DNA of 64,000 bases, taken from positions 9,597 to 73,596 of the forward strand of contig CAZLSH010000002.1 in the NCBI GenBank assembly GCA_964562095.1, read 5' to 3'. The translations under genes were made by a program, and so were the position numbers. Of this stretch, positions 1 through 64,000 are shown piece by piece. A model generated the notes under the pieces. The model was not told the DNA's origin. It did no database searches and worked only from the letters and a program-made list of their open reading frames with translations. The DNA is from an uncultured Clostridia bacterium. Lineage in GTDB: Bacteria > Acidobacteriota > Aminicenantia > UBA2199. How positions within the stretch are numbered: position 1 is the first letter of the stretch; each line of letters starts with the position of its first letter.

Positions 1-347
1 TCCTGCTGTCCACCGGAAGGCTGCTCTACCACTACCACACCGGCAGCATGAGCCGGCGCACCGAGGCGCTGCCGCAGTACGTCCCCGGCCCCTTCATGGA
101 GATGCATGCCGCCGATTTGAAACGCCTGGGCATTGCCAGCGGCGAAAAAGTGAAGGTATCGTCGCGGCGCGGCTCGATCGCTATCGAAGCCCGCGAAAGC
201 TTCCGCGTCGACGAGGGTTCGGTGTTCATCACCTTCCACTTCGCCGAGGCGGCGGCCAACCTGCTGACCAACGACGCCTTCGACCCCATCGCCAAGATCC
301 CCGAGTTCAAGGTGGCCGCCTGCCGGATCGAGGCCATACGGCCGTAA
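1..347 (+). CDS. Molybdopterin oxidoreductase (formate-dehydrogenase/MopB-type), C-terminal molybdopterin-dinucleotide-binding domain; 5-prime partial (the reading frame is open from base 3, upstream of the listed ATG at 48)
   Basis: Frame 3 is open from the window edge (LLSTGRLLYHYHTGSMSRR...). The C-terminal motifs LYHYHTG and FHFAEAAANLLTNDAFDPIAKIPEFK are typical of MopB-superfamily catalytic subunits. Confidence 0.55.
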   Translation, partial: LLSTGRLLYHYHTGSMSRRTEALPQYVPGPFMEMHAADLKRLGIASGEKVKVSSRRGSIAIEARESFRVDEGSVFITFHFAEAAANLLTNDAFDPIAKIPEFKVAACRIEAIRP

Positions 348-438
348 GCGGTCAACAGGTCCGTGGCCGGCTGATCGCCGGTGCGGCGGTCGCGCCAGCC
401 GTGTTTTGCTGAAGCGGGGCCCTGGATGGTTTTGTGGG

Positions 439-1335
439 TCAAGCCTTGAAGTCCGAGAAACGCGCGAGCAGGAAAGCGATCATGGCCTGGTTGTGGGGGA
501 GCTGGCGGCGGTCCCTTTTAACATAGATGCAGAACTGGTCATCCATCCAGTCCCGGCCGGGGAAGAGATCGACCAGCAGCCCGTGGCGCAGTTCTCCCTC
601 GACGGTGTAGCGGGGGACGAAGGCCACGCCGATGCCGGCCAGCGCCCCGTTGATCAGGCCGCGCACGTGGTTGATCTGCATGATGTGCGCCAGCATCGTG
701 GAACCCTCCTTGGGCAGCGCCATGACGAAGTTGTTCCACCATTCGCCCTGCTCATCCAGGGATAATACGGTCACGCGCGCAAGGTCGTCCGGATTCCGCA
801 GGCGGTGCTTCCTGGCAAAGGCAGGGGCGGCGATCACTACGTAGCGTTCGCGGAAGAGGAATTCGCGCTCGACTTCCCGATGATGGCATGGCCTGCAGTC
901 GACGATCAGGTCCAGCTCATCCCGCAGCAATGGGGCGTGAAGATTATGGGAAAACGTGCAGTGCAGGCGGATGCCGGGGTGCTCGGGAATGAAGCGCGCG
1001 AGCTCGCGCAGCAGCAGCGTGGTGCCGAACTCCACGGGTGCGCCCAGCACCAATTTTTGTCGCAGTTGGCCGCCATTTCCCCGCAGTACGCCCTCGCACC
1101 TCTCGATCTCGCCGAAGATGCGGTCGCAGGTCCGGAACAGTTCCTCGCCGGCCTCGGTAAGCTCGTACTCTTTGCCCCGGCGGACGAACAGCCGGGTTTC
1201 CGAGGAAAGTTCCAATTTTTTCAGGGCATGGCTTACCGCCGACTGCGTGACGAACATGCGCTCGGCGGTTTGGGTGACATTGCGCACCCTGGCGAACATC
1301 CAGAATGTTTTTAGTTGGTTTAAATCGATGGCCAT
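439..1335 (-). CDS. LysR-family transcriptional regulator
   Basis: N-terminal HTH (LKTFWMFARVRNVTQTAERMFVTQSAVSHALKKLE), a ~300-aa LysR substrate-binding fold, and divergent orientation to the aldehyde dehydrogenase pair. Confidence 0.85.
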   Translation of the reverse strand: MAIDLNQLKTFWMFARVRNVTQTAERMFVTQSAVSHALKKLELSSETRLFVRRGKEYELTEAGEELFRTCDRIFGEIERCEGVLRGNGGQLRQKLVLGAPVEFGTTLLLRELARFIPEHPGIRLHCTFSHNLHAPLLRDELDLIVDCRPCHHREVEREFLFRERYVVIAAPAFARKHRLRNPDDLARVTVLSLDEQGEWWNNFVMALPKEGSTMLAHIMQINHVRGLINGALAGIGVAFVPRYTVEGELRHGLLVDLFPGRDWMDDQFCIYVKRDRRQLPHNQAMIAFLLARFSDFKA

Positions 1336-1456
1336 GTTGGAGAATTAAATTTATTCATACTTGGCATGACTATTATGAAATATGTTTATGCCCGATCCGA
1401 TGGTATATTACTGGGGAAGTGATGTCAAGGGCGTCGTCCCCAACGGAGGAGGCAAC

Positions 1457-3103
1457 ATGGAAAATGCTTGTTTTCAGATCCCGGCGCCGGAGAATGAGCC
1501 CGTGGGTTCCTATGCTTCCGGGTCATGGGAACGGTCGCAACTGGAGATTGAGCTTGAGAGACAATACCGGCAGCGGCTGGAGATCCCCCTGCGCATCGGC
1601 GGCAGGGAAGTGCGCACCGGCTGCATCGGTAAAGCGGTATGTCCGCATGATCATGGCCATGTGCTGGCCGAGTTCCATCAGGCTGGGGAAAAAGAAATCC
1701 ACCTGGCCATTGCCGCCGCTCTGGCTGCCCGGGAAAAGTGGGTCCGGCTGCCATGGTTCGAGCGCGCCGCTGTTTTTATGAAGGCCGCCGAGCTGGTCAC
1801 GGGAAAATACCGCTTCCTCATCAACGCCGCTACCATGCTCAACCAGAGCAAAAATCCGCACGAGGCCGAGATCGATGCCGTCGCCGAGCTGGCCGATTTC
1901 CTGCGCTTCAATGCCTACTTCATGCAGAAGATCTACGCGGAGCAGCCGCAGGTTCATGCGTCCGGCTCGTGGAACCGTTCCCACTACCGGCCGCTGGAGG
2001 GATTCGTTTTTGCGGTTTCCCCGTTCAATTTCACTTCCATCGCCGGCAACCTGGCCGCCGCGCCTGCCCTGATGGGCAATGCGGTGGTCTGGAAGCCGGC
2101 CTCAACGTCCGTGCTCAGCAACCACTACCTGATGGAGATCTACCGTGAGGCCGGGCTGCCCGACGGTGTGATCAATTTCGTTCCCGGACCCGGAGCCGTG
2201 GTCGGCCCGGCCGCCCTCGACCACGACCTATTGGCTGGAGTGCATTACACGGGTTCCACGGAGGTTTTCAGTTCGATGTGGACGACCGTGGGCAGCAAGA
2301 TCAGGAAATACCGCTGCTATCCGCGGCTGGTTGGCGAGACGGGCGGAAAGGATTTTGTCATTGTGCATCCAAGCGCCGACCTGGATGCCGCCGCAATCGC
2401 CCTGGCGCGCGGCGCCTTCGAATATCAAGGGCAGAAGTGCTCGGCCGTTTCCAGGGCTTATATCGCCGAGTCCAGCTGGCCCGGCCTCTGGGGACGGCTG
2501 GCGCCGCTGATCGACGATATCCGCAGACAAATGGGCGATCCCCGCGATTTTTGCTCTTTCAACGCCGTGATCTCCCGGGAGTCGTTCGCTCGCGCCATGG
2601 CGGTTTTCAACCAGGTCCGCCGCGACGACGGGGCGGAGGTGATCGCCGGCGGCAGCGGCGATGACCGGGTCGGCTACTTCATCGAGCCAACCGTGGTCCT
2701 GGCAAAAGATCCACTCCATGCCGCCATGCGCGAGGAATTCTTCTCGCCCATTTTGACGGTCCACGTTTTCCCCGATGCACGCTATGAGGAGATCCTGCGG
2801 ATCTGTGATTCCTCCACTCCCTACGCCCTTACCGGTGCCCTCTTTGCTGGGGACCGCGAAGTAATCGCCAAAACCCTGGATTTGCTGGGCCATGCGGCCG
2901 GGAATTTTTACATCAATGACAAGCCGACCGGAGCGGTGGTCGGCCAGCAGCCTTTCGGCGGCGGCCGCGCCTCCGGGACCAACGATAAGGCGGGCTCCCG
3001 CCTCAACCTGCTGCGCTGGACCAGCCCGCAGACCATCAAGGAGAATTTTTCGCCGCCACGAGAGCTCCGTTACCCCTTCATGAACAAGGAGAACCGCCAA
3101 TGA
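1457..3103 (+). CDS. Aldehyde dehydrogenase, 1-pyrroline-5-carboxylate (L-glutamate gamma-semialdehyde) dehydrogenase-like
   Basis: ALDH-superfamily length and motifs (VSPFNFT, GETGGKDF, EYQGQKCSA), with a RocA/P5CDH-like N-terminus. A strong GGAGGAGG RBS 5 nt upstream of the ATG at 1457 is preferred over the ORF-track start at 1382. Confidence 0.7.
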   Translation: MENACFQIPAPENEPVGSYASGSWERSQLEIELERQYRQRLEIPLRIGGREVRTGCIGKAVCPHDHGHVLAEFHQAGEKEIHLAIAAALAAREKWVRLPWFERAAVFMKAAELVTGKYRFLINAATMLNQSKNPHEAEIDAVAELADFLRFNAYFMQKIYAEQPQVHASGSWNRSHYRPLEGFVFAVSPFNFTSIAGNLAAAPALMGNAVVWKPASTSVLSNHYLMEIYREAGLPDGVINFVPGPGAVVGPAALDHDLLAGVHYTGSTEVFSSMWTTVGSKIRKYRCYPRLVGETGGKDFVIVHPSADLDAAAIALARGAFEYQGQKCSAVSRAYIAESSWPGLWGRLAPLIDDIRRQMGDPRDFCSFNAVISRESFARAMAVFNQVRRDDGAEVIAGGSGDDRVGYFIEPTVVLAKDPLHAAMREEFFSPILTVHVFPDARYEEILRICDSSTPYALTGALFAGDREVIAKTLDLLGHAAGNFYINDKPTGAVVGQQPFGGGRASGTNDKAGSRLNLLRWTSPQTIKENFSPPRELRYPFMNKENRQ

Positions 3104-4671
3104 GACGCGAAATTATTCTGGCGCCGTCGAGCACGGCGGAGGTGAAAGACCGGTTGTTCGTGGAGTTGGGGCTGGCCGCTGAAAATCCAGGCGCCTGCCA
3201 TGGCCCCTGGCTCGGCGCGCAGGGTGCCGCGATCGCCAGCCGTACCCCGATCGACGGCAGCCTGCTGGCCACGGTGCGCGTTGCGGGCGGAGACGATTAC
3301 GAAACCGTCGTGGCCAGCGCAATGGAGGCGTTCCGGTCATGGCGCTGCGTTCCCGCTCCACGGCGCGGCGAGGTGATCCATGCGCTCGGAAATGAGCTTC
3401 GGCATTGCAAGGATTCGTTGGGCACCCTGATTTCCATGGAAATGGGAAAGATCAAGGAAGAAGGGGATGGCGAGGTCCAGGAGATGATCGATATCTGCAA
3501 TTTCGCCGTAGGGCTATCCCGGCAGCTGTATGGCAAATCGATGCATAGCGAGCGGGTCGACAGCCGCATGTACGAACAATGGCAGCCGCTGGGGGTCGTC
3601 GGCCTGATCACGGCATTCAACTTTCCCGCCGCGGTATGGGCGTGGAATTTCGCCATTGCCGCGGTCGCGGGCGATGTGACGATCTGGAAACCCTCGTCGA
3701 AAACGCCTCTGACAGCCATCGCCATCACCCGCATCGTTCAGCGGGTACTGGCGGAAGCGGGATTCGCGGGCGCTGTCGCCTCGCTGCTCATCGGCAGCGG
3801 CGCCGGGATCGGCGAGCGGCTGATCGCCGACCGGAGATTGGCGCTGATCTCCGCCACCGGTTCGACCCGCATGGGGCGGCGCATCGGGCGGGTGGTGGGC
3901 GAGCGGCTGGGACGCACTCTGCTCGAACTGGGAGGGAACAACGCCATGATCGTCAGCGAACATGCCGACCTGCCGCTGGCCCTGCAGGCGACGCTCTTCG
4001 GCGCGATCGGGACGGCGGGCCAGCGCTGCACCTCCACCCGCCGGCTATTCGTGCAGGAGAGCGTCCATGAACGTTTTCTGGGCAGCCTGGTCGAAGCCTA
4101 CCGCCAGGTCCCCATCGGCGACCCCTTGCTGCCGGGAACCCTGATGGGGCCCCTGGTGGACCCGCAGGCGGTTGCCGACATGCAGCGGGCGCTGGCCAGG
4201 CTGGCGGAGGCAGGTGGCCTTATCCTCTGGGGCGGGGAACCTCTCGCCGGTCCGGGATTTCCTGGCGGCGCTTATGTGCGGCCCTGCCTGGCCGTGGCCG
4301 AGAACCGGTGGCCGGTGGTCCAGGAGGAAACTTTCGCCCCGATCCTGTATGTCATGAAGTATCGCACGCTGGACGATGCCATCGCCATGCAGAACGACGT
4401 TCCCCAGGGATTGAGTTCGGCCATTTTTTCGGAGCGGCTGCGCGAAGCGGAGCAATTCCTTTCGCAGCGGGGCAGCGACTGCGGCATTGCCAATATCAAC
4501 ACCGGCACCAGCGGGGCCGAGATCGGCGGGGCTTTCGGCGGCGAGAAAGACACCGGCGGCGGACGCGAATCGGGTTCCGATGCCTGGAAGGCCTACATGC
4601 GGCGGCAGACGGTCAACCTCAACTGGGGATCAACCCTGCCGCTGGCCCAGGGCGTCCGCTTTTCGTTCTGA
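3100..4671 (+). CDS. ALDH7-family aldehyde dehydrogenase (alpha-aminoadipic semialdehyde / piperideine-6-carboxylate dehydrogenase-like)
   Basis: Long colinear similarity to antiquitin-type ALDH7 (GEVQEMIDICNFAVGLSRQLYG, ITAFNFPAAVWAWN, ELGGNNA, GTAGQRCTSTRRLF, ETFAPILYVMKY, GIANINTGTSGAEIGGAFGGEKDTGGGRESGSDAWKAYMRRQT). The start overlaps the upstream stop (ATGA), with an AAGGAG RBS. Confidence 0.85.
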   Translation: MRREIILAPSSTAEVKDRLFVELGLAAENPGACHGPWLGAQGAAIASRTPIDGSLLATVRVAGGDDYETVVASAMEAFRSWRCVPAPRRGEVIHALGNELRHCKDSLGTLISMEMGKIKEEGDGEVQEMIDICNFAVGLSRQLYGKSMHSERVDSRMYEQWQPLGVVGLITAFNFPAAVWAWNFAIAAVAGDVTIWKPSSKTPLTAIAITRIVQRVLAEAGFAGAVASLLIGSGAGIGERLIADRRLALISATGSTRMGRRIGRVVGERLGRTLLELGGNNAMIVSEHADLPLALQATLFGAIGTAGQRCTSTRRLFVQESVHERFLGSLVEAYRQVPIGDPLLPGTLMGPLVDPQAVADMQRALARLAEAGGLILWGGEPLAGPGFPGGAYVRPCLAVAENRWPVVQEETFAPILYVMKYRTLDDAIAMQNDVPQGLSSAIFSERLREAEQFLSQRGSDCGIANINTGTSGAEIGGAFGGEKDTGGGRESGSDAWKAYMRRQTVNLNWGSTLPLAQGVRFSF

Positions 4672-4744
4672 GGCCGGCCAGCAACGTGGCCGCGGAATGG
4701 GGGCAGTATTAATTCCAGTCATCCCCGCCATAAACGGAATGAAT

Positions 4745-4773
4745 TATTCGCGTACGAAAGTCCGTGGTATATT
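4745..4773 (+). promoter_or_regulatory. Possible sigma70-type -10 element (TATATT at 4768-4773) upstream of hydA
   Basis: A TATATT hexamer lies ~60 nt upstream of the hydA ATG in a locally AT-richer intergenic stretch. The -35 is weak. Confidence 0.2.
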
Positions 4774-4831
4774 GTTAAGGAATTAATGACATGGGTGATT
4801 TCCGGAAAATGTCGGCAGCAGGTGAACAACG

Positions 4832-6640
4832 ATGAGCGAAGCGATCAAACTGACCGTGGACGGAAAAGAAACGGCCGTCGAGCCCGGAACGACCATTCTG
4901 GAAGCCGCCCGTCAGCTGGGCATCCGCATTCCCAGCTTGTGCTACCACCCCAACCTTTGTCCCACCGCCTCGTGCGGGATCTGCGTAATCGAGATTGCCG
5001 GCATATCCGGGCTGAAACGCTCCTGCTGCACTCCGGCCGAGAACGGCATGAAAGTGACGACCAACTCCAGGACCCTGCGTTCCCTGCGCAAGACACTGGT
5101 CGAACTGATCCTCTCCAACCATGCCAGCGAGTGCCCGACCTGCGTGGCCAATGGCAGATGCGAACTGCAGGATCTGGCCAACGCCATGGGCGTCGATTTC
5201 AACCGCTTCCAGCGCATTGTGGCTGACAAGCCGGTCGACGAGTCCAGCCCAGCGGTGCATCGCGATCCGAAGAAGTGCATCGCCTGCGGCCGCTGCGTCA
5301 CCGTCTGCAACGATATCCAGTCGGTGGCGGCGATCAGCATGGTCAACCGCGGTTTTGACGTCAGTGTCAACACATTTTTCAACGAGGGGCTGGGACGCAG
5401 CGCTTGCGTCAACTGCGGCCAATGCACCGTGTTCTGCCCGACCGGCGCCCTGCGCGAGCGCGGCGAGACCGACGATGTCTGGAACGCCATTCTCGATCCG
5501 GGCAAGATCGTCGTGGTTCAGGAAGCGCCCTCCATCCGCGTCACCCTGGCCGAGGAATTCGGCATGGAGATGGGCACGGTGACCGTGGGCAAGATGTACG
5601 CCGCCCTGAAAAAGATGGGTTTCGATTATGTGTTCGACACCAACTTCACCGCTGATTTAACCATCATGGAGGAGAGCAGCGAACTGATCGGGCGCGTGAA
5701 GAACGGCGGTCTGCTGCCGCTGATCACGTCCTGCTCGCCGGGTTGGATCAAGTTCATGGAGACTTATTTCCCTGACCTGGCCGGCCAGACCTCAACCTGC
5801 AAATCGCCGCAGCAGATGTTCGGGACCCTGGTCAAGACCTATTTTGCCAGGGAAAAAAGCCTCGACCCGGCCAGGATCGTTTCGGTTTCGATCATGCCCT
5901 GCACGGCCAAGAAATTCGAAGCGGACCGTCCGGAAATGTGCGCTTCGGGATACCGGGATGTCGACTACGTATTAACCACCCGCGAATTCGTGCGCATGAT
6001 CAAGGAAGCCAAGATCGATTTCAAGAACCTGCCCGCTGAAAGTCCGGATGAACTGCTGGCCAGCTATACCGGGGCTGCCACGATTTTCGGCGCCACCGGA
6101 GGGGTCATGGAGGCTGCCATCCGCTCGGCCTATTTTCTGCTGGCCGGAAAGAACCTCGCTGATCTGGATGTCAAGGCTGTCCGTGGCCTGGAAGGGATCA
6201 AGGAGGCCACACTGACCATCCCGGCCCAGGGGTTGGGTGACCTGACCGTCAAGGTGGCCGTGGCCCACGGCCTGGGCAATGCCCGGTCCCTGATGGACAA
6301 GGTGCGTGAGCAGATCCGCACTACCGGTAAAAGCGAATATGCCTTCATCGAGATCATGGCCTGCCCCGGCGGCTGCGTCGGTGGCGGCGGCCAGCCATAT
6401 GGCAGCGTCATTGCCGACCGCGCCCGTCGCGGCGAGGGGCTCTACCGCGAGGACAGGGGCATGGCCAAGCGCCAATCCCACGACAACCCCGGCGTCCAGC
6501 TCGTCTACGAGAAATTCCTCGGCCATCCAGGCTCGGAGATGTCCCACAAGTTGCTGCACACACATTATTTCGAGCGCAGCCTGCTCAACGGGGCTTGCGT
6601 CAAGGAAGCGACCCGCAAGCCCGCCGGGCACCACGGTTGA
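4832..6640 (+). CDS. hydA: [FeFe]-hydrogenase catalytic subunit, CpI-type (N-terminal 2Fe-2S, His-ligated 4Fe-4S, two ferredoxin 4Fe-4S clusters, H-cluster domain)
   Basis: H-cluster motifs IMPCTAKKFE (L2) and EIMACPGGCVGGGGQP (L3); L1 reads TSCSPGW rather than canonical TSCCPxW. Accessory clusters: CYHPNLCPTASCGIC, HASECPTCVANGRC, CIACGRCVTVCN, CVNCGQCTVFCP. Followed by hydF-hydG-hydE. Confidence 0.9.
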   Translation: MSEAIKLTVDGKETAVEPGTTILEAARQLGIRIPSLCYHPNLCPTASCGICVIEIAGISGLKRSCCTPAENGMKVTTNSRTLRSLRKTLVELILSNHASECPTCVANGRCELQDLANAMGVDFNRFQRIVADKPVDESSPAVHRDPKKCIACGRCVTVCNDIQSVAAISMVNRGFDVSVNTFFNEGLGRSACVNCGQCTVFCPTGALRERGETDDVWNAILDPGKIVVVQEAPSIRVTLAEEFGMEMGTVTVGKMYAALKKMGFDYVFDTNFTADLTIMEESSELIGRVKNGGLLPLITSCSPGWIKFMETYFPDLAGQTSTCKSPQQMFGTLVKTYFAREKSLDPARIVSVSIMPCTAKKFEADRPEMCASGYRDVDYVLTTREFVRMIKEAKIDFKNLPAESPDELLASYTGAATIFGATGGVMEAAIRSAYFLLAGKNLADLDVKAVRGLEGIKEATLTIPAQGLGDLTVKVAVAHGLGNARSLMDKVREQIRTTGKSEYAFIEIMACPGGCVGGGGQPYGSVIADRARRGEGLYREDRGMAKRQSHDNPGVQLVYEKFLGHPGSEMSHKLLHTHYFERSLLNGACVKEATRKPAGHHG

Positions 6641-6659
6641 GGCGATGGCTGAGTCGGAA

Positions 6660-6687
6660 AAGGGCAGCGCGCGGCGGCCCTTTTTTA
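6660..6687 (+). terminator. GC-rich hairpin plus T6, candidate intrinsic terminator after hydA
   Basis: GGGCAGCGCGCGGCGGCCC followed by TTTTTT, 20 nt after the hydA stop. Confidence 0.4.
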
Positions 6688-6691
6688 GCGA

Positions 6692-6720
6692 TGGCAAAAC
6701 CATGCCGGCTGGGTTATAAT
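6692..6720 (+). promoter_or_regulatory. Candidate sigma70 promoter for hydFGE (TGGCAA-17 nt-TATAAT)
   Basis: A perfect TATAAT at 6715-6720 with a TGGCAA -35-like hexamer 17 nt upstream, ~50 nt before hydF. Confidence 0.35.
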
Positions 6721-6768
6721 TAAGCGCAATGCGCAGTTTTCACGATCTGTTCACGGGGGAGGGCGTCC

Positions 6769-8016
6769 ATGGCTGAAAAGGCCATGCGCGGCGACCGGCT
6801 GCACATCGCCATCTTCGGCCGGCGCAACGCCGGCAAGTCGTCGCTGATCAACGCTCTGACCGGCCAGCCGGTGGCCATCGTCTCCGACGTGCCCGGGACG
6901 ACCACCGACCCGGTTTTCAAGGCCATCGAGTTCCAGCCCATCGGCCCGGCGGTGCTGATCGACACGGCGGGGATCGACGACCGCGCCGAGGGGCTGGGAG
7001 CGGAGCGGGTCAAGAAGGCGGCCGCCGTCCTGGAAAAGAGCGACCTGGCCCTGCTGGTGGTCGACGCCGCCGCCGATGATTTCGCTCACGAGGACGAGCT
7101 GCTGGAGAAGTTCCGCCGGCGCTCCATCCCGGTCATCGTCGTGGCCAACAAGACCGACCTGGCGCCGGGGCGGGGGAGCGACTGGTTCCGCGACAAGACC
7201 TGCGTGCGCGTCAGCGCCCTGTCCGGAGCCGGCCTGGATGAGCTGCGGCGGCTCATCCTGGAGATCGCCCCCAGCCAATGGGAGCCGCCCTTCCTGCGCG
7301 ACCTGGTCCGCGCCGGGGACGTGGTGGTGCTGGTGGTGCCCATCGACAGCGGCGCCCCCAAGGGGCGGCTGATCATGCCCCAGGTCAAGGCCCTGCGCGA
7401 CGCCCTGGACGGCGGCGCCATGCCGCTGAGCTGCCGCGAGAGCGAGCTGGCCGCGGCCCTCGCCGCCCTGCGCGCCCGCCCGGCGCTGGTGGTGACCGAC
7501 TCGCAGGCTTTCGCGCCGGTCGCCGCCGTCGTCCCCGCCGAGGTTCCGCTGACCTCCTTCTCCATCCTCTCGGCGCGGCAGAAAGGCGACCTGCCCAGCC
7601 TGGTGGAGGGCGTCCTCGCCGTGCCGCGGCTTCGGGCCGGGGACCGGGTGCTGATCGCCGAGTCGTGCTCCCACCACCCGCTGCCGGACGACATCGGCCG
7701 GGTGAAGCTGCCGCGCTGGCTGAACGAGTACGCCGGCGGCGGCCTCAGGATCGAAACCGTCCCCGGCAGCGCCTACCCAGACGACCTGTCGGCCTACCGG
7801 CTGGTGGTGCACTGCGGCGCCTGCACCCTCAACCGCCGCGAGATGCTGCGCCGCCAGGAGCTGCCCGCCCGGGCCGGGGTGGCGATGACCAACTACGGGG
7901 TGTTGATATCGTTCTTGAAGGGCGTCTTCCCGCGGGCGCTGCGGCCCTTCTCCGAGCTGTACGCCCGCTACCAGCATACCGCCTGGCCGCGCGGCCGGGG
8001 GCAAGGAGCGGACTGA
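6769..8016 (+). CDS. hydF: [FeFe]-hydrogenase maturation GTPase HydF
   Basis: N-terminal GTPase P-loop (IAIFGRRNAGKSSLINALTG, DTAG, NKTD) and a C-terminal FeS-scaffold CxH...HCxxC motif (ESCSHH...VVHCGAC). A GGGGGAGGG RBS precedes it. Confidence 0.9.
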   Translation: MAEKAMRGDRLHIAIFGRRNAGKSSLINALTGQPVAIVSDVPGTTTDPVFKAIEFQPIGPAVLIDTAGIDDRAEGLGAERVKKAAAVLEKSDLALLVVDAAADDFAHEDELLEKFRRRSIPVIVVANKTDLAPGRGSDWFRDKTCVRVSALSGAGLDELRRLILEIAPSQWEPPFLRDLVRAGDVVVLVVPIDSGAPKGRLIMPQVKALRDALDGGAMPLSCRESELAAALAALRARPALVVTDSQAFAPVAAVVPAEVPLTSFSILSARQKGDLPSLVEGVLAVPRLRAGDRVLIAESCSHHPLPDDIGRVKLPRWLNEYAGGGLRIETVPGSAYPDDLSAYRLVVHCGACTLNRREMLRRQELPARAGVAMTNYGVLISFLKGVFPRALRPFSELYARYQHTAWPRGRGQGAD

Positions 8017-8017
8017 A

Positions 8018-9400
8018 ATGGATAGCGGATTCATCGACCACGCCAGAATATTCTCCTGCCTGGATAGCGCCCGGCCGCCCGACCGCCGGGAAACAGCCGA
8101 CATCCTGGCCAGGGCGCGGCAGCTCAAGGGGCTCGACTTTGCCGAAGCGGCGCGGCTGCTGCTGCTCGAGGACGAGGAGAGCCTGGCCGAGATCTTCGCC
8201 GCCGCCCTGTTCGCCAAGAGCGAGATCTACGGCAAGCGCCTGGTCCTCTTCGCGCCGCTGTACGTGTCGAACCTGTGCAACAACGAGTGCCTCTACTGCG
8301 CCTTCCGCAAGAGCAACGACCGGATCACGCGCCGCACCCTCCGCCAGGAGGAGATCCGCCGCGAGACCGAGCGGCTGGTCGACCAGGGGCACAAGCGCGT
8401 GCTGCTGGTGTCGGGCGAGGGGCTGGGCGAGGCCGCCCTGGGCTATTCGCTGCAGGCCATCGAGACGATCTACTCGGTCAAGCGCGGCGACGGCGAGATC
8501 CGCCGTGTGAACATCAACGTCGCCGCCCTGCCGGTCGACGCCTACCGCCAGCTGAAGGCGGCCCGCGTCGGCACCTACCAGCTGTTCCAGGAGACCTACC
8601 ATTATGACACCTTTCGCCGCATGCACCCCAGCGGGCCCAAGGCCGACTATCTCTACCACCTGACGGCCATGGACCGCGCCATGCAGGGCGGCATTGACGA
8701 CGTCGGCGTCGGCGTCCTGTTCGGCCTCTACGACTACCGCTTCGAGGTCCTGGCCCTGCTGCAGCACATCCGCCACCTGGAGCAGGCCTTCGGCGTCGGC
8801 TGCCACACCATCTCGCTGCCGCGCATCGAGCCGGCCACCGGCTCCGACCTGTCGCTGCACCCGCCGCACGCCGTGTCCGACGCCGACTTCCGCAAGATCA
8901 TCGCCGTGCTGCGCCTGAGCGTGCCCTACACGGGCATGATCCTCTCCACCCGCGAGAACGCCGCCATGCGCCGCGAGGCCTTCTCGCTGGGCGTCTCGCA
9001 GATCAGCGCCGGCTCGCGCACCAACCCCGGCGGCTACTCCCACGGCGACAGCGGCGAACAGTTCTCCCTGGGCGACCACCGCGACCTGGAGGAGGTCGTC
9101 CGGGACATCGTCGGCCACGGCTACATCCCCTCGTTCTGCACCGGCTGCTACCGCCTGGGCCGCACCGGCGCCGACTTCATGGACCTGGCCAAGCCGGGGC
9201 TGATCAAGCTCTATTGCCTGCCCAACGCCATGACGACGTTCAAGGAGTACCTGGTCCATTACGCGTCCCCGGAGACGCGTGCGTCCGGCGAGGAGCTCAT
9301 CGAGAGCATGATGGCCGACATCCCGGATGCGGAGGTCCGCGGGACGACCCGCAATAACCTGGGGCGGATCGAGGCCGGCGCCAAGGACCTCTACCTGTAG
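8018..9400 (+). CDS. hydG: [FeFe]-hydrogenase maturase HydG (radical-SAM tyrosine lyase)
   Basis: Radical-SAM CNNECLYC motif, ThiH-like length of 460 aa, and a C-terminal CX2CX22C auxiliary-cluster motif (CTGC...22 residues...C). An AAGGAG RBS precedes it. Confidence 0.85.
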   Translation: MDSGFIDHARIFSCLDSARPPDRRETADILARARQLKGLDFAEAARLLLLEDEESLAEIFAAALFAKSEIYGKRLVLFAPLYVSNLCNNECLYCAFRKSNDRITRRTLRQEEIRRETERLVDQGHKRVLLVSGEGLGEAALGYSLQAIETIYSVKRGDGEIRRVNINVAALPVDAYRQLKAARVGTYQLFQETYHYDTFRRMHPSGPKADYLYHLTAMDRAMQGGIDDVGVGVLFGLYDYRFEVLALLQHIRHLEQAFGVGCHTISLPRIEPATGSDLSLHPPHAVSDADFRKIIAVLRLSVPYTGMILSTRENAAMRREAFSLGVSQISAGSRTNPGGYSHGDSGEQFSLGDHRDLEEVVRDIVGHGYIPSFCTGCYRLGRTGADFMDLAKPGLIKLYCLPNAMTTFKEYLVHYASPETRASGEELIESMMADIPDAEVRGTTRNNLGRIEAGAKDLYL

Positions 9401-10453
9401 ATGGACCTCCAGGAGCGCCTGCAGCGGCTGTATCGCGAGCCGAACCGCGGCGACCTGATCCATTTTCTTGCCACTCCCGATATGAACGAGGTCGGGTGTT
9501 TGTACGACTTCGCCGACCGCGTGCGTCGCGAGCATGTCGGCGACGCCGTTCACCTGCGGGCCATCGTCGAGTTCTCCAGCTTTTGCCGCAACGACTGCCT
9601 CTACTGCGGCCTGCGCCGCTCCAACCACGCCCGCCGCCGGCTGCGCATGCCTCTGGATGAGATCGTCGCCCAGTGCCGACGGGCGGAGACGCTCGGCTTT
9701 CGCACGGCAGTACTGCAGTCGGGCGAGGACCCGTTCTACGGCCGCGAGGCGATCGCCGGCCTGGTGCGCCGGGTGAAGGCGGAGACCGGCCTGGCCGTCA
9801 CCCTGGCGGTGGGGGAGAGGAGCGAGGAGGAGTACCGGGCCTTCTTCACGGCCGGAGCCGACCGCTACCTGCTCAAGCACGAGACGTCGGACCGCGAGCT
9901 CTACGAGAGGCTCGACCCGGGTCTGAGCCACGAGCGGCGCATCGGCTGCCTGCGGCTGCTGAAGCGCATCGGCTTCCAGACCGGCAGCGGCATCATGGTC
10001 GGCCTGCCGGGACAGAGCCTGGAAAGCATCGCCGACGATATCCTGCTGTTCCGCGACCTGGACCTCGACATGATCGGCTGCGGCCCGTTCATTCCGCACC
10101 CGGCGACGCCACTGGCAGCGGAGCCGCCGGGAAGCGAGGAACTGACCTACCGCGTGCTCGCCCTGGCGCGACTTGTCACCCGCGACACCCACATCCCGGC
10201 CACCACCGCCCTGGCGGTCACGGCCGGCGACGCCGGGCGCGCCAGCGCCCTGTGCCGCGGCGCCAACGTGGTCATGCCCAACATTACCCCCCAGCCCTGG
10301 CGCGGCGCCTACGAAATCTATCCCAGCAAGGGGCGGACGGAGGTCTTTGACCCGTCCCTGCTGGAGCGGCTGCGGCGGACGCTCTGCGAGCTGGGACGTT
10401 TCATTGCCGAGGACGCCGGCGAACGGGTAGGATTCCCCCATTCGATTTCTTGA
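9401..10453 (+). CDS. hydE: [FeFe]-hydrogenase maturase HydE (radical-SAM, biotin-synthase-like)
   Basis: Radical-SAM CRNDCLYC motif, a 350-aa BioB-like fold, and its start overlaps the hydG stop (TAGATG). Confidence 0.85.
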   Translation: MDLQERLQRLYREPNRGDLIHFLATPDMNEVGCLYDFADRVRREHVGDAVHLRAIVEFSSFCRNDCLYCGLRRSNHARRRLRMPLDEIVAQCRRAETLGFRTAVLQSGEDPFYGREAIAGLVRRVKAETGLAVTLAVGERSEEEYRAFFTAGADRYLLKHETSDRELYERLDPGLSHERRIGCLRLLKRIGFQTGSGIMVGLPGQSLESIADDILLFRDLDLDMIGCGPFIPHPATPLAAEPPGSEELTYRVLALARLVTRDTHIPATTALAVTAGDAGRASALCRGANVVMPNITPQPWRGAYEIYPSKGRTEVFDPSLLERLRRTLCELGRFIAEDAGERVGFPHSIS

Positions 10454-10477
10454 CACGACAAGGGGAAAAATGTATGA
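10449..10477 (+). promoter_or_regulatory. Near-consensus sigma70 promoter (TTGACA-17 nt-TATGAT) overlapping the hydE stop
   Basis: TTGACA at 10449-10454, a 17-nt spacer and TATGAT at 10472-10477. It lies in an unusually AT-rich 240-nt intergenic region. Confidence 0.5.
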
Positions 10478-10526
10478 TTCCAATTCCGATCCAACTTGAG
10501 TTTATTTCGTAACGATAGGAGGAATC

Positions 10527-10619
10527 ATGGAGTACGGCTGCAAGGCCCATGCCGCAGTAGCCGGACGAATAACGCTCTTTCCTGTTTTCCACCGGCCGCC
10601 TTCTAAGTTGAAAGAGTAG
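10527..10619 (+). CDS. Candidate 30-aa leader/upstream ORF (MEYGCKAHAAVAGRITLFPVFHRPPSKLKE)
   Basis: An AGGAGG RBS 5 nt upstream of the ATG, positioned ~50 nt downstream of the consensus promoter and 75 nt upstream of the MFS gene. Confidence 0.3.
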   Translation: MEYGCKAHAAVAGRITLFPVFHRPPSKLKE

Positions 10620-10695
10620 GAGCCAGTGATTCCCAAGCCGGAAGAAGAAAAATGTGGATTGTAAGTGAAAAAAATCGATGAAAGGAGAAAAAACC

Positions 10696-12048
10696 ATGGC
10701 TGAAAAAATTAGAAACCGCTGGCTGATCGCCATCATGGGGACCGTCCTGCAATTGGCTCTCGGCACAGTGTACGCCTGGAGTTACTTCCAGAAGCCGATC
10801 ATGACTTCTTTTGGCTGGTCCAATGTCACCGTCATGTGGATATTCAGCCTGTCGATCTGCTTCCTGGGTTTGGCCGCCGCCTGGGGCGGGGTGAACCTGG
10901 CGAAGATCGGACCGACCAAGTTGGCGATCACCGGGGCCATACTCTGGGGTTCCGGCTGGTTGATCGGAGCCTTGGCCATGTCCATGCAGAGCGTTATCCT
11001 CCTGTACATCGGCTATGGCGTGATCGGAGGCATCGGGCTCGGACTCGGCTATGTGACCCCGGTGGCCACGGCGGCCAAGTGGTTCCCGGACAAAAAGGGT
11101 TTTATCACCGGCATGGTTGTCATGGGATTCGGACTCGGCGCGCTGATCATGTCCAAGTTGATCGCCCCTGGGCTCATGTCCAGTTTCAACGGCATACTGA
11201 AGGGCATTCCCGCCGAGTCATTCGTTGACGGGAAACTGGTCGACTCATCCACGCAAGCCCTGCTGCAAGGCCAGCTGGTCAACGTTTTCATGTACGCGGG
11301 CATCATCTTGTTCATTATCGCCCTCTCTGCCGCCGTGTTCATGAAAAATCCTCCCGCCGGATACGTGCCGGCCGGGTTCACGCCTCCGGCTAAAGGCGCA
11401 GCCGCCCAGGGTGGTGAAGACAAGCTCACCATCAGAGGCTGCCTGACATCCAGTAAATTTTTCAGGATGTGGCTGATCTTCTTTTTGAATATTGCTGCCG
11501 GCATCATGTTCATCGGGCTGCAATCGCCGATGTTGCAGGATCTTTTGAAAAGGACAGGCTCGGCAATGGATGCCGCTGCCCTGGCAGCCGCCGGCGCCAC
11601 CTTGGTCGCCATCAGCTCCCTGTTCAATGGCATCGGAAGATTTTTCTGGGGTGGCCTCTCCGACAAGATCGGCAGGATCCAGGCGTTTCGCCTGATACTC
11701 GGAACGCAGTTGATCGTGTTTCTGGCGCTGATCGTCGTCAAAAATCCCTGGATATTCGGCATATTGGTATGTTATGTGCTCCTCTGCTACGGCGGCGGAT
11801 TCGGCACCATGCCTTCCTTCATCGGCGATATCTTTACCGCCAAGCTGATGCCGGTCGTGTATGGTACGGTTTTGACCGCCTGGTCGATGGCGGGGATCGT
11901 GGGACCGCAGATCGCTGCTTACATTAAGGACCATTATCAGGCGAATGCCCCGACGTATACTTTTGTAACCGGCGCCGCGCTGCTGGCCATCGGCGTGGCC
12001 ATCGCCTTCACCTTGAACAACCGCTCGCTGGCCGAAGAGCAAAAATAG
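10696..12048 (+). CDS. MFS transporter, oxalate/formate antiporter (OFA) family-like
   Basis: A 12-TM MFS profile with an OFA-like N-terminus (WLIAIMGTVLQLALGTVYAWSYF). An AAAGGAG RBS sits before the second ATG at 10696; the ORF-track start at 10678 includes the RBS. Confidence 0.75.
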   Translation: MAEKIRNRWLIAIMGTVLQLALGTVYAWSYFQKPIMTSFGWSNVTVMWIFSLSICFLGLAAAWGGVNLAKIGPTKLAITGAILWGSGWLIGALAMSMQSVILLYIGYGVIGGIGLGLGYVTPVATAAKWFPDKKGFITGMVVMGFGLGALIMSKLIAPGLMSSFNGILKGIPAESFVDGKLVDSSTQALLQGQLVNVFMYAGIILFIIALSAAVFMKNPPAGYVPAGFTPPAKGAAAQGGEDKLTIRGCLTSSKFFRMWLIFFLNIAAGIMFIGLQSPMLQDLLKRTGSAMDAAALAAAGATLVAISSLFNGIGRFFWGGLSDKIGRIQAFRLILGTQLIVFLALIVVKNPWIFGILVCYVLLCYGGGFGTMPSFIGDIFTAKLMPVVYGTVLTAWSMAGIVGPQIAAYIKDHYQANAPTYTFVTGAALLAIGVAIAFTLNNRSLAEEQK

Positions 12049-12076
12049 TTCCGTCAAAGGTCGTTGACTGAAGACG

Positions 12077-12118
12077 GCGGATATCCACGCTGGGCGGGGA
12101 TATCCGCTGTTTTTTTTT
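12077..12118 (+). terminator. Rho-independent terminator for the MFS gene
   Basis: A perfect 10-bp stem (GCGGATATCC ... GGATATCCGC) followed by TGTTTTTTTTT. Confidence 0.7.
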
Positions 12119-12177
12119 ACCGAGCTCGATCATTCCAGAATGGCCGGGAGATCATGGATGGGGATTATTTCCTGGAC

Positions 12178-12945
12178 TCAGAAAGTCCTGACGCGTCCCA
12201 GCAGACGCAGCAGTCCGTCCAGGATCGTGTAGGGGTGGGGAGGACAGCCGGGGATATAGAGATCGACGGGAAGCATCTCGTCCACGCCGTGGTGGACGTC
12301 CGCGTGCCCGGCGAACATGCCAGCAGAAATGGCGCAAGCCCCGACGGCAATGACGATCTTCGGTGCCGGCGTGGCGTCATAGGTCTTGCGCAGCGCCAGC
12401 TCCATGTTGGCCGTCACCGGCCCGGTCACCAGCAAGCCGTCGGCGTGGCGCGGAGAGGCGACGAACTGAATGCCAAAGCGGGCCAGATCGAACACGATGG
12501 TATTGAGCACATTGATGTCGGCTTCGCAGGCGTTGCAGCCGCCGGCGCTGACCTGGCGCAGGCGCAGTGAGCGGCGGAACAGCCGCAGACGTTTGGGCTC
12601 CAGTGGCCGGGCATGAAGAAAGCAGGCATCTCCGCTGACGGCCAGGCCGCGTCTTTCGTTGGCGGCGAGGATGTATCCGGCGGTGAATGTGATCACCTGA
12701 TCGGGGCAATGGCGCGCGCAAGCGCCGCAAAAGATGCAGCGGCCCATATCGATGACCGCCGTGCCCTGCGCCTTATGGATTGCCTGTACCGGGCAAACCC
12801 GGATGCAGGCGCTGCAGCCGCTGGCGCATTTCCCGGCGGCGATCTTCGGTAAGCCCAGGAAGCGGTCCGGCAGGATAGCTGCCTGCTTCGGGTATTGCAC
12901 CGTGCGTTGACGCTGGGCGATCCTTGTTTTCAGAACATTCGCCAT
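12178..12945 (-). CDS. Fused 2x[4Fe-4S] ferredoxin (NuoI/HycF-like) and NuoB/HycG-like small subunit of an energy-converting hydrogenase-related complex
   Basis: The N-terminus has two Cys clusters (CASGCSACIRVCP, CIFCGACARHCP). The C-terminus has the NuoB/small-subunit cluster ligands GGCNACE, GACA, GCPP. Confidence 0.8.
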   Translation of the reverse strand: MANVLKTRIAQRQRTVQYPKQAAILPDRFLGLPKIAAGKCASGCSACIRVCPVQAIHKAQGTAVIDMGRCIFCGACARHCPDQVITFTAGYILAANERRGLAVSGDACFLHARPLEPKRLRLFRRSLRLRQVSAGGCNACEADINVLNTIVFDLARFGIQFVASPRHADGLLVTGPVTANMELALRKTYDATPAPKIVIAVGACAISAGMFAGHADVHHGVDEMLPVDLYIPGCPPHPYTILDGLLRLLGRVRTF

Positions 12946-12961
12946 GGTGAGCCTGCCTCAT

Positions 12962-14485
12962 TCATAGATCAAATCCACAGTATGACAAGTTGAAGCTCTT
13001 GTTGCAGAGCGGGAAATCGGAGATCGGTTGGCCGCGCATGGCCAGCGCCAGGCCGAACCAGTTGTGGAACGACGGGTCGACGATCTTGTAGCGCTGGAAA
13101 CGGCCGTTCTTGTCGGTGATGGCCACGTGGCAAATTTCTCCCCGCCAGCCTTCGACGAGCGCCACTGTGAGCGCCGAGGCTCTTGCCGGCAGGGGGCCGG
13201 CGGCGATCTCCTTGCCTTTCTGCGCCCTGAACGGCGTGTCCGTTCTGCCCAGATGTTCCAGCAGGAACGCGCAGGATGCCTGGACCTCGCGCCAGCGCAC
13301 ATGCGCTCGGCTGAACACATCGCCTGAATCATGGCTGCAGACCGGAATATGGGCGAAGCGGTAGTACCCATGGGCATGGTCCTGGCGCACGTCTTGAAAG
13401 CAATCGCAGGCGCGCAGCGCCGGGCCGACCAGACCGATGCTCTCCGCCGTTTCCCGCGCCAGCCGGCCTGTGCCCTCGAAACGGGCGAGGATGGAGGCGT
13501 CCTCCCAAAGAAGGCCGGTCGCGCCCAAGAAATCAGAGGTTGAGCCTTGAAGCTTTTTGGACAGCTCCGCTTTTCTTTTCTCATCCAGGGCGAATCCGCA
13601 ACCGCCGGGGACCACCAGGCCGCGGCCGAAGCGGTTGCCGCAGAGCACGGCGGTCATGTTCAGGAAATCACCGCGGATTCTGCCGCAATACGACATGGTG
13701 GGCAGAAAGCCAATGTCCCCGGCCAGCGCGCCCAGATCGCCGACATGGTTGGCGCACCGTTCCAGCTCCAATGCCAATGCCCGCACCATGCCGTCATGGG
13801 CAGAGATCTTGCAGCCGGCCAGTGATTCAACGACCTGGCAATAAGCGCTCATGTGGCCCACCGAGGTGTCGCCGGCGATCACGGCCATCTGAAAGGGCGA
13901 GACGGGGAAGGGCCCGCCACGCAGCGCGTTCTCGATACCGCGGTGCTGGTAGCCCAGTGATATCTCCAGGTGGAGGACCGTCTCCCCGTGGCATTGGAAG
14001 CGGAAGTGCCCCGGCTCGATGATCCCCGCGTGCACGGGGCCGACCGCCACTTCGTGGATCCCTTCGCCACGGACCCGGAAGTAGTCGATCCGGCCGATGG
14101 AGGAAGCCGGCCCTTGCTCCTTTGCCGCCGGCTGGGGAAAACGGACCGCCTTGAGCCAGGGATGGCCCTGGGGCCGCAGCCCGGTCTGCTCGCAGATCTC
14201 CCTTTCGAAGAGATGGACTTGGGGAAAACGGGGGGTCAGGGAGGGGAAATCCTTTTTCCTGGTTATGGTGGAGATGACGGAGAGGGAGCCATTGCGGTCG
14301 TCTGCGGCCACGGCGTACAGTTGGACCTTTTGGGCGTCGAGGCGGTCGCCGAAATAGGCGCAGACCCGGAATCCCCGGTCCAGCAGTACGGCCAGAGACT
14401 CGACGAAGTCGTCCAAGTCAAGGACGGGAACATCGGCCAATGGGATGACCTGGCCGTTGCCTATGCGAGGGATGGCGGCGCTCAT
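12962..14485 (-). CDS. NuoC-NuoD fused large subunit, group 4 hydrogenase / Ehr-like, lacking the NiFe-ligating cysteine motifs
   Basis: Only the 3-prime 1.5 kb of the listed 892-aa ORF looks protein-like; the real start is MSAAIPRIG at 14485. It has the NuoD/HycE signature GPVHAGIIEPGHFRF...HRGIE. Where HycE has RVCGICGFAH this protein reads VIAGDTSVGHMS, and its C-terminus is DFPLCNKSFNLSYCGFDL instead of DPCxxCxxR. It overlaps the next gene by 4 nt. Confidence 0.8.
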   Translation of the reverse strand: MSAAIPRIGNGQVIPLADVPVLDLDDFVESLAVLLDRGFRVCAYFGDRLDAQKVQLYAVAADDRNGSLSVISTITRKKDFPSLTPRFPQVHLFEREICEQTGLRPQGHPWLKAVRFPQPAAKEQGPASSIGRIDYFRVRGEGIHEVAVGPVHAGIIEPGHFRFQCHGETVLHLEISLGYQHRGIENALRGGPFPVSPFQMAVIAGDTSVGHMSAYCQVVESLAGCKISAHDGMVRALALELERCANHVGDLGALAGDIGFLPTMSYCGRIRGDFLNMTAVLCGNRFGRGLVVPGGCGFALDEKRKAELSKKLQGSTSDFLGATGLLWEDASILARFEGTGRLARETAESIGLVGPALRACDCFQDVRQDHAHGYYRFAHIPVCSHDSGDVFSRAHVRWREVQASCAFLLEHLGRTDTPFRAQKGKEIAAGPLPARASALTVALVEGWRGEICHVAITDKNGRFQRYKIVDPSFHNWFGLALAMRGQPISDFPLCNKSFNLSYCGFDL

Positions 14486-15969
14486 CGGCCGATCCCCCTT
14501 TCCACCGCGGCTGCCGCGTCCCGCAAAAAGGCGGAGAAAGGCTCGGGAAGCCATATTCCCAGCAGCAGCAGCGCTGCCGCCAGGCCCAGGACGATCAGGA
14601 TATCGGGCAACCGGGGCTTTGCGGCCGCAGGCAGCGCGCCGCTGCCGCCGCCGAAGGAAACAGCCATGGCGTTTTTCAGGGCGCCGAAAAAAACGGCCAG
14701 GACGCAGAAAAGGAATAGCCCGACGATAAAGTATCGCCCCTGGAAAAAGGCCTGCTTGACGATCAGGAATTCGCTGAGGAAGATCGAGAAGGGCGCCACG
14801 CCGATCAACGCCAGGATGGATAGGAAGAAAGCCCCGCCCCAGAGAGGCACGCGCTCGCCGGCGGCGCTGATCCGCCGCATGTCTCTGGTCCCGTAATGGA
14901 CGCTGATATGGCCGGCGGCAAAGAAGGAGAGGACCTTGGCGAACGAATGGTTGGCGGTGTGCAGCAGGGCCGCGAACGTGCCGATGCCGCCGAGTCCCAG
15001 TCCCACCGCGATGATGCCCATGTGCTCCACGCTGCAGTAGGCCAGGAAGCGCTTGATGTCGCTCTGGATGGGAATGAAGATCGCCGCGAAAAGCAGCGAG
15101 GTGAACCCGAAGATCAGGATGATGGCCTGGGCCTGCCCGTCCCCGCCCATCGCTGCCTTGGCGATCGGCAGGTAGCGCATGATGCAAAAGAGGGCGCAGT
15201 TGAGCATCACCCCGGAAAACGCCGCCGAAACCGGCGTCGGGGCCTGGCTGTGGGCGTCGGGGAGCCAGGTGTGCATGGGCGCCAGCCCGGCCTTGGTCCC
15301 GAAGCCGACCACGATGAAAACGAAGGCGAAGAGCATGAGTTGCGGGTCGATCTGGTCCGCATGCCGCGCCAGCCGGCTGAAAAGGAACTGCGAGCCCGCC
15401 CCGGGCAGGTTCTTGGCCGCGGCGACCGTCAGGATCGTGCCCATGAAGGCGAAGACGATCCCCACCGAGCAAATGAGCAGGTACTTCCACATGGCTTCGA
15501 TGGAAAGGGGGTCGGTTTCGGAAATGATCAGGAACGCCGAGACCAGGGTCGTCGCTTCCAGGGCCACCCACATGACCCCGATGTGGTTGGACATCAGGAC
15601 CAGGAGCAGCATGGCCTGGAACGCCTGCCAGAGCATGCAATAGCGCTTGACGGCGGTGCGGCCCAGGTTGCCGGCCTGGATCCCGTGCTTGAAGTAACCG
15701 CCGGCATAGATGGCGGTGATCAGGAAGACCAGGTCGACGAGAACGATATGGTACAGGGAGAGGGAATCGATGAGCAGGATGCGGCCGTAATGGGAATAGG
15801 CCCCGCCGGCGAAAAAACGCAAGGCCAGCGGCAGCGTCAGGACGGCTGTGGCCAGGGAGGTGACGACCGGGATGCGCAGGGTGCGTCCGGCGTCGGTCAT
15901 GGGCAGGCAGGCCAGGATGCCGCCGCCGAGAACGGCGAAAATGACGGGAATGAAAATCGCCGTCGCCAT
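14482..15969 (-). CDS. NuoM/NuoN/HyfF/MnhD-like proton-translocating antiporter subunit
   Basis: GLAPMHTWLPDAH and AYCSVEHMG motifs in a ~14-TM, 495-aa protein. Confidence 0.8.
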   Translation of the reverse strand: MATAIFIPVIFAVLGGGILACLPMTDAGRTLRIPVVTSLATAVLTLPLALRFFAGGAYSHYGRILLIDSLSLYHIVLVDLVFLITAIYAGGYFKHGIQAGNLGRTAVKRYCMLWQAFQAMLLLVLMSNHIGVMWVALEATTLVSAFLIISETDPLSIEAMWKYLLICSVGIVFAFMGTILTVAAAKNLPGAGSQFLFSRLARHADQIDPQLMLFAFVFIVVGFGTKAGLAPMHTWLPDAHSQAPTPVSAAFSGVMLNCALFCIMRYLPIAKAAMGGDGQAQAIILIFGFTSLLFAAIFIPIQSDIKRFLAYCSVEHMGIIAVGLGLGGIGTFAALLHTANHSFAKVLSFFAAGHISVHYGTRDMRRISAAGERVPLWGGAFFLSILALIGVAPFSIFLSEFLIVKQAFFQGRYFIVGLFLFCVLAVFFGALKNAMAVSFGGGSGALPAAAKPRLPDILIVLGLAAALLLLGIWLPEPFSAFLRDAAAAVERGIGR

Positions 15970-16616
15970 CAGCGCCTCAACTTTTCCAGCGAGCCGCTGC
16001 TGATGGTGTCGTACTCGCTATGGATGTGATGGACGACCATAACCATGATGAACACGCCGACGAGCATGTCCAGCAGAATGCCCATTTCCACGAAAAGGGG
16101 CTGGAAGGCGGCGATGGAGAGGCCCAGGATGAAGCCTGAGTTTTCGAAAACCAGGTAACCGATGATTTGACTGACCACGTTGCGCCGCGCCACGATGAGA
16201 AAAAGTCCGATAAACGCCGTGGCGATGGCGGTGGAGGCGTGAAACGGCGATATCGTGACCGAGTAGAACGGAATTTTTCTGAGCACATAGAAGGCGAAGG
16301 CCGAGGTCAGGATGCCGAAGGTGACCGACAGCGAATAGCCGATGGCGGGGTCGACCTCGCGCACGACGCGCACGTCCCGGATCGCCCGGCGTAGATAGCG
16401 GGGGATCAGAATGCCCTTGATGGCCATGCTTAAGAAGACGAGGAGGAACATGTGGATCCTCTCCGCCGGATTCGGCAGGAGCAGGGGCAGAACGCTTAAA
16501 AGCAGCCCCTGGGCAGCGACGCCGCGGATCATGCCCGAAAGCCGGCTCGTAGCCAGCATATACAGGTTGCAAACGACGATGGCGAGTGAAACCCAGGCCA
16601 GCGGATTGAATCTCAT
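15969..16616 (-). CDS. HyfE-like small membrane subunit (hydrogenase-4 component E family)
   Basis: A 215-aa polytopic membrane protein with a HyfE-like profile, positioned between the NuoH-like and NuoM/N-like genes. Confidence 0.65.
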   Translation of the reverse strand: MRFNPLAWVSLAIVVCNLYMLATSRLSGMIRGVAAQGLLLSVLPLLLPNPAERIHMFLLVFLSMAIKGILIPRYLRRAIRDVRVVREVDPAIGYSLSVTFGILTSAFAFYVLRKIPFYSVTISPFHASTAIATAFIGLFLIVARRNVVSQIIGYLVFENSGFILGLSIAAFQPLFVEMGILLDMLVGVFIMVMVVHHIHSEYDTISSGSLEKLRR

Positions 16617-16623
16617 TTTCCGC

Positions 16624-17541
16624 TTACCATGCGAGTGCCCCGGTCACGCTGATAAAAAAACCCAGCAAGGCGATCACGCCCGCGGCGAATAGAAGTTGCG
16701 GCACCTTGAGCAGCGGCACCCGGGCCATGGACGACTCCACAACGCCCACGATGGCGGCGATCAGGGCGATCAGCGCCACGAGCACGATCGTCTGCAGCAG
16801 TGGCGACGAGCTCGAAACAGGGAGCAAAATCCTCGCCAAAACCAGCGAAAACAACCAGAGCTTGATCGCCGCCGCATATTCCAGCAGCGCCAGCCCCGGG
16901 CCGCTGTTATCCAGGATCATCGCTTCGTGGATCATGGTGAGTTCCAGGTGGGTGTTCGGGTCATCGAATGGGATACGGGCATTCTCGGCCATGAGAACGA
17001 TGAACAGCGGCAGCGCCGAGAGCAGCACGGTGATGGAATCGGCGACCATGGGGGCGGAGAGAGCCGTCATGATGCTGCCGGTGCCATTCGCACGCATGAC
17101 GTTGAGCAGGCAGACGAACAGGACGGGCTCGGCGAGCGCCGAAAAAAAAGCCTCGCGGCTCGCCCCCATGCCGGCGAATGACGAACCGGTGTCGAGGGCG
17201 GACAGGATCAGGAAGAATCTTGCCAGGCCCAGGAGATACAGCAACATGACCACATCGCCGGTGAACAGCGGCTTCGGGCTCAGCATCAGGAAGGGCACAA
17301 AACAGGTTGCGGCGAGGGTAGCGGTGAAGATCACGACCGGGGCCATGCGGAACAGCCACGAGGTCGTCATGCTGGTTACGGTGCCTTTGTGCAGGAGGCG
17401 AAAAAGATCATAGTAGGCTTGGAGGAGCGGTTGCCCTTTGCGCCCGGCGAACATGGCCTTGACGCGGTTGATGATCCCGGCCAGCAGCGGCGAGAAGGCC
17501 AGTGCTGCGGCCGGGGAGATGAGAAAGGCGCTGATGTTCAT
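16624..17541 (-). CDS. NuoH/HycD/HyfC-like membrane subunit
   Basis: The N-terminal motif RVKAMFAGRKGQPLLQ matches the HycD/NuoH family; the protein is 305 aa with 8 TM. Confidence 0.8.
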   Translation of the reverse strand: MNISAFLISPAAALAFSPLLAGIINRVKAMFAGRKGQPLLQAYYDLFRLLHKGTVTSMTTSWLFRMAPVVIFTATLAATCFVPFLMLSPKPLFTGDVVMLLYLLGLARFFLILSALDTGSSFAGMGASREAFFSALAEPVLFVCLLNVMRANGTGSIMTALSAPMVADSITVLLSALPLFIVLMAENARIPFDDPNTHLELTMIHEAMILDNSGPGLALLEYAAAIKLWLFSLVLARILLPVSSSSPLLQTIVLVALIALIAAIVGVVESSMARVPLLKVPQLLFAAGVIALLGFFISVTGALAW

Positions 17542-19523
17542 AGGAAGAACTTCCAGATGATCAGACAGAAAACGGTCAGTGCGATGTAGAACACATATTG
17601 CCCGGTTTTGCCACTCTGGAACCAGCGCAGCAATGAGAACGCCCTGTCCAGGGATCTGACCAGTGGAGAGAACAGCCGGGTCAGGAACCAGTCATCCACG
17701 CCCGCATGAAACGACCAGTTGTCCATGGGGAATAATTCCCTGTCGTTCCGGAGCTGCTCGTGCCCATGCAGGGGAAGCTGGAAATGCTTGATGAGCGGAG
17801 CGGCGAAAGAAGAGGCCGTGTATTGCATGGTCGGGCCGGGTTGGCTGTAGCCGCAATCCCACGTGACGGCGCCCGTCACGGCCCGCCCCCTGCGCTTCAT
17901 GATCGAGCGCCAGGCGTAGAAAAAAACGGCGGCCAATGCCAGCAGGCCCAGGATGATGCTCACGGTCAAAGTCAATGGGAAGAGCGTCCGGGCCGCCGCA
18001 TCGGCAGGGCCGAAAAACATCAGGACCGGTCGAATTAAAACCGGGAGCATGGCCATACTGAATAGGCCTATGAGCAGGCATAGCGCGGCCAGCAAGCCCA
18101 TGGACCAGAGCATGGGAGCCGGAGCTTCTGTTGGCGTGAGCTCTGTTTTCGTGCGTGCTTCACCAAGGAAAACGATACCGAAAACTTTCGTGAAACAGGC
18201 CACGGCCAGACCGCCGATGAGCGCCAGCGAGATGATGACGGCAAGGCTCAGCAGCGCCAGCAGCGGCTGCGGAGCGTGCACGGCGCCGCTGATGCCCGCG
18301 ACGTAGATGAACAACTCGCTGATAAAGCCATTGAAGAACGGCAGGCCGCAGATGGCGATGGCGCCGACAAAGAACAAACTGCCTGTGCGGGGCATTTTTT
18401 TCAACAGGCCGCCCAGGCGATCGATCTCGCCGCTCCCCGTTTGCCGGATCACCGCCCCGGCCCCAAGGAACAGCAGTCCCTTGAATAGGGCATGATTTAC
18501 GACATGCAGCAGCCCGCCTGCGAAACCGAAAAGCGCGATGGTGCTGGAGCCGAAGGCCACCCCGGTCATGCCGATGCCGATGCCCAGGAGAATGATGCCG
18601 ATATTTTCAACGCTGTGATAGGCAAGCAATCTCTTGATATCATGCTGCCCGAGGGCGAAGAGCACTCCCAGTATGCCGGATATCGCTCCCAGGGCAATCA
18701 GGAGCATGCCCCACCAGGAGTGAAATGGCGCAATGAACGTCAACAACCGCATCAGCCCATATATGCCCATCTTGATCATGATCCCGGACATGAGCGCCGA
18801 TACATGGCTCGGGGCGGCCGGGTGCGCGAGGGGAAGCCAGACATGAAAGGGAATGAACCCCGCTTTCAAGCCGAATGCGATCAGGGCGAGGATGAATACG
18901 GCATCGGCCCTGGCGGCCGAGAAATGAATGCCGGTCCAGGCGTGAAAATCGAACGAGCCGGCTGACGCGGAAAGCTGGAGAAAAAGGACCAGCAGAAATG
19001 CCGTGCCTACGTGCGCCGTGACGAAATAGGTCCATCCGGCCCGGATCGCATCGGGGTTCTTTTTGTCGTTGATGACCAGGAAAAACGATGAGAGCGACAT
19101 GATCTCCCAGGCCAGGATGAACAGGACAGCGTTCCTGGCCAGGAGCACCATGACCATCCCGGAAACCAGCAAGCTGAAATAGAACCAATGGGAGCGTCCG
19201 GCGGGATGACTCCCGAAGTAACGCGTCCCGTAAAGTGAACTGGCTGCCGCCAGGATCAGCAGCGGGATCATGAATATGGCGCTCAAGGGGTCGATGCCCG
19301 CCCGCAGGCTGGCGAAGGGCAGTTGCCAGTTCAGCCAGCTGGAAATGATATTCGCGTCAATGCGGCGGAAAATCCAGAAAAGATATGCCAGGGTGATGAG
19401 GCTGCCGGCGGAAACAATGATGGCGGTCAGGTCCTTTAGCCGGGAGCCATGCTTGAACGGGTACAGGCTGAATACGCCAGCTGCACTGACAACGAAGACA
19501 TAAAAAATCAAGGGGTTCAGCAT
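17538..19523 (-). CDS. NuoL/HyfB/HycC/MnhA-like antiporter subunit
   Basis: LAWEIMSLSS, FHVWLPLAHPAAPSHVSALMSG and LAYHSVENIG motifs; 661 aa. Confidence 0.85.
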   Translation of the reverse strand: MLNPLIFYVFVVSAAGVFSLYPFKHGSRLKDLTAIIVSAGSLITLAYLFWIFRRIDANIISSWLNWQLPFASLRAGIDPLSAIFMIPLLILAAASSLYGTRYFGSHPAGRSHWFYFSLLVSGMVMVLLARNAVLFILAWEIMSLSSFFLVINDKKNPDAIRAGWTYFVTAHVGTAFLLVLFLQLSASAGSFDFHAWTGIHFSAARADAVFILALIAFGLKAGFIPFHVWLPLAHPAAPSHVSALMSGIMIKMGIYGLMRLLTFIAPFHSWWGMLLIALGAISGILGVLFALGQHDIKRLLAYHSVENIGIILLGIGIGMTGVAFGSSTIALFGFAGGLLHVVNHALFKGLLFLGAGAVIRQTGSGEIDRLGGLLKKMPRTGSLFFVGAIAICGLPFFNGFISELFIYVAGISGAVHAPQPLLALLSLAVIISLALIGGLAVACFTKVFGIVFLGEARTKTELTPTEAPAPMLWSMGLLAALCLLIGLFSMAMLPVLIRPVLMFFGPADAAARTLFPLTLTVSIILGLLALAAVFFYAWRSIMKRRGRAVTGAVTWDCGYSQPGPTMQYTASSFAAPLIKHFQLPLHGHEQLRNDRELFPMDNWSFHAGVDDWFLTRLFSPLVRSLDRAFSLLRWFQSGKTGQYVFYIALTVFCLIIWKFFL

Positions 19524-19530
19524 ACGGCGA

Positions 19531-20286
19531 TCATGGTTTGACGGACTCTTTGCGCAAAGTACTCTCGAAGGCGGCCAGGGTATCGAGGATCAGCTGGCGG
19601 TTGGATGTCCCCTTGAGCACGCAGCGGATGGCGGGCTGGTGCAGGGCATAGCTGAGCCTGGACAGAATGTGAAGGTGGGAACGGACCGTGTGGGTGATGA
19701 TGGTGAAGACGGTATCAACCGCCTTGCTGTCCAGGGCGTTGAAGTCGATGGGCTGTTCAAGAAAACACAGCGCCAGGACCGGTTTTTTCACATGAAATAT
19801 GATCGGGTTTCTGACGTGGGGGATGGCGATGCCGTCGCCGATGGCGGTGGTGCCGAGGTTCTCCCGCGCCAGTAGAGCTCCGATCAGGAATTCCCTGTCC
19901 ACATCGTCGGGGAGGTGCATGATGTTGACGATCGACCGGAGCACGCTCTCCTTGTCCGTGCCGGGGATGCGATAATGGATGCCTCCGGCGTTGAGCGACT
20001 CGGTCAGCGCCGGCATTTCATCGTCGGTCTCGAAAGGTTCATCGAATATCGCGGGGGAGAGCTTTATTTTTCTGGCCGTGGCCCATTCCAGCAATTCCAC
20101 CCTGTTGAAGCGATAACCTTCACCGATCTTGTAGGCTGGGATCTCTTTTTTCGCTATCCAGCGGTAGATTGTTTTATCCGAAACCGCCAACATCTGGGCA
20201 ACTTCCTTTAATCCAATCATCATGGAAAAATTCAACTCCTTGCTTGAGAGTGCGGTTGGTATACTATAGAAAAATGTATAATCCAT
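19531..20286 (-). CDS. Regulator: excisionase/MerR-type HTH fused to a PTS EIIA(Fru/Ntr)-type domain
   Basis: N-terminal HTH_17-like helix (LKEVAQMLAVSDKTIYRWIAKKEIPAYKIGEGYRFNRVELLEWA). The C-terminal PTS_EIIA_2 domain carries the phosphorylatable His motif GIAIPH. It lies 8 nt upstream of the NuoL-like gene on the same strand. The start could instead be the MM pair at 20218-20223. Confidence 0.7.
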   Translation of the reverse strand: MDYTFFYSIPTALSSKELNFSMMIGLKEVAQMLAVSDKTIYRWIAKKEIPAYKIGEGYRFNRVELLEWATARKIKLSPAIFDEPFETDDEMPALTESLNAGGIHYRIPGTDKESVLRSIVNIMHLPDDVDREFLIGALLARENLGTTAIGDGIAIPHVRNPIIFHVKKPVLALCFLEQPIDFNALDSKAVDTVFTIITHTVRSHLHILSRLSYALHQPAIRCVLKGTSNRQLILDTLAAFESTLRKESVKP

Positions 20287-20347
20287 TTAGGCAAGAAAGT
20301 CAAGGCGTGTCCATGAATGTCCATTATCGTTGGCGCGGATGCCAATG

Positions 20348-20470
20348 AGTGATTTGAAATGTCTGGATATGGTTTTTCCTGAAAGCGTTGGCCACATCGC
20401 CGGCGGCGGCTTCTTCGTCGCCACCCTGTACTGGCTGGCTTACGTGCGCAAGCCCAAGAAGGCCGCCTAG
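20348..20470 (+). CDS. Candidate small hydrophobic peptide (ILNVWIWFFLKALATSPGGGFFVATLYWLAYVRKPKKAA), GTG/TTG start uncertain
   Basis: The frame is open from a GTG at 20348 to a TAG at 20468-20470. It has a TM-like composition, is followed by a strong terminator, and has no clear SD. Confidence 0.2.
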   Translation, partial: SDLKCLDMVFPESVGHIAGGGFFVATLYWLAYVRKPKKAA

Positions 20471-20490
20471 GGCGTTTTCCCGATCCTTTC

Positions 20491-20522
20491 GGGCCGCTGC
20501 CGCAAGGGGCGGCCCTTTTTAT
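20491..20522 (+). terminator. Rho-independent terminator (GGGCCGC-loop-GCGGCCC-TTTTTA)
   Basis: A 7-bp GC stem with an 11-nt loop followed by a T-run. Confidence 0.6.
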
Positions 20523-20634
20523 TTGATTCGTTGCGCCAAGTGGCGAGTGCTGAGCCCGCTGGGCGGGCAGGGCAACCGGCCAGGGCAAGAAGGCGCAAGT
20601 CGAAGAAGCGGCAACCCCGAGGCCCCTCCTCCCC

Positions 20635-21888
20635 TCACTCGATCTGCGCGGAGACGTACTCGGTCAGCTTCCCCAGGCAGTTCACGTAACTGCCGTACTC
20701 GTTGTCGTACCAGCCCATGATCTTGGCGTGGGTGACGGGGATATTGACCTCGCGCATGCCACTGACGCCGATGGCCGCCAGCACGTCCTGGGGAACCTGC
20801 AGGAAGCCGGTCCGGGTGTGGATCTCCTGGCCCTCGATCACGACGGCGGCGGGAAAGCCCAGCAGGTCCTGGGACACGTTCTGCTTGGTGGAAAAGACGA
20901 GCAGGCCCTTCTGCGCCCCGTCCGCGGCCGAGCGGTAGATTCCCTTGATGTGCTCGGTGTTGATGAAGGGCATGCCGTTCTCGTTCAGGCGGGAGCTGAA
21001 GGTGATGTTGAGGGCGATCAGCGAGACGGACGGCGTGGGGATGCGGATGGAATCGGCCATGAAGCCGAAGCGGCTCGTCTGCGGGATCACCTTCTCCAGC
21101 GTCTTGGCGGCGCCGGTCGAGGAGAGGATGATGTTGTTCAGGACCGAGCGGTTCTTGCGCAGGTCCGAGGCGCCGGCGGCGGGAACGGAGTCCAGGACGC
21201 TCTGGGTATTGGTGGCGGCGTGGACGGTGGACATGGAGGCCGTGAGGATGTGGCTGGTTTCGCGGTCTTCCAGCAACGGCTTGATCATGTGGGCCAGGCC
21301 GGTCGTCGTGCAGCTGGCCGCGGAGACGATGTTGTGGCGCATGGGGTTGAAGCTGGCGTGGTTGATGCCGTAGATCAGGGTGGGGCAGGCCTCGGCGTCG
21401 GTCCAGGACGCTCTCTTGGACTTGAAGGGGGCGCTGACGATGACCTTCTGGGCGCCGGCCGCCAGGTGCCCGGCGACGCTGCCCCGGGCGTCACTGGCGG
21501 GGACGCCGGGATCCAGGAACTTGCCGGTGCAGTCGACGACGACACGCACCCCCTCTTCCTTCCAGCGCAGGTTCTGGGGGTTCCGCTCCCGGTTCAGGAA
21601 CTTGACCCGGAACCCGTCGATCGCCAGCCAGCCGTTGGGCCCGTCGACGACCTCGATGGCGCACGTCCGGCCCGAGTGGCCGTGCAGGAAGTGGTCCAGC
21701 GAGCCGTAGGTCGAGTCCGAGCGGATCGCCTGGATGAAATCGTCGACGCTCTTGCCCACGTCCCGGCCCACGTTGGCCACGATGCCGTCGAACTTGCGGG
21801 AGACCAGGTGATACCACAGGGTCAGCTTGCCGATGCGGCCCAAGCCGTTGACCCCCAGCAGCTTCTTGTCATGGATGCTTGCGTTCAC
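20635..21888 (-). CDS. gap: Glyceraldehyde-3-phosphate dehydrogenase family protein, long form (~417 aa) with internal insertions
   Basis: NAD-binding GVNGLGRIGK, catalytic ASCTTTGLAH and C-terminal WYDNEYGSYVN motifs. A GTG start at 21886-21888 is preceded by AAGGAGAAGG; the N-terminal 85 aa of the listed ORF look like non-coding read-through. There is an extra ~80 aa relative to canonical GAPDH. Confidence 0.7.
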   Translation of the reverse strand: MNASIHDKKLLGVNGLGRIGKLTLWYHLVSRKFDGIVANVGRDVGKSVDDFIQAIRSDSTYGSLDHFLHGHSGRTCAIEVVDGPNGWLAIDGFRVKFLNRERNPQNLRWKEEGVRVVVDCTGKFLDPGVPASDARGSVAGHLAAGAQKVIVSAPFKSKRASWTDAEACPTLIYGINHASFNPMRHNIVSAASCTTTGLAHMIKPLLEDRETSHILTASMSTVHAATNTQSVLDSVPAAGASDLRKNRSVLNNIILSSTGAAKTLEKVIPQTSRFGFMADSIRIPTPSVSLIALNITFSSRLNENGMPFINTEHIKGIYRSAADGAQKGLLVFSTKQNVSQDLLGFPAAVVIEGQEIHTRTGFLQVPQDVLAAIGVSGMREVNIPVTHAKIMGWYDNEYGSYVNCLGKLTEYVSAQIE

Positions 21889-21911
21889 GATGCCTTCTCC
21901 TTCATGGTATT

Positions 21912-24900
21912 TTACAATGCCTGGATCTGGATGGGATAATTCCCTTGGTAGACGATGCCCTTGTGGCCGTCGATGGCGATCGGGTCGCAGGACAGAAAGA
22001 CAGTGCCGTTGATGACGCAGCGCTTGTCGCCCTCGGACACGAGCATGTCGTCGCAATTGACGACGCAGGTCTTGCCCAGCGTGGCCGCGGTAACGGCGGC
22101 GTGGGAGGTCGCGCCGCCCTTGCTGGTCAGCAGTCCCTCGCACTCGATGATCATCTCGATGTCCTCGGGCACGGTGTCGGGGCGGACCAGGACGGCCTTC
22201 TGCCCCGGGGCGCGCCGGCGCAGGGCCGCCAGGTCGTCGCGGTCGAAGACGACGGCCCCGTTCAGCACGCGGTTGCCGATGCCGATGCCGCAGCCGACCC
22301 GCTTGCGCTTCTTCTCGGGCGTGGCGAACGTTTCGATCTCGGTCTGCTTGACGATGACCATGTCCCGCGTTTGCAGGATGTACAGGTCCTCAGGCTCGGC
22401 CTTTTCGAACGTGAACTCGATTTCCTGGTGGCCGAAGCCGTGGACCTCGATGAGCTCGTTGGCGATCCGCTTGAGACGGTCGTAGATCCTCGGAAATGCG
22501 GTCTCGAGCGAGAACGGGCTCTTGCGGTAGTAGGTCCGCCGCTGGTTTTCGCTGATCGGCAGGGTGTTGACCAGGCCGGCGACGATGTCTTCGCCCTGGC
22601 TGAGGAAGGTGAAATCGCCGGCCAGGTTGACGCCGGGAACATCGTCGTTCACGTCATGGGTGAACAGCACCCCGGAGCCCGATTCGTTGTGCAGGTTGCC
22701 GAAGATCATCTGCTGCACGATGACGGCCGTGCCCCACTCGGGGGCGATCTGCATGTGGTTGCGGTAGAAGCGGGCCCGCGGCGTGTCCCAGGAGTTGAAC
22801 ACGGAGATGACGGCCTCCTTGATCTGCAGGAAGGGGTCGCTCGCGAACTGGATGCCGTGGTCGCGCAGCAGCCCCCGGTAGGCGAAGGCGATCTCGCGCA
22901 TGACCGGCGGCGGGAAATCGATCTTGCGCGCCACGTGGCGCGCGCGCTTGAAGCTGTCCATGATCTGGTCGAACTGGTTCCGTTCCAGGCCGTAGGCCAT
23001 GCCCCACGTCTGCAGCAGGCGGCGGTAGCAGTCCCACGACGTCCAGCCGAAGTTGGGCTGGCGGCTGAGCTCCTCGGTGATCTCGTCGTTCAGCCCCACG
23101 TTGAGGAAGGTGTTCATGGCGCCGGGCATGGAGATGGCGGCCCCGGAACGGACGCTCAGCAGCAGGGGCTGGCGGGGATCGCCGAAGCGCAGGCCCGAGA
23201 TGCGCTCGAGCTCCGAGACGTGGCGGCGGATCAGGGCGTCGATCTCCGCGTTCAGCGACGGGATCTTCAGGATCGCCTGCACCCGGCGGAAGACCTCGGT
23301 GGTAAGCACGAAGCCGGGCGGTACCGGAAAGCGGTTCAAGTAGAGCTTCTTCAGGTAATAGGCCTTCGAGCCCAGGAACACCTGGTTGTCCATCGCCGGC
23401 GTGCCTTCATAGAGGGGGCTGATCACCAGGTCGGGGTCGTAGGCCATGATGCTCTGGATCTCCGGGTCGGAGAGGTTGCCGGCAAACTTGCGCAGGTTGT
23501 TCAGGACCTCGCCGATGAACTGGTCCAGGGTCTGGAGCAGAAACGCCGAGGAGAGGAGCTCGCGGTAGAAGATCTCCGCCTTCTGGCAGACGACCTTGCG
23601 GTCGGCGTCTGGCACGTACTGGGGAATGATGACGTTCAGGAGACGGTCGTAGGGGCGGATGAAAAACTTGTTGATGATTTCCTTGACGCTGGTCTCCATG
23701 AACTGAAAAATGTTGATGTATTGGCGGATGGTGAAGCTGCCCGAGGTGAGGCTGTACAGGAGCATCTTCAGGTTGGCGTCGAATCCCTGGTCGTAGATCC
23801 CGTCCAGGCTCAGCCCCTCCTGCAGCAACTGGATGACCGCGTAGATGTTCTTCAGGGTCTTGGCGGTGAAATAGTCAGTGTGGATCCCGGCCATGACGTC
23901 GGCGACCAGGACGGCGGCGATGCGCTCGAGCCGGAAGGTCAGCCCCAGGGCCTCGAACTTGGGCTCGCGGTACTCGCCGTACATGGAGGGGATGCCGAAG
24001 GCGACATGCCGCTTGTAGTAGATGTTTTCCCAGCCCTCGCTCGGCTGCGGGTCGAAGAGGATGGCGTTCAGCTTGCCCATGAACTGGTAAATGAGCTTCA
24101 GGGCCTCCACGCTCCGGTTGGCGGCCAGGGCGGCCTCCAGCCGCTGGCGGTCCTCGGCGGCGATGAAGGCGTGCCGCACCAGCAAGCGGCCGATGTCATC
24201 GGTCTCAAAGTGGTATTTTTCCTTCAGCAGCTGGTGCAGCTCGACGATCAGGGCCACGCGCCTGGCGTCGCTGCCGCCGCCCTGGGCCAGCGCGTCCAGG
24301 CTCCGCGCGCGCTCCTTGGCCTGCCGCGCCAGCCAGTCGTCCACGGAGAGGGAGCCCTCCGCCAGCAGCCCGGACAGGACCTGGTGCACCCCCCGCACCC
24401 ACGGCCCGGCGGGTTCAATCGTCTCCAGGACGTTCTGGGGGACGAGGCCCTTGAGGCGCTCCGCGTCCAGGTCGGCCCAGAAGCGGATGATCTCCGCCGT
24501 GAGCTGGATGTGCGTGTTGTTGCCCTCGGCGTGGACCTGCTTGCGCAAAAAATGGATCAGCTTGTCGTTGCGGTGGGTGATCTCGTCGAGCCTCGTCGTC
24601 ACGTCGCGCAGGCGCCCCTCGGCCCCGATCTCGTTAAAATACACCGGGAAGATCCGGGTCAGCTGCTTGATCTGCTTGTAAATGGGCGACACGGTGGCGT
24701 TCAGCAGCCGGGTGACGTCCTTTTGGAACAGGTCGGTGTCGAAGATGAAGATGCCGCCGACGCGCAGGTTGATGATCAGCGCCGACAGCAGGTTCTTCAT
24801 CGTCTCTGGGTCGTACTCGATCAGCTCCAGCCAGACGCGGATGTTCTTGACGTGGTTGGGATTGACGTTCAGCGACCACTCGTCGGTCAGGCGCGCCGCG

Positions 24901-25985
24901 CCGGGGGAAACGAAGCCGAAGCGGATGACGCGGTCCTCGAAATGGTGGATCAGCCGCCGGTTGTGGGTGTTGATGATCTCCTTGCCCAGCCCCAGGATGG
25001 AATCGAGGATCAGGCTCGTGCTGTCGTGCTTCAGCTCGGCGAAGAGCCCGAACAGTTCGTCGACGGCCTGAACGGTCTGGTCCTCGCTCAGCTCCTGGCC
25101 GATCCTGCGGATGGCGTTGTTCAGGTCGATGAGCAGGTAGTCCCGATGGTACACCATGCCCGGCAGGTGGATCAGGTACAGGATGTAGCGGAACTGCTCG
25201 GCGGCCCGGGCGAAGCGGTCGGTCGTCTTGCGGAAGGAGTCGATGACGTCGGGAAAGGCGAAGGACTGCTTGGCCAGGTCCGCCCAGGTCCGGGCGTGCT
25301 TCAGGTCGCGTAGGCAGGCGTTGAAAAAGCCGCGTCCCAGCGGCTTGAGCGCCGGCGCATAGTCCCGCGACATGATGCGGCGGTTGGCCTGGTACCAGGC
25401 CTCGATGTCGGCCGTGTCGCGCCAGAACAGGATGCTTTTCTCGATTAGGCGGCGCATGAAGGCGAACGCCTCCGGCGCCGCCGCGCCCGCGGCCGCGCCG
25501 TCGAGGCTTTTGCCGAAGTAGCCGAGGTTGCTCATGTACCCGAACAGGTGGTTGTCCAGGTGGACGTCGAGGATGGCGATGAAGCGCCGGTCCAGCGGCT
25601 CGCTTTCGGCCGCGGCGTCCTGGTTCTTGCTGAAGAAATGGAGGAAGAGGAAGACCAGGCGCCGGGACAGCTCGTCGGACAGCCGCTCGCGAAGCAGGGC
25701 GTCGAACAGGTCTAGGAAGAGCTGCAGGACGCGGCCGCACTCGTCCCGTTGGCGGTACACCCAGAAGTCGCTGACGGCCACCTGGCCGAGCAGATCGATG
25801 ACCTCCTTGCGGTTCGAGTAGGGGTGGTTGAACTCGGTGACGAATTCGCAGGCCCGTTGGTGGATCCCCCAGGTGCTGGTCGTGAGCGACAGCAGCCACT
25901 GGTGCTCCGCGGGAATCGCGAACTCCACGCTCCGCGTCTCGGCCAGGTTGGCCTCGAGCGCCTCGGAGCGGATCGCGCGGGTCAT
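21912..25985 (-). CDS. Large PPDK-like protein: unassigned ~700-aa N-terminal region, then a pyruvate,phosphate dikinase-type ATP-grasp nucleotide-binding domain and a phosphohistidine (PEP-utilizer mobile) domain; no PEP/pyruvate TIM-barrel domain
   Basis: The middle region is colinear with the PPDK N-terminal domain (LGSKAYYLKKL...FPVPPGFVLTTE, LLLSVRSGAAISMPGAMNTFLNVGLNDE, GTAVIVQQMIFGNLHNESGSGVLFTHD, GEDIVAGLVNTLPIS, EIEFTFEKAEPEDLYILQTRDM). The C-terminus is GLLTSKGGATSHAAVTAATLGKTCVVNC (catalytic-His swivel domain). It overlaps the upstream gap by 4 nt and sits 23 nt from the downstream long gap. Confidence 0.75.
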   Translation of the reverse strand: MTRAIRSEALEANLAETRSVEFAIPAEHQWLLSLTTSTWGIHQRACEFVTEFNHPYSNRKEVIDLLGQVAVSDFWVYRQRDECGRVLQLFLDLFDALLRERLSDELSRRLVFLFLHFFSKNQDAAAESEPLDRRFIAILDVHLDNHLFGYMSNLGYFGKSLDGAAAGAAAPEAFAFMRRLIEKSILFWRDTADIEAWYQANRRIMSRDYAPALKPLGRGFFNACLRDLKHARTWADLAKQSFAFPDVIDSFRKTTDRFARAAEQFRYILYLIHLPGMVYHRDYLLIDLNNAIRRIGQELSEDQTVQAVDELFGLFAELKHDSTSLILDSILGLGKEIINTHNRRLIHHFEDRVIRFGFVSPGAARLTDEWSLNVNPNHVKNIRVWLELIEYDPETMKNLLSALIINLRVGGIFIFDTDLFQKDVTRLLNATVSPIYKQIKQLTRIFPVYFNEIGAEGRLRDVTTRLDEITHRNDKLIHFLRKQVHAEGNNTHIQLTAEIIRFWADLDAERLKGLVPQNVLETIEPAGPWVRGVHQVLSGLLAEGSLSVDDWLARQAKERARSLDALAQGGGSDARRVALIVELHQLLKEKYHFETDDIGRLLVRHAFIAAEDRQRLEAALAANRSVEALKLIYQFMGKLNAILFDPQPSEGWENIYYKRHVAFGIPSMYGEYREPKFEALGLTFRLERIAAVLVADVMAGIHTDYFTAKTLKNIYAVIQLLQEGLSLDGIYDQGFDANLKMLLYSLTSGSFTIRQYINIFQFMETSVKEIINKFFIRPYDRLLNVIIPQYVPDADRKVVCQKAEIFYRELLSSAFLLQTLDQFIGEVLNNLRKFAGNLSDPEIQSIMAYDPDLVISPLYEGTPAMDNQVFLGSKAYYLKKLYLNRFPVPPGFVLTTEVFRRVQAILKIPSLNAEIDALIRRHVSELERISGLRFGDPRQPLLLSVRSGAAISMPGAMNTFLNVGLNDEITEELSRQPNFGWTSWDCYRRLLQTWGMAYGLERNQFDQIMDSFKRARHVARKIDFPPPVMREIAFAYRGLLRDHGIQFASDPFLQIKEAVISVFNSWDTPRARFYRNHMQIAPEWGTAVIVQQMIFGNLHNESGSGVLFTHDVNDDVPGVNLAGDFTFLSQGEDIVAGLVNTLPISENQRRTYYRKSPFSLETAFPRIYDRLKRIANELIEVHGFGHQEIEFTFEKAEPEDLYILQTRDMVIVKQTEIETFATPEKKRKRVGCGIGIGNRVLNGAVVFDRDDLAALRRRAPGQKAVLVRPDTVPEDIEMIIECEGLLTSKGGATSHAAVTAATLGKTCVVNCDDMLVSEGDKRCVINGTVFLSCDPIAIDGHKGIVYQGNYPIQIQAL

Positions 25986-26989
25986 GTCCGTTCGCCGAGG
26001 TGCCGGAGCAGGTCGATGATGCGCGCCGCGTACCCCGTCTCGTTGTCGTGCCAGGCCAGGACCTGGACCAGGTCGCCGTCCAGCACCTTGGTGGCGAGGG
26101 AATCGAAGACGGCCGAGTGGCGGTTGCCGCCCACGTCGCTGCTCACGATAGGGTCGGAGACGTATTCGAGGATGCCGGCGAGCTCCCGCGCCGCGTGCCG
26201 GCGGAAGGCCTCGTTGATCTCCTGGCGGCGAGCCGCCCGCCGCAGCTGGGCGGTCAATTCCACGAACGAGCAGTCGGCGACCGGGACCCGGGTGGCCAAG
26301 CCGTCAAAAAGGCCCCGCAGTTCCGGGAAGATGGTCTGGACGGCCGGGACGGCGCTGGTGGTGGTGGGGATGATGTTGCAGATGGCCGAGCGCGCCCGGC
26401 GGAAGTCGGCGTGGGGCCCGTCCTGGAGGTTTTGGTTGTTGGTCACGGGATGGATGGTGTTCAAGAAAGCCCGCCTGACCCCGAATTCGTCCAGCAGCAC
26501 CCGCAGCATGATCGCGACGCAGTTGGTCGTGCACGAGGCGTTGGAAATGAGTGCGTCCCCGGGCTGCAGGTCATGGTGGTTGACGCCCACGACAACCGTC
26601 CGGTCCAGGGAACCGTCGCGGGCCGGGCAGCTCAGGATCACTTTCCGGGCGCCGTTTTCCAGGTGGCCTTGCAGGGAAGGCCGGTCCTTGAACCTGCCGC
26701 TGGCTTCGACGACGAACTCCGCTTGCCCCTGCCGCCAGGGGATGGCGGCCGGACTGGCCGCGCCGCTGACGGGGATGCTCCGGCCGTCGACGAGGAGGCC
26801 GCGGGCATCATAGCCGACCTTGGCCGGGAGCTTTCCGTGCAGGCTGTCGTAGGCGAGCAGATGGGCCATCAATTCGACGCCCATCGGATCGTTGACCTGC
26901 ACGACCTGCAGATCCGGCGTCTCCAGGGACAGGCGCAGCACCAGCTTGCCGATCCTGCCGAAGCCGTTGATGCCGATTCGGGCGGCCAT
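25982..26989 (-). CDS. gap: Glyceraldehyde-3-phosphate dehydrogenase, canonical type I
   Basis: MAARIGINGFGRIGK, ASCTTNC and WHDNETGYA motifs; 335 aa. Confidence 0.9.
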   Translation of the reverse strand: MAARIGINGFGRIGKLVLRLSLETPDLQVVQVNDPMGVELMAHLLAYDSLHGKLPAKVGYDARGLLVDGRSIPVSGAASPAAIPWRQGQAEFVVEASGRFKDRPSLQGHLENGARKVILSCPARDGSLDRTVVVGVNHHDLQPGDALISNASCTTNCVAIMLRVLLDEFGVRRAFLNTIHPVTNNQNLQDGPHADFRRARSAICNIIPTTTSAVPAVQTIFPELRGLFDGLATRVPVADCSFVELTAQLRRAARRQEINEAFRRHAARELAGILEYVSDPIVSSDVGGNRHSAVFDSLATKVLDGDLVQVLAWHDNETGYAARIIDLLRHLGERT

Positions 26990-27240
26990 GCCCGATCACC
27001 GGTGCCCGGCAACGGCCGGTGCGAAGCGGGGCGGAAACTCTTCAGTCGGTCTTGTCATCGTCGCTTCTTCCTCGCATGACGTCTTCGCGGCCCGCGGCGG
27101 CCGCGCTCCGCTCGTGAGCGGTCAATATGAATAATCTCTTTGAAATCGTAGGTATTGTCATTCTAAACCGTTTGCCGCAAAATTTCAAGCGCGCGCCGGA
27201 GACCGGGGACGGGGCACGGAAAACGGGGACGATACTCGCG

Positions 27241-27292
27241 CAAGGCAAACGGCAAAGGGAAAAAGGCAAAAGTGAGGAAAGAGGCCCTGCAA
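27241..27292. repeat. GGCAAA-rich purine-arm repeat (partial copy of the intergenic hairpin-element family)
   Basis: CAAGGCAAACGGCAAAGGGAAAAAGGCAAAAGTGAGGAAAGAGG resembles the arms at 34727 and 45350. Confidence 0.35.
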
Positions 27293-27384
27293 GTGCCCGC
27301 TATGATCATTCCCGCTTATCATTCGTGCAAATGGTCAGTTCGTCGAGTTTCTTGCTGACATGAACTCTAAGAGATTGCTTGGCC

Positions 27385-30147
27385 CTATGTTTTGAGGTTC
27401 TGGAACAACCTGAGCAGCTGGGTGCGGTTGCCGACGCCGAGCTTGCCCAGGATGTGGTGGACGTGGATCTTGACCGTGCTCAGCTCGATGTAGAGTTTTT
27501 CGCCGATCTCCTTGTTGCTCAGCCCTTTCAGCAGCAGCAGCACGATCTCCTTCTCGCGGGGGGAGATGGCGCATTTGTCCAGCAGCTGGTCCATGGCCTC
27601 GCGGGAGCGGATCCTGGACGCCCGGCGGCGGAGGCGGGTGCGGTTCAGTTCGAGAACCAGCAGGGCGACGGCCAGCGCCAGCAGCGACAGGAACCACCAC
27701 GACTTCCACCATGGTCCGCGCACGCGGACGACCAGCGTGGTCTCCCGCTCGTTCCACAGCCCGTCGCTGTTGGAGCCTTTGACCCTGAACGTGTAGGTCC
27801 CGGCCGGCAGGCGCGAGAAGGACGCGAGCCTGCGCTTGGCGTCGGTTTGGATCCAGTCGTCGGTCAGCCCCTCCAGTCTGTAGGCGTAGCGGTTCTTCAT
27901 CGGGGCGGAGTAATCCAGGGCGGCGAACTCCAGGGAGAACAGGTAGTCCCGGGGGCGGATGACGATTTCGTCCGTCTCCCAGATGGGCCGGGCCAGCCGG
28001 GCCTCGCGGTTCAGGATCCTGAACGAGGTGATGTGCACCGGCGGCGCGCAGGGGCTGTCGGTTATCTCCTCCGGGAAAAAGGCGTTGAAGCCGTTGACGC
28101 CGCCGAAAAACATTTCGCCGCGCGGGCTCAGGTAGCGGGCGCCGAAGTTGAACTCGTTGCCCTGCAGGCCGTCGTGGACGTCGAAATTCCTGAAAGCCCC
28201 GGCGCGCGGGTCGAAGCGTGACAGCCCCTCGAAGGTGCTGAGCCAGAGGCGGCCCGTGCGGTCCTCCAGGATGCCGTAGATCTCGTTGCACGGCAGCCCG
28301 TCGCGCTTGGTGAAGTGCGAGAACGTCCGCCGGGCGGCGTCCAGTCGGTTCAGCCCGCCGCCCCAGGTCGCGATCCACAGATTCCCCTCGCGGTCCTCGT
28401 GCAGGTCGAAGATGTAGTTGCTGCTCAGGCCGGCCGGGTCGGACGCGTCGTGCAGGCTGCGGGCGAACGTGCCGGTTTCCGGCAGGAAGCGGTTCAGCCC
28501 GCCGCCGTAGGTGCCGATCCACAGGGCGCCGGAGCGGTCCTGCAGGATGGCGCGCACCTCGTTGCTGCCCAGGCTGCGGGAGTCGTCGCCGTCATGCTGG
28601 AAGCGGCTGAACGTGTTGTTTTCGCGGCTCAGGCGGTTCAGCCCGCCGGTCAGCGTGCCGACCCACAAGTTGCCGGCGCGGTCCTCGGCCAGAACGCGGA
28701 TCTTGTCGTCGCTCAGGCTGTGCGGGTCCTGCGGGTCGTGGCGCAGGGCGGTGAAGGCGTTGCGGCGGCGGTCGAAGCGATTCAGGCCTCCGCCGTCGGT
28801 GCCGATCCAGAACTCGCCGCGGCTGTCGACCAGCAGGTTGCGGACGAACCGGTCGCTCGGCCCCGCCCCGCCTTCCACGACGGAGGGATAACGGGAGAAG
28901 GAGCGGCGTTCTGGATCGAGCCGCTCCAGGCCGCCCATGGTGCCGATCCACAGGCTGCGGTCGGGGTCCTCGTGGAAGCAAAAAACCGCGGCGTTGCCCA
29001 GCCTGTCGGCGCGGCCGGGCAGGGGGTAGTGGTGGTCAAAGCGCATCTGATTGGCGCTGACCTTGTCGACGCCGGTCCCGAAATTGCCGATCCACAGGAT
29101 GCCGGAACGGTCCTCGCAGATCGACAGAACCTGGTCGTAGCCCAGGCTGTAAGGGTCCTGGGGATCGTGGCGGAAAACGGAAAACTCGCCGCTCCTGGGG
29201 TCGCCGCAGAGAAGCCCCTCCTGGGTGGCGATCCACAGCCGGCCGGAGCGGTCCTCGCTGATGTCGTTGACCTGGAGCAGCGGGGGAATGTTCCGCTTGC
29301 CGGCCAGGCGCTCGCAGCCGCCCGTGCGCCGGTCCAGGCGGTCGAGGCCGGCCTGGGTGCCGATCCACAGGGCGCTGCCACGGTCCTCCAGGATGGCCAG
29401 GATGCGGTCGTGGCTGAGGGTGGCCGAATCGTCGGACCGGTGAGAGTGGCGCTCGAAGGTCGTGCCGCCGCGGCGGAGCCGGTTCAATCCCTCATCGGTG
29501 CCGATCCAGAGAGTCCCCTCGCGGTCCAGGCACAGGGCGTTGACCTGGTCGTGGCTCAGGCTGGAGCCGTCGCCTGGGCGATGCCGGAATATGGTGAAAC
29601 TTCCCGTGGCCCGGTCCAGGCGGTTGAGGCCGTTGTTGGTCCCGACCCAGAGAACGCCGTCCCGGTCCTCGACCAGGGCCTGGACGACGCTGCCGCTGAG
29701 CCCGCCGGCCGGCACGGGCGTCTTCCAGTAGGAGTGGAACGCGTCGGCGGCCGGGTCGAAGCGACTCAGGCCGCCGTTGTGGGTGCCGATCCACAACGTG
29801 CCATCTTTGCTCTCCATGAGTTTCACGACGTGGTTCTGGTTCAGGCTGGAGCCGTCGCCCGGCACGTGGCGGTACTCGCTGAAGGTGTAGCCGTCATGGC
29901 GGTAGAGGCCGTTTTCGGTGGCGAACCACATGAAGCCAAGGTGGTCCTGGAGGATGTCGAACACGACGCTGGGCGTGAGCCCCGAGGTCGCCGGGACGTG
30001 CTCGAAGCGCAGCCTGCCGCCCTCGGCCGGCAGGCGGAGGCAGAGGACCGGCAGCATAAAGGTGAGCGCCGCCAGGGCGCTCGTGGCGAGCCTGGCCGGC
30101 CTGGAAGCTTTTGCACGGCACGGGGAAAAGGATTTCCTGCAATTCAT
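27385..30147 (-). CDS. Membrane sensor-regulator: signal peptide, periplasmic beta-propeller (two-component-regulator propeller repeats), Y_Y_Y domain, TM helix, C-terminal LuxR/GerE HTH
   Basis: Repeated GLxxFD/LWIGT propeller blades are present. The LuxR HTH is LSPREKEIVLLLLKGLSNKEIGEKLYIELSTVKIHVHHILGKLGV. There is a TM segment (WWFLSLLALAVALLVLEL) and no kinase or receiver domain. The start is probably MNCRKS at 30147; the ORF-track start is 30261. Confidence 0.75.
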   Translation of the reverse strand: MNCRKSFSPCRAKASRPARLATSALAALTFMLPVLCLRLPAEGGRLRFEHVPATSGLTPSVVFDILQDHLGFMWFATENGLYRHDGYTFSEYRHVPGDGSSLNQNHVVKLMESKDGTLWIGTHNGGLSRFDPAADAFHSYWKTPVPAGGLSGSVVQALVEDRDGVLWVGTNNGLNRLDRATGSFTIFRHRPGDGSSLSHDQVNALCLDREGTLWIGTDEGLNRLRRGGTTFERHSHRSDDSATLSHDRILAILEDRGSALWIGTQAGLDRLDRRTGGCERLAGKRNIPPLLQVNDISEDRSGRLWIATQEGLLCGDPRSGEFSVFRHDPQDPYSLGYDQVLSICEDRSGILWIGNFGTGVDKVSANQMRFDHHYPLPGRADRLGNAAVFCFHEDPDRSLWIGTMGGLERLDPERRSFSRYPSVVEGGAGPSDRFVRNLLVDSRGEFWIGTDGGGLNRFDRRRNAFTALRHDPQDPHSLSDDKIRVLAEDRAGNLWVGTLTGGLNRLSRENNTFSRFQHDGDDSRSLGSNEVRAILQDRSGALWIGTYGGGLNRFLPETGTFARSLHDASDPAGLSSNYIFDLHEDREGNLWIATWGGGLNRLDAARRTFSHFTKRDGLPCNEIYGILEDRTGRLWLSTFEGLSRFDPRAGAFRNFDVHDGLQGNEFNFGARYLSPRGEMFFGGVNGFNAFFPEEITDSPCAPPVHITSFRILNREARLARPIWETDEIVIRPRDYLFSLEFAALDYSAPMKNRYAYRLEGLTDDWIQTDAKRRLASFSRLPAGTYTFRVKGSNSDGLWNERETTLVVRVRGPWWKSWWFLSLLALAVALLVLELNRTRLRRRASRIRSREAMDQLLDKCAISPREKEIVLLLLKGLSNKEIGEKLYIELSTVKIHVHHILGKLGVGNRTQLLRLFQNLKT
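27421..27940. repeat. ~520-nt block near-identical to 30456-30975 (3-prime ends of the two sensor paralogs)
   Basis: A constant offset of 3035 nt. Roughly 430 nt are perfectly identical and the ends have scattered mismatches. The encoded C-terminal ~200 aa are identical except for 1-2 residues. Confidence 0.85.
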
Positions 30148-30296
30148 GGCGTTTCCGGCAATCCGGGGGACATCGAGGAGGAGATCGCCTGTCCGCCGGG
30201 GCTGAAGACAATAAGACGTTTCCTCTAGGGGAATGGTTTCCATTCCGCCTCCGAAAAACAACTTTTAATGAAAACATTATAGGATCATTAATAATT

Positions 30297-30314
30297 AATT
30301 CAATAAATTGAATT
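30297..30314. promoter_or_regulatory. Palindrome AATTCAATAAATTGAATT (TTCAA-N4-TTGAA) in the AT-rich region upstream of sensor paralog 1
   Basis: A perfect inverted repeat inside a 150-nt AT-rich island, ~150 nt upstream of the MNCRKS start. A matching site lies upstream of paralog 2. Confidence 0.35.
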
Positions 30315-30419
30315 ATTTTGATGCAAAATTAATTGCCACCTTTCTCATCCATGGATAGACCGGATTCGTTCACTGACCTGACTCTGCGAACACTGCCACT
30401 GCCACTGATTGATTCGGCG

Positions 30420-33134
30420 TCAGGTCTTCAAATTCTGAAATAGCCTGAGCAACTGGGTGCGGTTGGCCACCCCGAGCTTGCCCAGGATGTGGTGGACGTG
30501 GATCTTGACCGTGCTCAGCTCGATATAAAGCTTTTCGCCGATCTCCTTGTTGCTCAGCCCTTTCAGCAGCAGCAGCACGATCTCCTTCTCGCGGGGGGAG
30601 ATGGCGCATTTGTCCAGCAGCTGGTCCATGGCCTCGCGGGAGCGGATCCTGGACGCCCGGCGGCGGAGGCGGGTGCGGTTCAGTTCGAGAACCAGCAGGG
30701 CGACGGCCAGCGCCAGCAGCGACAGGAACCACCACGACTTCCACCATGGTCCGCGCACGCGGACGACCAGCGTGGTCTCCCGCTCGTTCCACAGCCCGTC
30801 GCTGTTGGAGCCTTTGACCCTGAACGTGTAGGTCCCGGCCGGCAGGCGCGAGAAGGACGCGAGCCTGCGCTTGGCGTCGGTTTGGATCCAGTCGTCGGTC
30901 AGCCCCTCCAGTCTGTAGGCGTAGCGGTTCTTCATCGGGGCGGAGTAATCCAGGGCGGCGAACTCCAGGGAAAACAGGGAATCCCGGGGATGGAGGACGA
31001 TTTCGCCGGTTTCCCAGATGGGCTTGTCCAGCCTGACTTCCTTGTTCAGCACCCTGAAAGACGTGATCCGCACCGGGGGGACGAACGTGTTGTCCAGGAT
31101 TTCGTGCGGGAAAAAAGAGTTGAAACCGTTGCTGCCGCCGACGAACATCCTGCCGCTCCGGCCCTGGCAACAGGCTTTGGAAATGAAGGCCCGGCCTTGC
31201 AGGCCGTCGTCCTCGTCGTAGCTGCGGAAACGCTTCGTGAGCGGCGAGAAACGCGACAGCCCGTCGTTGGTCGTGATCCACAGGTCGCCCACGCTGTCTT
31301 CGAGGATCCCCAGCACCATGTTGCTGGCCAGGCCGTCGGCCTTGGTGAAGTGGGTGAACTTCCCGGTTCCCGTGTCCAGCCTGTTCAGGCCGCCGCCCAG
31401 GGTGCCGATCCACAGGCAGCCTTGGCGGTCTTCATGCAGGCAGAAGATGAAGTCGTCATTCAGGCTGGCGGCATCGGCAGCGTCGTGCCGGTAGCGGATG
31501 AACGTGCCGGTCTCGGGCACGAAGCGGTTCAGTCCGCCGCCGTAGGTGCCGATCCACAGCGTTCCGGAGCGGTCCTCCAGGAGGGCGCGCACGATATCGT
31601 CGCCCAGGCTGGTGGGATCGTTCTCGGTGTAGCGGTAGTGGCGGAACACGCCGCTGCCGCGGTCCAGGCGGTCGAGGCCGCCGCCGTACGTCCCGATCCA
31701 GATGGTGCCGGCCGTGCCCTGGCAGATGGACAGGACGCGGTTGCTGCTGATGCTGCCGGGCTGCCGCAGGTCGTGGCGCTGGACGGTCACCCGGCCGGTG
31801 CGTGGGTCGAACAGCTGAAGCCCGCCGCCGTCGGTTCCCAGCCAAAACCTCCCGTCCCGGTCCCAAAGCTGGCAGCGCACGTTGACTTCTCCCAGTGTCC
31901 CGGGTGGGCCGGAGCCGTAGCCGAAATGGCTGATGGCGCCGGTCTGTTGGTCGAGTTTGTCCAGGCCGCGATGGGTTCCGATCCAGAGCGCTCCATCCGG
32001 CGCCTCCATGAGCGACATGATCAGGTTGCTGCCCAGGGTGTTCTCCCGGCCGGGGATCAAGCGGAAATGGGAGAAAGGTGTGTGGTAGGGATTGAAGCGG
32101 CAGATTCCGTTTTCGCCCGAGCCGACCCACAGGATGCCGGAACGGTCCTCGTGGAGCGAGAAGACCTGGGTGAACGGCAGGCTTCTGGTATCCAGCGGGT
32201 CGTGGCGAAACACTTCCGCGCTTCGGGACGTGTCGCCCAGGCAAACCAACCCCATCGATGTGGCCAGCCAGAGCCTGCCGTTGCGGTCCTCGTGGATGGC
32301 ATGCACCCGGGGCGGCTGCACGGCATGGCCGTCCAACCCCGGCAGAGGGGTGGGAGCGAATCGCCGGGACTGGTGGTCGAAGCGGTACAGCCCGTTGTCG
32401 GTGCCGATCCACAGGGTTTGCCGGCTGTCATGGTGCAGGCAATACACATTGTCGTCGCCCAGGCTGGACGGGTCGGCGGGGTCGCGGCGGAAATGGACGG
32501 AGTGGCCCGTCCTGCGGTCCAGGCGGATGATCCCGCCGCCGAAGGTGCCGATCCACAAAGCGCCTTCGTGGTCCTCGCAGATGGCATGGACATGATCGCT
32601 TTGGCCTGGCCGGTCCTGGGCCAGCGGTTGCGGCGTAAAGCGCCCGGACGCCCGGTCGAGACGGGCCAGGCCCCTGTCCGAGCCGACCCAGAGCGTGCCG
32701 TCGCGGTCCTCGCAGATGGCGCTGACGATATCGTGGCTCAGGCTGTCGCTGCGGCCGGGAATGTGCCGGAAGTTGCGAAATTCCCCCGAATGGGGATCAT
32801 AGCTGTTCAGCCCGCCGTTGAGCGTGCCGATCCAGAGGCTTCCCTCGCGATCCTCGAATAGCTGCAGCACGGAATTGTGGCTCAAGCTGGACGAATCACC
32901 CGGAACGTGCTGGAACACGGTGAATTCATAGCCGTCGAACCTGTTCAGGCCGCACTCCGTCCCGAACCACATGAACCCGCTGCGGTCCTGCAGGATCGAA
33001 TAGACCGTATGGTGCGAAAGCCCTTCGGTCCTGCCGGCGTGAAAAAAGTTTAAATCCATCCCGGCCGGCTCCAGGCGCAGGGAGAGAGCCAGGATGGCCA
33101 GGCAGGCGAAGCAAACGGCGGTCTTGCTGTTCAT
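30420..33134 (-). CDS. Membrane sensor-regulator paralog 2: signal peptide, beta-propeller, Y_Y_Y, TM, LuxR HTH
   Basis: Same architecture as 27385-30147, with a diverged propeller region and a near-identical C-terminal third. The start MNSKTAVCFACLAILALS at 33134 is preceded by a GGAGGG RBS. Confidence 0.75.
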   Translation of the reverse strand: MNSKTAVCFACLAILALSLRLEPAGMDLNFFHAGRTEGLSHHTVYSILQDRSGFMWFGTECGLNRFDGYEFTVFQHVPGDSSSLSHNSVLQLFEDREGSLWIGTLNGGLNSYDPHSGEFRNFRHIPGRSDSLSHDIVSAICEDRDGTLWVGSDRGLARLDRASGRFTPQPLAQDRPGQSDHVHAICEDHEGALWIGTFGGGIIRLDRRTGHSVHFRRDPADPSSLGDDNVYCLHHDSRQTLWIGTDNGLYRFDHQSRRFAPTPLPGLDGHAVQPPRVHAIHEDRNGRLWLATSMGLVCLGDTSRSAEVFRHDPLDTRSLPFTQVFSLHEDRSGILWVGSGENGICRFNPYHTPFSHFRLIPGRENTLGSNLIMSLMEAPDGALWIGTHRGLDKLDQQTGAISHFGYGSGPPGTLGEVNVRCQLWDRDGRFWLGTDGGGLQLFDPRTGRVTVQRHDLRQPGSISSNRVLSICQGTAGTIWIGTYGGGLDRLDRGSGVFRHYRYTENDPTSLGDDIVRALLEDRSGTLWIGTYGGGLNRFVPETGTFIRYRHDAADAASLNDDFIFCLHEDRQGCLWIGTLGGGLNRLDTGTGKFTHFTKADGLASNMVLGILEDSVGDLWITTNDGLSRFSPLTKRFRSYDEDDGLQGRAFISKACCQGRSGRMFVGGSNGFNSFFPHEILDNTFVPPVRITSFRVLNKEVRLDKPIWETGEIVLHPRDSLFSLEFAALDYSAPMKNRYAYRLEGLTDDWIQTDAKRRLASFSRLPAGTYTFRVKGSNSDGLWNERETTLVVRVRGPWWKSWWFLSLLALAVALLVLELNRTRLRRRASRIRSREAMDQLLDKCAISPREKEIVLLLLKGLSNKEIGEKLYIELSTVKIHVHHILGKLGVANRTQLLRLFQNLKT
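30456..30975. repeat. Partner copy of the near-identical block at 27421-27940
   Basis: See 27421-27940. Confidence 0.85.
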
Positions 33135-33306
33135 GTCGCCCTCCAACGATGCAGACGACGAATATAGGGAATCGGCAGGTGGTGCCTTTCCGGTGCGGGG
33201 AAGACAATTATTAGACGCGGGAAAGTGGAGAAATGTTTCATGTTTCGGAGTTTCTTACCCATATTGGCGTCATGTTTTCGGAATGATACTCCGGCAGATG
33301 AAAATA

Positions 33307-34707
<1,401 letters not shown>

Positions 34708-34726
34708 CCTGCAGAGCCAAGCCTCT

Positions 34727-34885
34727 CACAAGGCAAAAGGCAAAAGTAAAAAGGCAAAAGTGAAGAGAGCATTCCCAGAACTCCATATGGATTTGCCTCC
34801 ATTTCTATCCGGGCAGGGAAAGGCGAAATGAGAGTGCATCTTCCCAACTTTTGCCTTTTGCCTTTTGCCCTTTGCCTTTCTTTCC
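34727..34885. repeat. Intergenic long imperfect hairpin element: GGCAAAAG-rich arm, ~75-nt loop, CTTTTGCC-rich arm
   Basis: Left arm CAAGGCAAAAGGCAAAAGTAAAAAGGCAAAAGTGAAGAGAGC. The right arm CTTTTGCCTTTTGCCTTTTGCCCTTTGCCTTTC is its approximate reverse complement. Located directly after the eno stop. Confidence 0.5.
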
Positions 34886-34978
34886 CGGCTTTGTGCCTGG
34901 TTCACCGCAGTCAGGTTGGTCATGTCCGTTACTAGCGAGCACTTCCCCGTTAGCCGAAATCTATGGAAGATCCTCGCC

Positions 34979-36127
34979 ATGAAGTTCCTGGGCGAATTCC
35001 TGCCCATCGCGCCGGTGTTGATTCTCTTCTACACGGCGAACGGCCTGAACTCGACGCAAATATTCACCATCCAAGCCATCTTCCATCTCGGGGTACTGCT
35101 CATGGAGGTGCCCTCGGGCTACCTGGCCGATGTCGTCGGCCGCCGCAAGACGCTGGTTTTCGGGGCGGTGTTCTTTCCCCTAAGCCTGGCCGTTTACACG
35201 GTGGGGCGCAGTTTCGCCGCCTTCGTGTTCGCCGAGGTCATCCTGGCCGTCAGCGTCAGCATGCGCTCTGGATGCGACTCGGCATTGCTGTTCGACTCGC
35301 TGCGCCAGCTGAAGCGCGAGGGCGAGTACAAGCGCTTCGAGGGCCGCTGCGCCCTGTTCGCCCGCACCGGCACGGCGATCTCCTCGGTGGCCGGCGGCCT
35401 GCTGGCCTCGGTCTTCCTGCGCCTGCCTTTCCTGGTCAACACGGCCGTCGCCCTGCTCATGCCGGCGCTGTCCCTAGGCTTGCGCGAGCCCGAGCGCGAG
35501 AAGCGGCCCGGCAAGGAGCCGCTGCGCGACATCCTGCGCATCTGCCGCCACTGCCTGAGCGAGCCGCGCATCCGGCCGGTGATCCTGTACTGCGGCCTGA
35601 TCATGGCCGGCAACCTGACTGGGCTCTGGGCCTACTTCCTTTTCTACCAAGAGTTGCGCATCGGCATCGGCTGGTTCGGAATTCTCTTCGCCGTCTTCCA
35701 GCTCGCCGGCGCCCTGGGCGGGTCGCGCGCCCATGCCTTCAGCGAGCGCTTCGGGGAGAAGACCGCGCTGTACCTGGTGCTGCTCACCCCGCTCGTTTTC
35801 TTCATGCTCGGCCTGTTCCCGAGCGTGTGGCTCCTGCCCCTGATCCCGGCCAACGCCCTGGTGTGGAATTTGGCCTACCCGGTGCTGCTCGAACGCCTCA
35901 ACCTGGCCGTCGGCTCCGATGTGCGGGCCACCGTCCTTTCCCTGGCCGGCATGGCGGGCAGCGTCACCTTCATCGTCGTCTCGCCCCTCTTCGGCCGCCT
36001 GGTCGACGCCGTCTCCCTGTCCGTTGCCTTCATCGCCCTGGGAGTTTTCCTTCTCCTGGCCGGCGCCTGGCTCCTCTCCGCCGTGCTGCGCCACTGGCGG
36101 GAGACGCAGGGCCCCGAGACGATATGA
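34979..36127 (+). CDS. MFS transporter
   Basis: A 12-TM MFS profile with a GRR(K/R)-type loop motif (DVVGRRKTL). The start is uncertain (34865, 34925 or 34979); 34979 is chosen because 34865 lies inside the hairpin repeat. Confidence 0.55.
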   Translation: MKFLGEFLPIAPVLILFYTANGLNSTQIFTIQAIFHLGVLLMEVPSGYLADVVGRRKTLVFGAVFFPLSLAVYTVGRSFAAFVFAEVILAVSVSMRSGCDSALLFDSLRQLKREGEYKRFEGRCALFARTGTAISSVAGGLLASVFLRLPFLVNTAVALLMPALSLGLREPEREKRPGKEPLRDILRICRHCLSEPRIRPVILYCGLIMAGNLTGLWAYFLFYQELRIGIGWFGILFAVFQLAGALGGSRAHAFSERFGEKTALYLVLLTPLVFFMLGLFPSVWLLPLIPANALVWNLAYPVLLERLNLAVGSDVRATVLSLAGMAGSVTFIVVSPLFGRLVDAVSLSVAFIALGVFLLLAGAWLLSAVLRHWRETQGPETI

Positions 36128-36248
36128 TGGCGAGTGGTAGTGTTCGTGATAGTGTTAGTGAAGATATTCAAGTCATTTCCATTGAATTTCATGCCATTCA
36201 TGATATATTCTCGCCGGGGAACAGATTTTTATTGATTGGAGTGAAACG

Positions 36249-36971
36249 ATGGAGCTGAATTATTCGATCGCTGACGAAATTTTCGCGAAGTTTCCCGAAT
36301 ACAGGCGCGGGGTGGTCGTCGCCCGTGGCGTGCGCAATGGCGATTCGCCTCCCGAGCTGGTCGGGATGCTGCGTGAGGAGGAGGCGCGGGCCAGGGAGAG
36401 GCTCAACATGGACACGCTGACCGCCGAGCCGCGCCTGGCCTCCTGGCGGGAAGCGTTTCGCCGGCTGGGTTACAAGCCCGGCGATTTCAGGCCCTCGATC
36501 GAGGCCCTTCTGCGCCGGGTGCTGCGCGGACAGGAATTGCCTGCGATCAACGCTTTGGTCGACATCGGCAACGTCGTCTCGCTGCGCCGCCTGCTGCCGG
36601 TCGGGGGCCACGCCATCGATGTGCTGACCCGGGACATCGCCCTGAGTCCGGCGACGGGCAGCGAAACGTTCATCGCCTTCGGCGCGGAAGCTGCCGAGCA
36701 CCCGGCCGCGGGCGAGTTCATCTTCACCGAGGGGGATACGGTGCTGACGCGGCGCTGGATCTGGCGCCAGGCCAACCACACCCTCACCCGGCCGGAGACG
36801 AAAGCCATCGAGTTCAACATCGACGCCCTGCCGCCGGTGAGCGCTGAGGATGTTCAGGCGGCGGGGAGGGATATCATGGAGCTGGTCGCCCGTTTCTGCG
36901 GCGGCAGCGCCCGCTTCGACGTCCTCGATCGGCGGCAGCCGTTCTTGCGGCTGGCGGAGTCGGCGCCCTGA
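36249..36971 (+). CDS. B3/B4 tRNA-binding domain protein (COG3382-like)
   Basis: About 240 aa with the B3/4-domain profile typical of PheT-related standalone proteins. RBS GGAGTG. Confidence 0.5.
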   Translation: MELNYSIADEIFAKFPEYRRGVVVARGVRNGDSPPELVGMLREEEARARERLNMDTLTAEPRLASWREAFRRLGYKPGDFRPSIEALLRRVLRGQELPAINALVDIGNVVSLRRLLPVGGHAIDVLTRDIALSPATGSETFIAFGAEAAEHPAAGEFIFTEGDTVLTRRWIWRQANHTLTRPETKAIEFNIDALPPVSAEDVQAAGRDIMELVARFCGGSARFDVLDRRQPFLRLAESAP

Positions 36972-37110
36972 AGAAATTCCGCTCCCGATGCGTCTGAAAA
37001 ACAAATCCGGCGCCTGGGCCGTATAGAACTTTTGAAATTCAATATATTTGGATAAAAATTGGAATGAAACCATAGCGGTTGATTTATTGACTTCAATCAA
37101 GGAGAAAAGG

Positions 37111-38619
37111 ATGACAAAAAAAAGCACGCGGGCCATGCTGGTCCTGGTGGCACTGCTGGCCGTGGGTGTCGGAAGCAGCCTCCTGGCAGGCCAGACCATG
37201 GACAAGATGAAGGGTCAGATCCAGGAAAAGACGCTGAAAAACGGGATGAAATTCATCGTCATGGAGCAGCACGAAGCCCCGGTGGCCTCGTTCCACATCT
37301 ATGCCGACGTAGGCAGCGCCCAGGAATCCTATGGCATCACCGGGATCTCCCATATTCTGGAGCATATGGCCTTCAAGGGAACCACCACCATCGGTACCAA
37401 GGATTACGCGGCCGAGGCCAAGGTGCTGGACGAGCTGGACCGGGTATATGAGGAGCTCAACCGCGAGGAGAAGCAGATCAAACCCAATGCCGACCGGGTC
37501 AGGGAGCTGAAGGCCGGATTTGAGGAGCTGCAGAAGCAAGCCAAGGAATACGTGGTCAACAACGAGTACTTCGACATGGTCATGCAGCAGGGCGACGCCG
37601 GCGTCAACGCCTACACCAATTACGACGCCACCCAATATATCAACAGCCTGCCGGCCAACAAGCTGGAGTTCTGGATGGCCATCACCTCCGATCGCTTCCT
37701 GAATCCGGTCTTCCGCGAGTTCTATAAGGAGCGTGAGGTGATCATGGAGGAGCGCCGCCTGGGCCTGGAGACCCAGCCCATGGGCAAGCTGATCGAGGAC
37801 TTCATGGCCGTGGCCTACAAGGCGCACCCCTACCATCATTATGTCATCGGCCACATGTCCGACATCCAGGCTATCAGCCACCAGGACGTGAAGGATTACT
37901 TCAAGAAATACTATTCGCCAAGCAACCTGACCGCGGCCATCGTCGGCGATATCGACCCCCAGGAAGTCTTCCGCCTGGCCGAGCTCTACTTCGAACGCAT
38001 TCCCAGCGGCCCGCGTCCCGAGCCCCTGCGCACGAAGGAACCAGAGCAATGGGGCGAGCGCCGGGCCACGGTCACGGCCCAGTCGCAGCCGATATTGATC
38101 GTGGGCTACCACAAGCCCGCCGTCAGGCATTCCGACAATGGCGCCCTGGACGCGCTGGCCAACATCATCGGCCAGGGGCGCTCCTCGCGCATCTGGGAGA
38201 GCCTGGTAAAAAAGGAGAAGATCGCCGCCCAGGTCGGCTGCTTCAACAACTTCCCCGGCGAAAAATACCCCAACCTGATCGCTTTTTTCTCCATGCCCAG
38301 CAAGGACAAGACCGCGGCCCAGTCGCTGGAGCTGATCGACAAGGAGATCGAAAGGATCAAGAAGGAGCCGGTCAGCGCCCAGGAACTGGCCAAGTACAAA
38401 CAAATGACGAAGAAGGGGCTGATCGGCCAGATGAAGTCCAACGCGCGCATGGCGGCCCTGCTGACCGCCTATGATGTGATCCAGGGTGACTGGCGGCTGC
38501 TTTTCGACGAGCTCGCCAACATCGACCGGATCACCGCCGCTGATGTCCAGCGCGTGGCCAACACCTATTTGCTGACGACCAACCGCACCGTAGGCGAGAT
38601 CGTCCCCGAGAAGAAGTAA
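37111..38619 (+). CDS. M16-family zinc metallopeptidase (insulinase/pitrilysin-like), secreted
   Basis: Inverzincin motif HILEHMAFKGT, a signal peptide and an AAGGAGAAAAGG RBS. The start MTKKSTRAML is preferred over the ORF-track start at 37048. Confidence 0.8.
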   Translation: MTKKSTRAMLVLVALLAVGVGSSLLAGQTMDKMKGQIQEKTLKNGMKFIVMEQHEAPVASFHIYADVGSAQESYGITGISHILEHMAFKGTTTIGTKDYAAEAKVLDELDRVYEELNREEKQIKPNADRVRELKAGFEELQKQAKEYVVNNEYFDMVMQQGDAGVNAYTNYDATQYINSLPANKLEFWMAITSDRFLNPVFREFYKEREVIMEERRLGLETQPMGKLIEDFMAVAYKAHPYHHYVIGHMSDIQAISHQDVKDYFKKYYSPSNLTAAIVGDIDPQEVFRLAELYFERIPSGPRPEPLRTKEPEQWGERRATVTAQSQPILIVGYHKPAVRHSDNGALDALANIIGQGRSSRIWESLVKKEKIAAQVGCFNNFPGEKYPNLIAFFSMPSKDKTAAQSLELIDKEIERIKKEPVSAQELAKYKQMTKKGLIGQMKSNARMAALLTAYDVIQGDWRLLFDELANIDRITAADVQRVANTYLLTTNRTVGEIVPEKK

Positions 38620-38633
38620 AGGAAGGACGCACC

Positions 38634-40748
38634 ATGAACAAGAAAAATAGCGCTTTGTGGGTACTGGGAGCCGTTCTGCTCGTTCTGTTCGCCGCCCCGC
38701 TGGCGGCCCAGAAAGGCCCCAAGGGCCCGTTCGATTTCCCCAAGCTCAATCCGCTGAAAAACCCGCCGGTCACGCAAGTGACCCTGAAGAACGGCATCAA
38801 GCTGTTCCTGATCGAAGACCACCGCTTCCCGACCATCGACATGAGCGGCATGTTCTTCGCTTCGTCGGCCTTCGAGCCCGCTGAAAAGGCAGGGCTGGCC
38901 GCGCTCACCGGCACGGTGCTGCGCACAGGCGGAACGGAAAAAATGTCCGGCGACCAGATCGACCGCGAGCTGGAGACCATGGCGGCCTCCATCGAGACCT
39001 CCATCAGCGACGAGAGCGGTTCGATCCATACCTCCATGCTCAAGGAGGATCTGGATAAAGTGTTGCCGATCCTGGCTGACATCCTGCGCCGGCCGGTGTT
39101 CGACCCGGAGAAGATCGACCTGGCCAGGATCGAGGCCCGCACCGACATCTCCCGCCGCAACGACGACATCGGCCAGATCGCCGACCGGGAATTCATCAAG
39201 GTGATCTATGGGGCGCAGAGCCCCTATGCGCGCCAGAGCGAATATGCCACCATCGACGCCATCGGCCGCGACGACATGGTCGCCTTCTACAAGGCCTACT
39301 TCCATCCCGACAACATGTGGCTCGCGGTCTGGGGCGACTTCAACAGCAAGCAGATGATCCGCAAGATCGATGCCGTCTTCGGCGATTGGCCCGCCTCCGG
39401 GCTGAAACTGCCCGCCCTTCCCGAAGTCAACTATGAATTCAAGTCAACCGTGAATTACATCGAGAAGACCGATGTCAACCAGTCCAACATCGTTGTCGGC
39501 CATATCGGCGGCCTGCTGAGCGACCCCGACTACGCGGTGCTTTCGGTCATGAACCGCATCCTCTCCTTCGACCGCATGTTCAAGAGGATCCGCACCGACG
39601 AGGGGCTGGCGTACTCGGTGTGGGGCTACTACGGCTCCGGCTACAAGGTGCCGGGAGCGTTTTCCGCCGGTGCCCAGACCAAGTCGGAGTCGACGGCCAA
39701 GGCCATCGCGATCATGCTGGACGAGATGAAGCGCATCCGCAGCGTGGAGGTCAGCGACGAGGAGCTCAAGAGGGCCAAGGACCAGTTCCTGAACACCTAC
39801 GTCTTCCAGTTCGACAGCCGGGCCAAGATCATCCGCAACCTCCTGCAGCTTGCTTATTACGGCTATCCCCTCGACTTTTCCGAGCAGTTGATCAAGAAGA
39901 TCGAAGCCGTGACCAAGGCCGATGTTCTGCAAGCGGCCAAAAAGCACCTGCGGCCCGAGCAGGTGCAGATCCTGGTGGTGGGCCAGCAGGCCGACTTTGA
40001 CAAGCCGCTCAGCACCTTCGGGCCGGTCAATCCCATCGACATCGCCATCCCGGTTCCTGCGGGGGAGTCGGCCCCGGAGGCCACTCCCGAGTCGCTGGCC
40101 CAAGGCAATGAACTGTTCGCCAAGGCCATCGCCGCCATGGGCGATCCCGCCCGGATCAAGACCGTGCGCAGCGTGCGCGTGACGGGCGACCTGACCCAGA
40201 GCACGCCCATGGGCGACATGACCATGGCGGCCGAGATCGTCACCGTTTATCCGGACAAGGTCCTTTTGGCTTTGGATACCCCCGGTGGCAAGATGACCAT
40301 GGTGATCAACGGCGCCAGGGGCGTGATCAAAATGCCGCAGGGGTCCATGCCCCTGCCTGAGGCGCAGAGCAAGAGCATCCGGGAGAATATCGGCCGTGAC
40401 CTGTACTATGTCTGGCAGAACGCCGGGCAATACCGGTTCCAGGCGCTGGGCGTGAAACAATTCGCCGGTCTGGAAGCGCTCGGCCTCCTGGTCACGGCTC
40501 CCGGCGTAAGCTTCCATCTTTTCCTCGACCCGCAGACCCTGCTGCCCCGCGGCAATTCCTACCAGACCGTGACCCAGGAGGGGCCGGCGACGGTCGAGGA
40601 GCGCGTCTCCGACTACCGCGAGGTGGAGGGGATCCAAATGCCGTTCCAGAGCGAAAGCTATGCCAAGGATAAGAAGGCTTCCGCCCAGGCGGTCAAAAAA
40701 ATCGAGATCAACCCGGAGCTCGGCGCCGACCTTTTCCAGGTCGAGTAG
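38634..40748 (+). CDS. M16-family peptidase domain protein (second subunit/paralog, two M16 domains), secreted
   Basis: A signal peptide, M16 N- and C-domain profile and no HxxEH motif, so probably the non-catalytic partner. It is tightly linked to the upstream M16 gene. Confidence 0.7.
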   Translation: MNKKNSALWVLGAVLLVLFAAPLAAQKGPKGPFDFPKLNPLKNPPVTQVTLKNGIKLFLIEDHRFPTIDMSGMFFASSAFEPAEKAGLAALTGTVLRTGGTEKMSGDQIDRELETMAASIETSISDESGSIHTSMLKEDLDKVLPILADILRRPVFDPEKIDLARIEARTDISRRNDDIGQIADREFIKVIYGAQSPYARQSEYATIDAIGRDDMVAFYKAYFHPDNMWLAVWGDFNSKQMIRKIDAVFGDWPASGLKLPALPEVNYEFKSTVNYIEKTDVNQSNIVVGHIGGLLSDPDYAVLSVMNRILSFDRMFKRIRTDEGLAYSVWGYYGSGYKVPGAFSAGAQTKSESTAKAIAIMLDEMKRIRSVEVSDEELKRAKDQFLNTYVFQFDSRAKIIRNLLQLAYYGYPLDFSEQLIKKIEAVTKADVLQAAKKHLRPEQVQILVVGQQADFDKPLSTFGPVNPIDIAIPVPAGESAPEATPESLAQGNELFAKAIAAMGDPARIKTVRSVRVTGDLTQSTPMGDMTMAAEIVTVYPDKVLLALDTPGGKMTMVINGARGVIKMPQGSMPLPEAQSKSIRENIGRDLYYVWQNAGQYRFQALGVKQFAGLEALGLLVTAPGVSFHLFLDPQTLLPRGNSYQTVTQEGPATVEERVSDYREVEGIQMPFQSESYAKDKKASAQAVKKIEINPELGADLFQVE

Positions 40749-40818
40749 TCCAGTCATATTTTTATCGCGGGCGGGGCGCCGAAAAGCGCCCCGCCCGGGT
40801 TTACAATGAGGTGCGGGC

Positions 40819-41091
40819 ATGAAAGAGGCGCTGCAGGGAATGGTAGGCAAGGATATCGTCGTGGACACCCGTTCGCCCTGGATGTACATCGGCAAGCTGG
40901 CCGAGGTGCAGTCTGACAGCCTGCTCCTGATCGACGTCGACGTCCACGACAGCGGCGAGACCCCGCTGCCCAGGGAGCGCTACGTGCTCGCGGCGTGCGA
41001 GACGGGGATCAAGGCCAACCGCCGCTCGGTCTACGTCAGCCTGGGCTACGTGGTCAGCGCTTCACTGTTGTCCGAGGTCATCCGCTATTAG
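40819..41091 (+). CDS. Small hypothetical protein, possibly Sm/LSm-like fold
   Basis: A GxxVxV...YxGxL...LLLxDV pattern reminiscent of the Sm1 motif; 90 aa. Confidence 0.3.
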   Translation: MKEALQGMVGKDIVVDTRSPWMYIGKLAEVQSDSLLLIDVDVHDSGETPLPRERYVLAACETGIKANRRSVYVSLGYVVSASLLSEVIRY

Positions 41092-41095
41092 CTCC

Positions 41096-41440
41096 GTGAA
41101 GCCCTGGTATCTCTACCTGGTGCGCTGCGGCGACGGCACGCTGTACACCGGCATCTCCAACGATGTGGATCGCCGCCTGGCCGCTCATGCTGCCGGCAGG
41201 GGAGCGCGCTACCTGCGCGGCCGCGGCCCCCTGACCCTGGCCCGCAAGGTCCGGGTCGGCAGCCATGGCGATGCCCTTACGGCGGAACGCAGGGTCAAGC
41301 GCTTGGGGCGGGATAGAAAAGAAAAGCTAATCCAGGGCAAGATCAGGTTGAAAGATTTGATTGAGGAAGACGTCAGACGCCAGACGTTAGACGTTAGCAA
41401 GAAAAAAAAATTCAAGAACAAAAAGGCAGGAACTGAATAA
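41096..41440 (+). CDS. GIY-YIG nuclease superfamily protein (UPF0213/YhbQ-like)
   Basis: The motif WYLYLVRCGDGTLYTGISNDVDRRLAAH is a GIY-YIG core; the start is GTG. Confidence 0.7.
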   Translation: MKPWYLYLVRCGDGTLYTGISNDVDRRLAAHAAGRGARYLRGRGPLTLARKVRVGSHGDALTAERRVKRLGRDRKEKLIQGKIRLKDLIEEDVRRQTLDVSKKKKFKNKKAGTE

Positions 41441-41551
41441 TTCGTATCGGCGAATATTTGTTCGCTGGTTCTTTAAGCGCCTGGCTAACATCTAACATCT
41501 AACGTCTAACGTCTTTCGCTTGCTGACGTCTAACATCTAACGTCTAATGCC
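41381..41551. repeat. Heptamer tandem-repeat element: ACGTTAG x2, then CTAACAT/CTAACGT x4 and x3 (inverted orientation)
   Basis: CAGACGTTAGACGTTAGC ... CTAACATCTAACATCTAACGTCTAACGTC ... GACGTCTAACATCTAACGTCTAATGCC. It lies between the convergent GIY-YIG and rubrerythrin-like genes and overlaps the GIY-YIG 3-prime end. Confidence 0.6.
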
Positions 41552-41558
41552 TTCTTCC

Positions 41559-42026
41559 TTAGCCTCCTGAAGTCTGCGGGAAGGCGGTGTTCGAGTATAA
41601 GTATTCGACCTTTTCCTTGTGCTTGAGCTCCTGGTTGGCCATGGCCATCAGCATCTCCCTGACCTCACCGGCGGGCTGCAGGGCGGCGAGTGCCTTGTAG
41701 AACTGGTAGGAGTTCCACTCGCGGTGGGCGGCGACCAGGTAGACCTCGCTCGTGTTCATGTTCTTCTTGGGATCGGGCTTGGCGGCGTACTGGGCGACGT
41801 GGTAATCGATGGGCGTATCCATGCCCAGGCCGCTGAGTTTCTTCTCGCCCCTGAGGTAGCCCTGCAGGAACTCCTTGTGGGCCAGTTCCTCGCCGGCCAG
41901 GAACTTCAGGGTCTCCCTGGCCAGGGCGTCCTCGACCAGGTCGTGCAGGCCGAGGTAGAAGGCGCGGGCTTCCTCCTCGTTGCGGATGGCGGTCTCGATC
42001 AGGCTTTGCAGGTTTTGTGTTTCCAT
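41559..42026 (-). CDS. Rubrerythrin/ferritin-like diiron domain protein
   Basis: Two E...ExxH diiron half-sites (EELAHKEF, ELKHKEKVE); 155 aa. Confidence 0.6.
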   Translation of the reverse strand: METQNLQSLIETAIRNEEEARAFYLGLHDLVEDALARETLKFLAGEELAHKEFLQGYLRGEKKLSGLGMDTPIDYHVAQYAAKPDPKKNMNTSEVYLVAAHREWNSYQFYKALAALQPAGEVREMLMAMANQELKHKEKVEYLYSNTAFPQTSGG

Positions 42027-42050
42027 GATGCCTCCTCTGGATGTTTCGTC

Positions 42051-43148
42051 TTACAGATTCAGCTGGGCGCTGAACATGACCTGATTGGTCTTTGTCTTTT
42101 CGGACTGGGAGTAGGCGCTGGAAAAATGGGCGAATTCCAGCCCGAAACTGACGCCGGAGCCGGCGGCGAACTGCATGCCGGCCAGCATTGTGCCGGTCTT
42201 TTTCAGTTCCCTGGCGGCGAGCTGTTCTTCGTCGGTCAGGTCTTCGAAGGCGTAGCCGATCCAGCCGCTCCACTTGCCCCGGGCCAGCAGCAGCTCGGAC
42301 CAGAAAGAGGACGCCTTCTTGCCCTTCAACTCCCCAATCATGTTTTCATAGAGACCGGCACGGCTCATGACATTGGCCAGGTTGGCGCCCATGGCGTATT
42401 CGCCCTTCAGCGTCAGGTGCTTGCAGAGGGCGAGGTTCCAGTCGAGGCCGATGCCGGCCTCGTCAACCTTGTTGTCAAGGGCGGTGTTTTCGCGGCCATA
42501 GATGCCCGAGAGGCCCAGCTGATACTTGCCGCCCGTTCCCAGCTTGAGGCCCAGGCGCGATTGCATGACCGGCATTTTGGCCGACCAGCCGCCGGCGGAG
42601 GCGGGATCGCTCAGCGACACGGCCAGATCGAAGCGCGGGGCCGAATAGGTGTAGCGCACCTGGGCGTGGCGGAAGCCGACGTTGCCCGTCTGCCACAGGT
42701 AGCCGTTGATCATCAGCGTGGTGGGGCCCAGGGGCGAGAACAGGTCCCAGGCCTGGCCGAAGAGCAGGCTGTGGCCCTTCCTGGACAGGGTGAAGTAGCC
42801 CTGGCGGAAACGCGGCTTCATCTGGGTGGGGGTGGCGGTGTCGAAAAAGTCGAACTCCAGCACGGCAGCCACGCCGAAGGCGCCGTTGGCCAGCGGTGTC
42901 CCCGCGTACTTGAAGCCGAAGCGGGTGTGGGTGGCCGACAGGTACAGGTTGCCATCGCCGGGGACGGCGTAGCGCGGGAAGGTCAGGCCGTTGACGCCGC
43001 CGTCCTGGTAGGCTGCGTCGAGCTTGAAGAAGCCGAACAGCTGCAGTTTGTTTTTTTCCGTATCGACCAGGGTGATGTCCCCGAAGGCGCGCAGGCAGGG
43101 GAGGAGCAGCCACAAGATCGCAATTGACAGCATGGAGAACTTTTTCAT
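42051..43148 (-). CDS. Outer-membrane beta-barrel protein (putative porin)
   Basis: A signal peptide, alternating amphipathic beta-strand pattern and a C-terminal aromatic-x-hydrophobic end (SAQLNL). Confidence 0.5.
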   Translation of the reverse strand: MKKFSMLSIAILWLLLPCLRAFGDITLVDTEKNKLQLFGFFKLDAAYQDGGVNGLTFPRYAVPGDGNLYLSATHTRFGFKYAGTPLANGAFGVAAVLEFDFFDTATPTQMKPRFRQGYFTLSRKGHSLLFGQAWDLFSPLGPTTLMINGYLWQTGNVGFRHAQVRYTYSAPRFDLAVSLSDPASAGGWSAKMPVMQSRLGLKLGTGGKYQLGLSGIYGRENTALDNKVDEAGIGLDWNLALCKHLTLKGEYAMGANLANVMSRAGLYENMIGELKGKKASSFWSELLLARGKWSGWIGYAFEDLTDEEQLAARELKKTGTMLAGMQFAAGSGVSFGLEFAHFSSAYSQSEKTKTNQVMFSAQLNL

Positions 43149-43220
43149 GGATACCTCGCTTATGAGACTATTTTACCCTATTTCCAGGGTCGTTTTCAAG
43201 CCAAAAAATTTGCGGTTTAA

Positions 43221-43973
43221 CTAAAAATTCAGCAGGATGGGCCGCGGCTTGAGGACGTGGCCGACCAGCGTCAGGCCGCTGCGGCGGACGATCTCCAGCG
43301 CCTTGCTGGTCAGCGTGGTCTGCGAGATGAGGGCGGGAATGCCCGCGCGCAGGCACTTCAGCGCCATCTCGGCCGAAACGCGGCCGGTGGTCAGCAGCGC
43401 GCAGCGGCTGAAGTCGGTTTTTCGGGCCAATCCCCAGCCGATCAACTTGTCGACGCTGTTGCTGCGGCCGATGTCCTCGCGGCCGGCCAGGATCTTCCGC
43501 GCTTCCATGTCCGCCAGCAGCGAGCAATGGATGCCGCCGTGGCGGCTGAACATCCGGGCGAGCGCCGGCAGCTGCTCCATCAGGGCGACGGCCTGCGCCA
43601 GGGTGAATTCGTAGCTGCGGCGCAGCAGCGGCAGGTCGGCGAACAGCGCCGCCGGCACTTCGCCTCCCGAGCAGGCGGTCACCTGGAGCGGCTGGAAGCG
43701 GCGTCCGGCCCCGGCGCCCGCGGGCCGCAGGCGGACCCGGGCCCGGTCGTCCCGGAAACTCAGGCCGGACACATCCGCGGCAACGGCGATCAATCCCTGA
43801 CTGAACAGCCAGCCCAAAACCAGTTCCCGGCGCTGGAACGGGGAGCAGCTCAGGCGGCCCAGGCAGCGGCCATCCATCTCGATCTCCAGCAGCGTCTCCT
43901 CGGGCAGCGCCACCAGGCCGATCTCGCGGCGCTTTTCAGGCGCCTTCTTTCTTGCGGCTTTTGAGGTAGTCAT
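43221..43973 (-). CDS. fdhD: Formate dehydrogenase accessory sulfurtransferase FdhD
   Basis: FdhD/NarQ-family profile including the TACSGG Cys-loop region; 250 aa. Confidence 0.75.
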   Translation of the reverse strand: MTTSKAARKKAPEKRREIGLVALPEETLLEIEMDGRCLGRLSCSPFQRRELVLGWLFSQGLIAVAADVSGLSFRDDRARVRLRPAGAGAGRRFQPLQVTACSGGEVPAALFADLPLLRRSYEFTLAQAVALMEQLPALARMFSRHGGIHCSLLADMEARKILAGREDIGRSNSVDKLIGWGLARKTDFSRCALLTTGRVSAEMALKCLRAGIPALISQTTLTSKALEIVRRSGLTLVGHVLKPRPILLNF

Positions 43974-44523
43974 GGTAATCCTCGCTGGTGTTCAGGTTGC
44001 GGAACCAGTCCTGCCCGTCCATGGCCACGAACTCGGTGCGGCACGTCCGGAACAGGGAGGAGATGCGCAGGTCGCCGGCGGCGACCTGGCGCGCGATCGT
44101 CGGCGCGATGCCGCGGTCGTAGGCGGCGAACAACGGCTCGAACTTGCCGTCACGGTAGCGCGGCACCACGATCTCGCTGCCGGGCGCCAGGGCCAGGATC
44201 TTTTTCAGGAACGGCAGGTGGACGACGGGGATATCGCAGGCCATGACGAAGTTGATGCGGCAGGGCGAGGCCCGCAGGGCGGTCCACAGGGCCGGCAGTG
44301 GCCCCTGTCCCGGCGTCTCGTCCTCGACCACCGGCAGCCCCAGGAAACTGAATTTGCTTCTGTCGCCGGCGCTGATCAGGATGGTCGCGAAACAGGGGCG
44401 GATTTGTTCGACGAGCGACTCGATCAGGGTGCGGCCGCAGAAAGGCAGCAGCGGTTTTTCCCGGCGCATGCGCCGGCTGTGCCCCCCGGCCAGGATGATC
44501 GCCGCGGCGGGTTCGCAGATCAT
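43936..44523 (-). CDS. mobA: Molybdenum cofactor guanylyltransferase MobA
   Basis: The N-terminal AIILAGGHSRRM motif. The 3-prime end overlaps the fdhD start by 38 nt. Confidence 0.8.
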   Translation of the reverse strand: MICEPAAAIILAGGHSRRMRREKPLLPFCGRTLIESLVEQIRPCFATILISAGDRSKFSFLGLPVVEDETPGQGPLPALWTALRASPCRINFVMACDIPVVHLPFLKKILALAPGSEIVVPRYRDGKFEPLFAAYDRGIAPTIARQVAAGDLRISSLFRTCRTEFVAMDGQDWFRNLNTSEDYHDYLKSRKKEGA

Positions 44524-44536
44524 GGGCGGGGGGATG

Positions 44537-44935
44537 TCAGGAACCGGGCTGGACCTTGTCCTTGCTGATGAAGCCCTCGTCGCCTCCGGCCGGCTTGGCC
44601 TTCATGGAGGAGACCAGGAAGGCCTTCTGCTTTTCATTGTTGTTCTTGAAGCGGGCGCCAATGGAAAAGAGGAGCCCGGGAGGCAGGGACGTGTATTTCT
44701 GGCTGTCGAAGGAGGCGACCTCGGCGCGGTTGATCTCGATCTCGAATTCCTGCTGGCGGTTGTCGCGGCTGTGGACCAGGTAGATCTTGTAGACCGAGCC
44801 GATCACCGGCTGGAAATTGCTGACCAGATTGATCCCTTCGCTGCTGATGTTGTTGGCCACGAAGCTGACGACGTTCAGCAGCTTGCCCTTCATCTCCTTG
44901 GACACGTCAAAGCGGGCGCTTTTCCTTTTTTCCAT
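44537..44935 (-). CDS. PilZ-domain protein (c-di-GMP binding), start at the internal ATG
   Basis: RKSAR (RxxxR) and NISSEG (D/NxSxxG) motifs in the 132-aa C-terminal part. The upstream 89 aa of the listed ORF look non-coding. Confidence 0.45.
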   Translation of the reverse strand: MEKRKSARFDVSKEMKGKLLNVVSFVANNISSEGINLVSNFQPVIGSVYKIYLVHSRDNRQQEFEIEINRAEVASFDSQKYTSLPPGLLFSIGARFKNNNEKQKAFLVSSMKAKPAGGDEGFISKDKVQPGS

Positions 44936-45149
44936 GATGCTCCATCCTGGGGAATGAAATGCCATGGTAGCACAACTGGAAAAATATTCAATGGCCGGCC
45001 GGGGAGGCCCGCTGCAGGAATTCCTCCCCGGACGGCTGCATCGCCACTTTTTCGGGAATCCTCCGAAACCGGTTTTCTGATCGGTTGGCGGTAGACGGTG
45101 GCTGCCATCCAATGAAATCGGTTTGCGGTGGAAGGTCAAAGAAGAAAGT

Positions 45150-45430
45150 GTTAGTGATCGTGTTAGTGTTAGCAGGAGAGCAGTGACTTCGGTTGCAATC
45201 ATTGTAATCGGTTGACGGGTGACGGTTTACGGTTTTCGGGAAGAGAAGTTCCCGCCATCTCTTGTTCTTTCTCATCACGCATCACGCATAACGCATAACG
45301 TAATCCGTGTCACGCGTTACGAAGTTCGTTCCTATTTCAATGCCAGTTCTTCACTTTTGCCTTTTGCCTTTTTACTTTTGCCTTTGTCTCACCCTTCGCC
45401 TTATGCCCTGCGCCTTGCGCCGGGCTCGCT
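45150..45430. repeat. Repeat-rich intergenic region: GTGTTAGTG-type heptamers, CGGTTGACGGGTGACGGTTTACGG, CATCACGCATCACGCATAACGCATAACG, then a CTTTTGCC-rich arm
   Basis: Several distinct short tandem repeats lie within ~280 nt, between the AmpG-like stop and the PilZ start. They share motifs with the elements at 36135, 41381 and 34727. Confidence 0.5.
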
Positions 45431-46914
45431 TATTTCTTGGGCACCCAAATCAGCAGCACCATTCCCGGGATCGAGATCAGGAAGCTGACCAGGAACATGC
45501 CGCCGTACCCGAGCCAGGAGGCAATGAAGCCGCTGCTGACGCCGGCGACGATGCCGCCCAGGCTCATCAGCCCCGAGCCGATGGCGAAATGCGCCGCCTT
45601 GAACTCCATCTTGCAGATGCGCATCAGGAAGGTGGTCAGCACCGCCGTGCCCAGGCCGCTGGCGAACTGGTCGAAGCCGTGCACGCCGGCGGCGAGAGCC
45701 AGGTTGCCTGCGCCGATGAACAGCGGCTGCGCGGCGCCGGTGTTGGCGGCCAGGTAGGGTGCCAGGCCGCCGGCCAGCAGCATGTAGACGACATTGGTCA
45801 GGTTCTGCGCCAGCAGGAAGGGCCAGATCACCCGCTGGAGGCCGTGGCGCGAGATCATCCAGCCGCCGACCAGCGCGCCGGCGATCGAAGCGGGCAGGCC
45901 GATGCCGCCCGAGATCCAGCCGTAGTGCTCCTTGATGCCCAGGTCGACGACGAACGCCGACGCCATGGAGCTGACCATGAATTCGCCGCTGCGCGCCAGG
46001 ACGATGAAGGCCAGGACCAGGCCGATCTTCTCCTGGTCCATGAAAGTGAGAAAGGCGCGGCCGTAGAAGGAATTCGGGTCCCGGGTCAGGAGGGATGCGA
46101 GCTTTGTGCGCAGAGCGGCCAGGAGAGCCAGCCCCAGCAGCAGCCCCAGGCCGACGGCGCGGGCGAAATTCAGCTCCCTGAGGATGGGCGATGCCTGCCG
46201 CCATTCCTGCCACAGGGCCGAGTTGAAAAAAATGAGGAACCCGGCGACCAGCGCAACTCCCAGGCCGATGTTCGCCAGGACACGCGGCCGGGCGAACAGG
46301 CCGAGCATTTTCACGGCCGGTTGGCGCTCCGTCTCGCATTCGGGGAGGAAGAAAAAATGGTAGGCGGCCAGCAGCGCCAGCAGCAGGCCGGCGAGCAGGA
46401 AAGCGAGCATCCAGGAGAAGGCGGCGCCGATGGTCACGATCACGCCGCTGGCGGTGAGCATGGCCACGCGGTAGGCCATGATGCGGTAGCCCAGAAAGCG
46501 GGTCTGCTCTTCCTGGTTGAGCGCTGCCAGGTAATAGCCGTCTATGGCGATGTCGTGGGTGGCGGCGACGAAGGCCCCGGCGAAGAACAGGATGGCGATC
46601 AGGCGCGGGGCGGCGGGCAGGGGTACGAGGAACGCCGCGGCGCCGATCAGGACGGCCAGCGATGCCTGCATGGCCAGCAGCCAGCTTTTCTTGGTGGCGA
46701 ACTCGTCGACGAGCGGCCCCCAGAAGAACTTGAGGATCCAGGGCAGGCCGAAGAAGGTGGTCAGGCCGACCGCCTCCAGGCTGACGCCGCGGTCGCGAAA
46801 GAAGAAGGCGGAGACGGAGCGGATGATGGAGAAGGGGAACCCTTCCGCGAAGTAGGTGCTGAAGCACCAGACTTGCGGTCTTTTGGCGATGGATGTCGGT
46901 CGGTCGTTGGCCAT
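45430..46914 (-). CDS. AmpG-like MFS permease
   Basis: The start MANDRPTSIAKRPQVWCFSTYFAEGFPFSIIR is typical of AmpG/muropeptide permease N-termini, with a 12-14 TM profile. The upstream 42 aa of the listed ORF are rejected. Confidence 0.65.
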   Translation of the reverse strand: MANDRPTSIAKRPQVWCFSTYFAEGFPFSIIRSVSAFFFRDRGVSLEAVGLTTFFGLPWILKFFWGPLVDEFATKKSWLLAMQASLAVLIGAAAFLVPLPAAPRLIAILFFAGAFVAATHDIAIDGYYLAALNQEEQTRFLGYRIMAYRVAMLTASGVIVTIGAAFSWMLAFLLAGLLLALLAAYHFFFLPECETERQPAVKMLGLFARPRVLANIGLGVALVAGFLIFFNSALWQEWRQASPILRELNFARAVGLGLLLGLALLAALRTKLASLLTRDPNSFYGRAFLTFMDQEKIGLVLAFIVLARSGEFMVSSMASAFVVDLGIKEHYGWISGGIGLPASIAGALVGGWMISRHGLQRVIWPFLLAQNLTNVVYMLLAGGLAPYLAANTGAAQPLFIGAGNLALAAGVHGFDQFASGLGTAVLTTFLMRICKMEFKAAHFAIGSGLMSLGGIVAGVSSGFIASWLGYGGMFLVSFLISIPGMVLLIWVPKK

Positions 46915-46984
46915 AGTCCCAGATGGTATTACATGAAAACGGAGATGTAAATAGAGACGACCGCAGTCCGAATTCCATTTGAAC

Positions 46985-47100
46985 TCAGGGAAGAAGCGGG
47001 AAGAGTGAGGGAAAGGCAGAGGGAAGACAAAGTGGGACAAGCGGTCATCAAGGGCTTATCCCGCTCTCTCTTCCCTCGTTCTTCCCTCTGTCTTCCCTTG
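46985..47100. repeat. GGGAAGA-type long imperfect hairpin element (copy 1), overlapping the tilS 3-prime end
   Basis: Purine arm GGGAAGAGTGAGGGAAAGGCAGAGGGAAGACAAAGTGGGACAAG, a loop, then pyrimidine arm CTCTCTCTTCCCTCGTTCTTCCCTCTGTCTTCCCTTGAATCTTCCC. Both arms contain CAGAGGGAAGA(C/A)A in opposite orientation. Confidence 0.55.
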
Positions 47101-48469
47101 AATCTTCCCTTAGTTCGCTGGATTTCAGGCCGATGCGGATGAAGGGCCCCTTTGCGCCGTCCCGGACGGCGAAGGGGGCGGCGACGGGCGATCGGCAAAC
47201 CCAGATGATCTCGCCATCGCCGTTTTCCAGCAGCGGGCAGAGGCGGCGCAGCGGCGCCGGCACGCCCGAAGCGCGGATCATCTCAAAGACGCTCTGTTCG
47301 TAGGGGGAATGGATCTTGCGGTACTTGTCGCCGCGGCGGGCCGGGCGCAGACGCAACGGGAAGCGCAGCTTCTTTTCCGCCACCAGGATCTCGAAGTTGT
47401 CCCCGGGCAGGCGGAAGCGGGCGGTCTTTTTCACGATGAGGCTGCGGCCGATCTCCGGGATGGGCCATTTGCCGGCGCCGCCGATCTCCAGGCGGTAATC
47501 GCCGATGCGCACCTTCTCCGGGAAGATCCAGCCCTTGGCGAACTTCAGGTTCAGCCCGGGCAGGGAGAGGCCGCGACCCGTCTCCACGCTCTTCATGAAA
47601 TCGGCGATATGCTCGTAGCCGACGCCCAACAGGTCGCCCTTGACCCGGCGCAGGTATTCGCGGGCCAGGTGCCGCGCCAGGGCCGGGTGCAGGCCGGTGA
47701 AGGCGGCTGCCGGCAGAATGGTCCTCATGAGCAGTTGTTGGTCCAGGATGGCGCTGGCCGCGCCCTGAAAAAAGTCGAACTCGTCCTGAATCAGCAGCAC
47801 CGTGCGCAGTATCCGCTCATCGGCTTCGGGCTCGATGGCCCGGGCCGCGGGCATGAGCAGGTGGCGGATGCGGTTGCGCAGGAAGTCGTGCTCCAGGTTG
47901 GTCGGGTCCCGGTAATACTCGATGCCGTTGCGTTCCAGGAAGGCCAGGATCTCCGCCTCGGAGAAGATGAGCAGCGGCCGGACGATCCGCTTCTCCTTGC
48001 TGGCGTAGATCGCCGATAGTCCTTGCAAGCCGCTGCCGCGGAAGAGCTTGATAAAGAAGGTTTCGGCCAGGTCGGAGCGGCTGTGGGCAGTGGCGATGCG
48101 CGGGCCGGGGTAGCGGCCGGCCAGGCAATGGAAGAAGTCGTAGCGCGAGAGCGAAGCGGCGTGCTCGAGGTTCAGGCGCTTCTCCTCGCGGAAGCGCTCC
48201 ACGTCGCGGCTGCCGGTCTCCAGTTCGATGCCGCGGGCGGCGCAGAAGTCGCGCACCCATTTCTCCTCTTCCCGGGCGTCGTCGCGCAGGCGGTGGTTGA
48301 AATAGGCGGCGACCATCCGGAAGCGGAGGGCCTTTTGCAGTTCCTGGAAGAGCAAGGCCAGGGTGACCGAGTCCTTTCCCCCGGAGAAACCGAGGATGAC
48401 CGTGTTGCCGGGGCGGACGAGTCCGTGGTCCTGGATGTTTTTTTTGAATTCCGGGAACAGGATATTCAT
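47048..48469 (-). CDS. tilS: tRNA(Ile)-lysidine synthetase
   Basis: The PP-loop ILGFSGGKDSVTL and a TilS-length, two-domain protein. The last ~17 codons run into the hairpin element, so the true C-terminus may be shorter. Confidence 0.8.
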   Translation of the reverse strand: MNILFPEFKKNIQDHGLVRPGNTVILGFSGGKDSVTLALLFQELQKALRFRMVAAYFNHRLRDDAREEEKWVRDFCAARGIELETGSRDVERFREEKRLNLEHAASLSRYDFFHCLAGRYPGPRIATAHSRSDLAETFFIKLFRGSGLQGLSAIYASKEKRIVRPLLIFSEAEILAFLERNGIEYYRDPTNLEHDFLRNRIRHLLMPAARAIEPEADERILRTVLLIQDEFDFFQGAASAILDQQLLMRTILPAAAFTGLHPALARHLAREYLRRVKGDLLGVGYEHIADFMKSVETGRGLSLPGLNLKFAKGWIFPEKVRIGDYRLEIGGAGKWPIPEIGRSLIVKKTARFRLPGDNFEILVAEKKLRFPLRLRPARRGDKYRKIHSPYEQSVFEMIRASGVPAPLRRLCPLLENGDGEIIWVCRSPVAAPFAVRDGAKGPFIRIGLKSSELREDSREDRGKNEGRESGISP

Positions 48470-48519
48470 CGCCCCCTCGGGTTTCTTCCTCTCCGCGGAG
48501 AAGAAAGAGTAGCGGCGGA

Positions 48520-48592
48520 GGGAATTGAACCCCCGACATAACGGATATGAGCCGTCTGCTCTACCGACTGAGCTACGCCGCCATCAGGAGCC
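48520..48592 (-). tRNA. tRNA with anticodon CAT (elongator Met or Ile2-lysidine type); no encoded CCA
   Basis: The reverse complement folds as a cloverleaf: acceptor GGCGGCG/CGCCGCT, D-arm GCTC-AGTCGGT-AGAGC, anticodon stem GACGG/CCGTT with loop CTCATAT, T-arm GGGGG-TTCAATT-CCCTC. It has a G1-U72 pair and lacks initiator-type features. Confidence 0.85.
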
Positions 48593-48640
48593 AATTATAC
48601 CCGAAACAGGGCTGCCATGCAACAGAGCAGGTCTTCAGGG

Positions 48641-48770
48641 AAGGCAGGGAGAAGAAAGAGGGAAAGGCAGAGGGAAGACAGAGTGGGAAAGAAGTCGATT
48701 ACGGCTATTCTCACTCTCTCTTCCCTCATTCTTCCCTTTGTCTTCCCTCTGACTTCCCTTTATTTCGTCA
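48641..48770. repeat. GGGAAGA-type long imperfect hairpin element (copy 2)
   Basis: GAAGGCAGGGAGAAGAAAGAGGGAAAGGCAGAGGGAAGACAGAGTGGGAAAGAAG, a loop, then CTCACTCTCTCTTCCCTCATTCTTCCCTTTGTCTTCCCTCTGACTTCCC. The core is >80% similar to copy 1. Confidence 0.55.
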
Positions 48771-48779
48771 ACGTCCTTG

Positions 48780-50117
48780 CTAGAACTTCCTGCTGGCTCC
48801 GCCGCCGCCGGAGCGGCCGCCGCCGAATGAGCCCAGGGACGAGCGCGAGCCGGACGAGGATGAACGCGGAGAGGAGAGGCGCGGCGTCGAGTTCTCGCGG
48901 GTCTTGGAGTAGTTGCACTTGGGGTTGAGGCAGGTCTCGGTGGTCCGCGTGCGGCCGCCGTGTTCCTTTGTCGCCGCCACCAGCGTCATAGTGCTGGAGG
49001 TGAGGGCGCGGCGCTGGCACTGCGGGCACTTGCAGGCCTTGCCCAGCTTGATGGCCAGCTTTTCGTCGGCGCCGCACTTCGGGCAACGCCAGAATTCGTA
49101 GTCCATTCCGCCCGCCTTCTCCTCGGCCGCCTCCTCGGTGCTCAGCATCACGTCGTCCTCGCTGTCAGCGGCCATGTCCATGGCGGCGCCGCACTTCGTG
49201 CAGGAGAGATGGTAGGAATCCACCTTCCTTTTGAGGATCCGGCCGGTGAAGAGGCGGCCGAAGGTGGCCAGCCCGGGCGCGGCCAGCATGGATACAAAGG
49301 GAGTGAGGAAGTCCCTGCCGAAGCCGAGGACCAGGAAAAAGGAGATCACACCGCCGATCCAGGCCAGGATGACGCTGGCGGGAGTGCCGCCGGCGATCCG
49401 AGCGCGGGCGGCCCTGCCGCGGGCCCTGTTGAAGCGCGTCACGGTGAGGGCGACGGCCAGCAGGGCGAAGGCCAGGATGCCGCCGCCGAAGTACAATGAG
49501 GCCCGCAGCGGGTCCCATTTCCCCTTTTTTTTCGGCTGGGGGAAGTTCTTGGGCTTGGGAGGGGGCGCCTCGGCCGGCCAGGAAGCCGGGTCGGCGATTG
49601 TAAGGGAAACGTCGCCGGCCGCCTGGACGGCGACATCGCGGGCGGCCAGGAACAGGCCGCGACCGAAGCGGCCGGCCTGGAGATGGGTGATGGCGTTGCG
49701 CTCGAGCAGGCGCGAGGCCAGGGCGTCGGGGATGTCCGCCTCCAGGCCGTAGCCCACCTCCAGGCGCACGAAACGGTCGTCGCGCGAGCAGAGGAGAAGG
49801 AGGCCATTGTCCCTGCCCCTGGCGCCGATGGCGAAACGGCGGAACACCTTTTCGGCGAATTCCTCGATCCCCAGCCCGCCCAGGTCGCCGACCGTGACCA
49901 CGGCCATCTCGACGGTCGCCTTGGACTGCAGCTCGCGGCAGATGCCGTCGATCATTCCGACATACGCGGGCGACAGCACGCCGCCGCCATCGGAGACATA
50001 GGCCCCTGAGGCCTTTCTCGGGTTCAAGACCTCCTCGGGTCTTTCCCCCTGCAGCGGCAGGAGGGCGGCGCCCAGCGCCAGCAGCAGCCAGAGGCAGCGA
50101 AGCGGTCTTCCGTTCAT
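48780..50117 (-). CDS. TPM-domain (YgcG/TLP18.3-like) membrane protein with C-terminal zinc-ribbon motifs and a Gly/Ser-rich tail
   Basis: A signal peptide (MNGRPLRCLWLLLALGAALLP), a TPM-like region, two TM segments, CxxC pairs (CTKCG, CPKCG, CPQC) and a GGGRSGGGGAS tail. The start at 50117 is preceded by GGAAGGAG. Confidence 0.6.
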   Translation of the reverse strand: MNGRPLRCLWLLLALGAALLPLQGERPEEVLNPRKASGAYVSDGGGVLSPAYVGMIDGICRELQSKATVEMAVVTVGDLGGLGIEEFAEKVFRRFAIGARGRDNGLLLLCSRDDRFVRLEVGYGLEADIPDALASRLLERNAITHLQAGRFGRGLFLAARDVAVQAAGDVSLTIADPASWPAEAPPPKPKNFPQPKKKGKWDPLRASLYFGGGILAFALLAVALTVTRFNRARGRAARARIAGGTPASVILAWIGGVISFFLVLGFGRDFLTPFVSMLAAPGLATFGRLFTGRILKRKVDSYHLSCTKCGAAMDMAADSEDDVMLSTEEAAEEKAGGMDYEFWRCPKCGADEKLAIKLGKACKCPQCQRRALTSSTMTLVAATKEHGGRTRTTETCLNPKCNYSKTRENSTPRLSSPRSSSSGSRSSLGSFGGGRSGGGGASRKF

Positions 50118-50250
50118 GGGGGCTCCTTCCAGGGGGGAGATTGTACGTGAAAACCGGATGAATTTCAAAAAGAGCGCAGCCAGAAAAATAAGCGGTTGAC
50201 AAAAACGACTAAATGTATTATATAAATGGTACAATGAAATCCAAAGGGGA

Positions 50251-50646
50251 ATGAACATGAACCTGACGATCGATGCCAAGTCGCCCTTGCCGGTCTATCA
50301 GCAGGTTATTCAGGCAATCAAGCTGGAGATACTTTCCGGCGGCCTGCGCAACGGCGACCCGCTGCCCTCCATCCGCGACCTGGCCAAGCTGCTCAAGCTG
50401 AATCCCAATACCGTAGCAAAGGCGTATTACGCTTTGGAAGCCGAAGGCTTCAGCGAGGGGCGCAGCGGCAGCGGCAGCCGCGTCAAGGTGCCGCCCGGCA
50501 GGCAGGATGCGCTGCGCAAGGCCATGCTGGAAAGCGAATTGAGGATCTTCCTGGAGAAAGCGGTATCGCTGGGTTTCTCTCTGGAAGACATCGGACAACT
50601 GATAGAGAGGATAAAAAATGAGCCAAGCCATCATCGAGGTCTGTGA
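50251..50646 (+). CDS. GntR-family (YtrA-subfamily) transcriptional regulator
   Basis: A GntR HTH (PSIRDLAKLLKLNPNTVAKAYYALEAEGF), a short 131-aa form, overlapping the downstream ABC ATPase. Confidence 0.8.
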   Translation: MNMNLTIDAKSPLPVYQQVIQAIKLEILSGGLRNGDPLPSIRDLAKLLKLNPNTVAKAYYALEAEGFSEGRSGSGSRVKVPPGRQDALRKAMLESELRIFLEKAVSLGFSLEDIGQLIERIKNEPSHHRGL

Positions 50647-51463
50647 TCTTTCCCTGGGTTTTTCCCGCAAAAAGGTGCTCGACAGCCTGTGCCTGTCCCT
50701 GAATGAAGGGGAGTGGGCGGTGATCGCCGGACGCAACGGTGCGGGCAAGAGCACGCTGCTGCGCGCGCTGGCCGGCGTGCTGCTGCCCGACTCCGGGACC
50801 ATCACCCGTTCGGCCGCGGCGCCCCGGGAACGGATCGGCTTCATCTCCGACCGCCTCAGCCTCTTCGAGGACTGGTCGATCGATCAGGCCGTCGACTTCC
50901 ACCGCCGTGTCTTCCACATCAAGGATTTCGACGGCCATATGGTCAAGCGCCTGGGAGTGCGGGACAAGGACCGGATCAGGAACCTCTCGGCCGGCGAGCG
51001 GGCCATCCTGCATTTGTCGCTGGCCCTGGCGCAGAAGCCGGCGCTGCTGCTGGTCGACGAGGTGCTGCACATGCTCGACCCGTACATCCGCGACCTGTTC
51101 ATCGAGGGTCTGATCGAGGCGATGGCGGTCCAGCAGGCGTCGGTGCTCACGGTCAACCACACCTTCGGCGAGATCGAGCGCCTTCCCGAGCGGGTGCTGG
51201 TCATGGACGAGGGGCGGTTCGTCATCGACGAAACTCCGGAAGCGCTGCGCGGCAAGATGAGAAAAGTCGTCAGCCGCGACCTGTTGCCCGAAACCCTGCC
51301 CTGCATTTTCAAGAGAACCGATGGCGAATACAAGGAATATTTCATCTTTCCGTTCCAGGAAGAGTTGCGGCAAGGGAATTCGCTTGATTTCCAGGGAATG
51401 GCGTTGCCCGAAATCATCAAGGCATTCATCGGAGGCGGTTATGAACAGAAAAGAATGGCGTGA
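50618..51463 (+). CDS. ABC transporter ATP-binding protein
   Basis: Walker A GRNGAGKST, signature LSAGERAIL and Walker B LLLVDE. Confidence 0.85.
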   Translation: MSQAIIEVCDLSLGFSRKKVLDSLCLSLNEGEWAVIAGRNGAGKSTLLRALAGVLLPDSGTITRSAAAPRERIGFISDRLSLFEDWSIDQAVDFHRRVFHIKDFDGHMVKRLGVRDKDRIRNLSAGERAILHLSLALAQKPALLLVDEVLHMLDPYIRDLFIEGLIEAMAVQQASVLTVNHTFGEIERLPERVLVMDEGRFVIDETPEALRGKMRKVVSRDLLPETLPCIFKRTDGEYKEYFIFPFQEELRQGNSLDFQGMALPEIIKAFIGGGYEQKRMA

Positions 51464-53333
51464 AGTAGGCCTTCAGTCATTGTACTTCGTGCTGGCCTTG
51501 GCCGGCATGGTCCTGCTGGCTTTTATCGGCGACCTGCTGAGCGACAGGCCCCTGGGCGGCGAGAAGATCGCCATCATCCTGGGGCTGTGGCTCCTGATGT
51601 TTTCCATGTTCATGGGCCTTTCTCCCTTCGCCATGGACGCCAAGCAGAGGGGAATGGAATACCTGCTCAGCCTGCCGCTGCCGCGGCGCCGGCTGCTGCT
51701 GGTCAAACTCCTGCCGCGCCTGGCCGCCGTCATCCTCTTCTTCCTGGCATTCGCGGCGTTCTACGGCCTGGCGGGCAACGCCGCCTTCGGCGGGGCGTTC
51801 GCCGCGTTCAGCCTGACATATTTTGCCTTGTTCTTCATCTCCATTTCCCTGGCGGTCGTCCACGAGAATTTCATCATCCAGTCGCTCTGGGCCGGCGTTG
51901 CCCTGTGCGGCTACCTGGCCCTCTGCCTGTGGGTGTGCGCCCTGGGCTTCGCCTGGAAATTTAGCATGCCTTTTTCCTGGACCGGGATCCGACCCTGGAT
52001 GGACCTGAGCTACGACGCAGCTAGCTTGATTTCGGCGATCACCGTTTTTCTCATAATGCTGGCACCTTTCGTCTTCTCCTTTTTCCTGGCCTTCAAAAAG
52101 TTCGACCTGAAGCCGGCCCGAGCCTTCAACCGCCGCCAGCTGCTGTTTTTCGTGCCGCTGCTGCTCCTGGCTTTTGCGGGTTCCCTGGGCGTCACCTATT
52201 TTGCCCAAAAAAGCTCCGCTTATGACGAGGCGGACTTCCATATCCTCAAGGACCAGCGGCTGCTAAAAACCAGTTTTGCGGGAAAGCTGACCCTGTACAG
52301 CCAGGCTGGCCGGCAGCGCATCAAAACCAAGGGGCTCAGTTTCTTGGAGCGGATGCTGCTTGAGCAAAAAGAGCGGTTGTTTTTGAGCGGCTATGATTCC
52401 AAGGACGGGACGCGGTTCATCGGCTGCCTGAACCTGGCGGACCTCTCCTGGAAAATAGTGCACCGCTGCCCGAATCGCTACTTTGTCGTCCCCGGCTACC
52501 AGAGCTTCCGTTATGACGGCGAGAGTTTTGTCTACCTGCGGCGCAGCCGGGCCGAGGCAGAGCGGCCTGGCCTGGATACCGATCCCGTGGTAAGAACGGA
52601 AGAAATGGAACTGGTCCGTGTGGACCCAACCGGCGGCAAGGAGCGGACGATCGCCTACAACACTCCGCTTTTCAAGAGATATTACGAGCCCACCTTCATC
52701 GGCTGCGATACGCAGAACAGCATGCGCTTCTGGCTGGTCGCCCACAAATGGAAAAACGTGCTCCGGCTATGGGAGGACGGCCGGGTGGAGGACCTGGGCT
52801 TGTCTAAAGGTATCCCGGTTTATGCCGGCGGCCTGCTGTTCACCCGCGGCGACAATTCCATGAAAGTGCTTCGCTTGCTGGCCAACGGCAGCGAAACGGT
52901 CAAGGAAATTAGCGGAGATTTCAAGGTCAATGTTTTTTATAACCGTTCACTGGATATCAGGAATGTCAGGGAAATTTATGTCAAACGGAATAAGCGCATC
53001 GTGTGCATCGACTTGGCCTCTATAAATGTCGAAGATGTCGGGCCTGAGCGCGGCAATATCTGGATGGTTCCGTCCGGGGAATTTTATTATGTCGAATTCG
53101 AATCCTGGCCGCCCTTGGGCACCAACGGCTGGAAGAAGCTGTACCGCCTGCAGGACGGCAAAATGGTCCTGCTCAAGCGCTTCGATTTCGCGGACGCCGG
53201 CTACGGGCATCTCAGGGTGAACGGCAATGGCGTCATACTGCACCAGATGAAAATGAAAAACGCCAGGGTGGCGGAGTCGAGCACGCGCATTTTTGCTTTC
53301 CCGGATTTGAAGGAATTGCCGATCAAGGACTAG
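51441..53333 (+). CDS. ABC-2-type permease-like membrane protein with a ~380-aa C-terminal soluble domain of unknown function
   Basis: Six N-terminal TM helices, then a hydrophilic domain with no motif I recognise. The start MNRKEW at 51441 is preceded by a GGAGGCGG RBS. Confidence 0.55.
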   Translation: MNRKEWREVGLQSLYFVLALAGMVLLAFIGDLLSDRPLGGEKIAIILGLWLLMFSMFMGLSPFAMDAKQRGMEYLLSLPLPRRRLLLVKLLPRLAAVILFFLAFAAFYGLAGNAAFGGAFAAFSLTYFALFFISISLAVVHENFIIQSLWAGVALCGYLALCLWVCALGFAWKFSMPFSWTGIRPWMDLSYDAASLISAITVFLIMLAPFVFSFFLAFKKFDLKPARAFNRRQLLFFVPLLLLAFAGSLGVTYFAQKSSAYDEADFHILKDQRLLKTSFAGKLTLYSQAGRQRIKTKGLSFLERMLLEQKERLFLSGYDSKDGTRFIGCLNLADLSWKIVHRCPNRYFVVPGYQSFRYDGESFVYLRRSRAEAERPGLDTDPVVRTEEMELVRVDPTGGKERTIAYNTPLFKRYYEPTFIGCDTQNSMRFWLVAHKWKNVLRLWEDGRVEDLGLSKGIPVYAGGLLFTRGDNSMKVLRLLANGSETVKEISGDFKVNVFYNRSLDIRNVREIYVKRNKRIVCIDLASINVEDVGPERGNIWMVPSGEFYYVEFESWPPLGTNGWKKLYRLQDGKMVLLKRFDFADAGYGHLRVNGNGVILHQMKMKNARVAESSTRIFAFPDLKELPIKD

Positions 53334-53347
53334 TTCCGCCCTTATCT

Positions 53348-54781
53348 ATGCCGGCCTTGATTGACAGCGGCGGGGGTTCATACTACCATCCTTGCCGGAA
53401 GCACTCCATGACGATCCGCAAGCGCGGAAAAAAAACGACCGCCCGCAAACAGGCAACGCCGGGGCCGCCGGCCCGTTCCGGCTGGCTTGCCCTTTACCGC
53501 CGCTCCAGCCGCGAGACCCTGGAACTGGCCCTGGGCGAGGTCCCCGGCTACGCCGAATGGCGGCCGTTCGATCCGGGACGCAAGGCCGGCGTGGACGAGC
53601 GCTACGCGGCGCTGCCGGCGCTCACCAAGCGCGAGCTGCGCGAGCATTTTCCCGCCGGCTTCGTGCCGCGCCAACGCGAGCTCGGCCCGGGACTGGCCGC
53701 CGGCGAGGTGGAGTTTGCCCAGACCAGCGGCAGCACCGGCGACCGCGTGACCCTGGTTTTTAATCCCGCCTGGTGGGAGGAGTCGGAGCGGGCCGCCTGG
53801 GGGCTCAACCGCCACGCCCGCCGCTATGCCGATGGCCGCCACCGCGAGGCGGTGCTGGCCTCGCCGCGCTGCGTCGGCCCCGGCTTTACCCCCCGGCCGC
53901 TGGGCGTCGCCGAGCGCACCATCGGCCGCCACCTCTACGTCAACCAGAGGCTCAATCCCGCCGCCTGGAGTGAAGCCGACGTGCGGCGCATGGCCCGGGA
54001 GATCAATGACTACGAGCCGGTGGCCATCGAGGGCGACCCGGCCTACCTGGCCGCCTTCTGCCGCCAGGTGCGGGCGTCGGGAGCGAAGATATGGCAGCCG
54101 CGCATCATCTTCCTCACCTACACCTTTCCCTCGCGCCTTTACCGGCGCCAGATCGCCGAGGTCTTCCGGGCGCCGCAGGCCAGCTCGTACGGCTCGACCG
54201 AGACCGGCCACGTCTTCATGGAATGCGAGGCGGGCCGGCTGCACCAGAACGTAGAGCACTGCCGGGTCGATTTCCTCCCCTGGCTGCCGCGCCATGGCGG
54301 CCCGCAGCGGGGGCGCATCCTGGTCACCGTGTTCCACAACCCCTGGTTTGCCGTGCTGCGCTTCGACATCGGCGACGTAGCGCGGCTTGACGACCGGGGC
54401 CCCTGCCCATGCGGCCACGTCCAGGGGATGGTACTGCGCGCCGTCGAGGGCCGGGTCAGCCATGTGACGTTCGACCGCGGCGGCAATGCCGTGAGTGTCG
54501 ACGATCTCGACGCCCGGCTGGCCGATGTTCCGGGGCTGGACGGCTGGCAGCTGGAGCTGCCGCGGCCCGGCGAGATGCGCCTGCGCATGCTGGCCGCCCC
54601 CGGGGAGCAACGGCCGGACGGCGCCGAGGCGCGCGGGCGGCTGCGCGAGCTTTACGGCGACGGCGTCCGCATCGCGGTTGTGGTGACGAAATCCCTGCAG
54701 CACGAGCCCTCGGGCAAGATCCGCTTCGTGCGTGCGGCATACCCTGTGCACCACGCGGTCCTGTGGCGGAGTCGGCGGTGA
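53348..54781 (+). CDS. Adenylate-forming enzyme, phenylacetate-CoA ligase (PaaK)/coenzyme F390 synthetase-like
   Basis: AMP-binding motifs QTSGSTGDRVTL and YGSTETG. It has a basic N-terminal extension; the start could be 53408. Confidence 0.65.
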   Translation: MPALIDSGGGSYYHPCRKHSMTIRKRGKKTTARKQATPGPPARSGWLALYRRSSRETLELALGEVPGYAEWRPFDPGRKAGVDERYAALPALTKRELREHFPAGFVPRQRELGPGLAAGEVEFAQTSGSTGDRVTLVFNPAWWEESERAAWGLNRHARRYADGRHREAVLASPRCVGPGFTPRPLGVAERTIGRHLYVNQRLNPAAWSEADVRRMAREINDYEPVAIEGDPAYLAAFCRQVRASGAKIWQPRIIFLTYTFPSRLYRRQIAEVFRAPQASSYGSTETGHVFMECEAGRLHQNVEHCRVDFLPWLPRHGGPQRGRILVTVFHNPWFAVLRFDIGDVARLDDRGPCPCGHVQGMVLRAVEGRVSHVTFDRGGNAVSVDDLDARLADVPGLDGWQLELPRPGEMRLRMLAAPGEQRPDGAEARGRLRELYGDGVRIAVVVTKSLQHEPSGKIRFVRAAYPVHHAVLWRSRR

Positions 54782-55458
54782 GATCGCCCGGGCTCTTCCT
54801 GATCGCCGGCGATCCCGGCCGCCGCAACGCCCGGCGCGACCCGCTGCTGGAGGAGGTCCTGGCGCGCCTCGGCCTGGCGCGGCCCTGCGTGGCTTACATA
54901 GGGGCCGCCAGCCGCGACAACCGCCTCTTTTTCCTGTGGATCTCCGCCCTGCTGAAGAAGGCGGGGGCGGGTACTGTGCGCCTGGCGTCCCTGGCCGGGC
55001 GGCGGGCCGTCCCGGCGCAGGCCCGGGCGGTCGCGGAGGGCGCCGACGTCGTTTTCATCAGCGGCGGCGACGTCGGCCTCGGCATGGGCCTCCTGCAATC
55101 GACGGGCCTCGACGGTCCTCTGCGCGGCCTCCATCGCGCCGGCATGCCGTTCATCGGCCTGTCCGCCGGCAGCATCATGCTGGCCCGCAGCTGGGTGCGC
55201 TGGGCCGACCCGGACGACGACGACAGCGCCGCCTCCTTCCCCTGCCTGGGGCTGGCGCCGCTGCTCTGTGACACCCATGGCGAGGGCGAGGATTGGCAGG
55301 AACTGCGGAAGCTTTTGCGCCTGACCGGCGAGCCGATCGGTTTTGGCATCCCCGCCGGCGCCGCCCTGACCGTCGGCAGCGGCGGTTTCCTGGCAGCGAT
55401 GGGCAAGCCCGTGCAGCAGCTTACCGCGACGGGGAACTTGGACGATCTGAAGCTCTGA
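54778..55458 (+). CDS. Peptidase S51 (peptidase E/cyanophycinase-like) family protein
   Basis: VVFISGGDV and the catalytic-Ser motif GLSAGSIM. A GTG start overlaps the upstream stop (GTGA). Confidence 0.55.
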   Translation: MRSPGLFLIAGDPGRRNARRDPLLEEVLARLGLARPCVAYIGAASRDNRLFFLWISALLKKAGAGTVRLASLAGRRAVPAQARAVAEGADVVFISGGDVGLGMGLLQSTGLDGPLRGLHRAGMPFIGLSAGSIMLARSWVRWADPDDDDSAASFPCLGLAPLLCDTHGEGEDWQELRKLLRLTGEPIGFGIPAGAALTVGSGGFLAAMGKPVQQLTATGNLDDLKL

Positions 55459-55560
55459 ACCGATTGTTCGTGATTCGTAATTCGTGATGCGCAAAGGCAA
55501 CAGCCGAGCCATCGCGGTTTTCTTCCGAATGACGAATTCGCCTTGCGAATTACGACGCAC
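55455..55560. repeat. Short imperfect inverted/tandem repeats (TTCGTGATTCGTAATTCGTGATGCG ... GCGAATTACGACGCAC)
   Basis: The intergenic stretch after the S51 gene contains CGTGAT/CGTAAT units and a partial reverse-complement partner. Confidence 0.3.
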
Positions 55561-55632
55561 TGTCATCTCCTGCAACCATTTCCCGGTCGCGCGCATCTTA
55601 ATCGGTGTACAGCGAACCACGAGGAGGTCAAC

Positions 55633-56655
55633 ATGGATAAATTCAACAAACTGAGCGGCGGCGTCAAGGCTTTCCTGACCGTGGCCCTGGTCCTGGCCCT
55701 GACCGGGGCGCTGGTGCTGCTGGGGGCCGAGAAGCCGGCCGCGGAAAAGGGGTCGCGCGGTTATCTGGGCGTCTCGGTGCAGAGCCTGGATGAGGACGCG
55801 CTAGAGAAGCTGGGAGTGAAGCACGGCGTGCTAGTGGCGGATGTGGAAAAGGAAAGCGCCGCCGCCAAGTCGGGGATCGTCAAGGGTGATGTCATCCAGT
55901 CGGTCAACGGCGAAAAGATCCGCGATCCGCAGGCACTGGTTGAGGTCATCCGCGAGCTGGCTCCAGGGAGCAAGGCCAGGATCGGCATCTGGCGGGGAGG
56001 CAAGGCGTTGGACGTGAAGGCGGTCTTGGGCAAAACCCAGCGCCCCGAGCGTATGAAGTGGAAACCCGGCCCCATGACCAAGGTCCTTCGTTCGGGCGCC
56101 TACCTGGGAATCCAGCTGCTGGAATTGGACAAAGACCTGGCCGCATACTTCAGCGTCAAGGCCGGCGAGGGGGTCCTGGTCACGCAGGTTGAAAAAGAGA
56201 CGCCCGCGGCCAAGGCGGGTTTCAAATCCGGCGATGTGATCGTGCAGATGGCCGATCAGGCCGTCGGCAAGAGCGGGGACATCCATGAAGCCCTGGCCGC
56301 CCTGAAAAAGGGCGACAGCATCAGCGTCACCGTCATCCGCCAGGGCAAGCGGGAAACCCTGAAGGCCGAGCCCGACTTCAGCCGCCGCCAGCGCATCATG
56401 CGTTTCTTCGGCGGCGACAAGGACATGGAGATCCGCCACCTCGAGTTGCCCGAACTGGATTTCACCCTGCAGGAGTTCGACGTGCGGATTCCCGAACCCC
56501 CCGAGCCTCCCGACATGGAGGAAATCGAGGTCCACATCCAAAAGAAGCTGGAACATGCCCACGAACAACTGGAACAGGCTCACGAAAAACTGGACGGGGC
56601 CAAGATCAAGATCGAAAAGCGGCTGAAAAGGACCGGCGGGAATTATTGGATCTGA
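55633..56655 (+). CDS. Membrane-anchored protein with two PDZ domains and a C-terminal coiled-coil
   Basis: An N-terminal TM/signal anchor, two GYLGV/GVLV...GDVI PDZ-type segments and a GAGGAGG RBS at the chosen start. Confidence 0.6.
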   Translation: MDKFNKLSGGVKAFLTVALVLALTGALVLLGAEKPAAEKGSRGYLGVSVQSLDEDALEKLGVKHGVLVADVEKESAAAKSGIVKGDVIQSVNGEKIRDPQALVEVIRELAPGSKARIGIWRGGKALDVKAVLGKTQRPERMKWKPGPMTKVLRSGAYLGIQLLELDKDLAAYFSVKAGEGVLVTQVEKETPAAKAGFKSGDVIVQMADQAVGKSGDIHEALAALKKGDSISVTVIRQGKRETLKAEPDFSRRQRIMRFFGGDKDMEIRHLELPELDFTLQEFDVRIPEPPEPPDMEEIEVHIQKKLEHAHEQLEQAHEKLDGAKIKIEKRLKRTGGNYWI

Positions 56656-56723
56656 TTCATCTCCTTCCTCCTTATCCCGGGGGACGGACCCGAGGTCCGT
56701 CCCCTCTTTTATTGCGGCGGGGC

Positions 56724-57326
56724 TTACTTGCGCTTGGAGAACAGGCGCAGGGGGGAGTCGGAGTCGGGCCGCGGCCGGAGCCGCGCCGGGTAGATCTTCT
56801 CGCTGGCGCCGGCCACTTCCTCGACCGAGTAGAAGGCGCCGGGAAGCGCGGCGCCCACCAGCTCCTGGACCTGCTGCAGGTGCTGGCGGCGGATCACGGT
56901 GAAGACGAGCTCAACCGGCCCCTCGGCGCCGCGGGCCGGAACGTGGGTGAAGCCGAAGCCCATCTCGCGCAGGCGGCGGCGGAACTCGGCGCTGTCGCCG
57001 GGGGTGATGACGCGCACCAGCACCGTGCCCAGCGAGAGCCGCCGCTCGAGCCATTGGCCGATGGCGGTGCCGGCGGCGAAGCCGGCGCCATAGGCGGCAT
57101 AGGCCACCGGGTTCGAGACCCGCTTCATGATCTGGCTGATGGCCACCAGCCAGATGATCACCTCGAAAAAGCCCACCAGCGGCGCCAACCAGCGGATGCC
57201 GCGCGAGATGGCCACGATGCGGATGGTCTGCAGGCTGACGTCGATGATGCGCGCCAGGAAGATCAGCAGCGGCAGGACGAACCAGATGAACAGCGGCGAA
57301 AGCGTGAACGATGATTCCATGTTCAA
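56724..57326 (-). CDS. DUF2179/YitT-like small membrane protein
   Basis: Three to four TM helices followed by a conserved soluble C-terminal domain pattern. Confidence 0.4.
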   Translation of the reverse strand: MNMESSFTLSPLFIWFVLPLLIFLARIIDVSLQTIRIVAISRGIRWLAPLVGFFEVIIWLVAISQIMKRVSNPVAYAAYGAGFAAGTAIGQWLERRLSLGTVLVRVITPGDSAEFRRRLREMGFGFTHVPARGAEGPVELVFTVIRRQHLQQVQELVGAALPGAFYSVEEVAGASEKIYPARLRPRPDSDSPLRLFSKRK

Positions 57327-57424
57327 TTATATCATAGATCGCATGAAGGCCGATGCCTTTTTCGTCCTTCGACTTTGTGAACAGGGAACCGTCCATTGCA
57401 TTCCGCTGCGGCCTGTGCTAGGCT

Positions 57425-57613
57425 TTGGCCATGGAACCCAGTGAACTGGTCAAGCCGTTGGGGATCGTCACCTTCGCCTGCGTCCTGCTCACCTTCCTGG
57501 TCGGCCTCTTCCGCGCCCGTTTCAAACTGAAGCTCAAGCACCACAAGGCCCTGGCCTGGCTGGCCTTGGCCGCCGCCGTCGTGCACGGACTGCTGGCGAT
57601 CCTGTATTTCTGA
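57425..57613 (+). CDS. Small two-TM membrane protein (hypothetical)
   Basis: 62 aa with two hydrophobic segments separated by a basic loop. Confidence 0.3.
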   Translation: MAMEPSELVKPLGIVTFACVLLTFLVGLFRARFKLKLKHHKALAWLALAAAVVHGLLAILYF

Positions 57614-57636
57614 CCCTTCCACGGCAAGGAGGCCTG

Positions 57637-57978
57637 ATGAAGAAAGCGCTCTTTTTCCTGCTGTTTTTTTCCGTTGCGTCCCTCGTCGCCCATGCGCCGA
57701 AGGACATGGAACTGAATTACGATGCGGAAACCGCGGCGCTGACCGTCACGGTCCATCACAAGGTGAGCGATGCCGACCGCCATTATATCCGCAGGATCGA
57801 AGTGTTCGCCGGCAAGGAACTGCTGGCCGAGAAGACCTACGAGCGCCAGGAGACCGCCGCCGCCCAGGAAGAGATGTTCCTCTTCATCGACAAACCGCTG
57901 GCCAGGGGAACGGCGGTGACGGTCACGGCCTACTGCAGCCTTTCAGGGAAGAGGAGCGCCAGGCTGGAATGGAAGTGA
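57637..57978 (+). CDS. Secreted hypothetical protein
   Basis: A signal peptide (MKKALFFLLFFSVASLVAHA); 113 aa. Confidence 0.4.
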   Translation: MKKALFFLLFFSVASLVAHAPKDMELNYDAETAALTVTVHHKVSDADRHYIRRIEVFAGKELLAEKTYERQETAAAQEEMFLFIDKPLARGTAVTVTAYCSLSGKRSARLEWK

Positions 57979-57993
57979 GGGGCGGGCGGGAGG

Positions 57994-58278
57994 TCAGCCG
58001 ATGATCGTCGCCTCCTGCTCGCGGACCAGGATATGGACCGTCATGGTGCGGTGGCGCATGTCGATCATGACCACCTGCAGCTCCAGGTTCTCGTTCTTTT
58101 CCATGGACATGAGCCGGGTGGCGATCTCCAGCAGCTGGCCGGCGTTCATCTGCTCGTAATCCAGCTCGGCGCGGATCTTGGCGAAGCTGCCGCTGTCGAA
58201 CTGGTCGATGCGCAGGACGCTGAAGCCATAGTGCGCGAACATGTCGTATATGACCTGCGGCTCATAGGTGTTCTTCAT
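57994..58278 (-). CDS. Hypothetical protein (94 aa)
   Basis: The protein-like part of the listed 196-aa ORF begins at MKNTYEPQVIY. Confidence 0.3.
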   Translation of the reverse strand: MKNTYEPQVIYDMFAHYGFSVLRIDQFDSGSFAKIRAELDYEQMNAGQLLEIATRLMSMEKNENLELQVVMIDMRHRTMTVHILVREQEATIIG

Positions 58279-58405
58279 CTCTTTCCCGTTGCCCCATTGT
58301 CCGCTCAACGGGGTGGCAAAGTCAACCCGTTGCCGCCCAGTTTCCGGCGCGGGACCTGAAACGCGGTTGCCTTTCGGCTCCCGGCGTGCTATATTCCCCC
58401 TGAAC

Positions 58406-58651
58406 ATGGAAGAGAAGATCCGCACCATCCTGGCCGGCATTCTGGAAGTCGATCCCGCGCGCATCGACGGCGGCTTCGGTCCCGACACCTGCCGGGATTG
58501 GGATTCGCTGAACAACCTGCGCCTCATCACCGCCCTGGAAAAAGAGTTCGCCATCGCGTTTTCCTGGCCTGAGATCAGCGCCATGACCGATTTCGCCCAT
58601 ATCTGCGAAGTGATCCAGCGGCGTCAGGGCGCCAGCGGGGCGGCGCGATGA
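58406..58651 (+). CDS. Acyl carrier protein-like (phosphopantetheine attachment DSL motif)
   Basis: DWDSLNNLRLITALEKEF carries the ACP Ser motif. An upstream TGCTATATT looks -10-like. Confidence 0.55.
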   Translation: MEEKIRTILAGILEVDPARIDGGFGPDTCRDWDSLNNLRLITALEKEFAIAFSWPEISAMTDFAHICEVIQRRQGASGAAR

Positions 58652-59175
58652 ACCTGGGGCGGCTGGCGCGGCGCTTCCTGGTGCCGCACTGCTTCGTGTC
58701 GCTGTATTATTTCGGCAAATACGGCTGCAAGGTGAGCCTGCGCGCCGAGGTGGAGCTGAGCCCGCTGCTGATCATCGGCCGGCGCACGGAGATCAGTTCC
58801 TTCACCAAGATCAAGGCCAGCCACGGCCCCTTGCGCATCGGGGCGAACTGCTTCATCGGCGCCGGCTGCTTCATCGCCGCGCATCAGGGCGGCGTGGTCA
58901 TCGGCGACGACTGCCTGATCAGTCCCCATGTCACAATCCTGTCGAACAATTACAACTACCAGCGCCTTGATATTCCCATCTGGAAGCAGGGGAGTTCCTC
59001 GAAAGGGGTGCGCATCGGCAACGATGTCTGGATCGGCAGCGGGGCCTGCGTCCTGGACGGGGCGCGGATCGGCAGCGGGGTCATCGTCGCTCCGAATTCG
59101 GTGGTCTCGGGAACCATTCCCGACCAGGCCGTCGTCCAGGGCAACCCGGCCCGGGTCATTTTCACCCGCCGCTGA
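58648..59175 (+). CDS. Hexapeptide-repeat (LbH) acyl/acetyltransferase
   Basis: Tandem [LIV]-G-x-x-x-x hexapeptides (IGANCFIGAGCFI, IGNDVWIGSGACV, IGSGVIVAPNSVV). It overlaps the ACP stop. Confidence 0.75.
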   Translation: MNLGRLARRFLVPHCFVSLYYFGKYGCKVSLRAEVELSPLLIIGRRTEISSFTKIKASHGPLRIGANCFIGAGCFIAAHQGGVVIGDDCLISPHVTILSNNYNYQRLDIPIWKQGSSSKGVRIGNDVWIGSGACVLDGARIGSGVIVAPNSVVSGTIPDQAVVQGNPARVIFTRR

Positions 59176-59773
59176 CGCCGCCAGTTTCCGCCCGGGTCCG
59201 CCGGCTCTTTTCCGCCCGCGCGCGCAGCCACGCCGCCGCCAGGAAGAAGCTTCCCAGGATCAGCACTTCGCGCAGCGCCGCCGCCAGGTTGTGGCCGTTG
59301 AACAGGCTGGGCAAGAAATCGCCGGCTGCGGGCGAGCGGGTGATGTTGATGAACAGCGGATGGGCGGAGATGAAATAGCGTCCGGACAGAGGCCATAAAA
59401 GGGGGAGTCCGAAAGGCGCGACGAAGTCCATGGCCAACAAGTCGAGCGGCAGGTGCGAGGAGAACAGCAGGAATATCATGGCTGCCGGAGCCCAAAAGCG
59501 ACCGGGTGCCCGGGCAGCGAGGCGGCGTTTTTTCAGGCAGCAGAATCCGGCGCCGATGGCGGCGACGCCCAGCGCCGCGCCCAGGCTGTGAAAAGCGCCG
59601 TGATGGAACAGGTTGGGACGGCCGCTGAGAAGGCCGGGGATGAAGTCGGCATCGGGCAGGTTGGCCAGGAACATGAAAACGAAGGCGTCGAGCCAGCGCC
59701 GGGCGGAAAAAATGCCGGGACGCGCGCGCTGCAGGGCCATCCCGGCCAGCGCATGGCCGATCGGCAACGGCAT
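59162..59773 (-). CDS. DUF457 membrane-bound metal-dependent hydrolase-like protein
   Basis: The N-terminal PLPIGHALAG and the LANLPDADFIP motif are typical of the YdjM/DUF457 family. Confidence 0.5.
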   Translation of the reverse strand: MPLPIGHALAGMALQRARPGIFSARRWLDAFVFMFLANLPDADFIPGLLSGRPNLFHHGAFHSLGAALGVAAIGAGFCCLKKRRLAARAPGRFWAPAAMIFLLFSSHLPLDLLAMDFVAPFGLPLLWPLSGRYFISAHPLFINITRSPAAGDFLPSLFNGHNLAAALREVLILGSFFLAAAWLRARAEKSRRTRAETGGVSGG

Positions 59774-59776
59774 GAT

Positions 59777-61261
59777 CTACGGCCTGGCGTCCAGCAGAGC
59801 GCTCACCCGCGCGCATTCCTGCCGCCAGCGCGCATCGCTCCACTGGAACAGCGAACGCAGCCGGGGCAGCAGATCCATGGCGCGACGGGGATTCTCGCCC
59901 AGGCCGGTGCGGCGGAAGACCAGGTCGTCCAGGTGCACGACCGCCTCGGCTTCGACCAGGGGGCGGAGGTCGTTGGCGTCCCAGTCGCCGGCAGCCTGCC
60001 AGTCGTAGGCGAAGAACCCGCGCCGCGAGTTCGCCGCTTCCGGCGGCCGGCTCTGTTGCGCCTGGGCGCCGGGGAATATTCTTTTCAGGGTCTTCTCCGC
60101 CACCCGGCGCGAGGTGGTGTACTTGACGCCGGAAACGCTGAAGAGGCCCGCCGGGCCCTGATGTTCTCCATGGTCCAGGATCACCTCCCGGCCGGCCAGC
60201 TTGCCCGAAGCGCTGGCGGGCAGAATCCCGGCATACACCCGCTCGATGTCGCTTTCGCCCAGGGCCAGATCCGGCACCGCGTCGTTCATGTCGGCGATGA
60301 AGGCGGCGATGTCTTCGGGCCGCGGCAGCGGCTCCCGGTCGTCGTCGGCGAGCAGAACCTCGCCGGTGCCGGCCAGCAAGCGTCCCTGCCAGTTGTGGAC
60401 GAAATAGGTATGGCCGGGGCGGCTGGGCGGGACCAGCGCCAGGGCGTATTCACTCAAGGCCTTGGTCCTGAACAGGATGTTGAACAGCAGCAGGCGGCGG
60501 CGCAGCAGCCTGGGATGATCCTGGTCGAACTTCTGGGCCAGTTCCCGGCACCAGGGGCCGGCGGCGTTGATGACGACCGGTGCGCGGAACTCCAGGTTTT
60601 GCGAGCTTTCGCGGTCAACGGCCCCAACCCCGCGCACCCGGCCCTGGTGGAGGAGCAGTTGATCCGCCTCGATGTAGTTCAAGAAGGTGGCGCCGAGGTC
60701 GCCGGCCCAGCGCAGGATCTCCATCAGCAGGCGCTGATGCTCGGGCATGGCGGCGTCGTACCAGAGCGCCGCGCCCTTGAGGCCGCGGCGGTCGACCAGG
60801 GGGAACCGCTGCCGGGTGAAGTCCCTGCCGACGACCTTGCCCATCGGCAGGCGCCCGCCGGCGGCGAGCCCCTGGTTGCGGCCGATGCTCAGGACGTCGT
60901 TCAGCAGCAGGCCGGCGCGCAGGATGCCCGGGCGCATCAGCCCCCGGCCGTAGAGGGGCATCAGGCAGGGCAGGACATGCACCAGGGCGGGGAAATTGGC
61001 CATGAACCAGCGCCGCTCGGGGACCGATTCAAAGAAACGCGGCACGTCGAGGGACTGCAGATAGCGCAGCCCGCCGTGGACCGTGCGCAGGTGATTGCGG
61101 CTGGTGGCGCCGCCGAAATCGTCCTTTTCCAGCAGCAGCGCCCGCTGGCCGCGCTTCCCGGCTTCCAGGGCCAGCATGACCCCATAAATGCCGCCGCCGA
61201 TGATGATCAGGTCATGTTCCGTCGCCGCCGCCTTGGCGGGGTCGCGTTTGATGGTTGCCAT
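59777..61261 (-). CDS. FAD-dependent glycerol-3-phosphate dehydrogenase (GlpD/GlpA family)
   Basis: Dinucleotide motif DLIIIGGGIYGVMLA and GATSRNHLRTVHGGLRYL; 494 aa. Confidence 0.8.
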   Translation of the reverse strand: MATIKRDPAKAAATEHDLIIIGGGIYGVMLALEAGKRGQRALLLEKDDFGGATSRNHLRTVHGGLRYLQSLDVPRFFESVPERRWFMANFPALVHVLPCLMPLYGRGLMRPGILRAGLLLNDVLSIGRNQGLAAGGRLPMGKVVGRDFTRQRFPLVDRRGLKGAALWYDAAMPEHQRLLMEILRWAGDLGATFLNYIEADQLLLHQGRVRGVGAVDRESSQNLEFRAPVVINAAGPWCRELAQKFDQDHPRLLRRRLLLFNILFRTKALSEYALALVPPSRPGHTYFVHNWQGRLLAGTGEVLLADDDREPLPRPEDIAAFIADMNDAVPDLALGESDIERVYAGILPASASGKLAGREVILDHGEHQGPAGLFSVSGVKYTTSRRVAEKTLKRIFPGAQAQQSRPPEAANSRRGFFAYDWQAAGDWDANDLRPLVEAEAVVHLDDLVFRRTGLGENPRRAMDLLPRLRSLFQWSDARWRQECARVSALLDARP

Positions 61262-61300
61262 GTTCCTCTGCTTGCCTTCCCCTCTGCCGCCGGGGAGCGG

Positions 61301-62899
61301 TCAGTGGCTGCGTCTTGAGCGGGACGCGCTCGTGACCGCTGAGTCCGGGGTGAGAAATCCGCTCACGTTCCCGGAGCGGTCGACGGTCTGGATGCGAAAA
61401 TCGAGTACCGGCAGGAAGGGGAAAAGATTGAAAATGTAATAACTGGCGGTCGTGTTCATGGTATAGGGGAACGTCCCGGGTTGGAAGCCGAATTCGACGT
61501 GAAAATGGTCGAAGTCCGATTCCAGGCACGGGTCCCAGGTTGCGGTCCGGTTCAAGGTGTTCCTGGGGTCAAGGACCTTGACGTTCTGCGGCGGCCCGGG
61601 CGGGAACTTGACCAAGGCGCCGGCGAACAGCGCGGCGATCAGCGCGTGGCCCTCGCCATTGGGATGGTTGCCCTTGACCTGGACCTCCTGGCCGTCGATG
61701 ATGATCGTTCCCGGCGTCTCGAGCAGGTCCTTCCAGCCGTCGGGCGGGTGGGTGTCCATGAAGGCGCTGAGCGTGTCGATGCTGGACGTTCCTTTCTGGG
61801 CGGCGAGCTGGAGGATGCCGGTGCTGAGCGATCTGAGGTTGTTCCAGTAAAACTGGTATGCGGAAAAGGCGTCCTTGCGCGGGGTCAGGGTGGAGACGAT
61901 GACGCGCATGCCGCGCGCCAAGGCGGCGTCGATGATGTAGCTCAGACTTTCCAGGGAAGAGGCCAGGGAAAAACTGCTGCGCCAGACATCGTTGACCCCC
62001 AGCATCATGAGGAAGTACAGCGCGGGGTGGGCGTCGAGGTCTTCGTCGACGCGCAGGGCGGCTTCGTACGTCTCGTCGCCGGGGACTCCCAGGTTGACGT
62101 AATCCGCCGGACCGTAGTTCAGCGCCAGGCAGGTATCCCGCATCTGGGTCAGGTAACAGAGGTCGAGGCGCTGCACGCCCGCGATCTGGCCCCAGGTGAT
62201 GCTGTCCCCGAAACCGACATAGGTGTTGAAATATTCCTGTTGCCGCGCGTTGGCGGCCTTTCTCCCGGAGAAAGCGCGCTGTTCCTCGCCCAGCAGCGTG
62301 CTGAGCCGGCGGGCGGCGTCGAAGCGATAGCGGCTGCTGCCCCGCAGATGGACGGTCTCGAACTCCAGGCCGGCGGGAATCTCCCGCCAGGTGAAGCTCT
62401 TTTCGCTGTAGGGCGTAGCGGTCAGCCGGTCCAGCGCCCCGGAACCGATTTCATAATAAAACAGGTCGTCATTGCCGGAATTGTCCGCCAGGAAGAGCAG
62501 GGCGAAAGGCCTGCCCGCCCGCTCGACGACCGCGGGCACGCCGATGGCGGCAAAGCCCTTCAGGGGCAGCATCTGGCTGAGCCGGCGGCGGTGATCGTAA
62601 TAGGCCAGGCGGATGGAGCGGTCATGACAATTGAGCCAGAAGACGTAGAAATTTTCCTTGCCGAAGCGCACGCCCAGCAGGGGATTCTCGCCTTTCATCC
62701 CGGCGCTCAGCCGGGTGCTGGCCCTGCCTTGCAGCAGCAGGTCGGCGCCGGCGGCGGAAAAAACGGCCTCCAGGGCGAAGCGCTCGCCCTGGAAATCGAA
62801 ATTCTCCAGGAGCGCTGATCGATCCAGGGAGAACAGCCGCGGGGCCGCCGCGGCGGCGGCCAGCAGAATGACGACGGCGGTCTTGATGCTCGGTTTCAT
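61301..62899 (-). CDS. Secreted SGNH/GDSL-family hydrolase with an N-terminal extra domain
   Basis: A signal peptide, Block I GFGDSITWG and Block V GNHPNGEGH. Confidence 0.6.
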   Translation of the reverse strand: MKPSIKTAVVILLAAAAAAPRLFSLDRSALLENFDFQGERFALEAVFSAAGADLLLQGRASTRLSAGMKGENPLLGVRFGKENFYVFWLNCHDRSIRLAYYDHRRRLSQMLPLKGFAAIGVPAVVERAGRPFALLFLADNSGNDDLFYYEIGSGALDRLTATPYSEKSFTWREIPAGLEFETVHLRGSSRYRFDAARRLSTLLGEEQRAFSGRKAANARQQEYFNTYVGFGDSITWGQIAGVQRLDLCYLTQMRDTCLALNYGPADYVNLGVPGDETYEAALRVDEDLDAHPALYFLMMLGVNDVWRSSFSLASSLESLSYIIDAALARGMRVIVSTLTPRKDAFSAYQFYWNNLRSLSTGILQLAAQKGTSSIDTLSAFMDTHPPDGWKDLLETPGTIIIDGQEVQVKGNHPNGEGHALIAALFAGALVKFPPGPPQNVKVLDPRNTLNRTATWDPCLESDFDHFHVEFGFQPGTFPYTMNTTASYYIFNLFPFLPVLDFRIQTVDRSGNVSGFLTPDSAVTSASRSRRSH

Positions 62900-63005
62900 G
62901 ATGCTATATTTTATTTGAATCGCCCGGGCTTGTCAATTTCGCCGGCCGGCGGCAGCCTTCTTGGCCGCGCGGTCTGCAGCGGTCCCGCCGGTCGCAATCG
63001 GCCGC

Positions 63006-64000
63006 TCACTGCCGGCACAGCTCCAGCCCCACTCCCCAGGAAAAGCGGCGCAGCTCGTCATTGCTGCCGTTGACGAAATCGATGCTGACCTGGCTGGTGA
63101 GGTTGAAGCGGTGGCTCAAAGCCCAGGCCAGGCCGAATCCCGGCTCGACCACCAGGGACAGGGACTTGGCCAGCTCGTCTTGCTTGTCCTTGTACATGAA
63201 TCCGGCGACGGTCCGCAGCCGCAAGCCGAGGCGGCCTTTTTCCAGCAGCGCGTAGTCGACGGCCAGGCCCCAGAACGGCGGGCGGCTGTCGGTTTCCGGC
63301 CCGACGCGGCCGAAACCGATCAGCCCGAATGCCAGGGAACGGCCCAGCCTCGCCCCGAGCTGCATGCCGGGCATGAATGTCCAGCGGCCCTCGTAGCGCG
63401 ACAGCTTGCCGTAAAAATGGGCGTAGAAGTGAAGCCGATTTGCCGGCAGCGGCCGGCCTTCGTGCGGCAGCGTTTGATCGCCGCGGGCGATGGCGTCGAG
63501 GATCTCCGTGCGCGTGAAGCGGTCTTCGTTCAGTTCCTGCGTCTCACCGGGGGCCAGTTCCACCTCCGCCTCGCGGACATCGCTGTCGTTGACGGCGATG
63601 AGACGGTAGCGCCCGCGTCCCAGGCCCAGTTCGAGCACCCCCCCGGCCGTTTTGGGAAACTCCATCACCAGGGCGCCGCCCTGATCGTGGACGAAGATGC
63701 GCCCGGCCATGTCGCCGCCCAGGCGCAGATGGGCGTCGCCCTGGCGCAGGTCGGTGAGCACGACATCGCCGGTGCCCGACATCTGGATGTCGTAGCTGGC
63801 GTGCTGCGGTCCGCCTGGCGTTTTTTCGGTCTGGCGCAGGGTCTCGACGAAGGCGAACTGGTAGGCCTCGCTCAGGGTGACGCGGCCGTCCCTGGAGGCG
63901 TCCGCGGCGCCGCGCAGCCCGGTGACCAGGGAGCGGGTGAAAAAGGAGCCGCGGATGCGCTCCGATTCCTGCGAGGCTTCGTCGGCCGAGCTGGACGTCA
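63006..64000 (-). CDS. Caspase-like (peptidase C14 family) domain protein with a C-terminal beta-rich domain; 5-prime partial (continues beyond the window end)
   Basis: The frame stays open upstream of the listed ATG to base 64000. The stretch ...RSLVTGLRGAADASRDGRVTLSEAYQFAFVETLRQT matches the characteristic tail of bacterial caspase-domain proteins. Confidence 0.45.
   Translation of the reverse strand, partial: TSSSADEASQESERIRGSFFTRSLVTGLRGAADASRDGRVTLSEAYQFAFVETLRQTEKTPGGPQHASYDIQMSGTGDVVLTDLRQGDAHLRLGGDMAGRIFVHDQGGALVMEFPKTAGGVLELGLGRGRYRLIAVNDSDVREAEVELAPGETQELNEDRFTRTEILDAIARGDQTLPHEGRPLPANRLHFYAHFYGKLSRYEGRWTFMPGMQLGARLGRSLAFGLIGFGRVGPETDSRPPFWGLAVDYALLEKGRLGLRLRTVAGFMYKDKQDELAKSLSLVVEPGFGLAWALSHRFNLTSQVSIDFVNGSNDELRRFSWGVGLELCRQ

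Follow-up and report, generated by a model that had tools for sequence, protein, structure and literature searches.

A hairpin with tandem heptamer arms downstream of a rubrerythrin gene, one of a lineage-wide set of repeat-armed hairpins in an Aminicenantes clade

Heptamer repeats between the genes of bacteria have been noted since 1990, and inverted pairs of such repeats since 2009-2015. The REP, BIME and REPIN elements of Proteobacteria are extragenic palindromes that lie near stop codons and are thought to stabilise the upstream mRNA; REP is one conserved sequence of 20-40 nt, present in hundreds of copies and linked to the RAYT transposase. An intrinsic terminator has a short G+C-rich stem, a loop of 3-8 nt and a U-tract right after the stem. 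The STRR1-3 repeats of cyanobacteria have the units CCCCAGT, TTGGTCA and CAACAGT. Hairpins of STRR heptamers stand, for example, between hupS and hupL in four species, and have been proposed either to raise the stability of transcripts or to terminate transcription (PMC2670836). In Xanthomonas, GGGAATC repeats mostly come as four units and form 70-75 convergent, that is inverted, pairs per genome; they are commoner between convergent than between divergent genes, and do not sit at the same genes across species (Rehm et al. 2015, PMC4692102). Geobacter metallireducens has paired sites, with three copies of TCTCCGTS(Y) or five of MTYCTGA, on opposite strands at variable distance, which were read as binding sites of a global regulator (IHF/HU) and are associated with IS insertion sites (Aklujkar et al. 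2009, PMC2700814). Finally, TAACTGA direct repeats occur in marine Beggiatoaceae and in cyanobacteria (MacGregor 2015, PMC4679880), and among the long simple repeats of prokaryotes, heptanucleotides are the most abundant type, according to Mrazek (2007) in the form in which that work is cited in PMC4679880.

The hairpin described here, labeled H2, is of the same kind as the STRR hairpins of cyanobacteria and the inverted pairs of heptamers in Xanthomonas and Geobacter metallireducens, and represents a known, poorly understood kind of repeat, found here in a new phylum. The window, by which we mean the whole 64-kb stretch of DNA that was analysed, belongs to a Candidatus Aminicenantes (Acidobacteriota) MAG with 63% G+C. 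In it, positions 41363-41557 form an extragenic hairpin with arms built of tandem heptamers, GAYGTTA on the rubrerythrin-sense strand and its complement on the other. The hairpin lies in the 3' untranslated region of a rubrerythrin/ferritin-like gene (41559-42026, minus strand, 155 aa, PF02915), which is convergent with a GIY-YIG domain gene (41096-41440, plus strand).

The left arm (41363-41401) holds four heptamers: its repeat block, at 41368-41394, reads AGACGTC, AGACGCC, AGACGTT, AGACGTT and a final AG, with two degenerate units upstream of two exact ones. In the register ACGTTAG, the two exact units cover 41384-41397. A spacer (41402-41484) follows, with a run of nine A (41402-41410) and a small internal hairpin, GGCGAATATTTGTTCGCT. 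On the right there are two blocks. The inner one (41485-41514) reads CTAACAT, CTAACAT, CTAACGT, CTAACGT and CT, and is an alternative partner of the left arm; the outer right arm (41519-41557) consists of CTGACGT, CTAACAT, CTAACGT and CTAATGC (41523-41550) followed by CTTCTTCC, and is the partner of the left arm in the minimum free energy (MFE) structure. The six exact CTAACRT units of the right blocks are at 41485-41512 and 41530-41543. The earlier note on this DNA had counted two ACGTTAG units and then seven CTAACAT or CTAACGT units in the opposite orientation, a description that agrees with the two and six exact units once the degenerate flanks CTGACGT (at 41523) and CTAATGC (at 41544) are allowed for. 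TRF reports 3.9 copies at 41368-41394, 4.3 at 41485-41514 and 2.7 at 41529-41547, and 7-nt units thus stand head to tail in at least three copies. The units are short and contiguous, as opposed to the 23-50-nt repeats with unique spacers of a CRISPR array, which the note had rightly set aside.

All eight exact CTAACRT units of the 64-kb window, where 2.9 are expected, lie within 41384-41543, and there is no unit elsewhere in it. Dimers with at most two mismatches number 8 against 0.22 expected, a count that was reached in none of 100 shuffles. A single CTAACRT family dispersed through the window is thereby ruled out.

The same repeats are found in two independent metagenome assemblies, L001 at 100% identity and L002 at 99.9%, which rules out an assembly artefact. 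The only difference in the region of the arrays among the assemblies is the run of nine A, which counts ten in L002; the copy number of the heptamers is identical in all three (the window, L001 and L002). The polymorphism in copy number that had been suggested as a check is therefore not seen among these three assemblies, and of the proposal that the locus is a hotspot of replication slippage, slippage stands as a plausible origin of the arrays, but visible hypervariability does not.

The GIY-YIG open reading frame runs at its 3' end across the left arm and into the loop, and this tail shifts with the A9/A10 run. Since the tail is outside the Pfam domain, whose match is limited to residues 4-75, since it is shifted by that run, and since the ortholog predicted in L203 has 90 aa, it is probably not conserved coding sequence. 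More generally, repeat arms explain spurious C-terminal extensions of annotated reading frames, as in the GIY-YIG and tilS genes. One could still conjecture a contingency locus, where phase variation in copy number switches either expression or the frame in which the GIY-YIG tail is read: the heptamers, whose length is not a multiple of 3, do overlap that tail, and the adjacent A9/A10 polymorphism alters it. However, with a copy number that is the same in three independent assemblies, and an affected tail that is neither conserved nor part of the domain, we hold such switching to be highly improbable.

The main stem of H2 pairs 41363-41401 with 41519-41557, over about 39 bp, and begins 2 nt past the rubrerythrin stop codon. 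Among its 39 positions, 31 are Watson-Crick pairs and the others are wobble pairs, 5 on the minus strand and 3 on the plus strand, with no mismatch of another type. Folded as RNA, the rubrerythrin-sense strand has an MFE of -77.4 kcal/mol (z -7.2), and the opposite strand -69.3 kcal/mol (z -6.8); the plus strand alone was also folded as DNA, and gives -33.8 (z -4.1). The stem reaches past the heptamers into non-repeat flanks, and when the outer block is blocked, the inner one pairs with the left arm at -67.0 kcal/mol. The expectation that the inverted blocks form a hairpin is thus borne out by a very stable fold, with a loop of 90-117 nt. As for known RNA families, a tRNA is the only Rfam match in the window at gathering thresholds, and 41300-41620 has none at E up to 10.

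A stem that is very stable on both strands, placed between two convergent 3' ends where no other terminator is predicted, is what one would expect of a bidirectional terminator of transcription for the rubrerythrin and GIY-YIG genes, and some (CTAACRT)n hairpins of other organisms, such as the one in L141, do precede T-runs. H2, however, has no flanking A-tract or U-tract. The scan of its locus for terminators and promoters returned no canonical signal, and no terminator-like site in 41341-41558, whereas canonical terminators with T-runs are present at other gene ends of the window (around 6660, 12090, 40770 and 56680). What H2 shares with an intrinsic terminator is a stable stem-loop at gene 3' ends; it differs in a stem 3-5 times longer and a loop 10-30 times longer, as well as in the missing U-tract and in going undetected by the scan. 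Moreover, another hairpin of the window, H1, stands between co-directional genes with only about 44 nt between its 3' end and the start codon that follows, where termination would silence the downstream gene; this proximity makes a full terminator unlikely there, and an intercistronic stability element fits better. We thus take the bidirectional terminator, which the note had listed among the possible functions, to be unlikely.

H2 is one of five hairpins of the window (H1, H2, H4, H5 and H6), which start 2-23 nt past stop codons and are accompanied by several solo arrays that do not fold. In what follows, z-scores are given for the plus and then the minus strand and, for H1, H3-H6 and the solo arrays, are based on mononucleotide shuffles. 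H1 (34730-34878; z -9.1 and -5.9) has AAGGCAA and CTTTTGC arms, and lies at the enolase-MFS junction, 23 nt past the enolase stop codon. H4 (46985-47113; z -10 and -12.9), at the tilS-MFS junction, has period 11 and the arms AGGGAAGACAA and TCTTCCCTCNN; H5 (48637-48765; z -8.9 and -7.2), also of period 11, begins 15 nt past the stop codon of a TPM-domain gene and adjoins a tRNA gene. The weaker H6 (55462-55560; z -2.7 and -2.1) has arms of TTCGTGA and TTCGTAA, the CGTGATT unit, and starts 4 nt past the stop codon at 55456-55458. A further candidate, H3, in which 45209 would pair with 45273, was rejected with a z of about 0. With enolase, MFS, tilS, TPM and PDZ-protease genes among the genes flanked by these hairpins, a tie to the neighbouring GIY-YIG nuclease gene is ruled out as well.

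The solo arrays comprise an AAGGCAA array at 27242-27272, which does not fold and is a direct copy, at 91%, of the left arm of H1; a hexamer array, AGTGTT/AGTGAT, at 36133-36160, just past the stop codon of an MFS gene, which is neither a heptamer nor CTAACRT; and a cluster at 45147-45421, in an intergenic region of 494 nt, where AGTGTT (period 6), CGGTTGA, CATMACG, CTTTTGC and CCTTGCG follow each other with no strong hairpin. What had been taken for tandem GTGTTAG/GTGATAG, the reverse complement of the heptamer, turns out to be the period-6 AGTGTT/AGTGAT, at 36133-36160 and 45147-45172, with no inverted partner nearby and no fold; and the supposedly related CGTGAT/CGTAAT units, at 55467-55485, belong to a third unit, TTCGTGA/TTCGTAA, with a weak inverted partner of its own. 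The dispersed family of the earlier note accordingly dissolves, as far as a single CTAACRT/GTGTTAG family is concerned, into different units, but a wider population of intergenic short-tandem-repeat arrays does exist.

This population is lineage-wide. We compared 296 kb of Aminicenantes sequence, made of the window and loci L003-L020, with 894 kb taken from other phyla, in loci that have the same gene at their centre. Arrays of period 7 with at least three copies occur at 21.3 per 100 kb in the Aminicenantes loci against 2.35 in the other phyla, about nine times more often, and arrays of period 6, under the same threshold, at 12.8 against 0.56. In the Aminicenantes loci, 57 of the 70 period-7 arrays fall in non-coding DNA, although this makes up only 14% of the sequence. 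The window itself has 13 period-7 arrays, while its block-shuffled copies have a mean of 0.8 and a maximum of 3. The arrays are richer in A+T than the genome, and at least ten unrelated units are found within one genome. We count 31 inverted pairs of arrays, with gapless pairing scores of 14-38 where the 99th percentile of random windows is 16.4; the flanking genes are convergent for 12 of these pairs, co-directional for about 17 and divergent for only 1. H2 is one of these hairpins with short-tandem-repeat arms of the Aminicenantes clade.

The comparison with the systems described in other phyla can now be made more precise. As with STRR, there are 7-nt units in about four tandem copies, intergenic, with several unit families per genome, and inverted blocks that give hairpins between genes or at gene 3' ends, with the same site occupied in several species. 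Unlike STRR, the repeats are in Aminicenantes/Acidobacteriota, at 63% G+C; stems are 30-55 bp long and enclose loops of 16-276 nt, some arrays have a period of 6, 8 or 11, and the units (GAYGTTA, AAGGCAA, CGTGATT and others) have no identity with STRR1-3, so that the kind is shared and the sequence families are not. The Xanthomonas repeats have in common with ours the four-unit arrays, the intergenic position, the frequent inverted pairs on opposite strands, the preference for convergent over divergent gene pairs and the lack of conservation at the same genes between related species; but there one G-rich unit, capable of forming G-quadruplexes, dominates, where here there are many units, richer in A/T, that do not form them. 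With Geobacter the likeness lies in tandem 7-9-nt inverted pairs, intergenic, with a variable spacer and multiple families, and the difference in that neither IHF/HU-type sites nor an association with IS is seen here.

Orthologous junctions were also compared, taken from GTDB species representatives. Among related species, the junction between the rubrerythrin and GIY-YIG genes holds repeat-armed hairpins of four different units: GACGTTA in the window, L003, L007, L008 and L010; CGTGATT/CGTAATT in L004 and L011; GTGACRA in L014, L015 and L017; and the 8-nt unit GTAGAAGG in L005, L006, L019 and L203. L013 has a solo GTAGAAGG array at the junction, with no clear inverted partner. The enolase-MFS junction likewise has AAGGCAA, GTAGATGA or AAAGGTA hairpins depending on the species. 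Arms co-vary: when the 5' arm of each species is matched to the 3' arm of every other, pairing scores are 12-36 within a unit family, and 8-14 across families. On the gene tree of the site, which is weakly resolved, the unit families are interleaved, and between L003 and L004, whose flanks are 83-98% identical, homology stops exactly at the hairpin.

Some relatives have no such structure. L009 keeps about one unit of each arm, and its site looks, from the sequence, like an internal deletion rather than an empty site; L018 has no hairpin or arrays at the rubrerythrin/GIY-YIG site, and the Aminicenantes L204-L207 have none of these arrays. The hairpin is thus dispensable, which is an observation against a role in RNA.

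These data bear on the proposal that the heptamers are binding sites for a nucleoid-associated or regulatory protein, arranged as inverted arrays on double-stranded DNA. The architecture recalls the paired sites on opposite strands at variable distance of Geobacter (PMC2700814), and the A+T-richness of the arrays would suit such a protein. However, at least ten unrelated units in one genome, with four of them at one orthologous site, could not be read by one protein; complementarity of the arms is conserved while their sequence is not, and stems run past the repeats into flanks that are not repeated. We consider protein binding sites very unlikely.

Within the GACGTTA family, 5 species retain a stem of about 38 bp, in which many one-sided changes from U-G to U-A or C-G leave the pairing intact and 3 pairs have changed on both sides. 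The mismatches of this family are U-G pairs on the rubrerythrin-sense strand more often than on the other, in ratios of 8:1, 8:2, 8:0 and 5:3, and stem energies are -53 to -64 kcal/mol on the rubrerythrin-sense strand against -38 to -47 kcal/mol on the other; general base skew does not account for this asymmetry of wobble pairs. As a test of RNA against DNA, the asymmetry (G-U versus C-A) is clear in the GACGTTA family and inconsistent overall: it is reversed in L011 and L014, and at co-directional sites the antisense strand is the better paired in 10 of 15 cases. Many of these comparative cases are orthologous, and the independent observations amount to about 10-16 sites or families. The inconsistency across species, together with the lack of a U-tract and of any canonical terminator signature, counts against the RNA model.

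The reading that we find most likely, with about even confidence, is nevertheless that H2 is an RNA stem-loop at the 3' end of an mRNA, maintained by slippage and copying. Action as RNA is suggested by the long loops, by the many unrelated units, and by the U-G bias and the stem energies of the GACGTTA family; a cruciform in DNA is disfavoured because it would not extrude easily with loops as long as 16-276 nt. According to this model, the rubrerythrin transcript would form, 2 nt past its stop codon, a stem of about 39 bp, which may protect the 3' end of the mRNA from 3' exonucleases or define it by processing, and may also restrict the overlap of the convergent rubrerythrin and GIY-YIG transcripts. 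Such an action would resemble the supposed role of REP and STRR stem-loops. The arrays would arise and grow by replication slippage, and the complementarity of the arms could be kept by selection for pairing, by the copying of arms or whole hairpins, or by both.

The content of the units suggests an additional constraint. Reading the hairpins on either strand, we find 153 stop codons in 5' arms and 67 in 3' arms; hairpin by hairpin, the 5' arm has more of them in 21 of 34 cases, fewer in 7, and the same number in 6. The 5' arms are usually G-rich. The 7-nt unit of H2 holds UAG or UAA, and three copies would shut all three reading frames before the stem; for any stop-containing unit of 7 or 8 nt, all three frames would likewise be closed after three copies. 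This closure of frames may be a reason why the units are not multiples of three. The TAACTGA repeats are comparable in being intergenic tandem heptamers with stop codons and a patchy phylogenetic distribution; but in Beggiatoaceae they nearly always stand in direct orientation shortly before a start codon, with one inverted case reported, where the repeats described here are inverted pairs just downstream of stop codons.

Copying between loci is directly visible. H4 and H5, which flank tilS, are two direct copies of an element of about 130 nt, with 84% identity over 92 nt and sharp ends at the base of the stem; neither target-site duplication nor conserved termini were seen for this pair. The segment 34736-34760 of the left arm of H1 has an exact reverse complement (25 of 25 nt) in the CTTTTGC array of the cluster, at 45361-45385, 10.6 kb away, and the left arm is found again at 27241-27275 with 91% identity. 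In L003, a repeat-laden intergenic module of about 350 nt is present as an inverted duplication, with a third partial copy. The AAGGCAA and H4/H5 families have 2-4 copies each. Duplicated hairpins, arms and modules such as these imply that unit families are dispersed by copying. By contrast, the CTAACRT hairpin is single-copy in the 296 kb of related sequence, the unit being found at one locus of the window and otherwise only at the orthologous locus. Whole-hairpin duplication, along with the whole replacement of arm families at orthologous junctions and the excess of stop codons in 5' arms, seems to be new.

The main rival to the RNA stem-loop is suggested by this copying: the hairpin might be a palindromic repeat, selfish or neutral, that does nothing for the host and is tolerated between genes just past stop codons. 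Variants of this explanation are a non-autonomous element similar to REPINs or MITEs, which some enzyme would mobilise, and a by-product of slippage and fold-back template switching. It would account for the duplication of H4/H5 as a whole up to the base of the stem, for the three copies of the module of L003, for the exact copy of the H1 arm, for unit families that turn up again at other loci and in mixed order on the gene tree, for the exact break of homology between L003 and L004, and for the patchy presence, with absences in L009, L018 and L204-L207. The hairpins do resemble REP, BIME and REPIN elements by their position near stop codons and between co-transcribed genes, by the long hairpins that arise from inverted doublets and by whole-hairpin duplication; the arms, however, are tandem 6-11-nt units of many families, instead of one conserved sequence, and the focal hairpin, single-copy, falls far from the copy numbers of REP. 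As to MITEs, inverted arms and two sharp-ended copies are present, but neither a target-site duplication nor conserved termini could be recognised. Each locus has a loop of its own, the remnant in L009 points to the loss of the interior of a hairpin and not to an empty site, and the constant placement 2-23 nt past stop codons, together with the stop-codon bias of 5' arms, suggests constraint. We regard a selfish or neutral origin as a real possibility, less probable than a stem-loop acting in RNA.

A more speculative conjecture is that an active process spreads the repeat-armed hairpins. A limited repertoire of families of 6-11-nt units would spread by copying from one gene 3' end to another and would replace each other at orthologous sites, the strand with the stop codons always forming the 5' arm. 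They could then constitute a palindromic element of a new type, templated or mobile, with an enzyme of its own, a scenario that we judge improbable. Such an enzyme would be expected in this clade, in some Syntrophaceae, in Xanthomonas and in Nostoc, and would be absent from repeat-free relatives; among the 10 proteins of the window that were scanned against Pfam, none is a transposase. The Aminicenantes clade offers a natural comparative series for such questions, with the same junctions bearing different units or none, and with both repeat-rich relatives, L003-L017 and L203, and repeat-free ones, L018 and L204-L207; it makes it possible to test whether the hairpins shape mRNA 3' ends, and whether a specific gene tracks their presence.

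Outside this clade, a scan of metagenomes for (CTAACRT)3 matched at least 120 contigs, with G+C from 0.30 to 0.68. Among the matches listed, none of the 80 loci that were fetched encodes rubrerythrin or GIY-YIG, and about 25 of these 80 have an inverted partner. With contigs of such a wide range of G+C, and neither of the two genes at the loci fetched, the CTAACRT unit is widespread in unrelated organisms.

The hairpin at the enolase|MFS junction, whose arms are built of AAGGCAA units (34730-34878), has a left arm, at positions 34736-34760, that is the exact 25-nt reverse complement of positions 45361-45385, 10.6 kb off; the copied arm takes in the variant unit AAAGTAA. A solo direct copy of the same arm lies 7.5 kb upstream, at 27241-27275, with 91% identity. 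Since the left arm recurs at both sites, arms are copied between loci.

Entire elements are duplicated as well. The tilS gene is flanked by two direct copies, at 46985-47113 and 48637-48765, of a single hairpin element with period 11, about 130 nt long: the copies agree at 84% over 92 nt, their likeness ends sharply at the base of the stem, and no target-site duplication is found at either. The second copy adjoins a tRNA gene on the minus strand (48510-48582). In locus L003, from an Aminicenantes relative, an intergenic module of about 350 nt containing several nested repeat blocks (CAGTGT, AGTGTT, CGCGTCA, CGGTTGA and AAATTCC) is present as an inverted duplication, positions 2102-2453 and 6030-6404 being 75-90% complementary, with a third, partial copy at 4133-4301. 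The inverted copies enclose about 3.6 kb of genes, a segment that could be invertible or mobile.

At positions 1965-2040 of locus L009, about one unit per arm is left of the type of hairpin found at positions 2258-2400 of locus L006, and the flanks are identical, which suggests a deletion spanning the palindrome. Short-tandem-repeat arrays are absent from the 20-kb loci of five other Aminicenantes relatives (L204-L207 and L018; G+C 0.57-0.61), and the arrays are thus lineage-specific within the class.

The two arms of a hairpin differ in composition. Over the 34 hairpins of the window and loci L003-L017, stop codons, counted on both strands, number 153 in the 5' arms versus 67 in the 3' arms, and G exceeds C in the 5' arms of 25 hairpins, the main exception being the AAATTCC family. 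Where a unit of 7 or 8 nt contains a stop codon, three copies close all three frames. Some reading frames run into the arms: the tail of the GIY-YIG ORF passes through one, and its frame is shifted by a homopolymer (41402-41410) that is A9 in the window and assembly L001 and A10 in assembly L002, both independent metagenome assemblies of the locus; the tilS ORF (47048-48469) appears to be likewise extended into a hairpin arm.

Among the co-directional hairpins of L003, L004, L008, L010, L013, L017 and the enolase|MFS junction of the window, 10 of 15 cases have the more stable stem on the antisense strand, relative to the flanking genes; mismatches that are G-U there are C-A on the sense strand. 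This preference is not accounted for by a general base skew. Canonical terminators, with a G+C-rich stem and a T-run, end other genes of the window (near 6660, 12090, 20490, 40770 and 56680), and the organism therefore employs ordinary intrinsic terminators beside the repeat-armed hairpins.

Similar repeats occur in unrelated organisms. In three Deltaproteobacteria/Syntrophaceae MAGs (L062, L073 and L075) there are several inverted arrays of heptamers in 20 kb, with pairs such as AAAGGTA/TCACCTT, GCTCATA/AGCTATG and AGTTTAA/TTTAAAC. Hairpins of the form (CTAAYAT/GACGTTA)n are found in unrelated metagenome contigs L098 (7290-7400), L158 (about 890-960) and L141 (about 2420-2540): one is set between two tRNA genes, another is directly 3' of a stop codon and almost loopless, and a third has a T-run after it, as terminators do.

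What the first reader, a model, noticed from the sequence alone, without database searches (positions are those of the whole stretch)
46985..48770. Two copies of a GGGAAGA-type long hairpin element bracket tilS and a tRNA-CAT
Copies at 46985-47100 and 48641-48770 each consist of a purine-rich arm, a short loop and a matching pyrimidine-rich arm. They are more than 80% similar to each other in the core (GAGGGAAAGGCAGAGGGAAGACA). The first overlaps the last ~17 codons of tilS, so the annotated C-terminus may be an artefact of read-through into the element. A related GGCAAAAG-type family occurs at 27241, 34727-34885 and 45340-45400. These look like a genome-specific MITE/REP-like or structured-RNA family sitting at gene ends, and possibly act as bidirectional terminators.
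Basis: seen in the sequence. Interest (0 to 1): 0.5.

Follow-up and report, generated by a model that had tools for sequence, protein, structure and literature searches.

The report
Aminicenantes palindromic intergenic repeat family
The two hairpins around tilS are real copies of a roughly 128-base palindromic repeat scattered through the non-coding DNA of Aminicenantes bacteria: most likely small parasitic or ex-parasitic DNA, not a dedicated terminator, and one copy has added 23 junk amino acids to TilS.

Summary
E1 (46984-47113) and E2 (48634-48762) are long imperfect hairpins. Each arm holds 4-5 GGGAAGA boxes about 11 nt apart. RNA folding energy is -66 to -77 kcal/mol, z -6 to -9.

They belong to a family I found at 76 places, 38 of them full length, in at least 11 Aminicenantes/"Acidobacteria" MAGs. 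It is therefore class-wide, not genome-specific.

- **Shared descent:** copies share arbitrary asymmetries (box order, loop), so they descend from a common source by copying.
- **Placement:** elements show no orientation bias to genes. About 30% lie between divergent genes, lack a U-tract and have no target-site duplication.
- **Nesting:** elements sit in the apices of other repeat hairpins, and other repeat hairpins sit in theirs.
- **Turnover:** they lose or gain whole units and occur inverted at orthologous sites.
- **This locus:** the tilS-to-MFS spacer is empty in one relative and holds an unrelated palindrome in nine others.
- **TilS tail:** E1 is ancestral to several species. Here the tilS stop was lost, giving a 473-aa protein against the usual 450 aa.

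Best reading: a MITE/REPIN-like non-autonomous palindromic repeat with an unknown mobiliser. A terminator role is not supported as its purpose. I found no description of it. It is a new member of a known kind, of moderate interest.

The parts
46984..47113 (+). E1, a full copy of the GGGAAGA palindromic repeat in family 'forward' orientation on the + strand. Left purine arm about 46986-47043, apical loop about 47044-47054, right pyrimidine arm about 47055-47111.
   Evidence: nhmmer gives 115 bits forward against 69 reverse. Hairpin -74.8 / -77.3 kcal/mol. An orthologous copy exists in L117, L119 and L129.
48634..48762 (+). E2, the second full copy, also forward on the + strand. Left arm about 48637-48692, loop about 48698-48701, right arm about 48703-48760.
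   Evidence: nhmmer gives 122 bits forward against 74 reverse. Hairpin -73.6 / -65.7 kcal/mol. Also present in L001, L129 (contig starts inside it) and L133. Absent in L117, L119, L121 and L122.
47048..47116 (-). Element-encoded 23-codon tail of TilS (…SSELREDSREDRGKNEGRESGISP*). The TGA stop lies in the E1 apical loop.
   Evidence: TilS_C domain ends near residue 441-446. Orthologues are 450 aa. In L117 a TAA stop lies 4 nt before E1. L129 reads into E1 in another frame.
47117..48469 (-). Conserved tilS coding region (tRNA(Ile)-lysidine synthase).
   Evidence: Pfam ATP_bind_3 at 1.2e-44 and TilS_C. 307 homologues, several named TilS by their sources.
48509..48582 (-). tRNA with anticodon CAT, immediately upstream of tilS.
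   Evidence: ARAGORN. Rfam tRNA 68.4 bits. Same synteny in L117 and L121-L124.
48594..48622 (-). Promoter-like TTGCAT-17 nt-TATAAT for the tRNA/tilS unit, 12 nt beyond the E2 end.
   Evidence: Read from the sequence and conserved in position in L117, L119 and L121-L123. Function is inferred.
46923..46951 (-). Promoter-like TTTACA-17 nt-TACCAT for the downstream MFS gene, about 30 nt beyond the E1 end.
   Evidence: Consensus scan. Conserved in L117, L119 and L129. Function is inferred.
34723..34886 (.). Hairpin of the separate period-7 GGCAAAAG/CTTTTGC family (arms 34723-34768 and 34839-34886, loop about 70-85 nt). Solo arms lie at 27235-27280 and 45344-45392.
   Evidence: (I1, I2, I4, I7).

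Best explanation
E1 and E2 are two diverged copies of a roughly 128-bp non-coding, imperfectly palindromic interspersed repeat common to Aminicenantes (Aminicenantia) genomes.

Anatomy:
- Each arm is an array of 4-5 units of about 11 nt (GGGAAGA plus a 4-6 nt spacer).
- The consensus is TCCAGGGAAGAGAGAGGGAAGACAGAGGGAAAGGCAGAGGGAAGACAAAGTGGGAAAGA-loop-TTTTCCCACTCTCTCTTCCCTCnTTCTTCCCTCTCTCTTCCCTCTGTCTTCCCTGAG.

Shown:
- The copies descend from a common source by copying into unrelated intergenic spacers.
- They lie mainly between a stop codon and the next promoter, or between divergent genes.
- There is no recognisable target-site duplication.
- Elements sit at the apex of other palindromic repeats, and other palindromic repeats sit at theirs.
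- Copies change by gain or loss of whole units, by decay of one arm, and by inversion in place.
- The two copies do not form a unit around tilS and the tRNA.
- E1 is ancestral to several species. After loss of the tilS stop it gave TilS a 23-aa tail.

Inferred:
- The element is, or was, a non-autonomous mobile element of the MITE/REPIN type.
- It is moved in trans by an unidentified enzyme, most plausibly one that acts on hairpin or single-stranded DNA.
- When transcribed, in either orientation, it forms an interrupted hairpin of about 55 bp. This may incidentally block or stabilise RNA ends, and its TTGA(G/C) end can supply a -35 box. These are side effects, not its reason for existing.
For: Family membership:
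- 76 places and 38 full copies (90-140 bits) in Aminicenantes-type MAGs.
- Forward always beats reverse by about 40-55 bits. The copies therefore share arbitrary asymmetries, which implies common descent rather than convergent hairpins.

Insertion polymorphism at this locus:
- tilS-to-MFS spacer: filled with E1 in the window, L117, L119 and L129; empty in L130; filled with an unrelated 125-nt palindrome in 9 relatives.
- TPM-to-tRNA spacer: with E2 in the window, L001, L129 and L133; without it in L117, L119, L121 and L122.

Placement:
- Orientation relative to genes is 12 (+,+) against 7 (-,-).
- Divergent spacers hold 11 of 36 copies against a 15% baseline.
- No strand asymmetry in folding: -70.0 against -72.7 kcal/mol.
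- No GC-skew association.

Turnover:
- Unit slippage at orthologous sites.
- Nesting and inversion at orthologous sites: L071 against L030, and L036 against L023.

Other:
- Within MAG clean593, all 12 copies have their nearest neighbour in the same genome.
- Assemblies break inside the elements: L001, L120, L129 and L133.
- No Rfam family reaches threshold.
Against: - No transposase or RAYT was found among 270 proteins predicted in the 8-kb flanks, and no autonomous relative was seen.
- No target-site duplication.
- No identical or near-identical copies: the maximum within a genome is 91%, so recent movement is not shown. Short-read MAGs would hide identical copies.
- Copies persist at orthologous sites across species whose TilS is only 79-81% identical.
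- E1 plus its spacer is 90% identical between the window and UBA2190, against 76-84% at four-fold sites of the flanking genes. That hints at some constraint.
Confidence: 0.7

Rival explanations
1. Host-selected RNA hairpin. The element exists because it terminates or insulates transcription, or protects mRNA 3' ends, between adjacent transcription units. Its spread reflects recruitment for that role.
For: - In this window both copies lie exactly between an upstream stop codon and the next unit's promoter.
- In tandem contexts the upstream stop is often 1-13 nt from the element.
- The hairpin is very stable in both orientations.
- E1 is retained across species and is more conserved than four-fold sites.
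- The same spacer holds some palindrome in most relatives.
Against: - No U-tract; the terminator scan finds nothing at either element.
- 11 of 36 copies lie between divergent genes, twice the baseline, and only 6 between convergent genes.
- L130 has no element between tilS and the MFS promoter.
- Arms decay asymmetrically, so the hairpin is not maintained.
- Almost no compensatory changes: 3 of 24 pairs, and differences between orthologous copies break pairs.
- The genome has canonical intrinsic terminators elsewhere, for example at 20491-20525.
Confidence: 0.15
2. DNA-level protein-binding array. The phased GGGAAGA/TCTTCCC boxes are cooperative binding sites for a nucleoid-associated or regulatory protein, placed upstream of promoters.
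For: - Boxes are far better conserved than spacers, and the right-arm TCTTCCCT boxes are nearly invariant.
- Box spacing of 11-13 nt is conserved.
- Elements are enriched in divergent, promoter-containing spacers.
- The right end abuts or supplies a -35 box in L089, L090, L100 and L104.
Against: - No candidate protein, and no recurrent neighbouring gene.
- Sister families with the same architecture have 6-7-nt periods that do not match helical phasing.
- Orientation is random and flips in place.
- An empty site is tolerated.
Confidence: 0.08
3. Independently transcribed structured small RNA gene family.
For: A long, stable, conserved hairpin. Sub-threshold resemblance to generic hairpin-precursor models only.
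Against: - No Rfam family at gathering score.
- No associated promoter or terminator on either strand.
- No orientation preference and no strand asymmetry.
- No covariation.
- Copies overlap coding ends.
Confidence: 0.04

Closest known systems
REPINs / REP sequences mobilised by RAYT tyrosine transposases (Bertels & Rainey 2011, PMC3116915; Di Nocera et al. 2013, PMC3733652)
   Same: - Non-coding, extragenic and multi-copy.
- Inverted halves plus a spacer form a hairpin of about 100 nt in ssDNA or mRNA.
- No target-site duplication.
- Old components retained across species.
   Different: - Arms are 55-nt arrays of phased 11-nt units, not 20-40-bp REPs.
- No GTAG or CGTC tag anywhere in the consensus.
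- REPs lie mainly between unidirectional and convergent ORFs (PMC3733652), whereas these are over-represented between divergent genes.
- No RAYT seen.
Bacterial MITEs such as Correia/NEMIS of Neisseria, and ERIC/IRU of enterobacteria (review: Delihas 2011, PMC3184786; details of Correia and ERIC from my own knowledge)
   Same: - 100-150 bp, with no ORF.
- Terminal inverted repeats that fold into a long stem-loop.
- Intergenic and sometimes overlapping gene ends.
- Ends can create promoters. Here CCCTTGAG/CCCTTGAC acts as a -35-like box.
   Different: - No target-site duplication.
- No matching autonomous IS found.
- The whole element is one palindrome built from internal tandem units.
- The sequence is unrelated.
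BOX elements of Streptococcus pneumoniae, and short tandemly repeated repetitive (STRR) heptamers of heterocystous cyanobacteria (my own knowledge; BOX is listed in PMC3184786)
   Same: - Modular repeats with a variable number of internal units.
- Intergenic.
- The companion period-7 arrays in this window and in related MAGs resemble STRR arrays. I found 67 arrays in 345 kb, 64 of them non-coding.
   Different: - Here the unit arrays come as inverted pairs forming hairpins and nest inside one another.
- Different phylum and unrelated sequences.
Intrinsic (Rho-independent) terminators
   Same: A stable hairpin just downstream of stop codons at this locus.
   Different: - No U-tract.
- The stem of about 55 bp is interrupted and not G+C-rich.
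- Found in divergent spacers.
- Dispensable in L130.

Membership tests
MITE (as defined in Delihas 2011, PMC3184786) | Small (under about 200-400 bp) and without a transposase gene | tested here: met
   About 128 bp. Only spurious short ORFs cross it.
MITE | Terminal inverted repeats; folds into a long stem-loop | tested here: met
   The whole element is an imperfect inverted repeat, -66 to -77 kcal/mol.
MITE | Flanked by target-site duplications (direct repeats) | tested here: not met
   In 36 aligned junctions the flanks show no direct repeat. Where they are related at all they are complementary (…GAAC|TCCAGGG…CCCTGAG|CTTC…), which extends the palindrome.
MITE | Many dispersed copies, with presence/absence differences between genomes | tested here: met
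   76 places in at least 11 MAGs. Filled against empty or otherwise filled orthologous spacers.
MITE | A cognate autonomous IS with the same ends | tested here: inconclusive
   None among 270 proteins in the flanks of 46 loci. Whole genomes could not be searched.
REP / REPIN-RAYT | 20-40-bp palindromic REP unit with an unpaired GTAG or CGTC tag at one end (PMC3733652) | tested here: not met
   The consensus of 33 copies contains no GTAG, CTAC, CGTC or GACG.
REP / REPIN-RAYT | Two inverted halves plus a spacer forming a hairpin as the replicative unit (PMC3116915) | tested here: met
   Architecture. Solo arms also occur and are more degenerate.
REP / REPIN-RAYT | A RAYT gene in the genome, flanked by the repeats | tested here: inconclusive
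   Not seen in the sampled flanks. No genome-wide search was possible.
Intrinsic terminator | G+C-rich stem followed by a U-tract | tested here: not met
   The scan finds no terminator-like site at either element. About 10-15% of the right flanks are T-rich, by eye.
Intrinsic terminator | Placed downstream of genes and rare between divergent genes | tested here: not met
   11 of 36 lie between divergent genes against a 15% baseline.
Any Rfam RNA family | Match at the family's gathering score | tested here: not met
   Only the tRNA passes. In E-value mode only eukaryotic miRNA-precursor models appear, at 20-36 bits against gathering scores of 60-170.

The most novel reading that the evidence does not exclude
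Aminicenantia genomes may carry a community of hairpin-forming modular repeats: the 11-mer GGGAAGA element, several heptamer-array hairpins and a roughly 125-nt T-shaped palindrome. In this reading they insert into one another's apical loops without target-site duplication and switch orientation at fixed sites. That would be the footprint of an unrecognised hairpin- or ssDNA-directed mobilisation or inversion system: a distant HUH/RAYT-like enzyme, an IS110-like enzyme, or something new. It would not be ordinary MITE biology plus recombination between arms.
Probability: 0.2. Interest if true: 0.7.

Novelty: new member of a known kind. Interest (0 to 1): 0.4.

Why it matters
**Annotation.** Aminicenantes are uncultured and known only from MAGs. 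A class-wide repeat of about 128 bp does three things:
- It explains contig breaks; four assemblies end inside these elements.
- It corrupts gene ends, as in the 473-aa and 464-aa TilS variants.
- It would be mis-called as a small RNA or a terminator.

**Biology.** The family offers a tractable case of how palindromic repeats are born, nested, flipped and eroded in a deep-branching phylum. The tilS-to-MFS spacer shows empty, GGGAAGA-filled and T-palindrome-filled states among close relatives. If a dedicated hairpin-directed enzyme lies behind it, that enzyme would be of interest as a new DNA-rearranging activity.

Tried and rejected
- **RNAalifold and pair counting on 33 copies.** The consensus is weak (-9 kcal/mol) because the repeated units make the register ambiguous. 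Only 3 of 24 pairs change on both sides. This gives no support for a selected RNA structure.
- **Strand asymmetry of folding.** Forward -70.0 against reverse -72.7 kcal/mol, with forward better in 13 of 38. This is too small to name a functional strand.
- **Orientation against gene direction and local GC skew.** No association.
- **First gene caller (GC-frame heuristic).** It misassigned contexts, for example at L090. I replaced it with a codon log-odds caller and re-checked with a frame-wise coding score.
- **Recurrent flanking gene or transposase.** All-against-all BLASTP of 270 flanking proteins found only orthologous or paralogous host genes, such as DUF5916 and an ABC ATPase.
- **Target-site duplication.** None.
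- **Viral contigs.** Four pattern hits, none a family member.
- **Composite transposon around the tRNA and tilS.** Rejected, because E1 occurs without E2 in UBA2190 and in a strain with 99%-identical TilS.
- **Integron attC, retron msd, CsrB-like GGA sponge, H-DNA mirror repeat.** Considered from memory and dropped. The sequence shows no core sites, no neighbouring RT or integrase, the GGA boxes are paired, and there is no mirror symmetry.
- **Literature.** No paper in the held library links Aminicenantes with such repeats. One search was wasted on the prefix 'STRR'. The Elhai 2008 paper on cyanobacterial small dispersed repeats was not retrievable.
Full report
**What is in the window.**

All genes around the finding are on the minus strand. 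In order they are:
- a TPM-domain gene (48780-50279)
- E2 (48634-48762)
- a promoter-like TTGCAT-17-TATAAT (48594-48622)
- a tRNA with anticodon CAT (48509-48582)
- tilS (47048-48469)
- E1 (46984-47113)
- a promoter-like TTTACA-17-TACCAT (46923-46951)
- an MFS transporter gene (45430-46914)

Each element has a purine arm of 4-5 GGGAAGA-type boxes starting 11-13 nt apart, a short loop, and a pyrimidine arm of TCTTCCC boxes. GGGAAGA is twice as frequent in the window as in shuffles (23 against 11.3; none of 100 shuffles reached 23). Twelve of the 23 occurrences are in the two elements.

Both strands of both elements fold into a single interrupted hairpin. As RNA the energy is -65.7 to -77.3 kcal/mol, z -6.3 to -9.5. 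As DNA it is about -35 kcal/mol, z -5.8. No shuffle did as well.

**It is a family, and not a genome-specific one.**

I scanned one genome per species with three phased TCTTCCC boxes. The low-complexity hits from other phyla are simple tandem arrays. The hits from Candidatus Aminicenantes and 'Acidobacteria' MAGs show the whole element. These MAGs include clean593, UBA2199, UBA2190, UBA6072, two MFD MAGs, JTS-AC306, Zod_Metabat.920, Prado013, Prado015 and RA.bin124.

A profile built from 17 copies finds 76 places, 38 of them full length at 90-140 bits. The window's copies score 115 and 122 bits. TilS homologues named by their sources place the window in Aminicenantes.

The consensus of 33 copies has 79% mean column identity. 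The boxes are much better conserved than the spacers, and the right-arm TCTTCCCT boxes are nearly invariant.

The element is not a perfect palindrome. The order of box and spacer variants and the loop are asymmetric. As a result every full copy scores 40-55 bits higher in one orientation. Such arbitrary shared asymmetry at dozens of unrelated loci means the copies descend from one source by copying. They did not arise from local slippage or convergent hairpin evolution.

**Where the copies sit.**

I used a codon log-odds gene caller and checked it with a frame-wise coding score of the 330 nt on each side. The 36 copies with two called neighbours lie as follows:

| Context | Copies |
|---|---|
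| Genes co-oriented with the element | 12 |
| Genes oriented against the element | 7 |
| Divergent genes | 11 |
| Convergent genes | 6 |

Gene junctions in the same loci are 68% tandem, 17% convergent and 15% divergent. Divergent spacers are therefore about twice over-represented (chi-square p = 0.03, not corrected for a few orthologous sets).

There is no orientation bias to transcription. There is no folding asymmetry between strands: -70.0 against -72.7 kcal/mol. There is no link to local GC skew.

There is no U-tract and no terminator-like call at either element. The junctions show no target-site duplication. Where flanks resemble each other they are complementary, which extends the palindrome outward.

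No Rfam family matches at threshold. In E-value mode only generic eukaryotic miRNA-hairpin models appear, far below their cut-offs.

**History at this locus.**

*E1.* It is present in the same orientation and at the same junctions in four relatives:
- the window
- a strain with 99%-identical TilS (L119)
- UBA2190 (L117, TilS 81% identical)
- a 79%-identical relative (L129)

Between the window and UBA2190, the spacer including E1 is 90% identical (186 of 206). Four-fold degenerate sites are 76% identical in tilS and 84% in the MFS gene. E1 is therefore old and not decaying faster than silent sites.

The differences between the two copies break pairs rather than compensate.

In 14 further relatives from metagenomes (TilS 71-78% identical) the same tilS-to-MFS spacer never holds the GGGAAGA element.
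- In one (L130) it is empty. The tilS stop lies 5 nt before the MFS promoter.
- In nine relatives (eight of these 14 plus L121, fetched earlier) it holds an unrelated roughly 125-nt palindrome.
- In the others it holds other sequence.

*E2.* It is present in the window, L001, L129 and L133. It is absent from UBA2190, from the 99%-identical strain, and from two relatives with the same TPM-tRNA synteny. In the 99%-identical strain a heptamer array and a transposase fragment abut the tRNA promoter instead.

The two copies therefore have separate histories and do not form a unit around tilS and the tRNA. Contigs L001 and L120 end inside E1. L129 and L133 start inside E2. This is what a dispersed repeat does to assemblies.

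**The TilS C-terminus.**

The ORF is 473 aa. The TilS_C domain ends near residue 441-446. Nearly all close orthologues are exactly 450 aa and cover 94-95% of the query.

The UBA2190 protein ends …RISLKI*, with TAA 4 nt before E1. The window's sequence has lost that stop and reads 23 codons through the right arm to a TGA in the loop (…SSELREDSREDRGKNEGRESGISP*).

A second lineage (464 aa) reads into the same element in a different frame (…QQTKGRFKGRQREE*). The tail is therefore real in the DNA but is accidental element-derived sequence.

**How copies change.**

At orthologous sites whole units are lost or gained:
- L011 lacks 22 nt of the right arm relative to L104.
- L114 lacks one 10-nt unit relative to L055.
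- The order of unit variants differs between L090 and L100.

One arm can decay by transitions while the other stays intact, as in L023.

Twice, the element lies inverted between the same conserved flanks in two genomes:
- L071 against L030
- L036 against L023

In L030 the apical loop also carries an extra nested hairpin of about 170 nt made of 6-nt repeats.

Conversely, many copies sit in the centre of an outer hairpin made of heptamer arrays such as …ACGGCGT…/…ACGCCGT… (L060, L096, L043, L077).

Heptamer arrays are abundant in this class: 67 in 345 kb, 64 of them non-coding. They are abundant in the window too, at 27242, 34730/34848, 41368/41485, 45209/45273, 45354 and 55467.

Within MAG clean593 all 12 copies are each other's nearest neighbours (76-91% identical). 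In other genomes copies do not cluster by genome. No identical copies were seen. Short-read MAGs would not assemble them in any case.

**Interpretation.**

The best-supported account is a non-autonomous palindromic repeat of the MITE/REPIN kind. It was copied into permissive intergenic spacers, tolerated, and then eroded, resized and flipped.

- *Shown:* family membership, common descent of copies, insertion polymorphism, lack of orientation or terminator-like placement, and the effect on TilS.
- *Inferred:* mobility by a trans-acting enzyme. The absence of target-site duplication and the habit of sitting in hairpin apices point to an enzyme that works on hairpin or single-stranded DNA. However, no transposase was found in 270 flanking proteins, and whole genomes could not be searched.

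Inversion is most simply explained by recombination between the inverted arms. I did not test this.

A host function as an RNA hairpin is not excluded for individual copies, and the local arrangement here would suit it. The family-wide placement, the empty site in L130 and the lack of covariation argue against it as the reason the family exists. A phased protein-binding array remains possible but has no positive support beyond box conservation and spacing.

**Comparison with known families.**

- *REPINs* (PMC3116915): it works like these. It fails the REP definition because there is no GTAG or CGTC tag, and its distribution is the opposite of the one reported for REPs (PMC3733652).
- *Classical MITE* (PMC3184786): it fails on target-site duplication.
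- *Intrinsic terminator:* it is not one.
- *Correia and ERIC:* it resembles these in size and fold.
- *BOX elements:* it resembles these in having a variable number of internal modules.
- *Cyanobacterial STRR arrays:* its heptamer companions resemble these.

The last three comparisons rest on my own knowledge.

I found no description of the family in the searchable literature.

Verdict: a real, previously undescribed member of a known kind of bacterial repeat, of moderate interest. A less likely but more interesting possibility is that the nesting and flipping reflect a dedicated hairpin-directed system.

Noticed in passing
L121 3902-4027; L132 2869-2994; L134 2165-2289; L138 2902-3027; L140 2900-3025 (one orientation). 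L135 2961-3084; L136 2889-3035 and 3043-3175; L141 2887-3008; L143 824-949 and 965-1087 (the other orientation).: A second, unrelated palindromic repeat of about 125 nt occupies the tilS-to-MFS spacer in nine relatives. It has an outer stem of about 25 bp (GGGGCTTTTTCCGACATCCCCTTCAGC…) enclosing two small hairpins, giving a T-shaped fold (-66 to -80 kcal/mol). It occurs in both orientations at the same spacer and in one or two copies. Copies are 117/126 identical as reverse complements. It recalls the flip/flop of parvovirus terminal repeats, but this is only a resemblance.
   Followed up: partly
L071 6309-6438 against L030 3905-4215; L036 2327-2456 against L023 5742-5851: The GGGAAGA element lies inverted between the same conserved flanks in two pairs of genomes. 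In L030 its apical loop also holds an extra nested repeat hairpin of about 170 nt. Recombination between the arms, or re-insertion, could explain this. Neither was tested.
   Followed up: partly
window 41368-41547; 45209-45300; 45354-45421; 55467-55550; 27190-27232; 36133-36160; 45147-45172: Many other intergenic tandem arrays of 6-7-nt units, often as inverted pairs forming hairpins. Examples are AGACGTT/AACGTCT at 41.4 kb, GTGACGG…CACGCAT at 45.2 kb and TTCGTGA at 55.5 kb. Across 345 kb of Aminicenantes loci, 64 of 67 heptamer arrays are non-coding.
   Followed up: partly
L130 2832-2900; L131 2826-2960: L130 is an empty tilS-to-MFS spacer, with the stop 5 nt before TTGCAT-17-TATAAT. L131 has an extra segment of about 70 nt at the same point, flanked by a 7-nt direct repeat CCCTGAC. 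The segment contains a remnant of the T-shaped element's end.
   Followed up: no
window 48509-48582 with 47048-48469; L117, L121-L124: A tRNA with anticodon CAT sits directly upstream of tilS behind its own conserved promoter. This synteny (TPM gene, tRNA, tilS, often MFS gene) holds across relatives down to 56% TilS identity. It may be tRNA-Ile2, the substrate of TilS, rather than tRNA-Met. Identity elements were not analysed.
   Followed up: no
L019 1449-1588; L022 1794-1931; L035 1423-1556; L092 2156-2267; L017 6226-6356; viral contig L126 about 2300-2470: Gemmatimonadota MAGs and one IMG/VR contig carry an analogous hairpin built from a different 11-nt unit: (ACGGGAAGACA)n, a loop, then (TGTCTTCCCGT)n. 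It scores only 28-40 bits against the Aminicenantes profile. The architecture is the same but the family is different.
   Followed up: no
L089 about 4600-4640; L090 about 6060-6100; L100; L104/L011; L026 and L061 right flanks: The element's right end CCCTTGAC/CCCTTGAG lies 17 nt upstream of TAGATT, TAGGAT or TAAGAT in three loci, so it could donate a -35 box. Elsewhere TATAAT sits 5-6 nt before the ATG (L026, L061), which suggests near-leaderless mRNAs in this group.
   Followed up: no
L119 1-150: In the strain whose TilS is 99% identical to the window's, the sequence upstream of the tRNA promoter is replaced. It holds a GTCACTT heptamer array and the 3' end of an integrase-core (rve-like) transposase gene, judged by eye from the translation. 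The contig starts there. This is a strain-level rearrangement at the E2 site.
   Followed up: no
window 27385-30261 and 30420-33146; 27389-27688 against 30424-30723: Two large tandem paralogous minus-strand genes made of repeats of about 141-144 nt (propeller-like). A 300-nt stretch is 95% identical between them.
   Followed up: no
L038 (labelled Chrysiogenia), L096 and L014/L025 (labelled Clostridia): These records carry full or partial GGGAAGA elements. L038's flanks are 73-81% identical to those of Aminicenantes UBA6072 (L059). The taxonomic labels or the binning of these MAGs are probably wrong.
   Followed up: no
L011, L028, L030, L061, L089, L090, L100, window: When two copies lie within a few kb of each other they have the same orientation in all 6 independent cases (p about 0.016). 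Tandem duplication of a gene plus its element explains L090/L100. The rest are unexplained.
   Followed up: no
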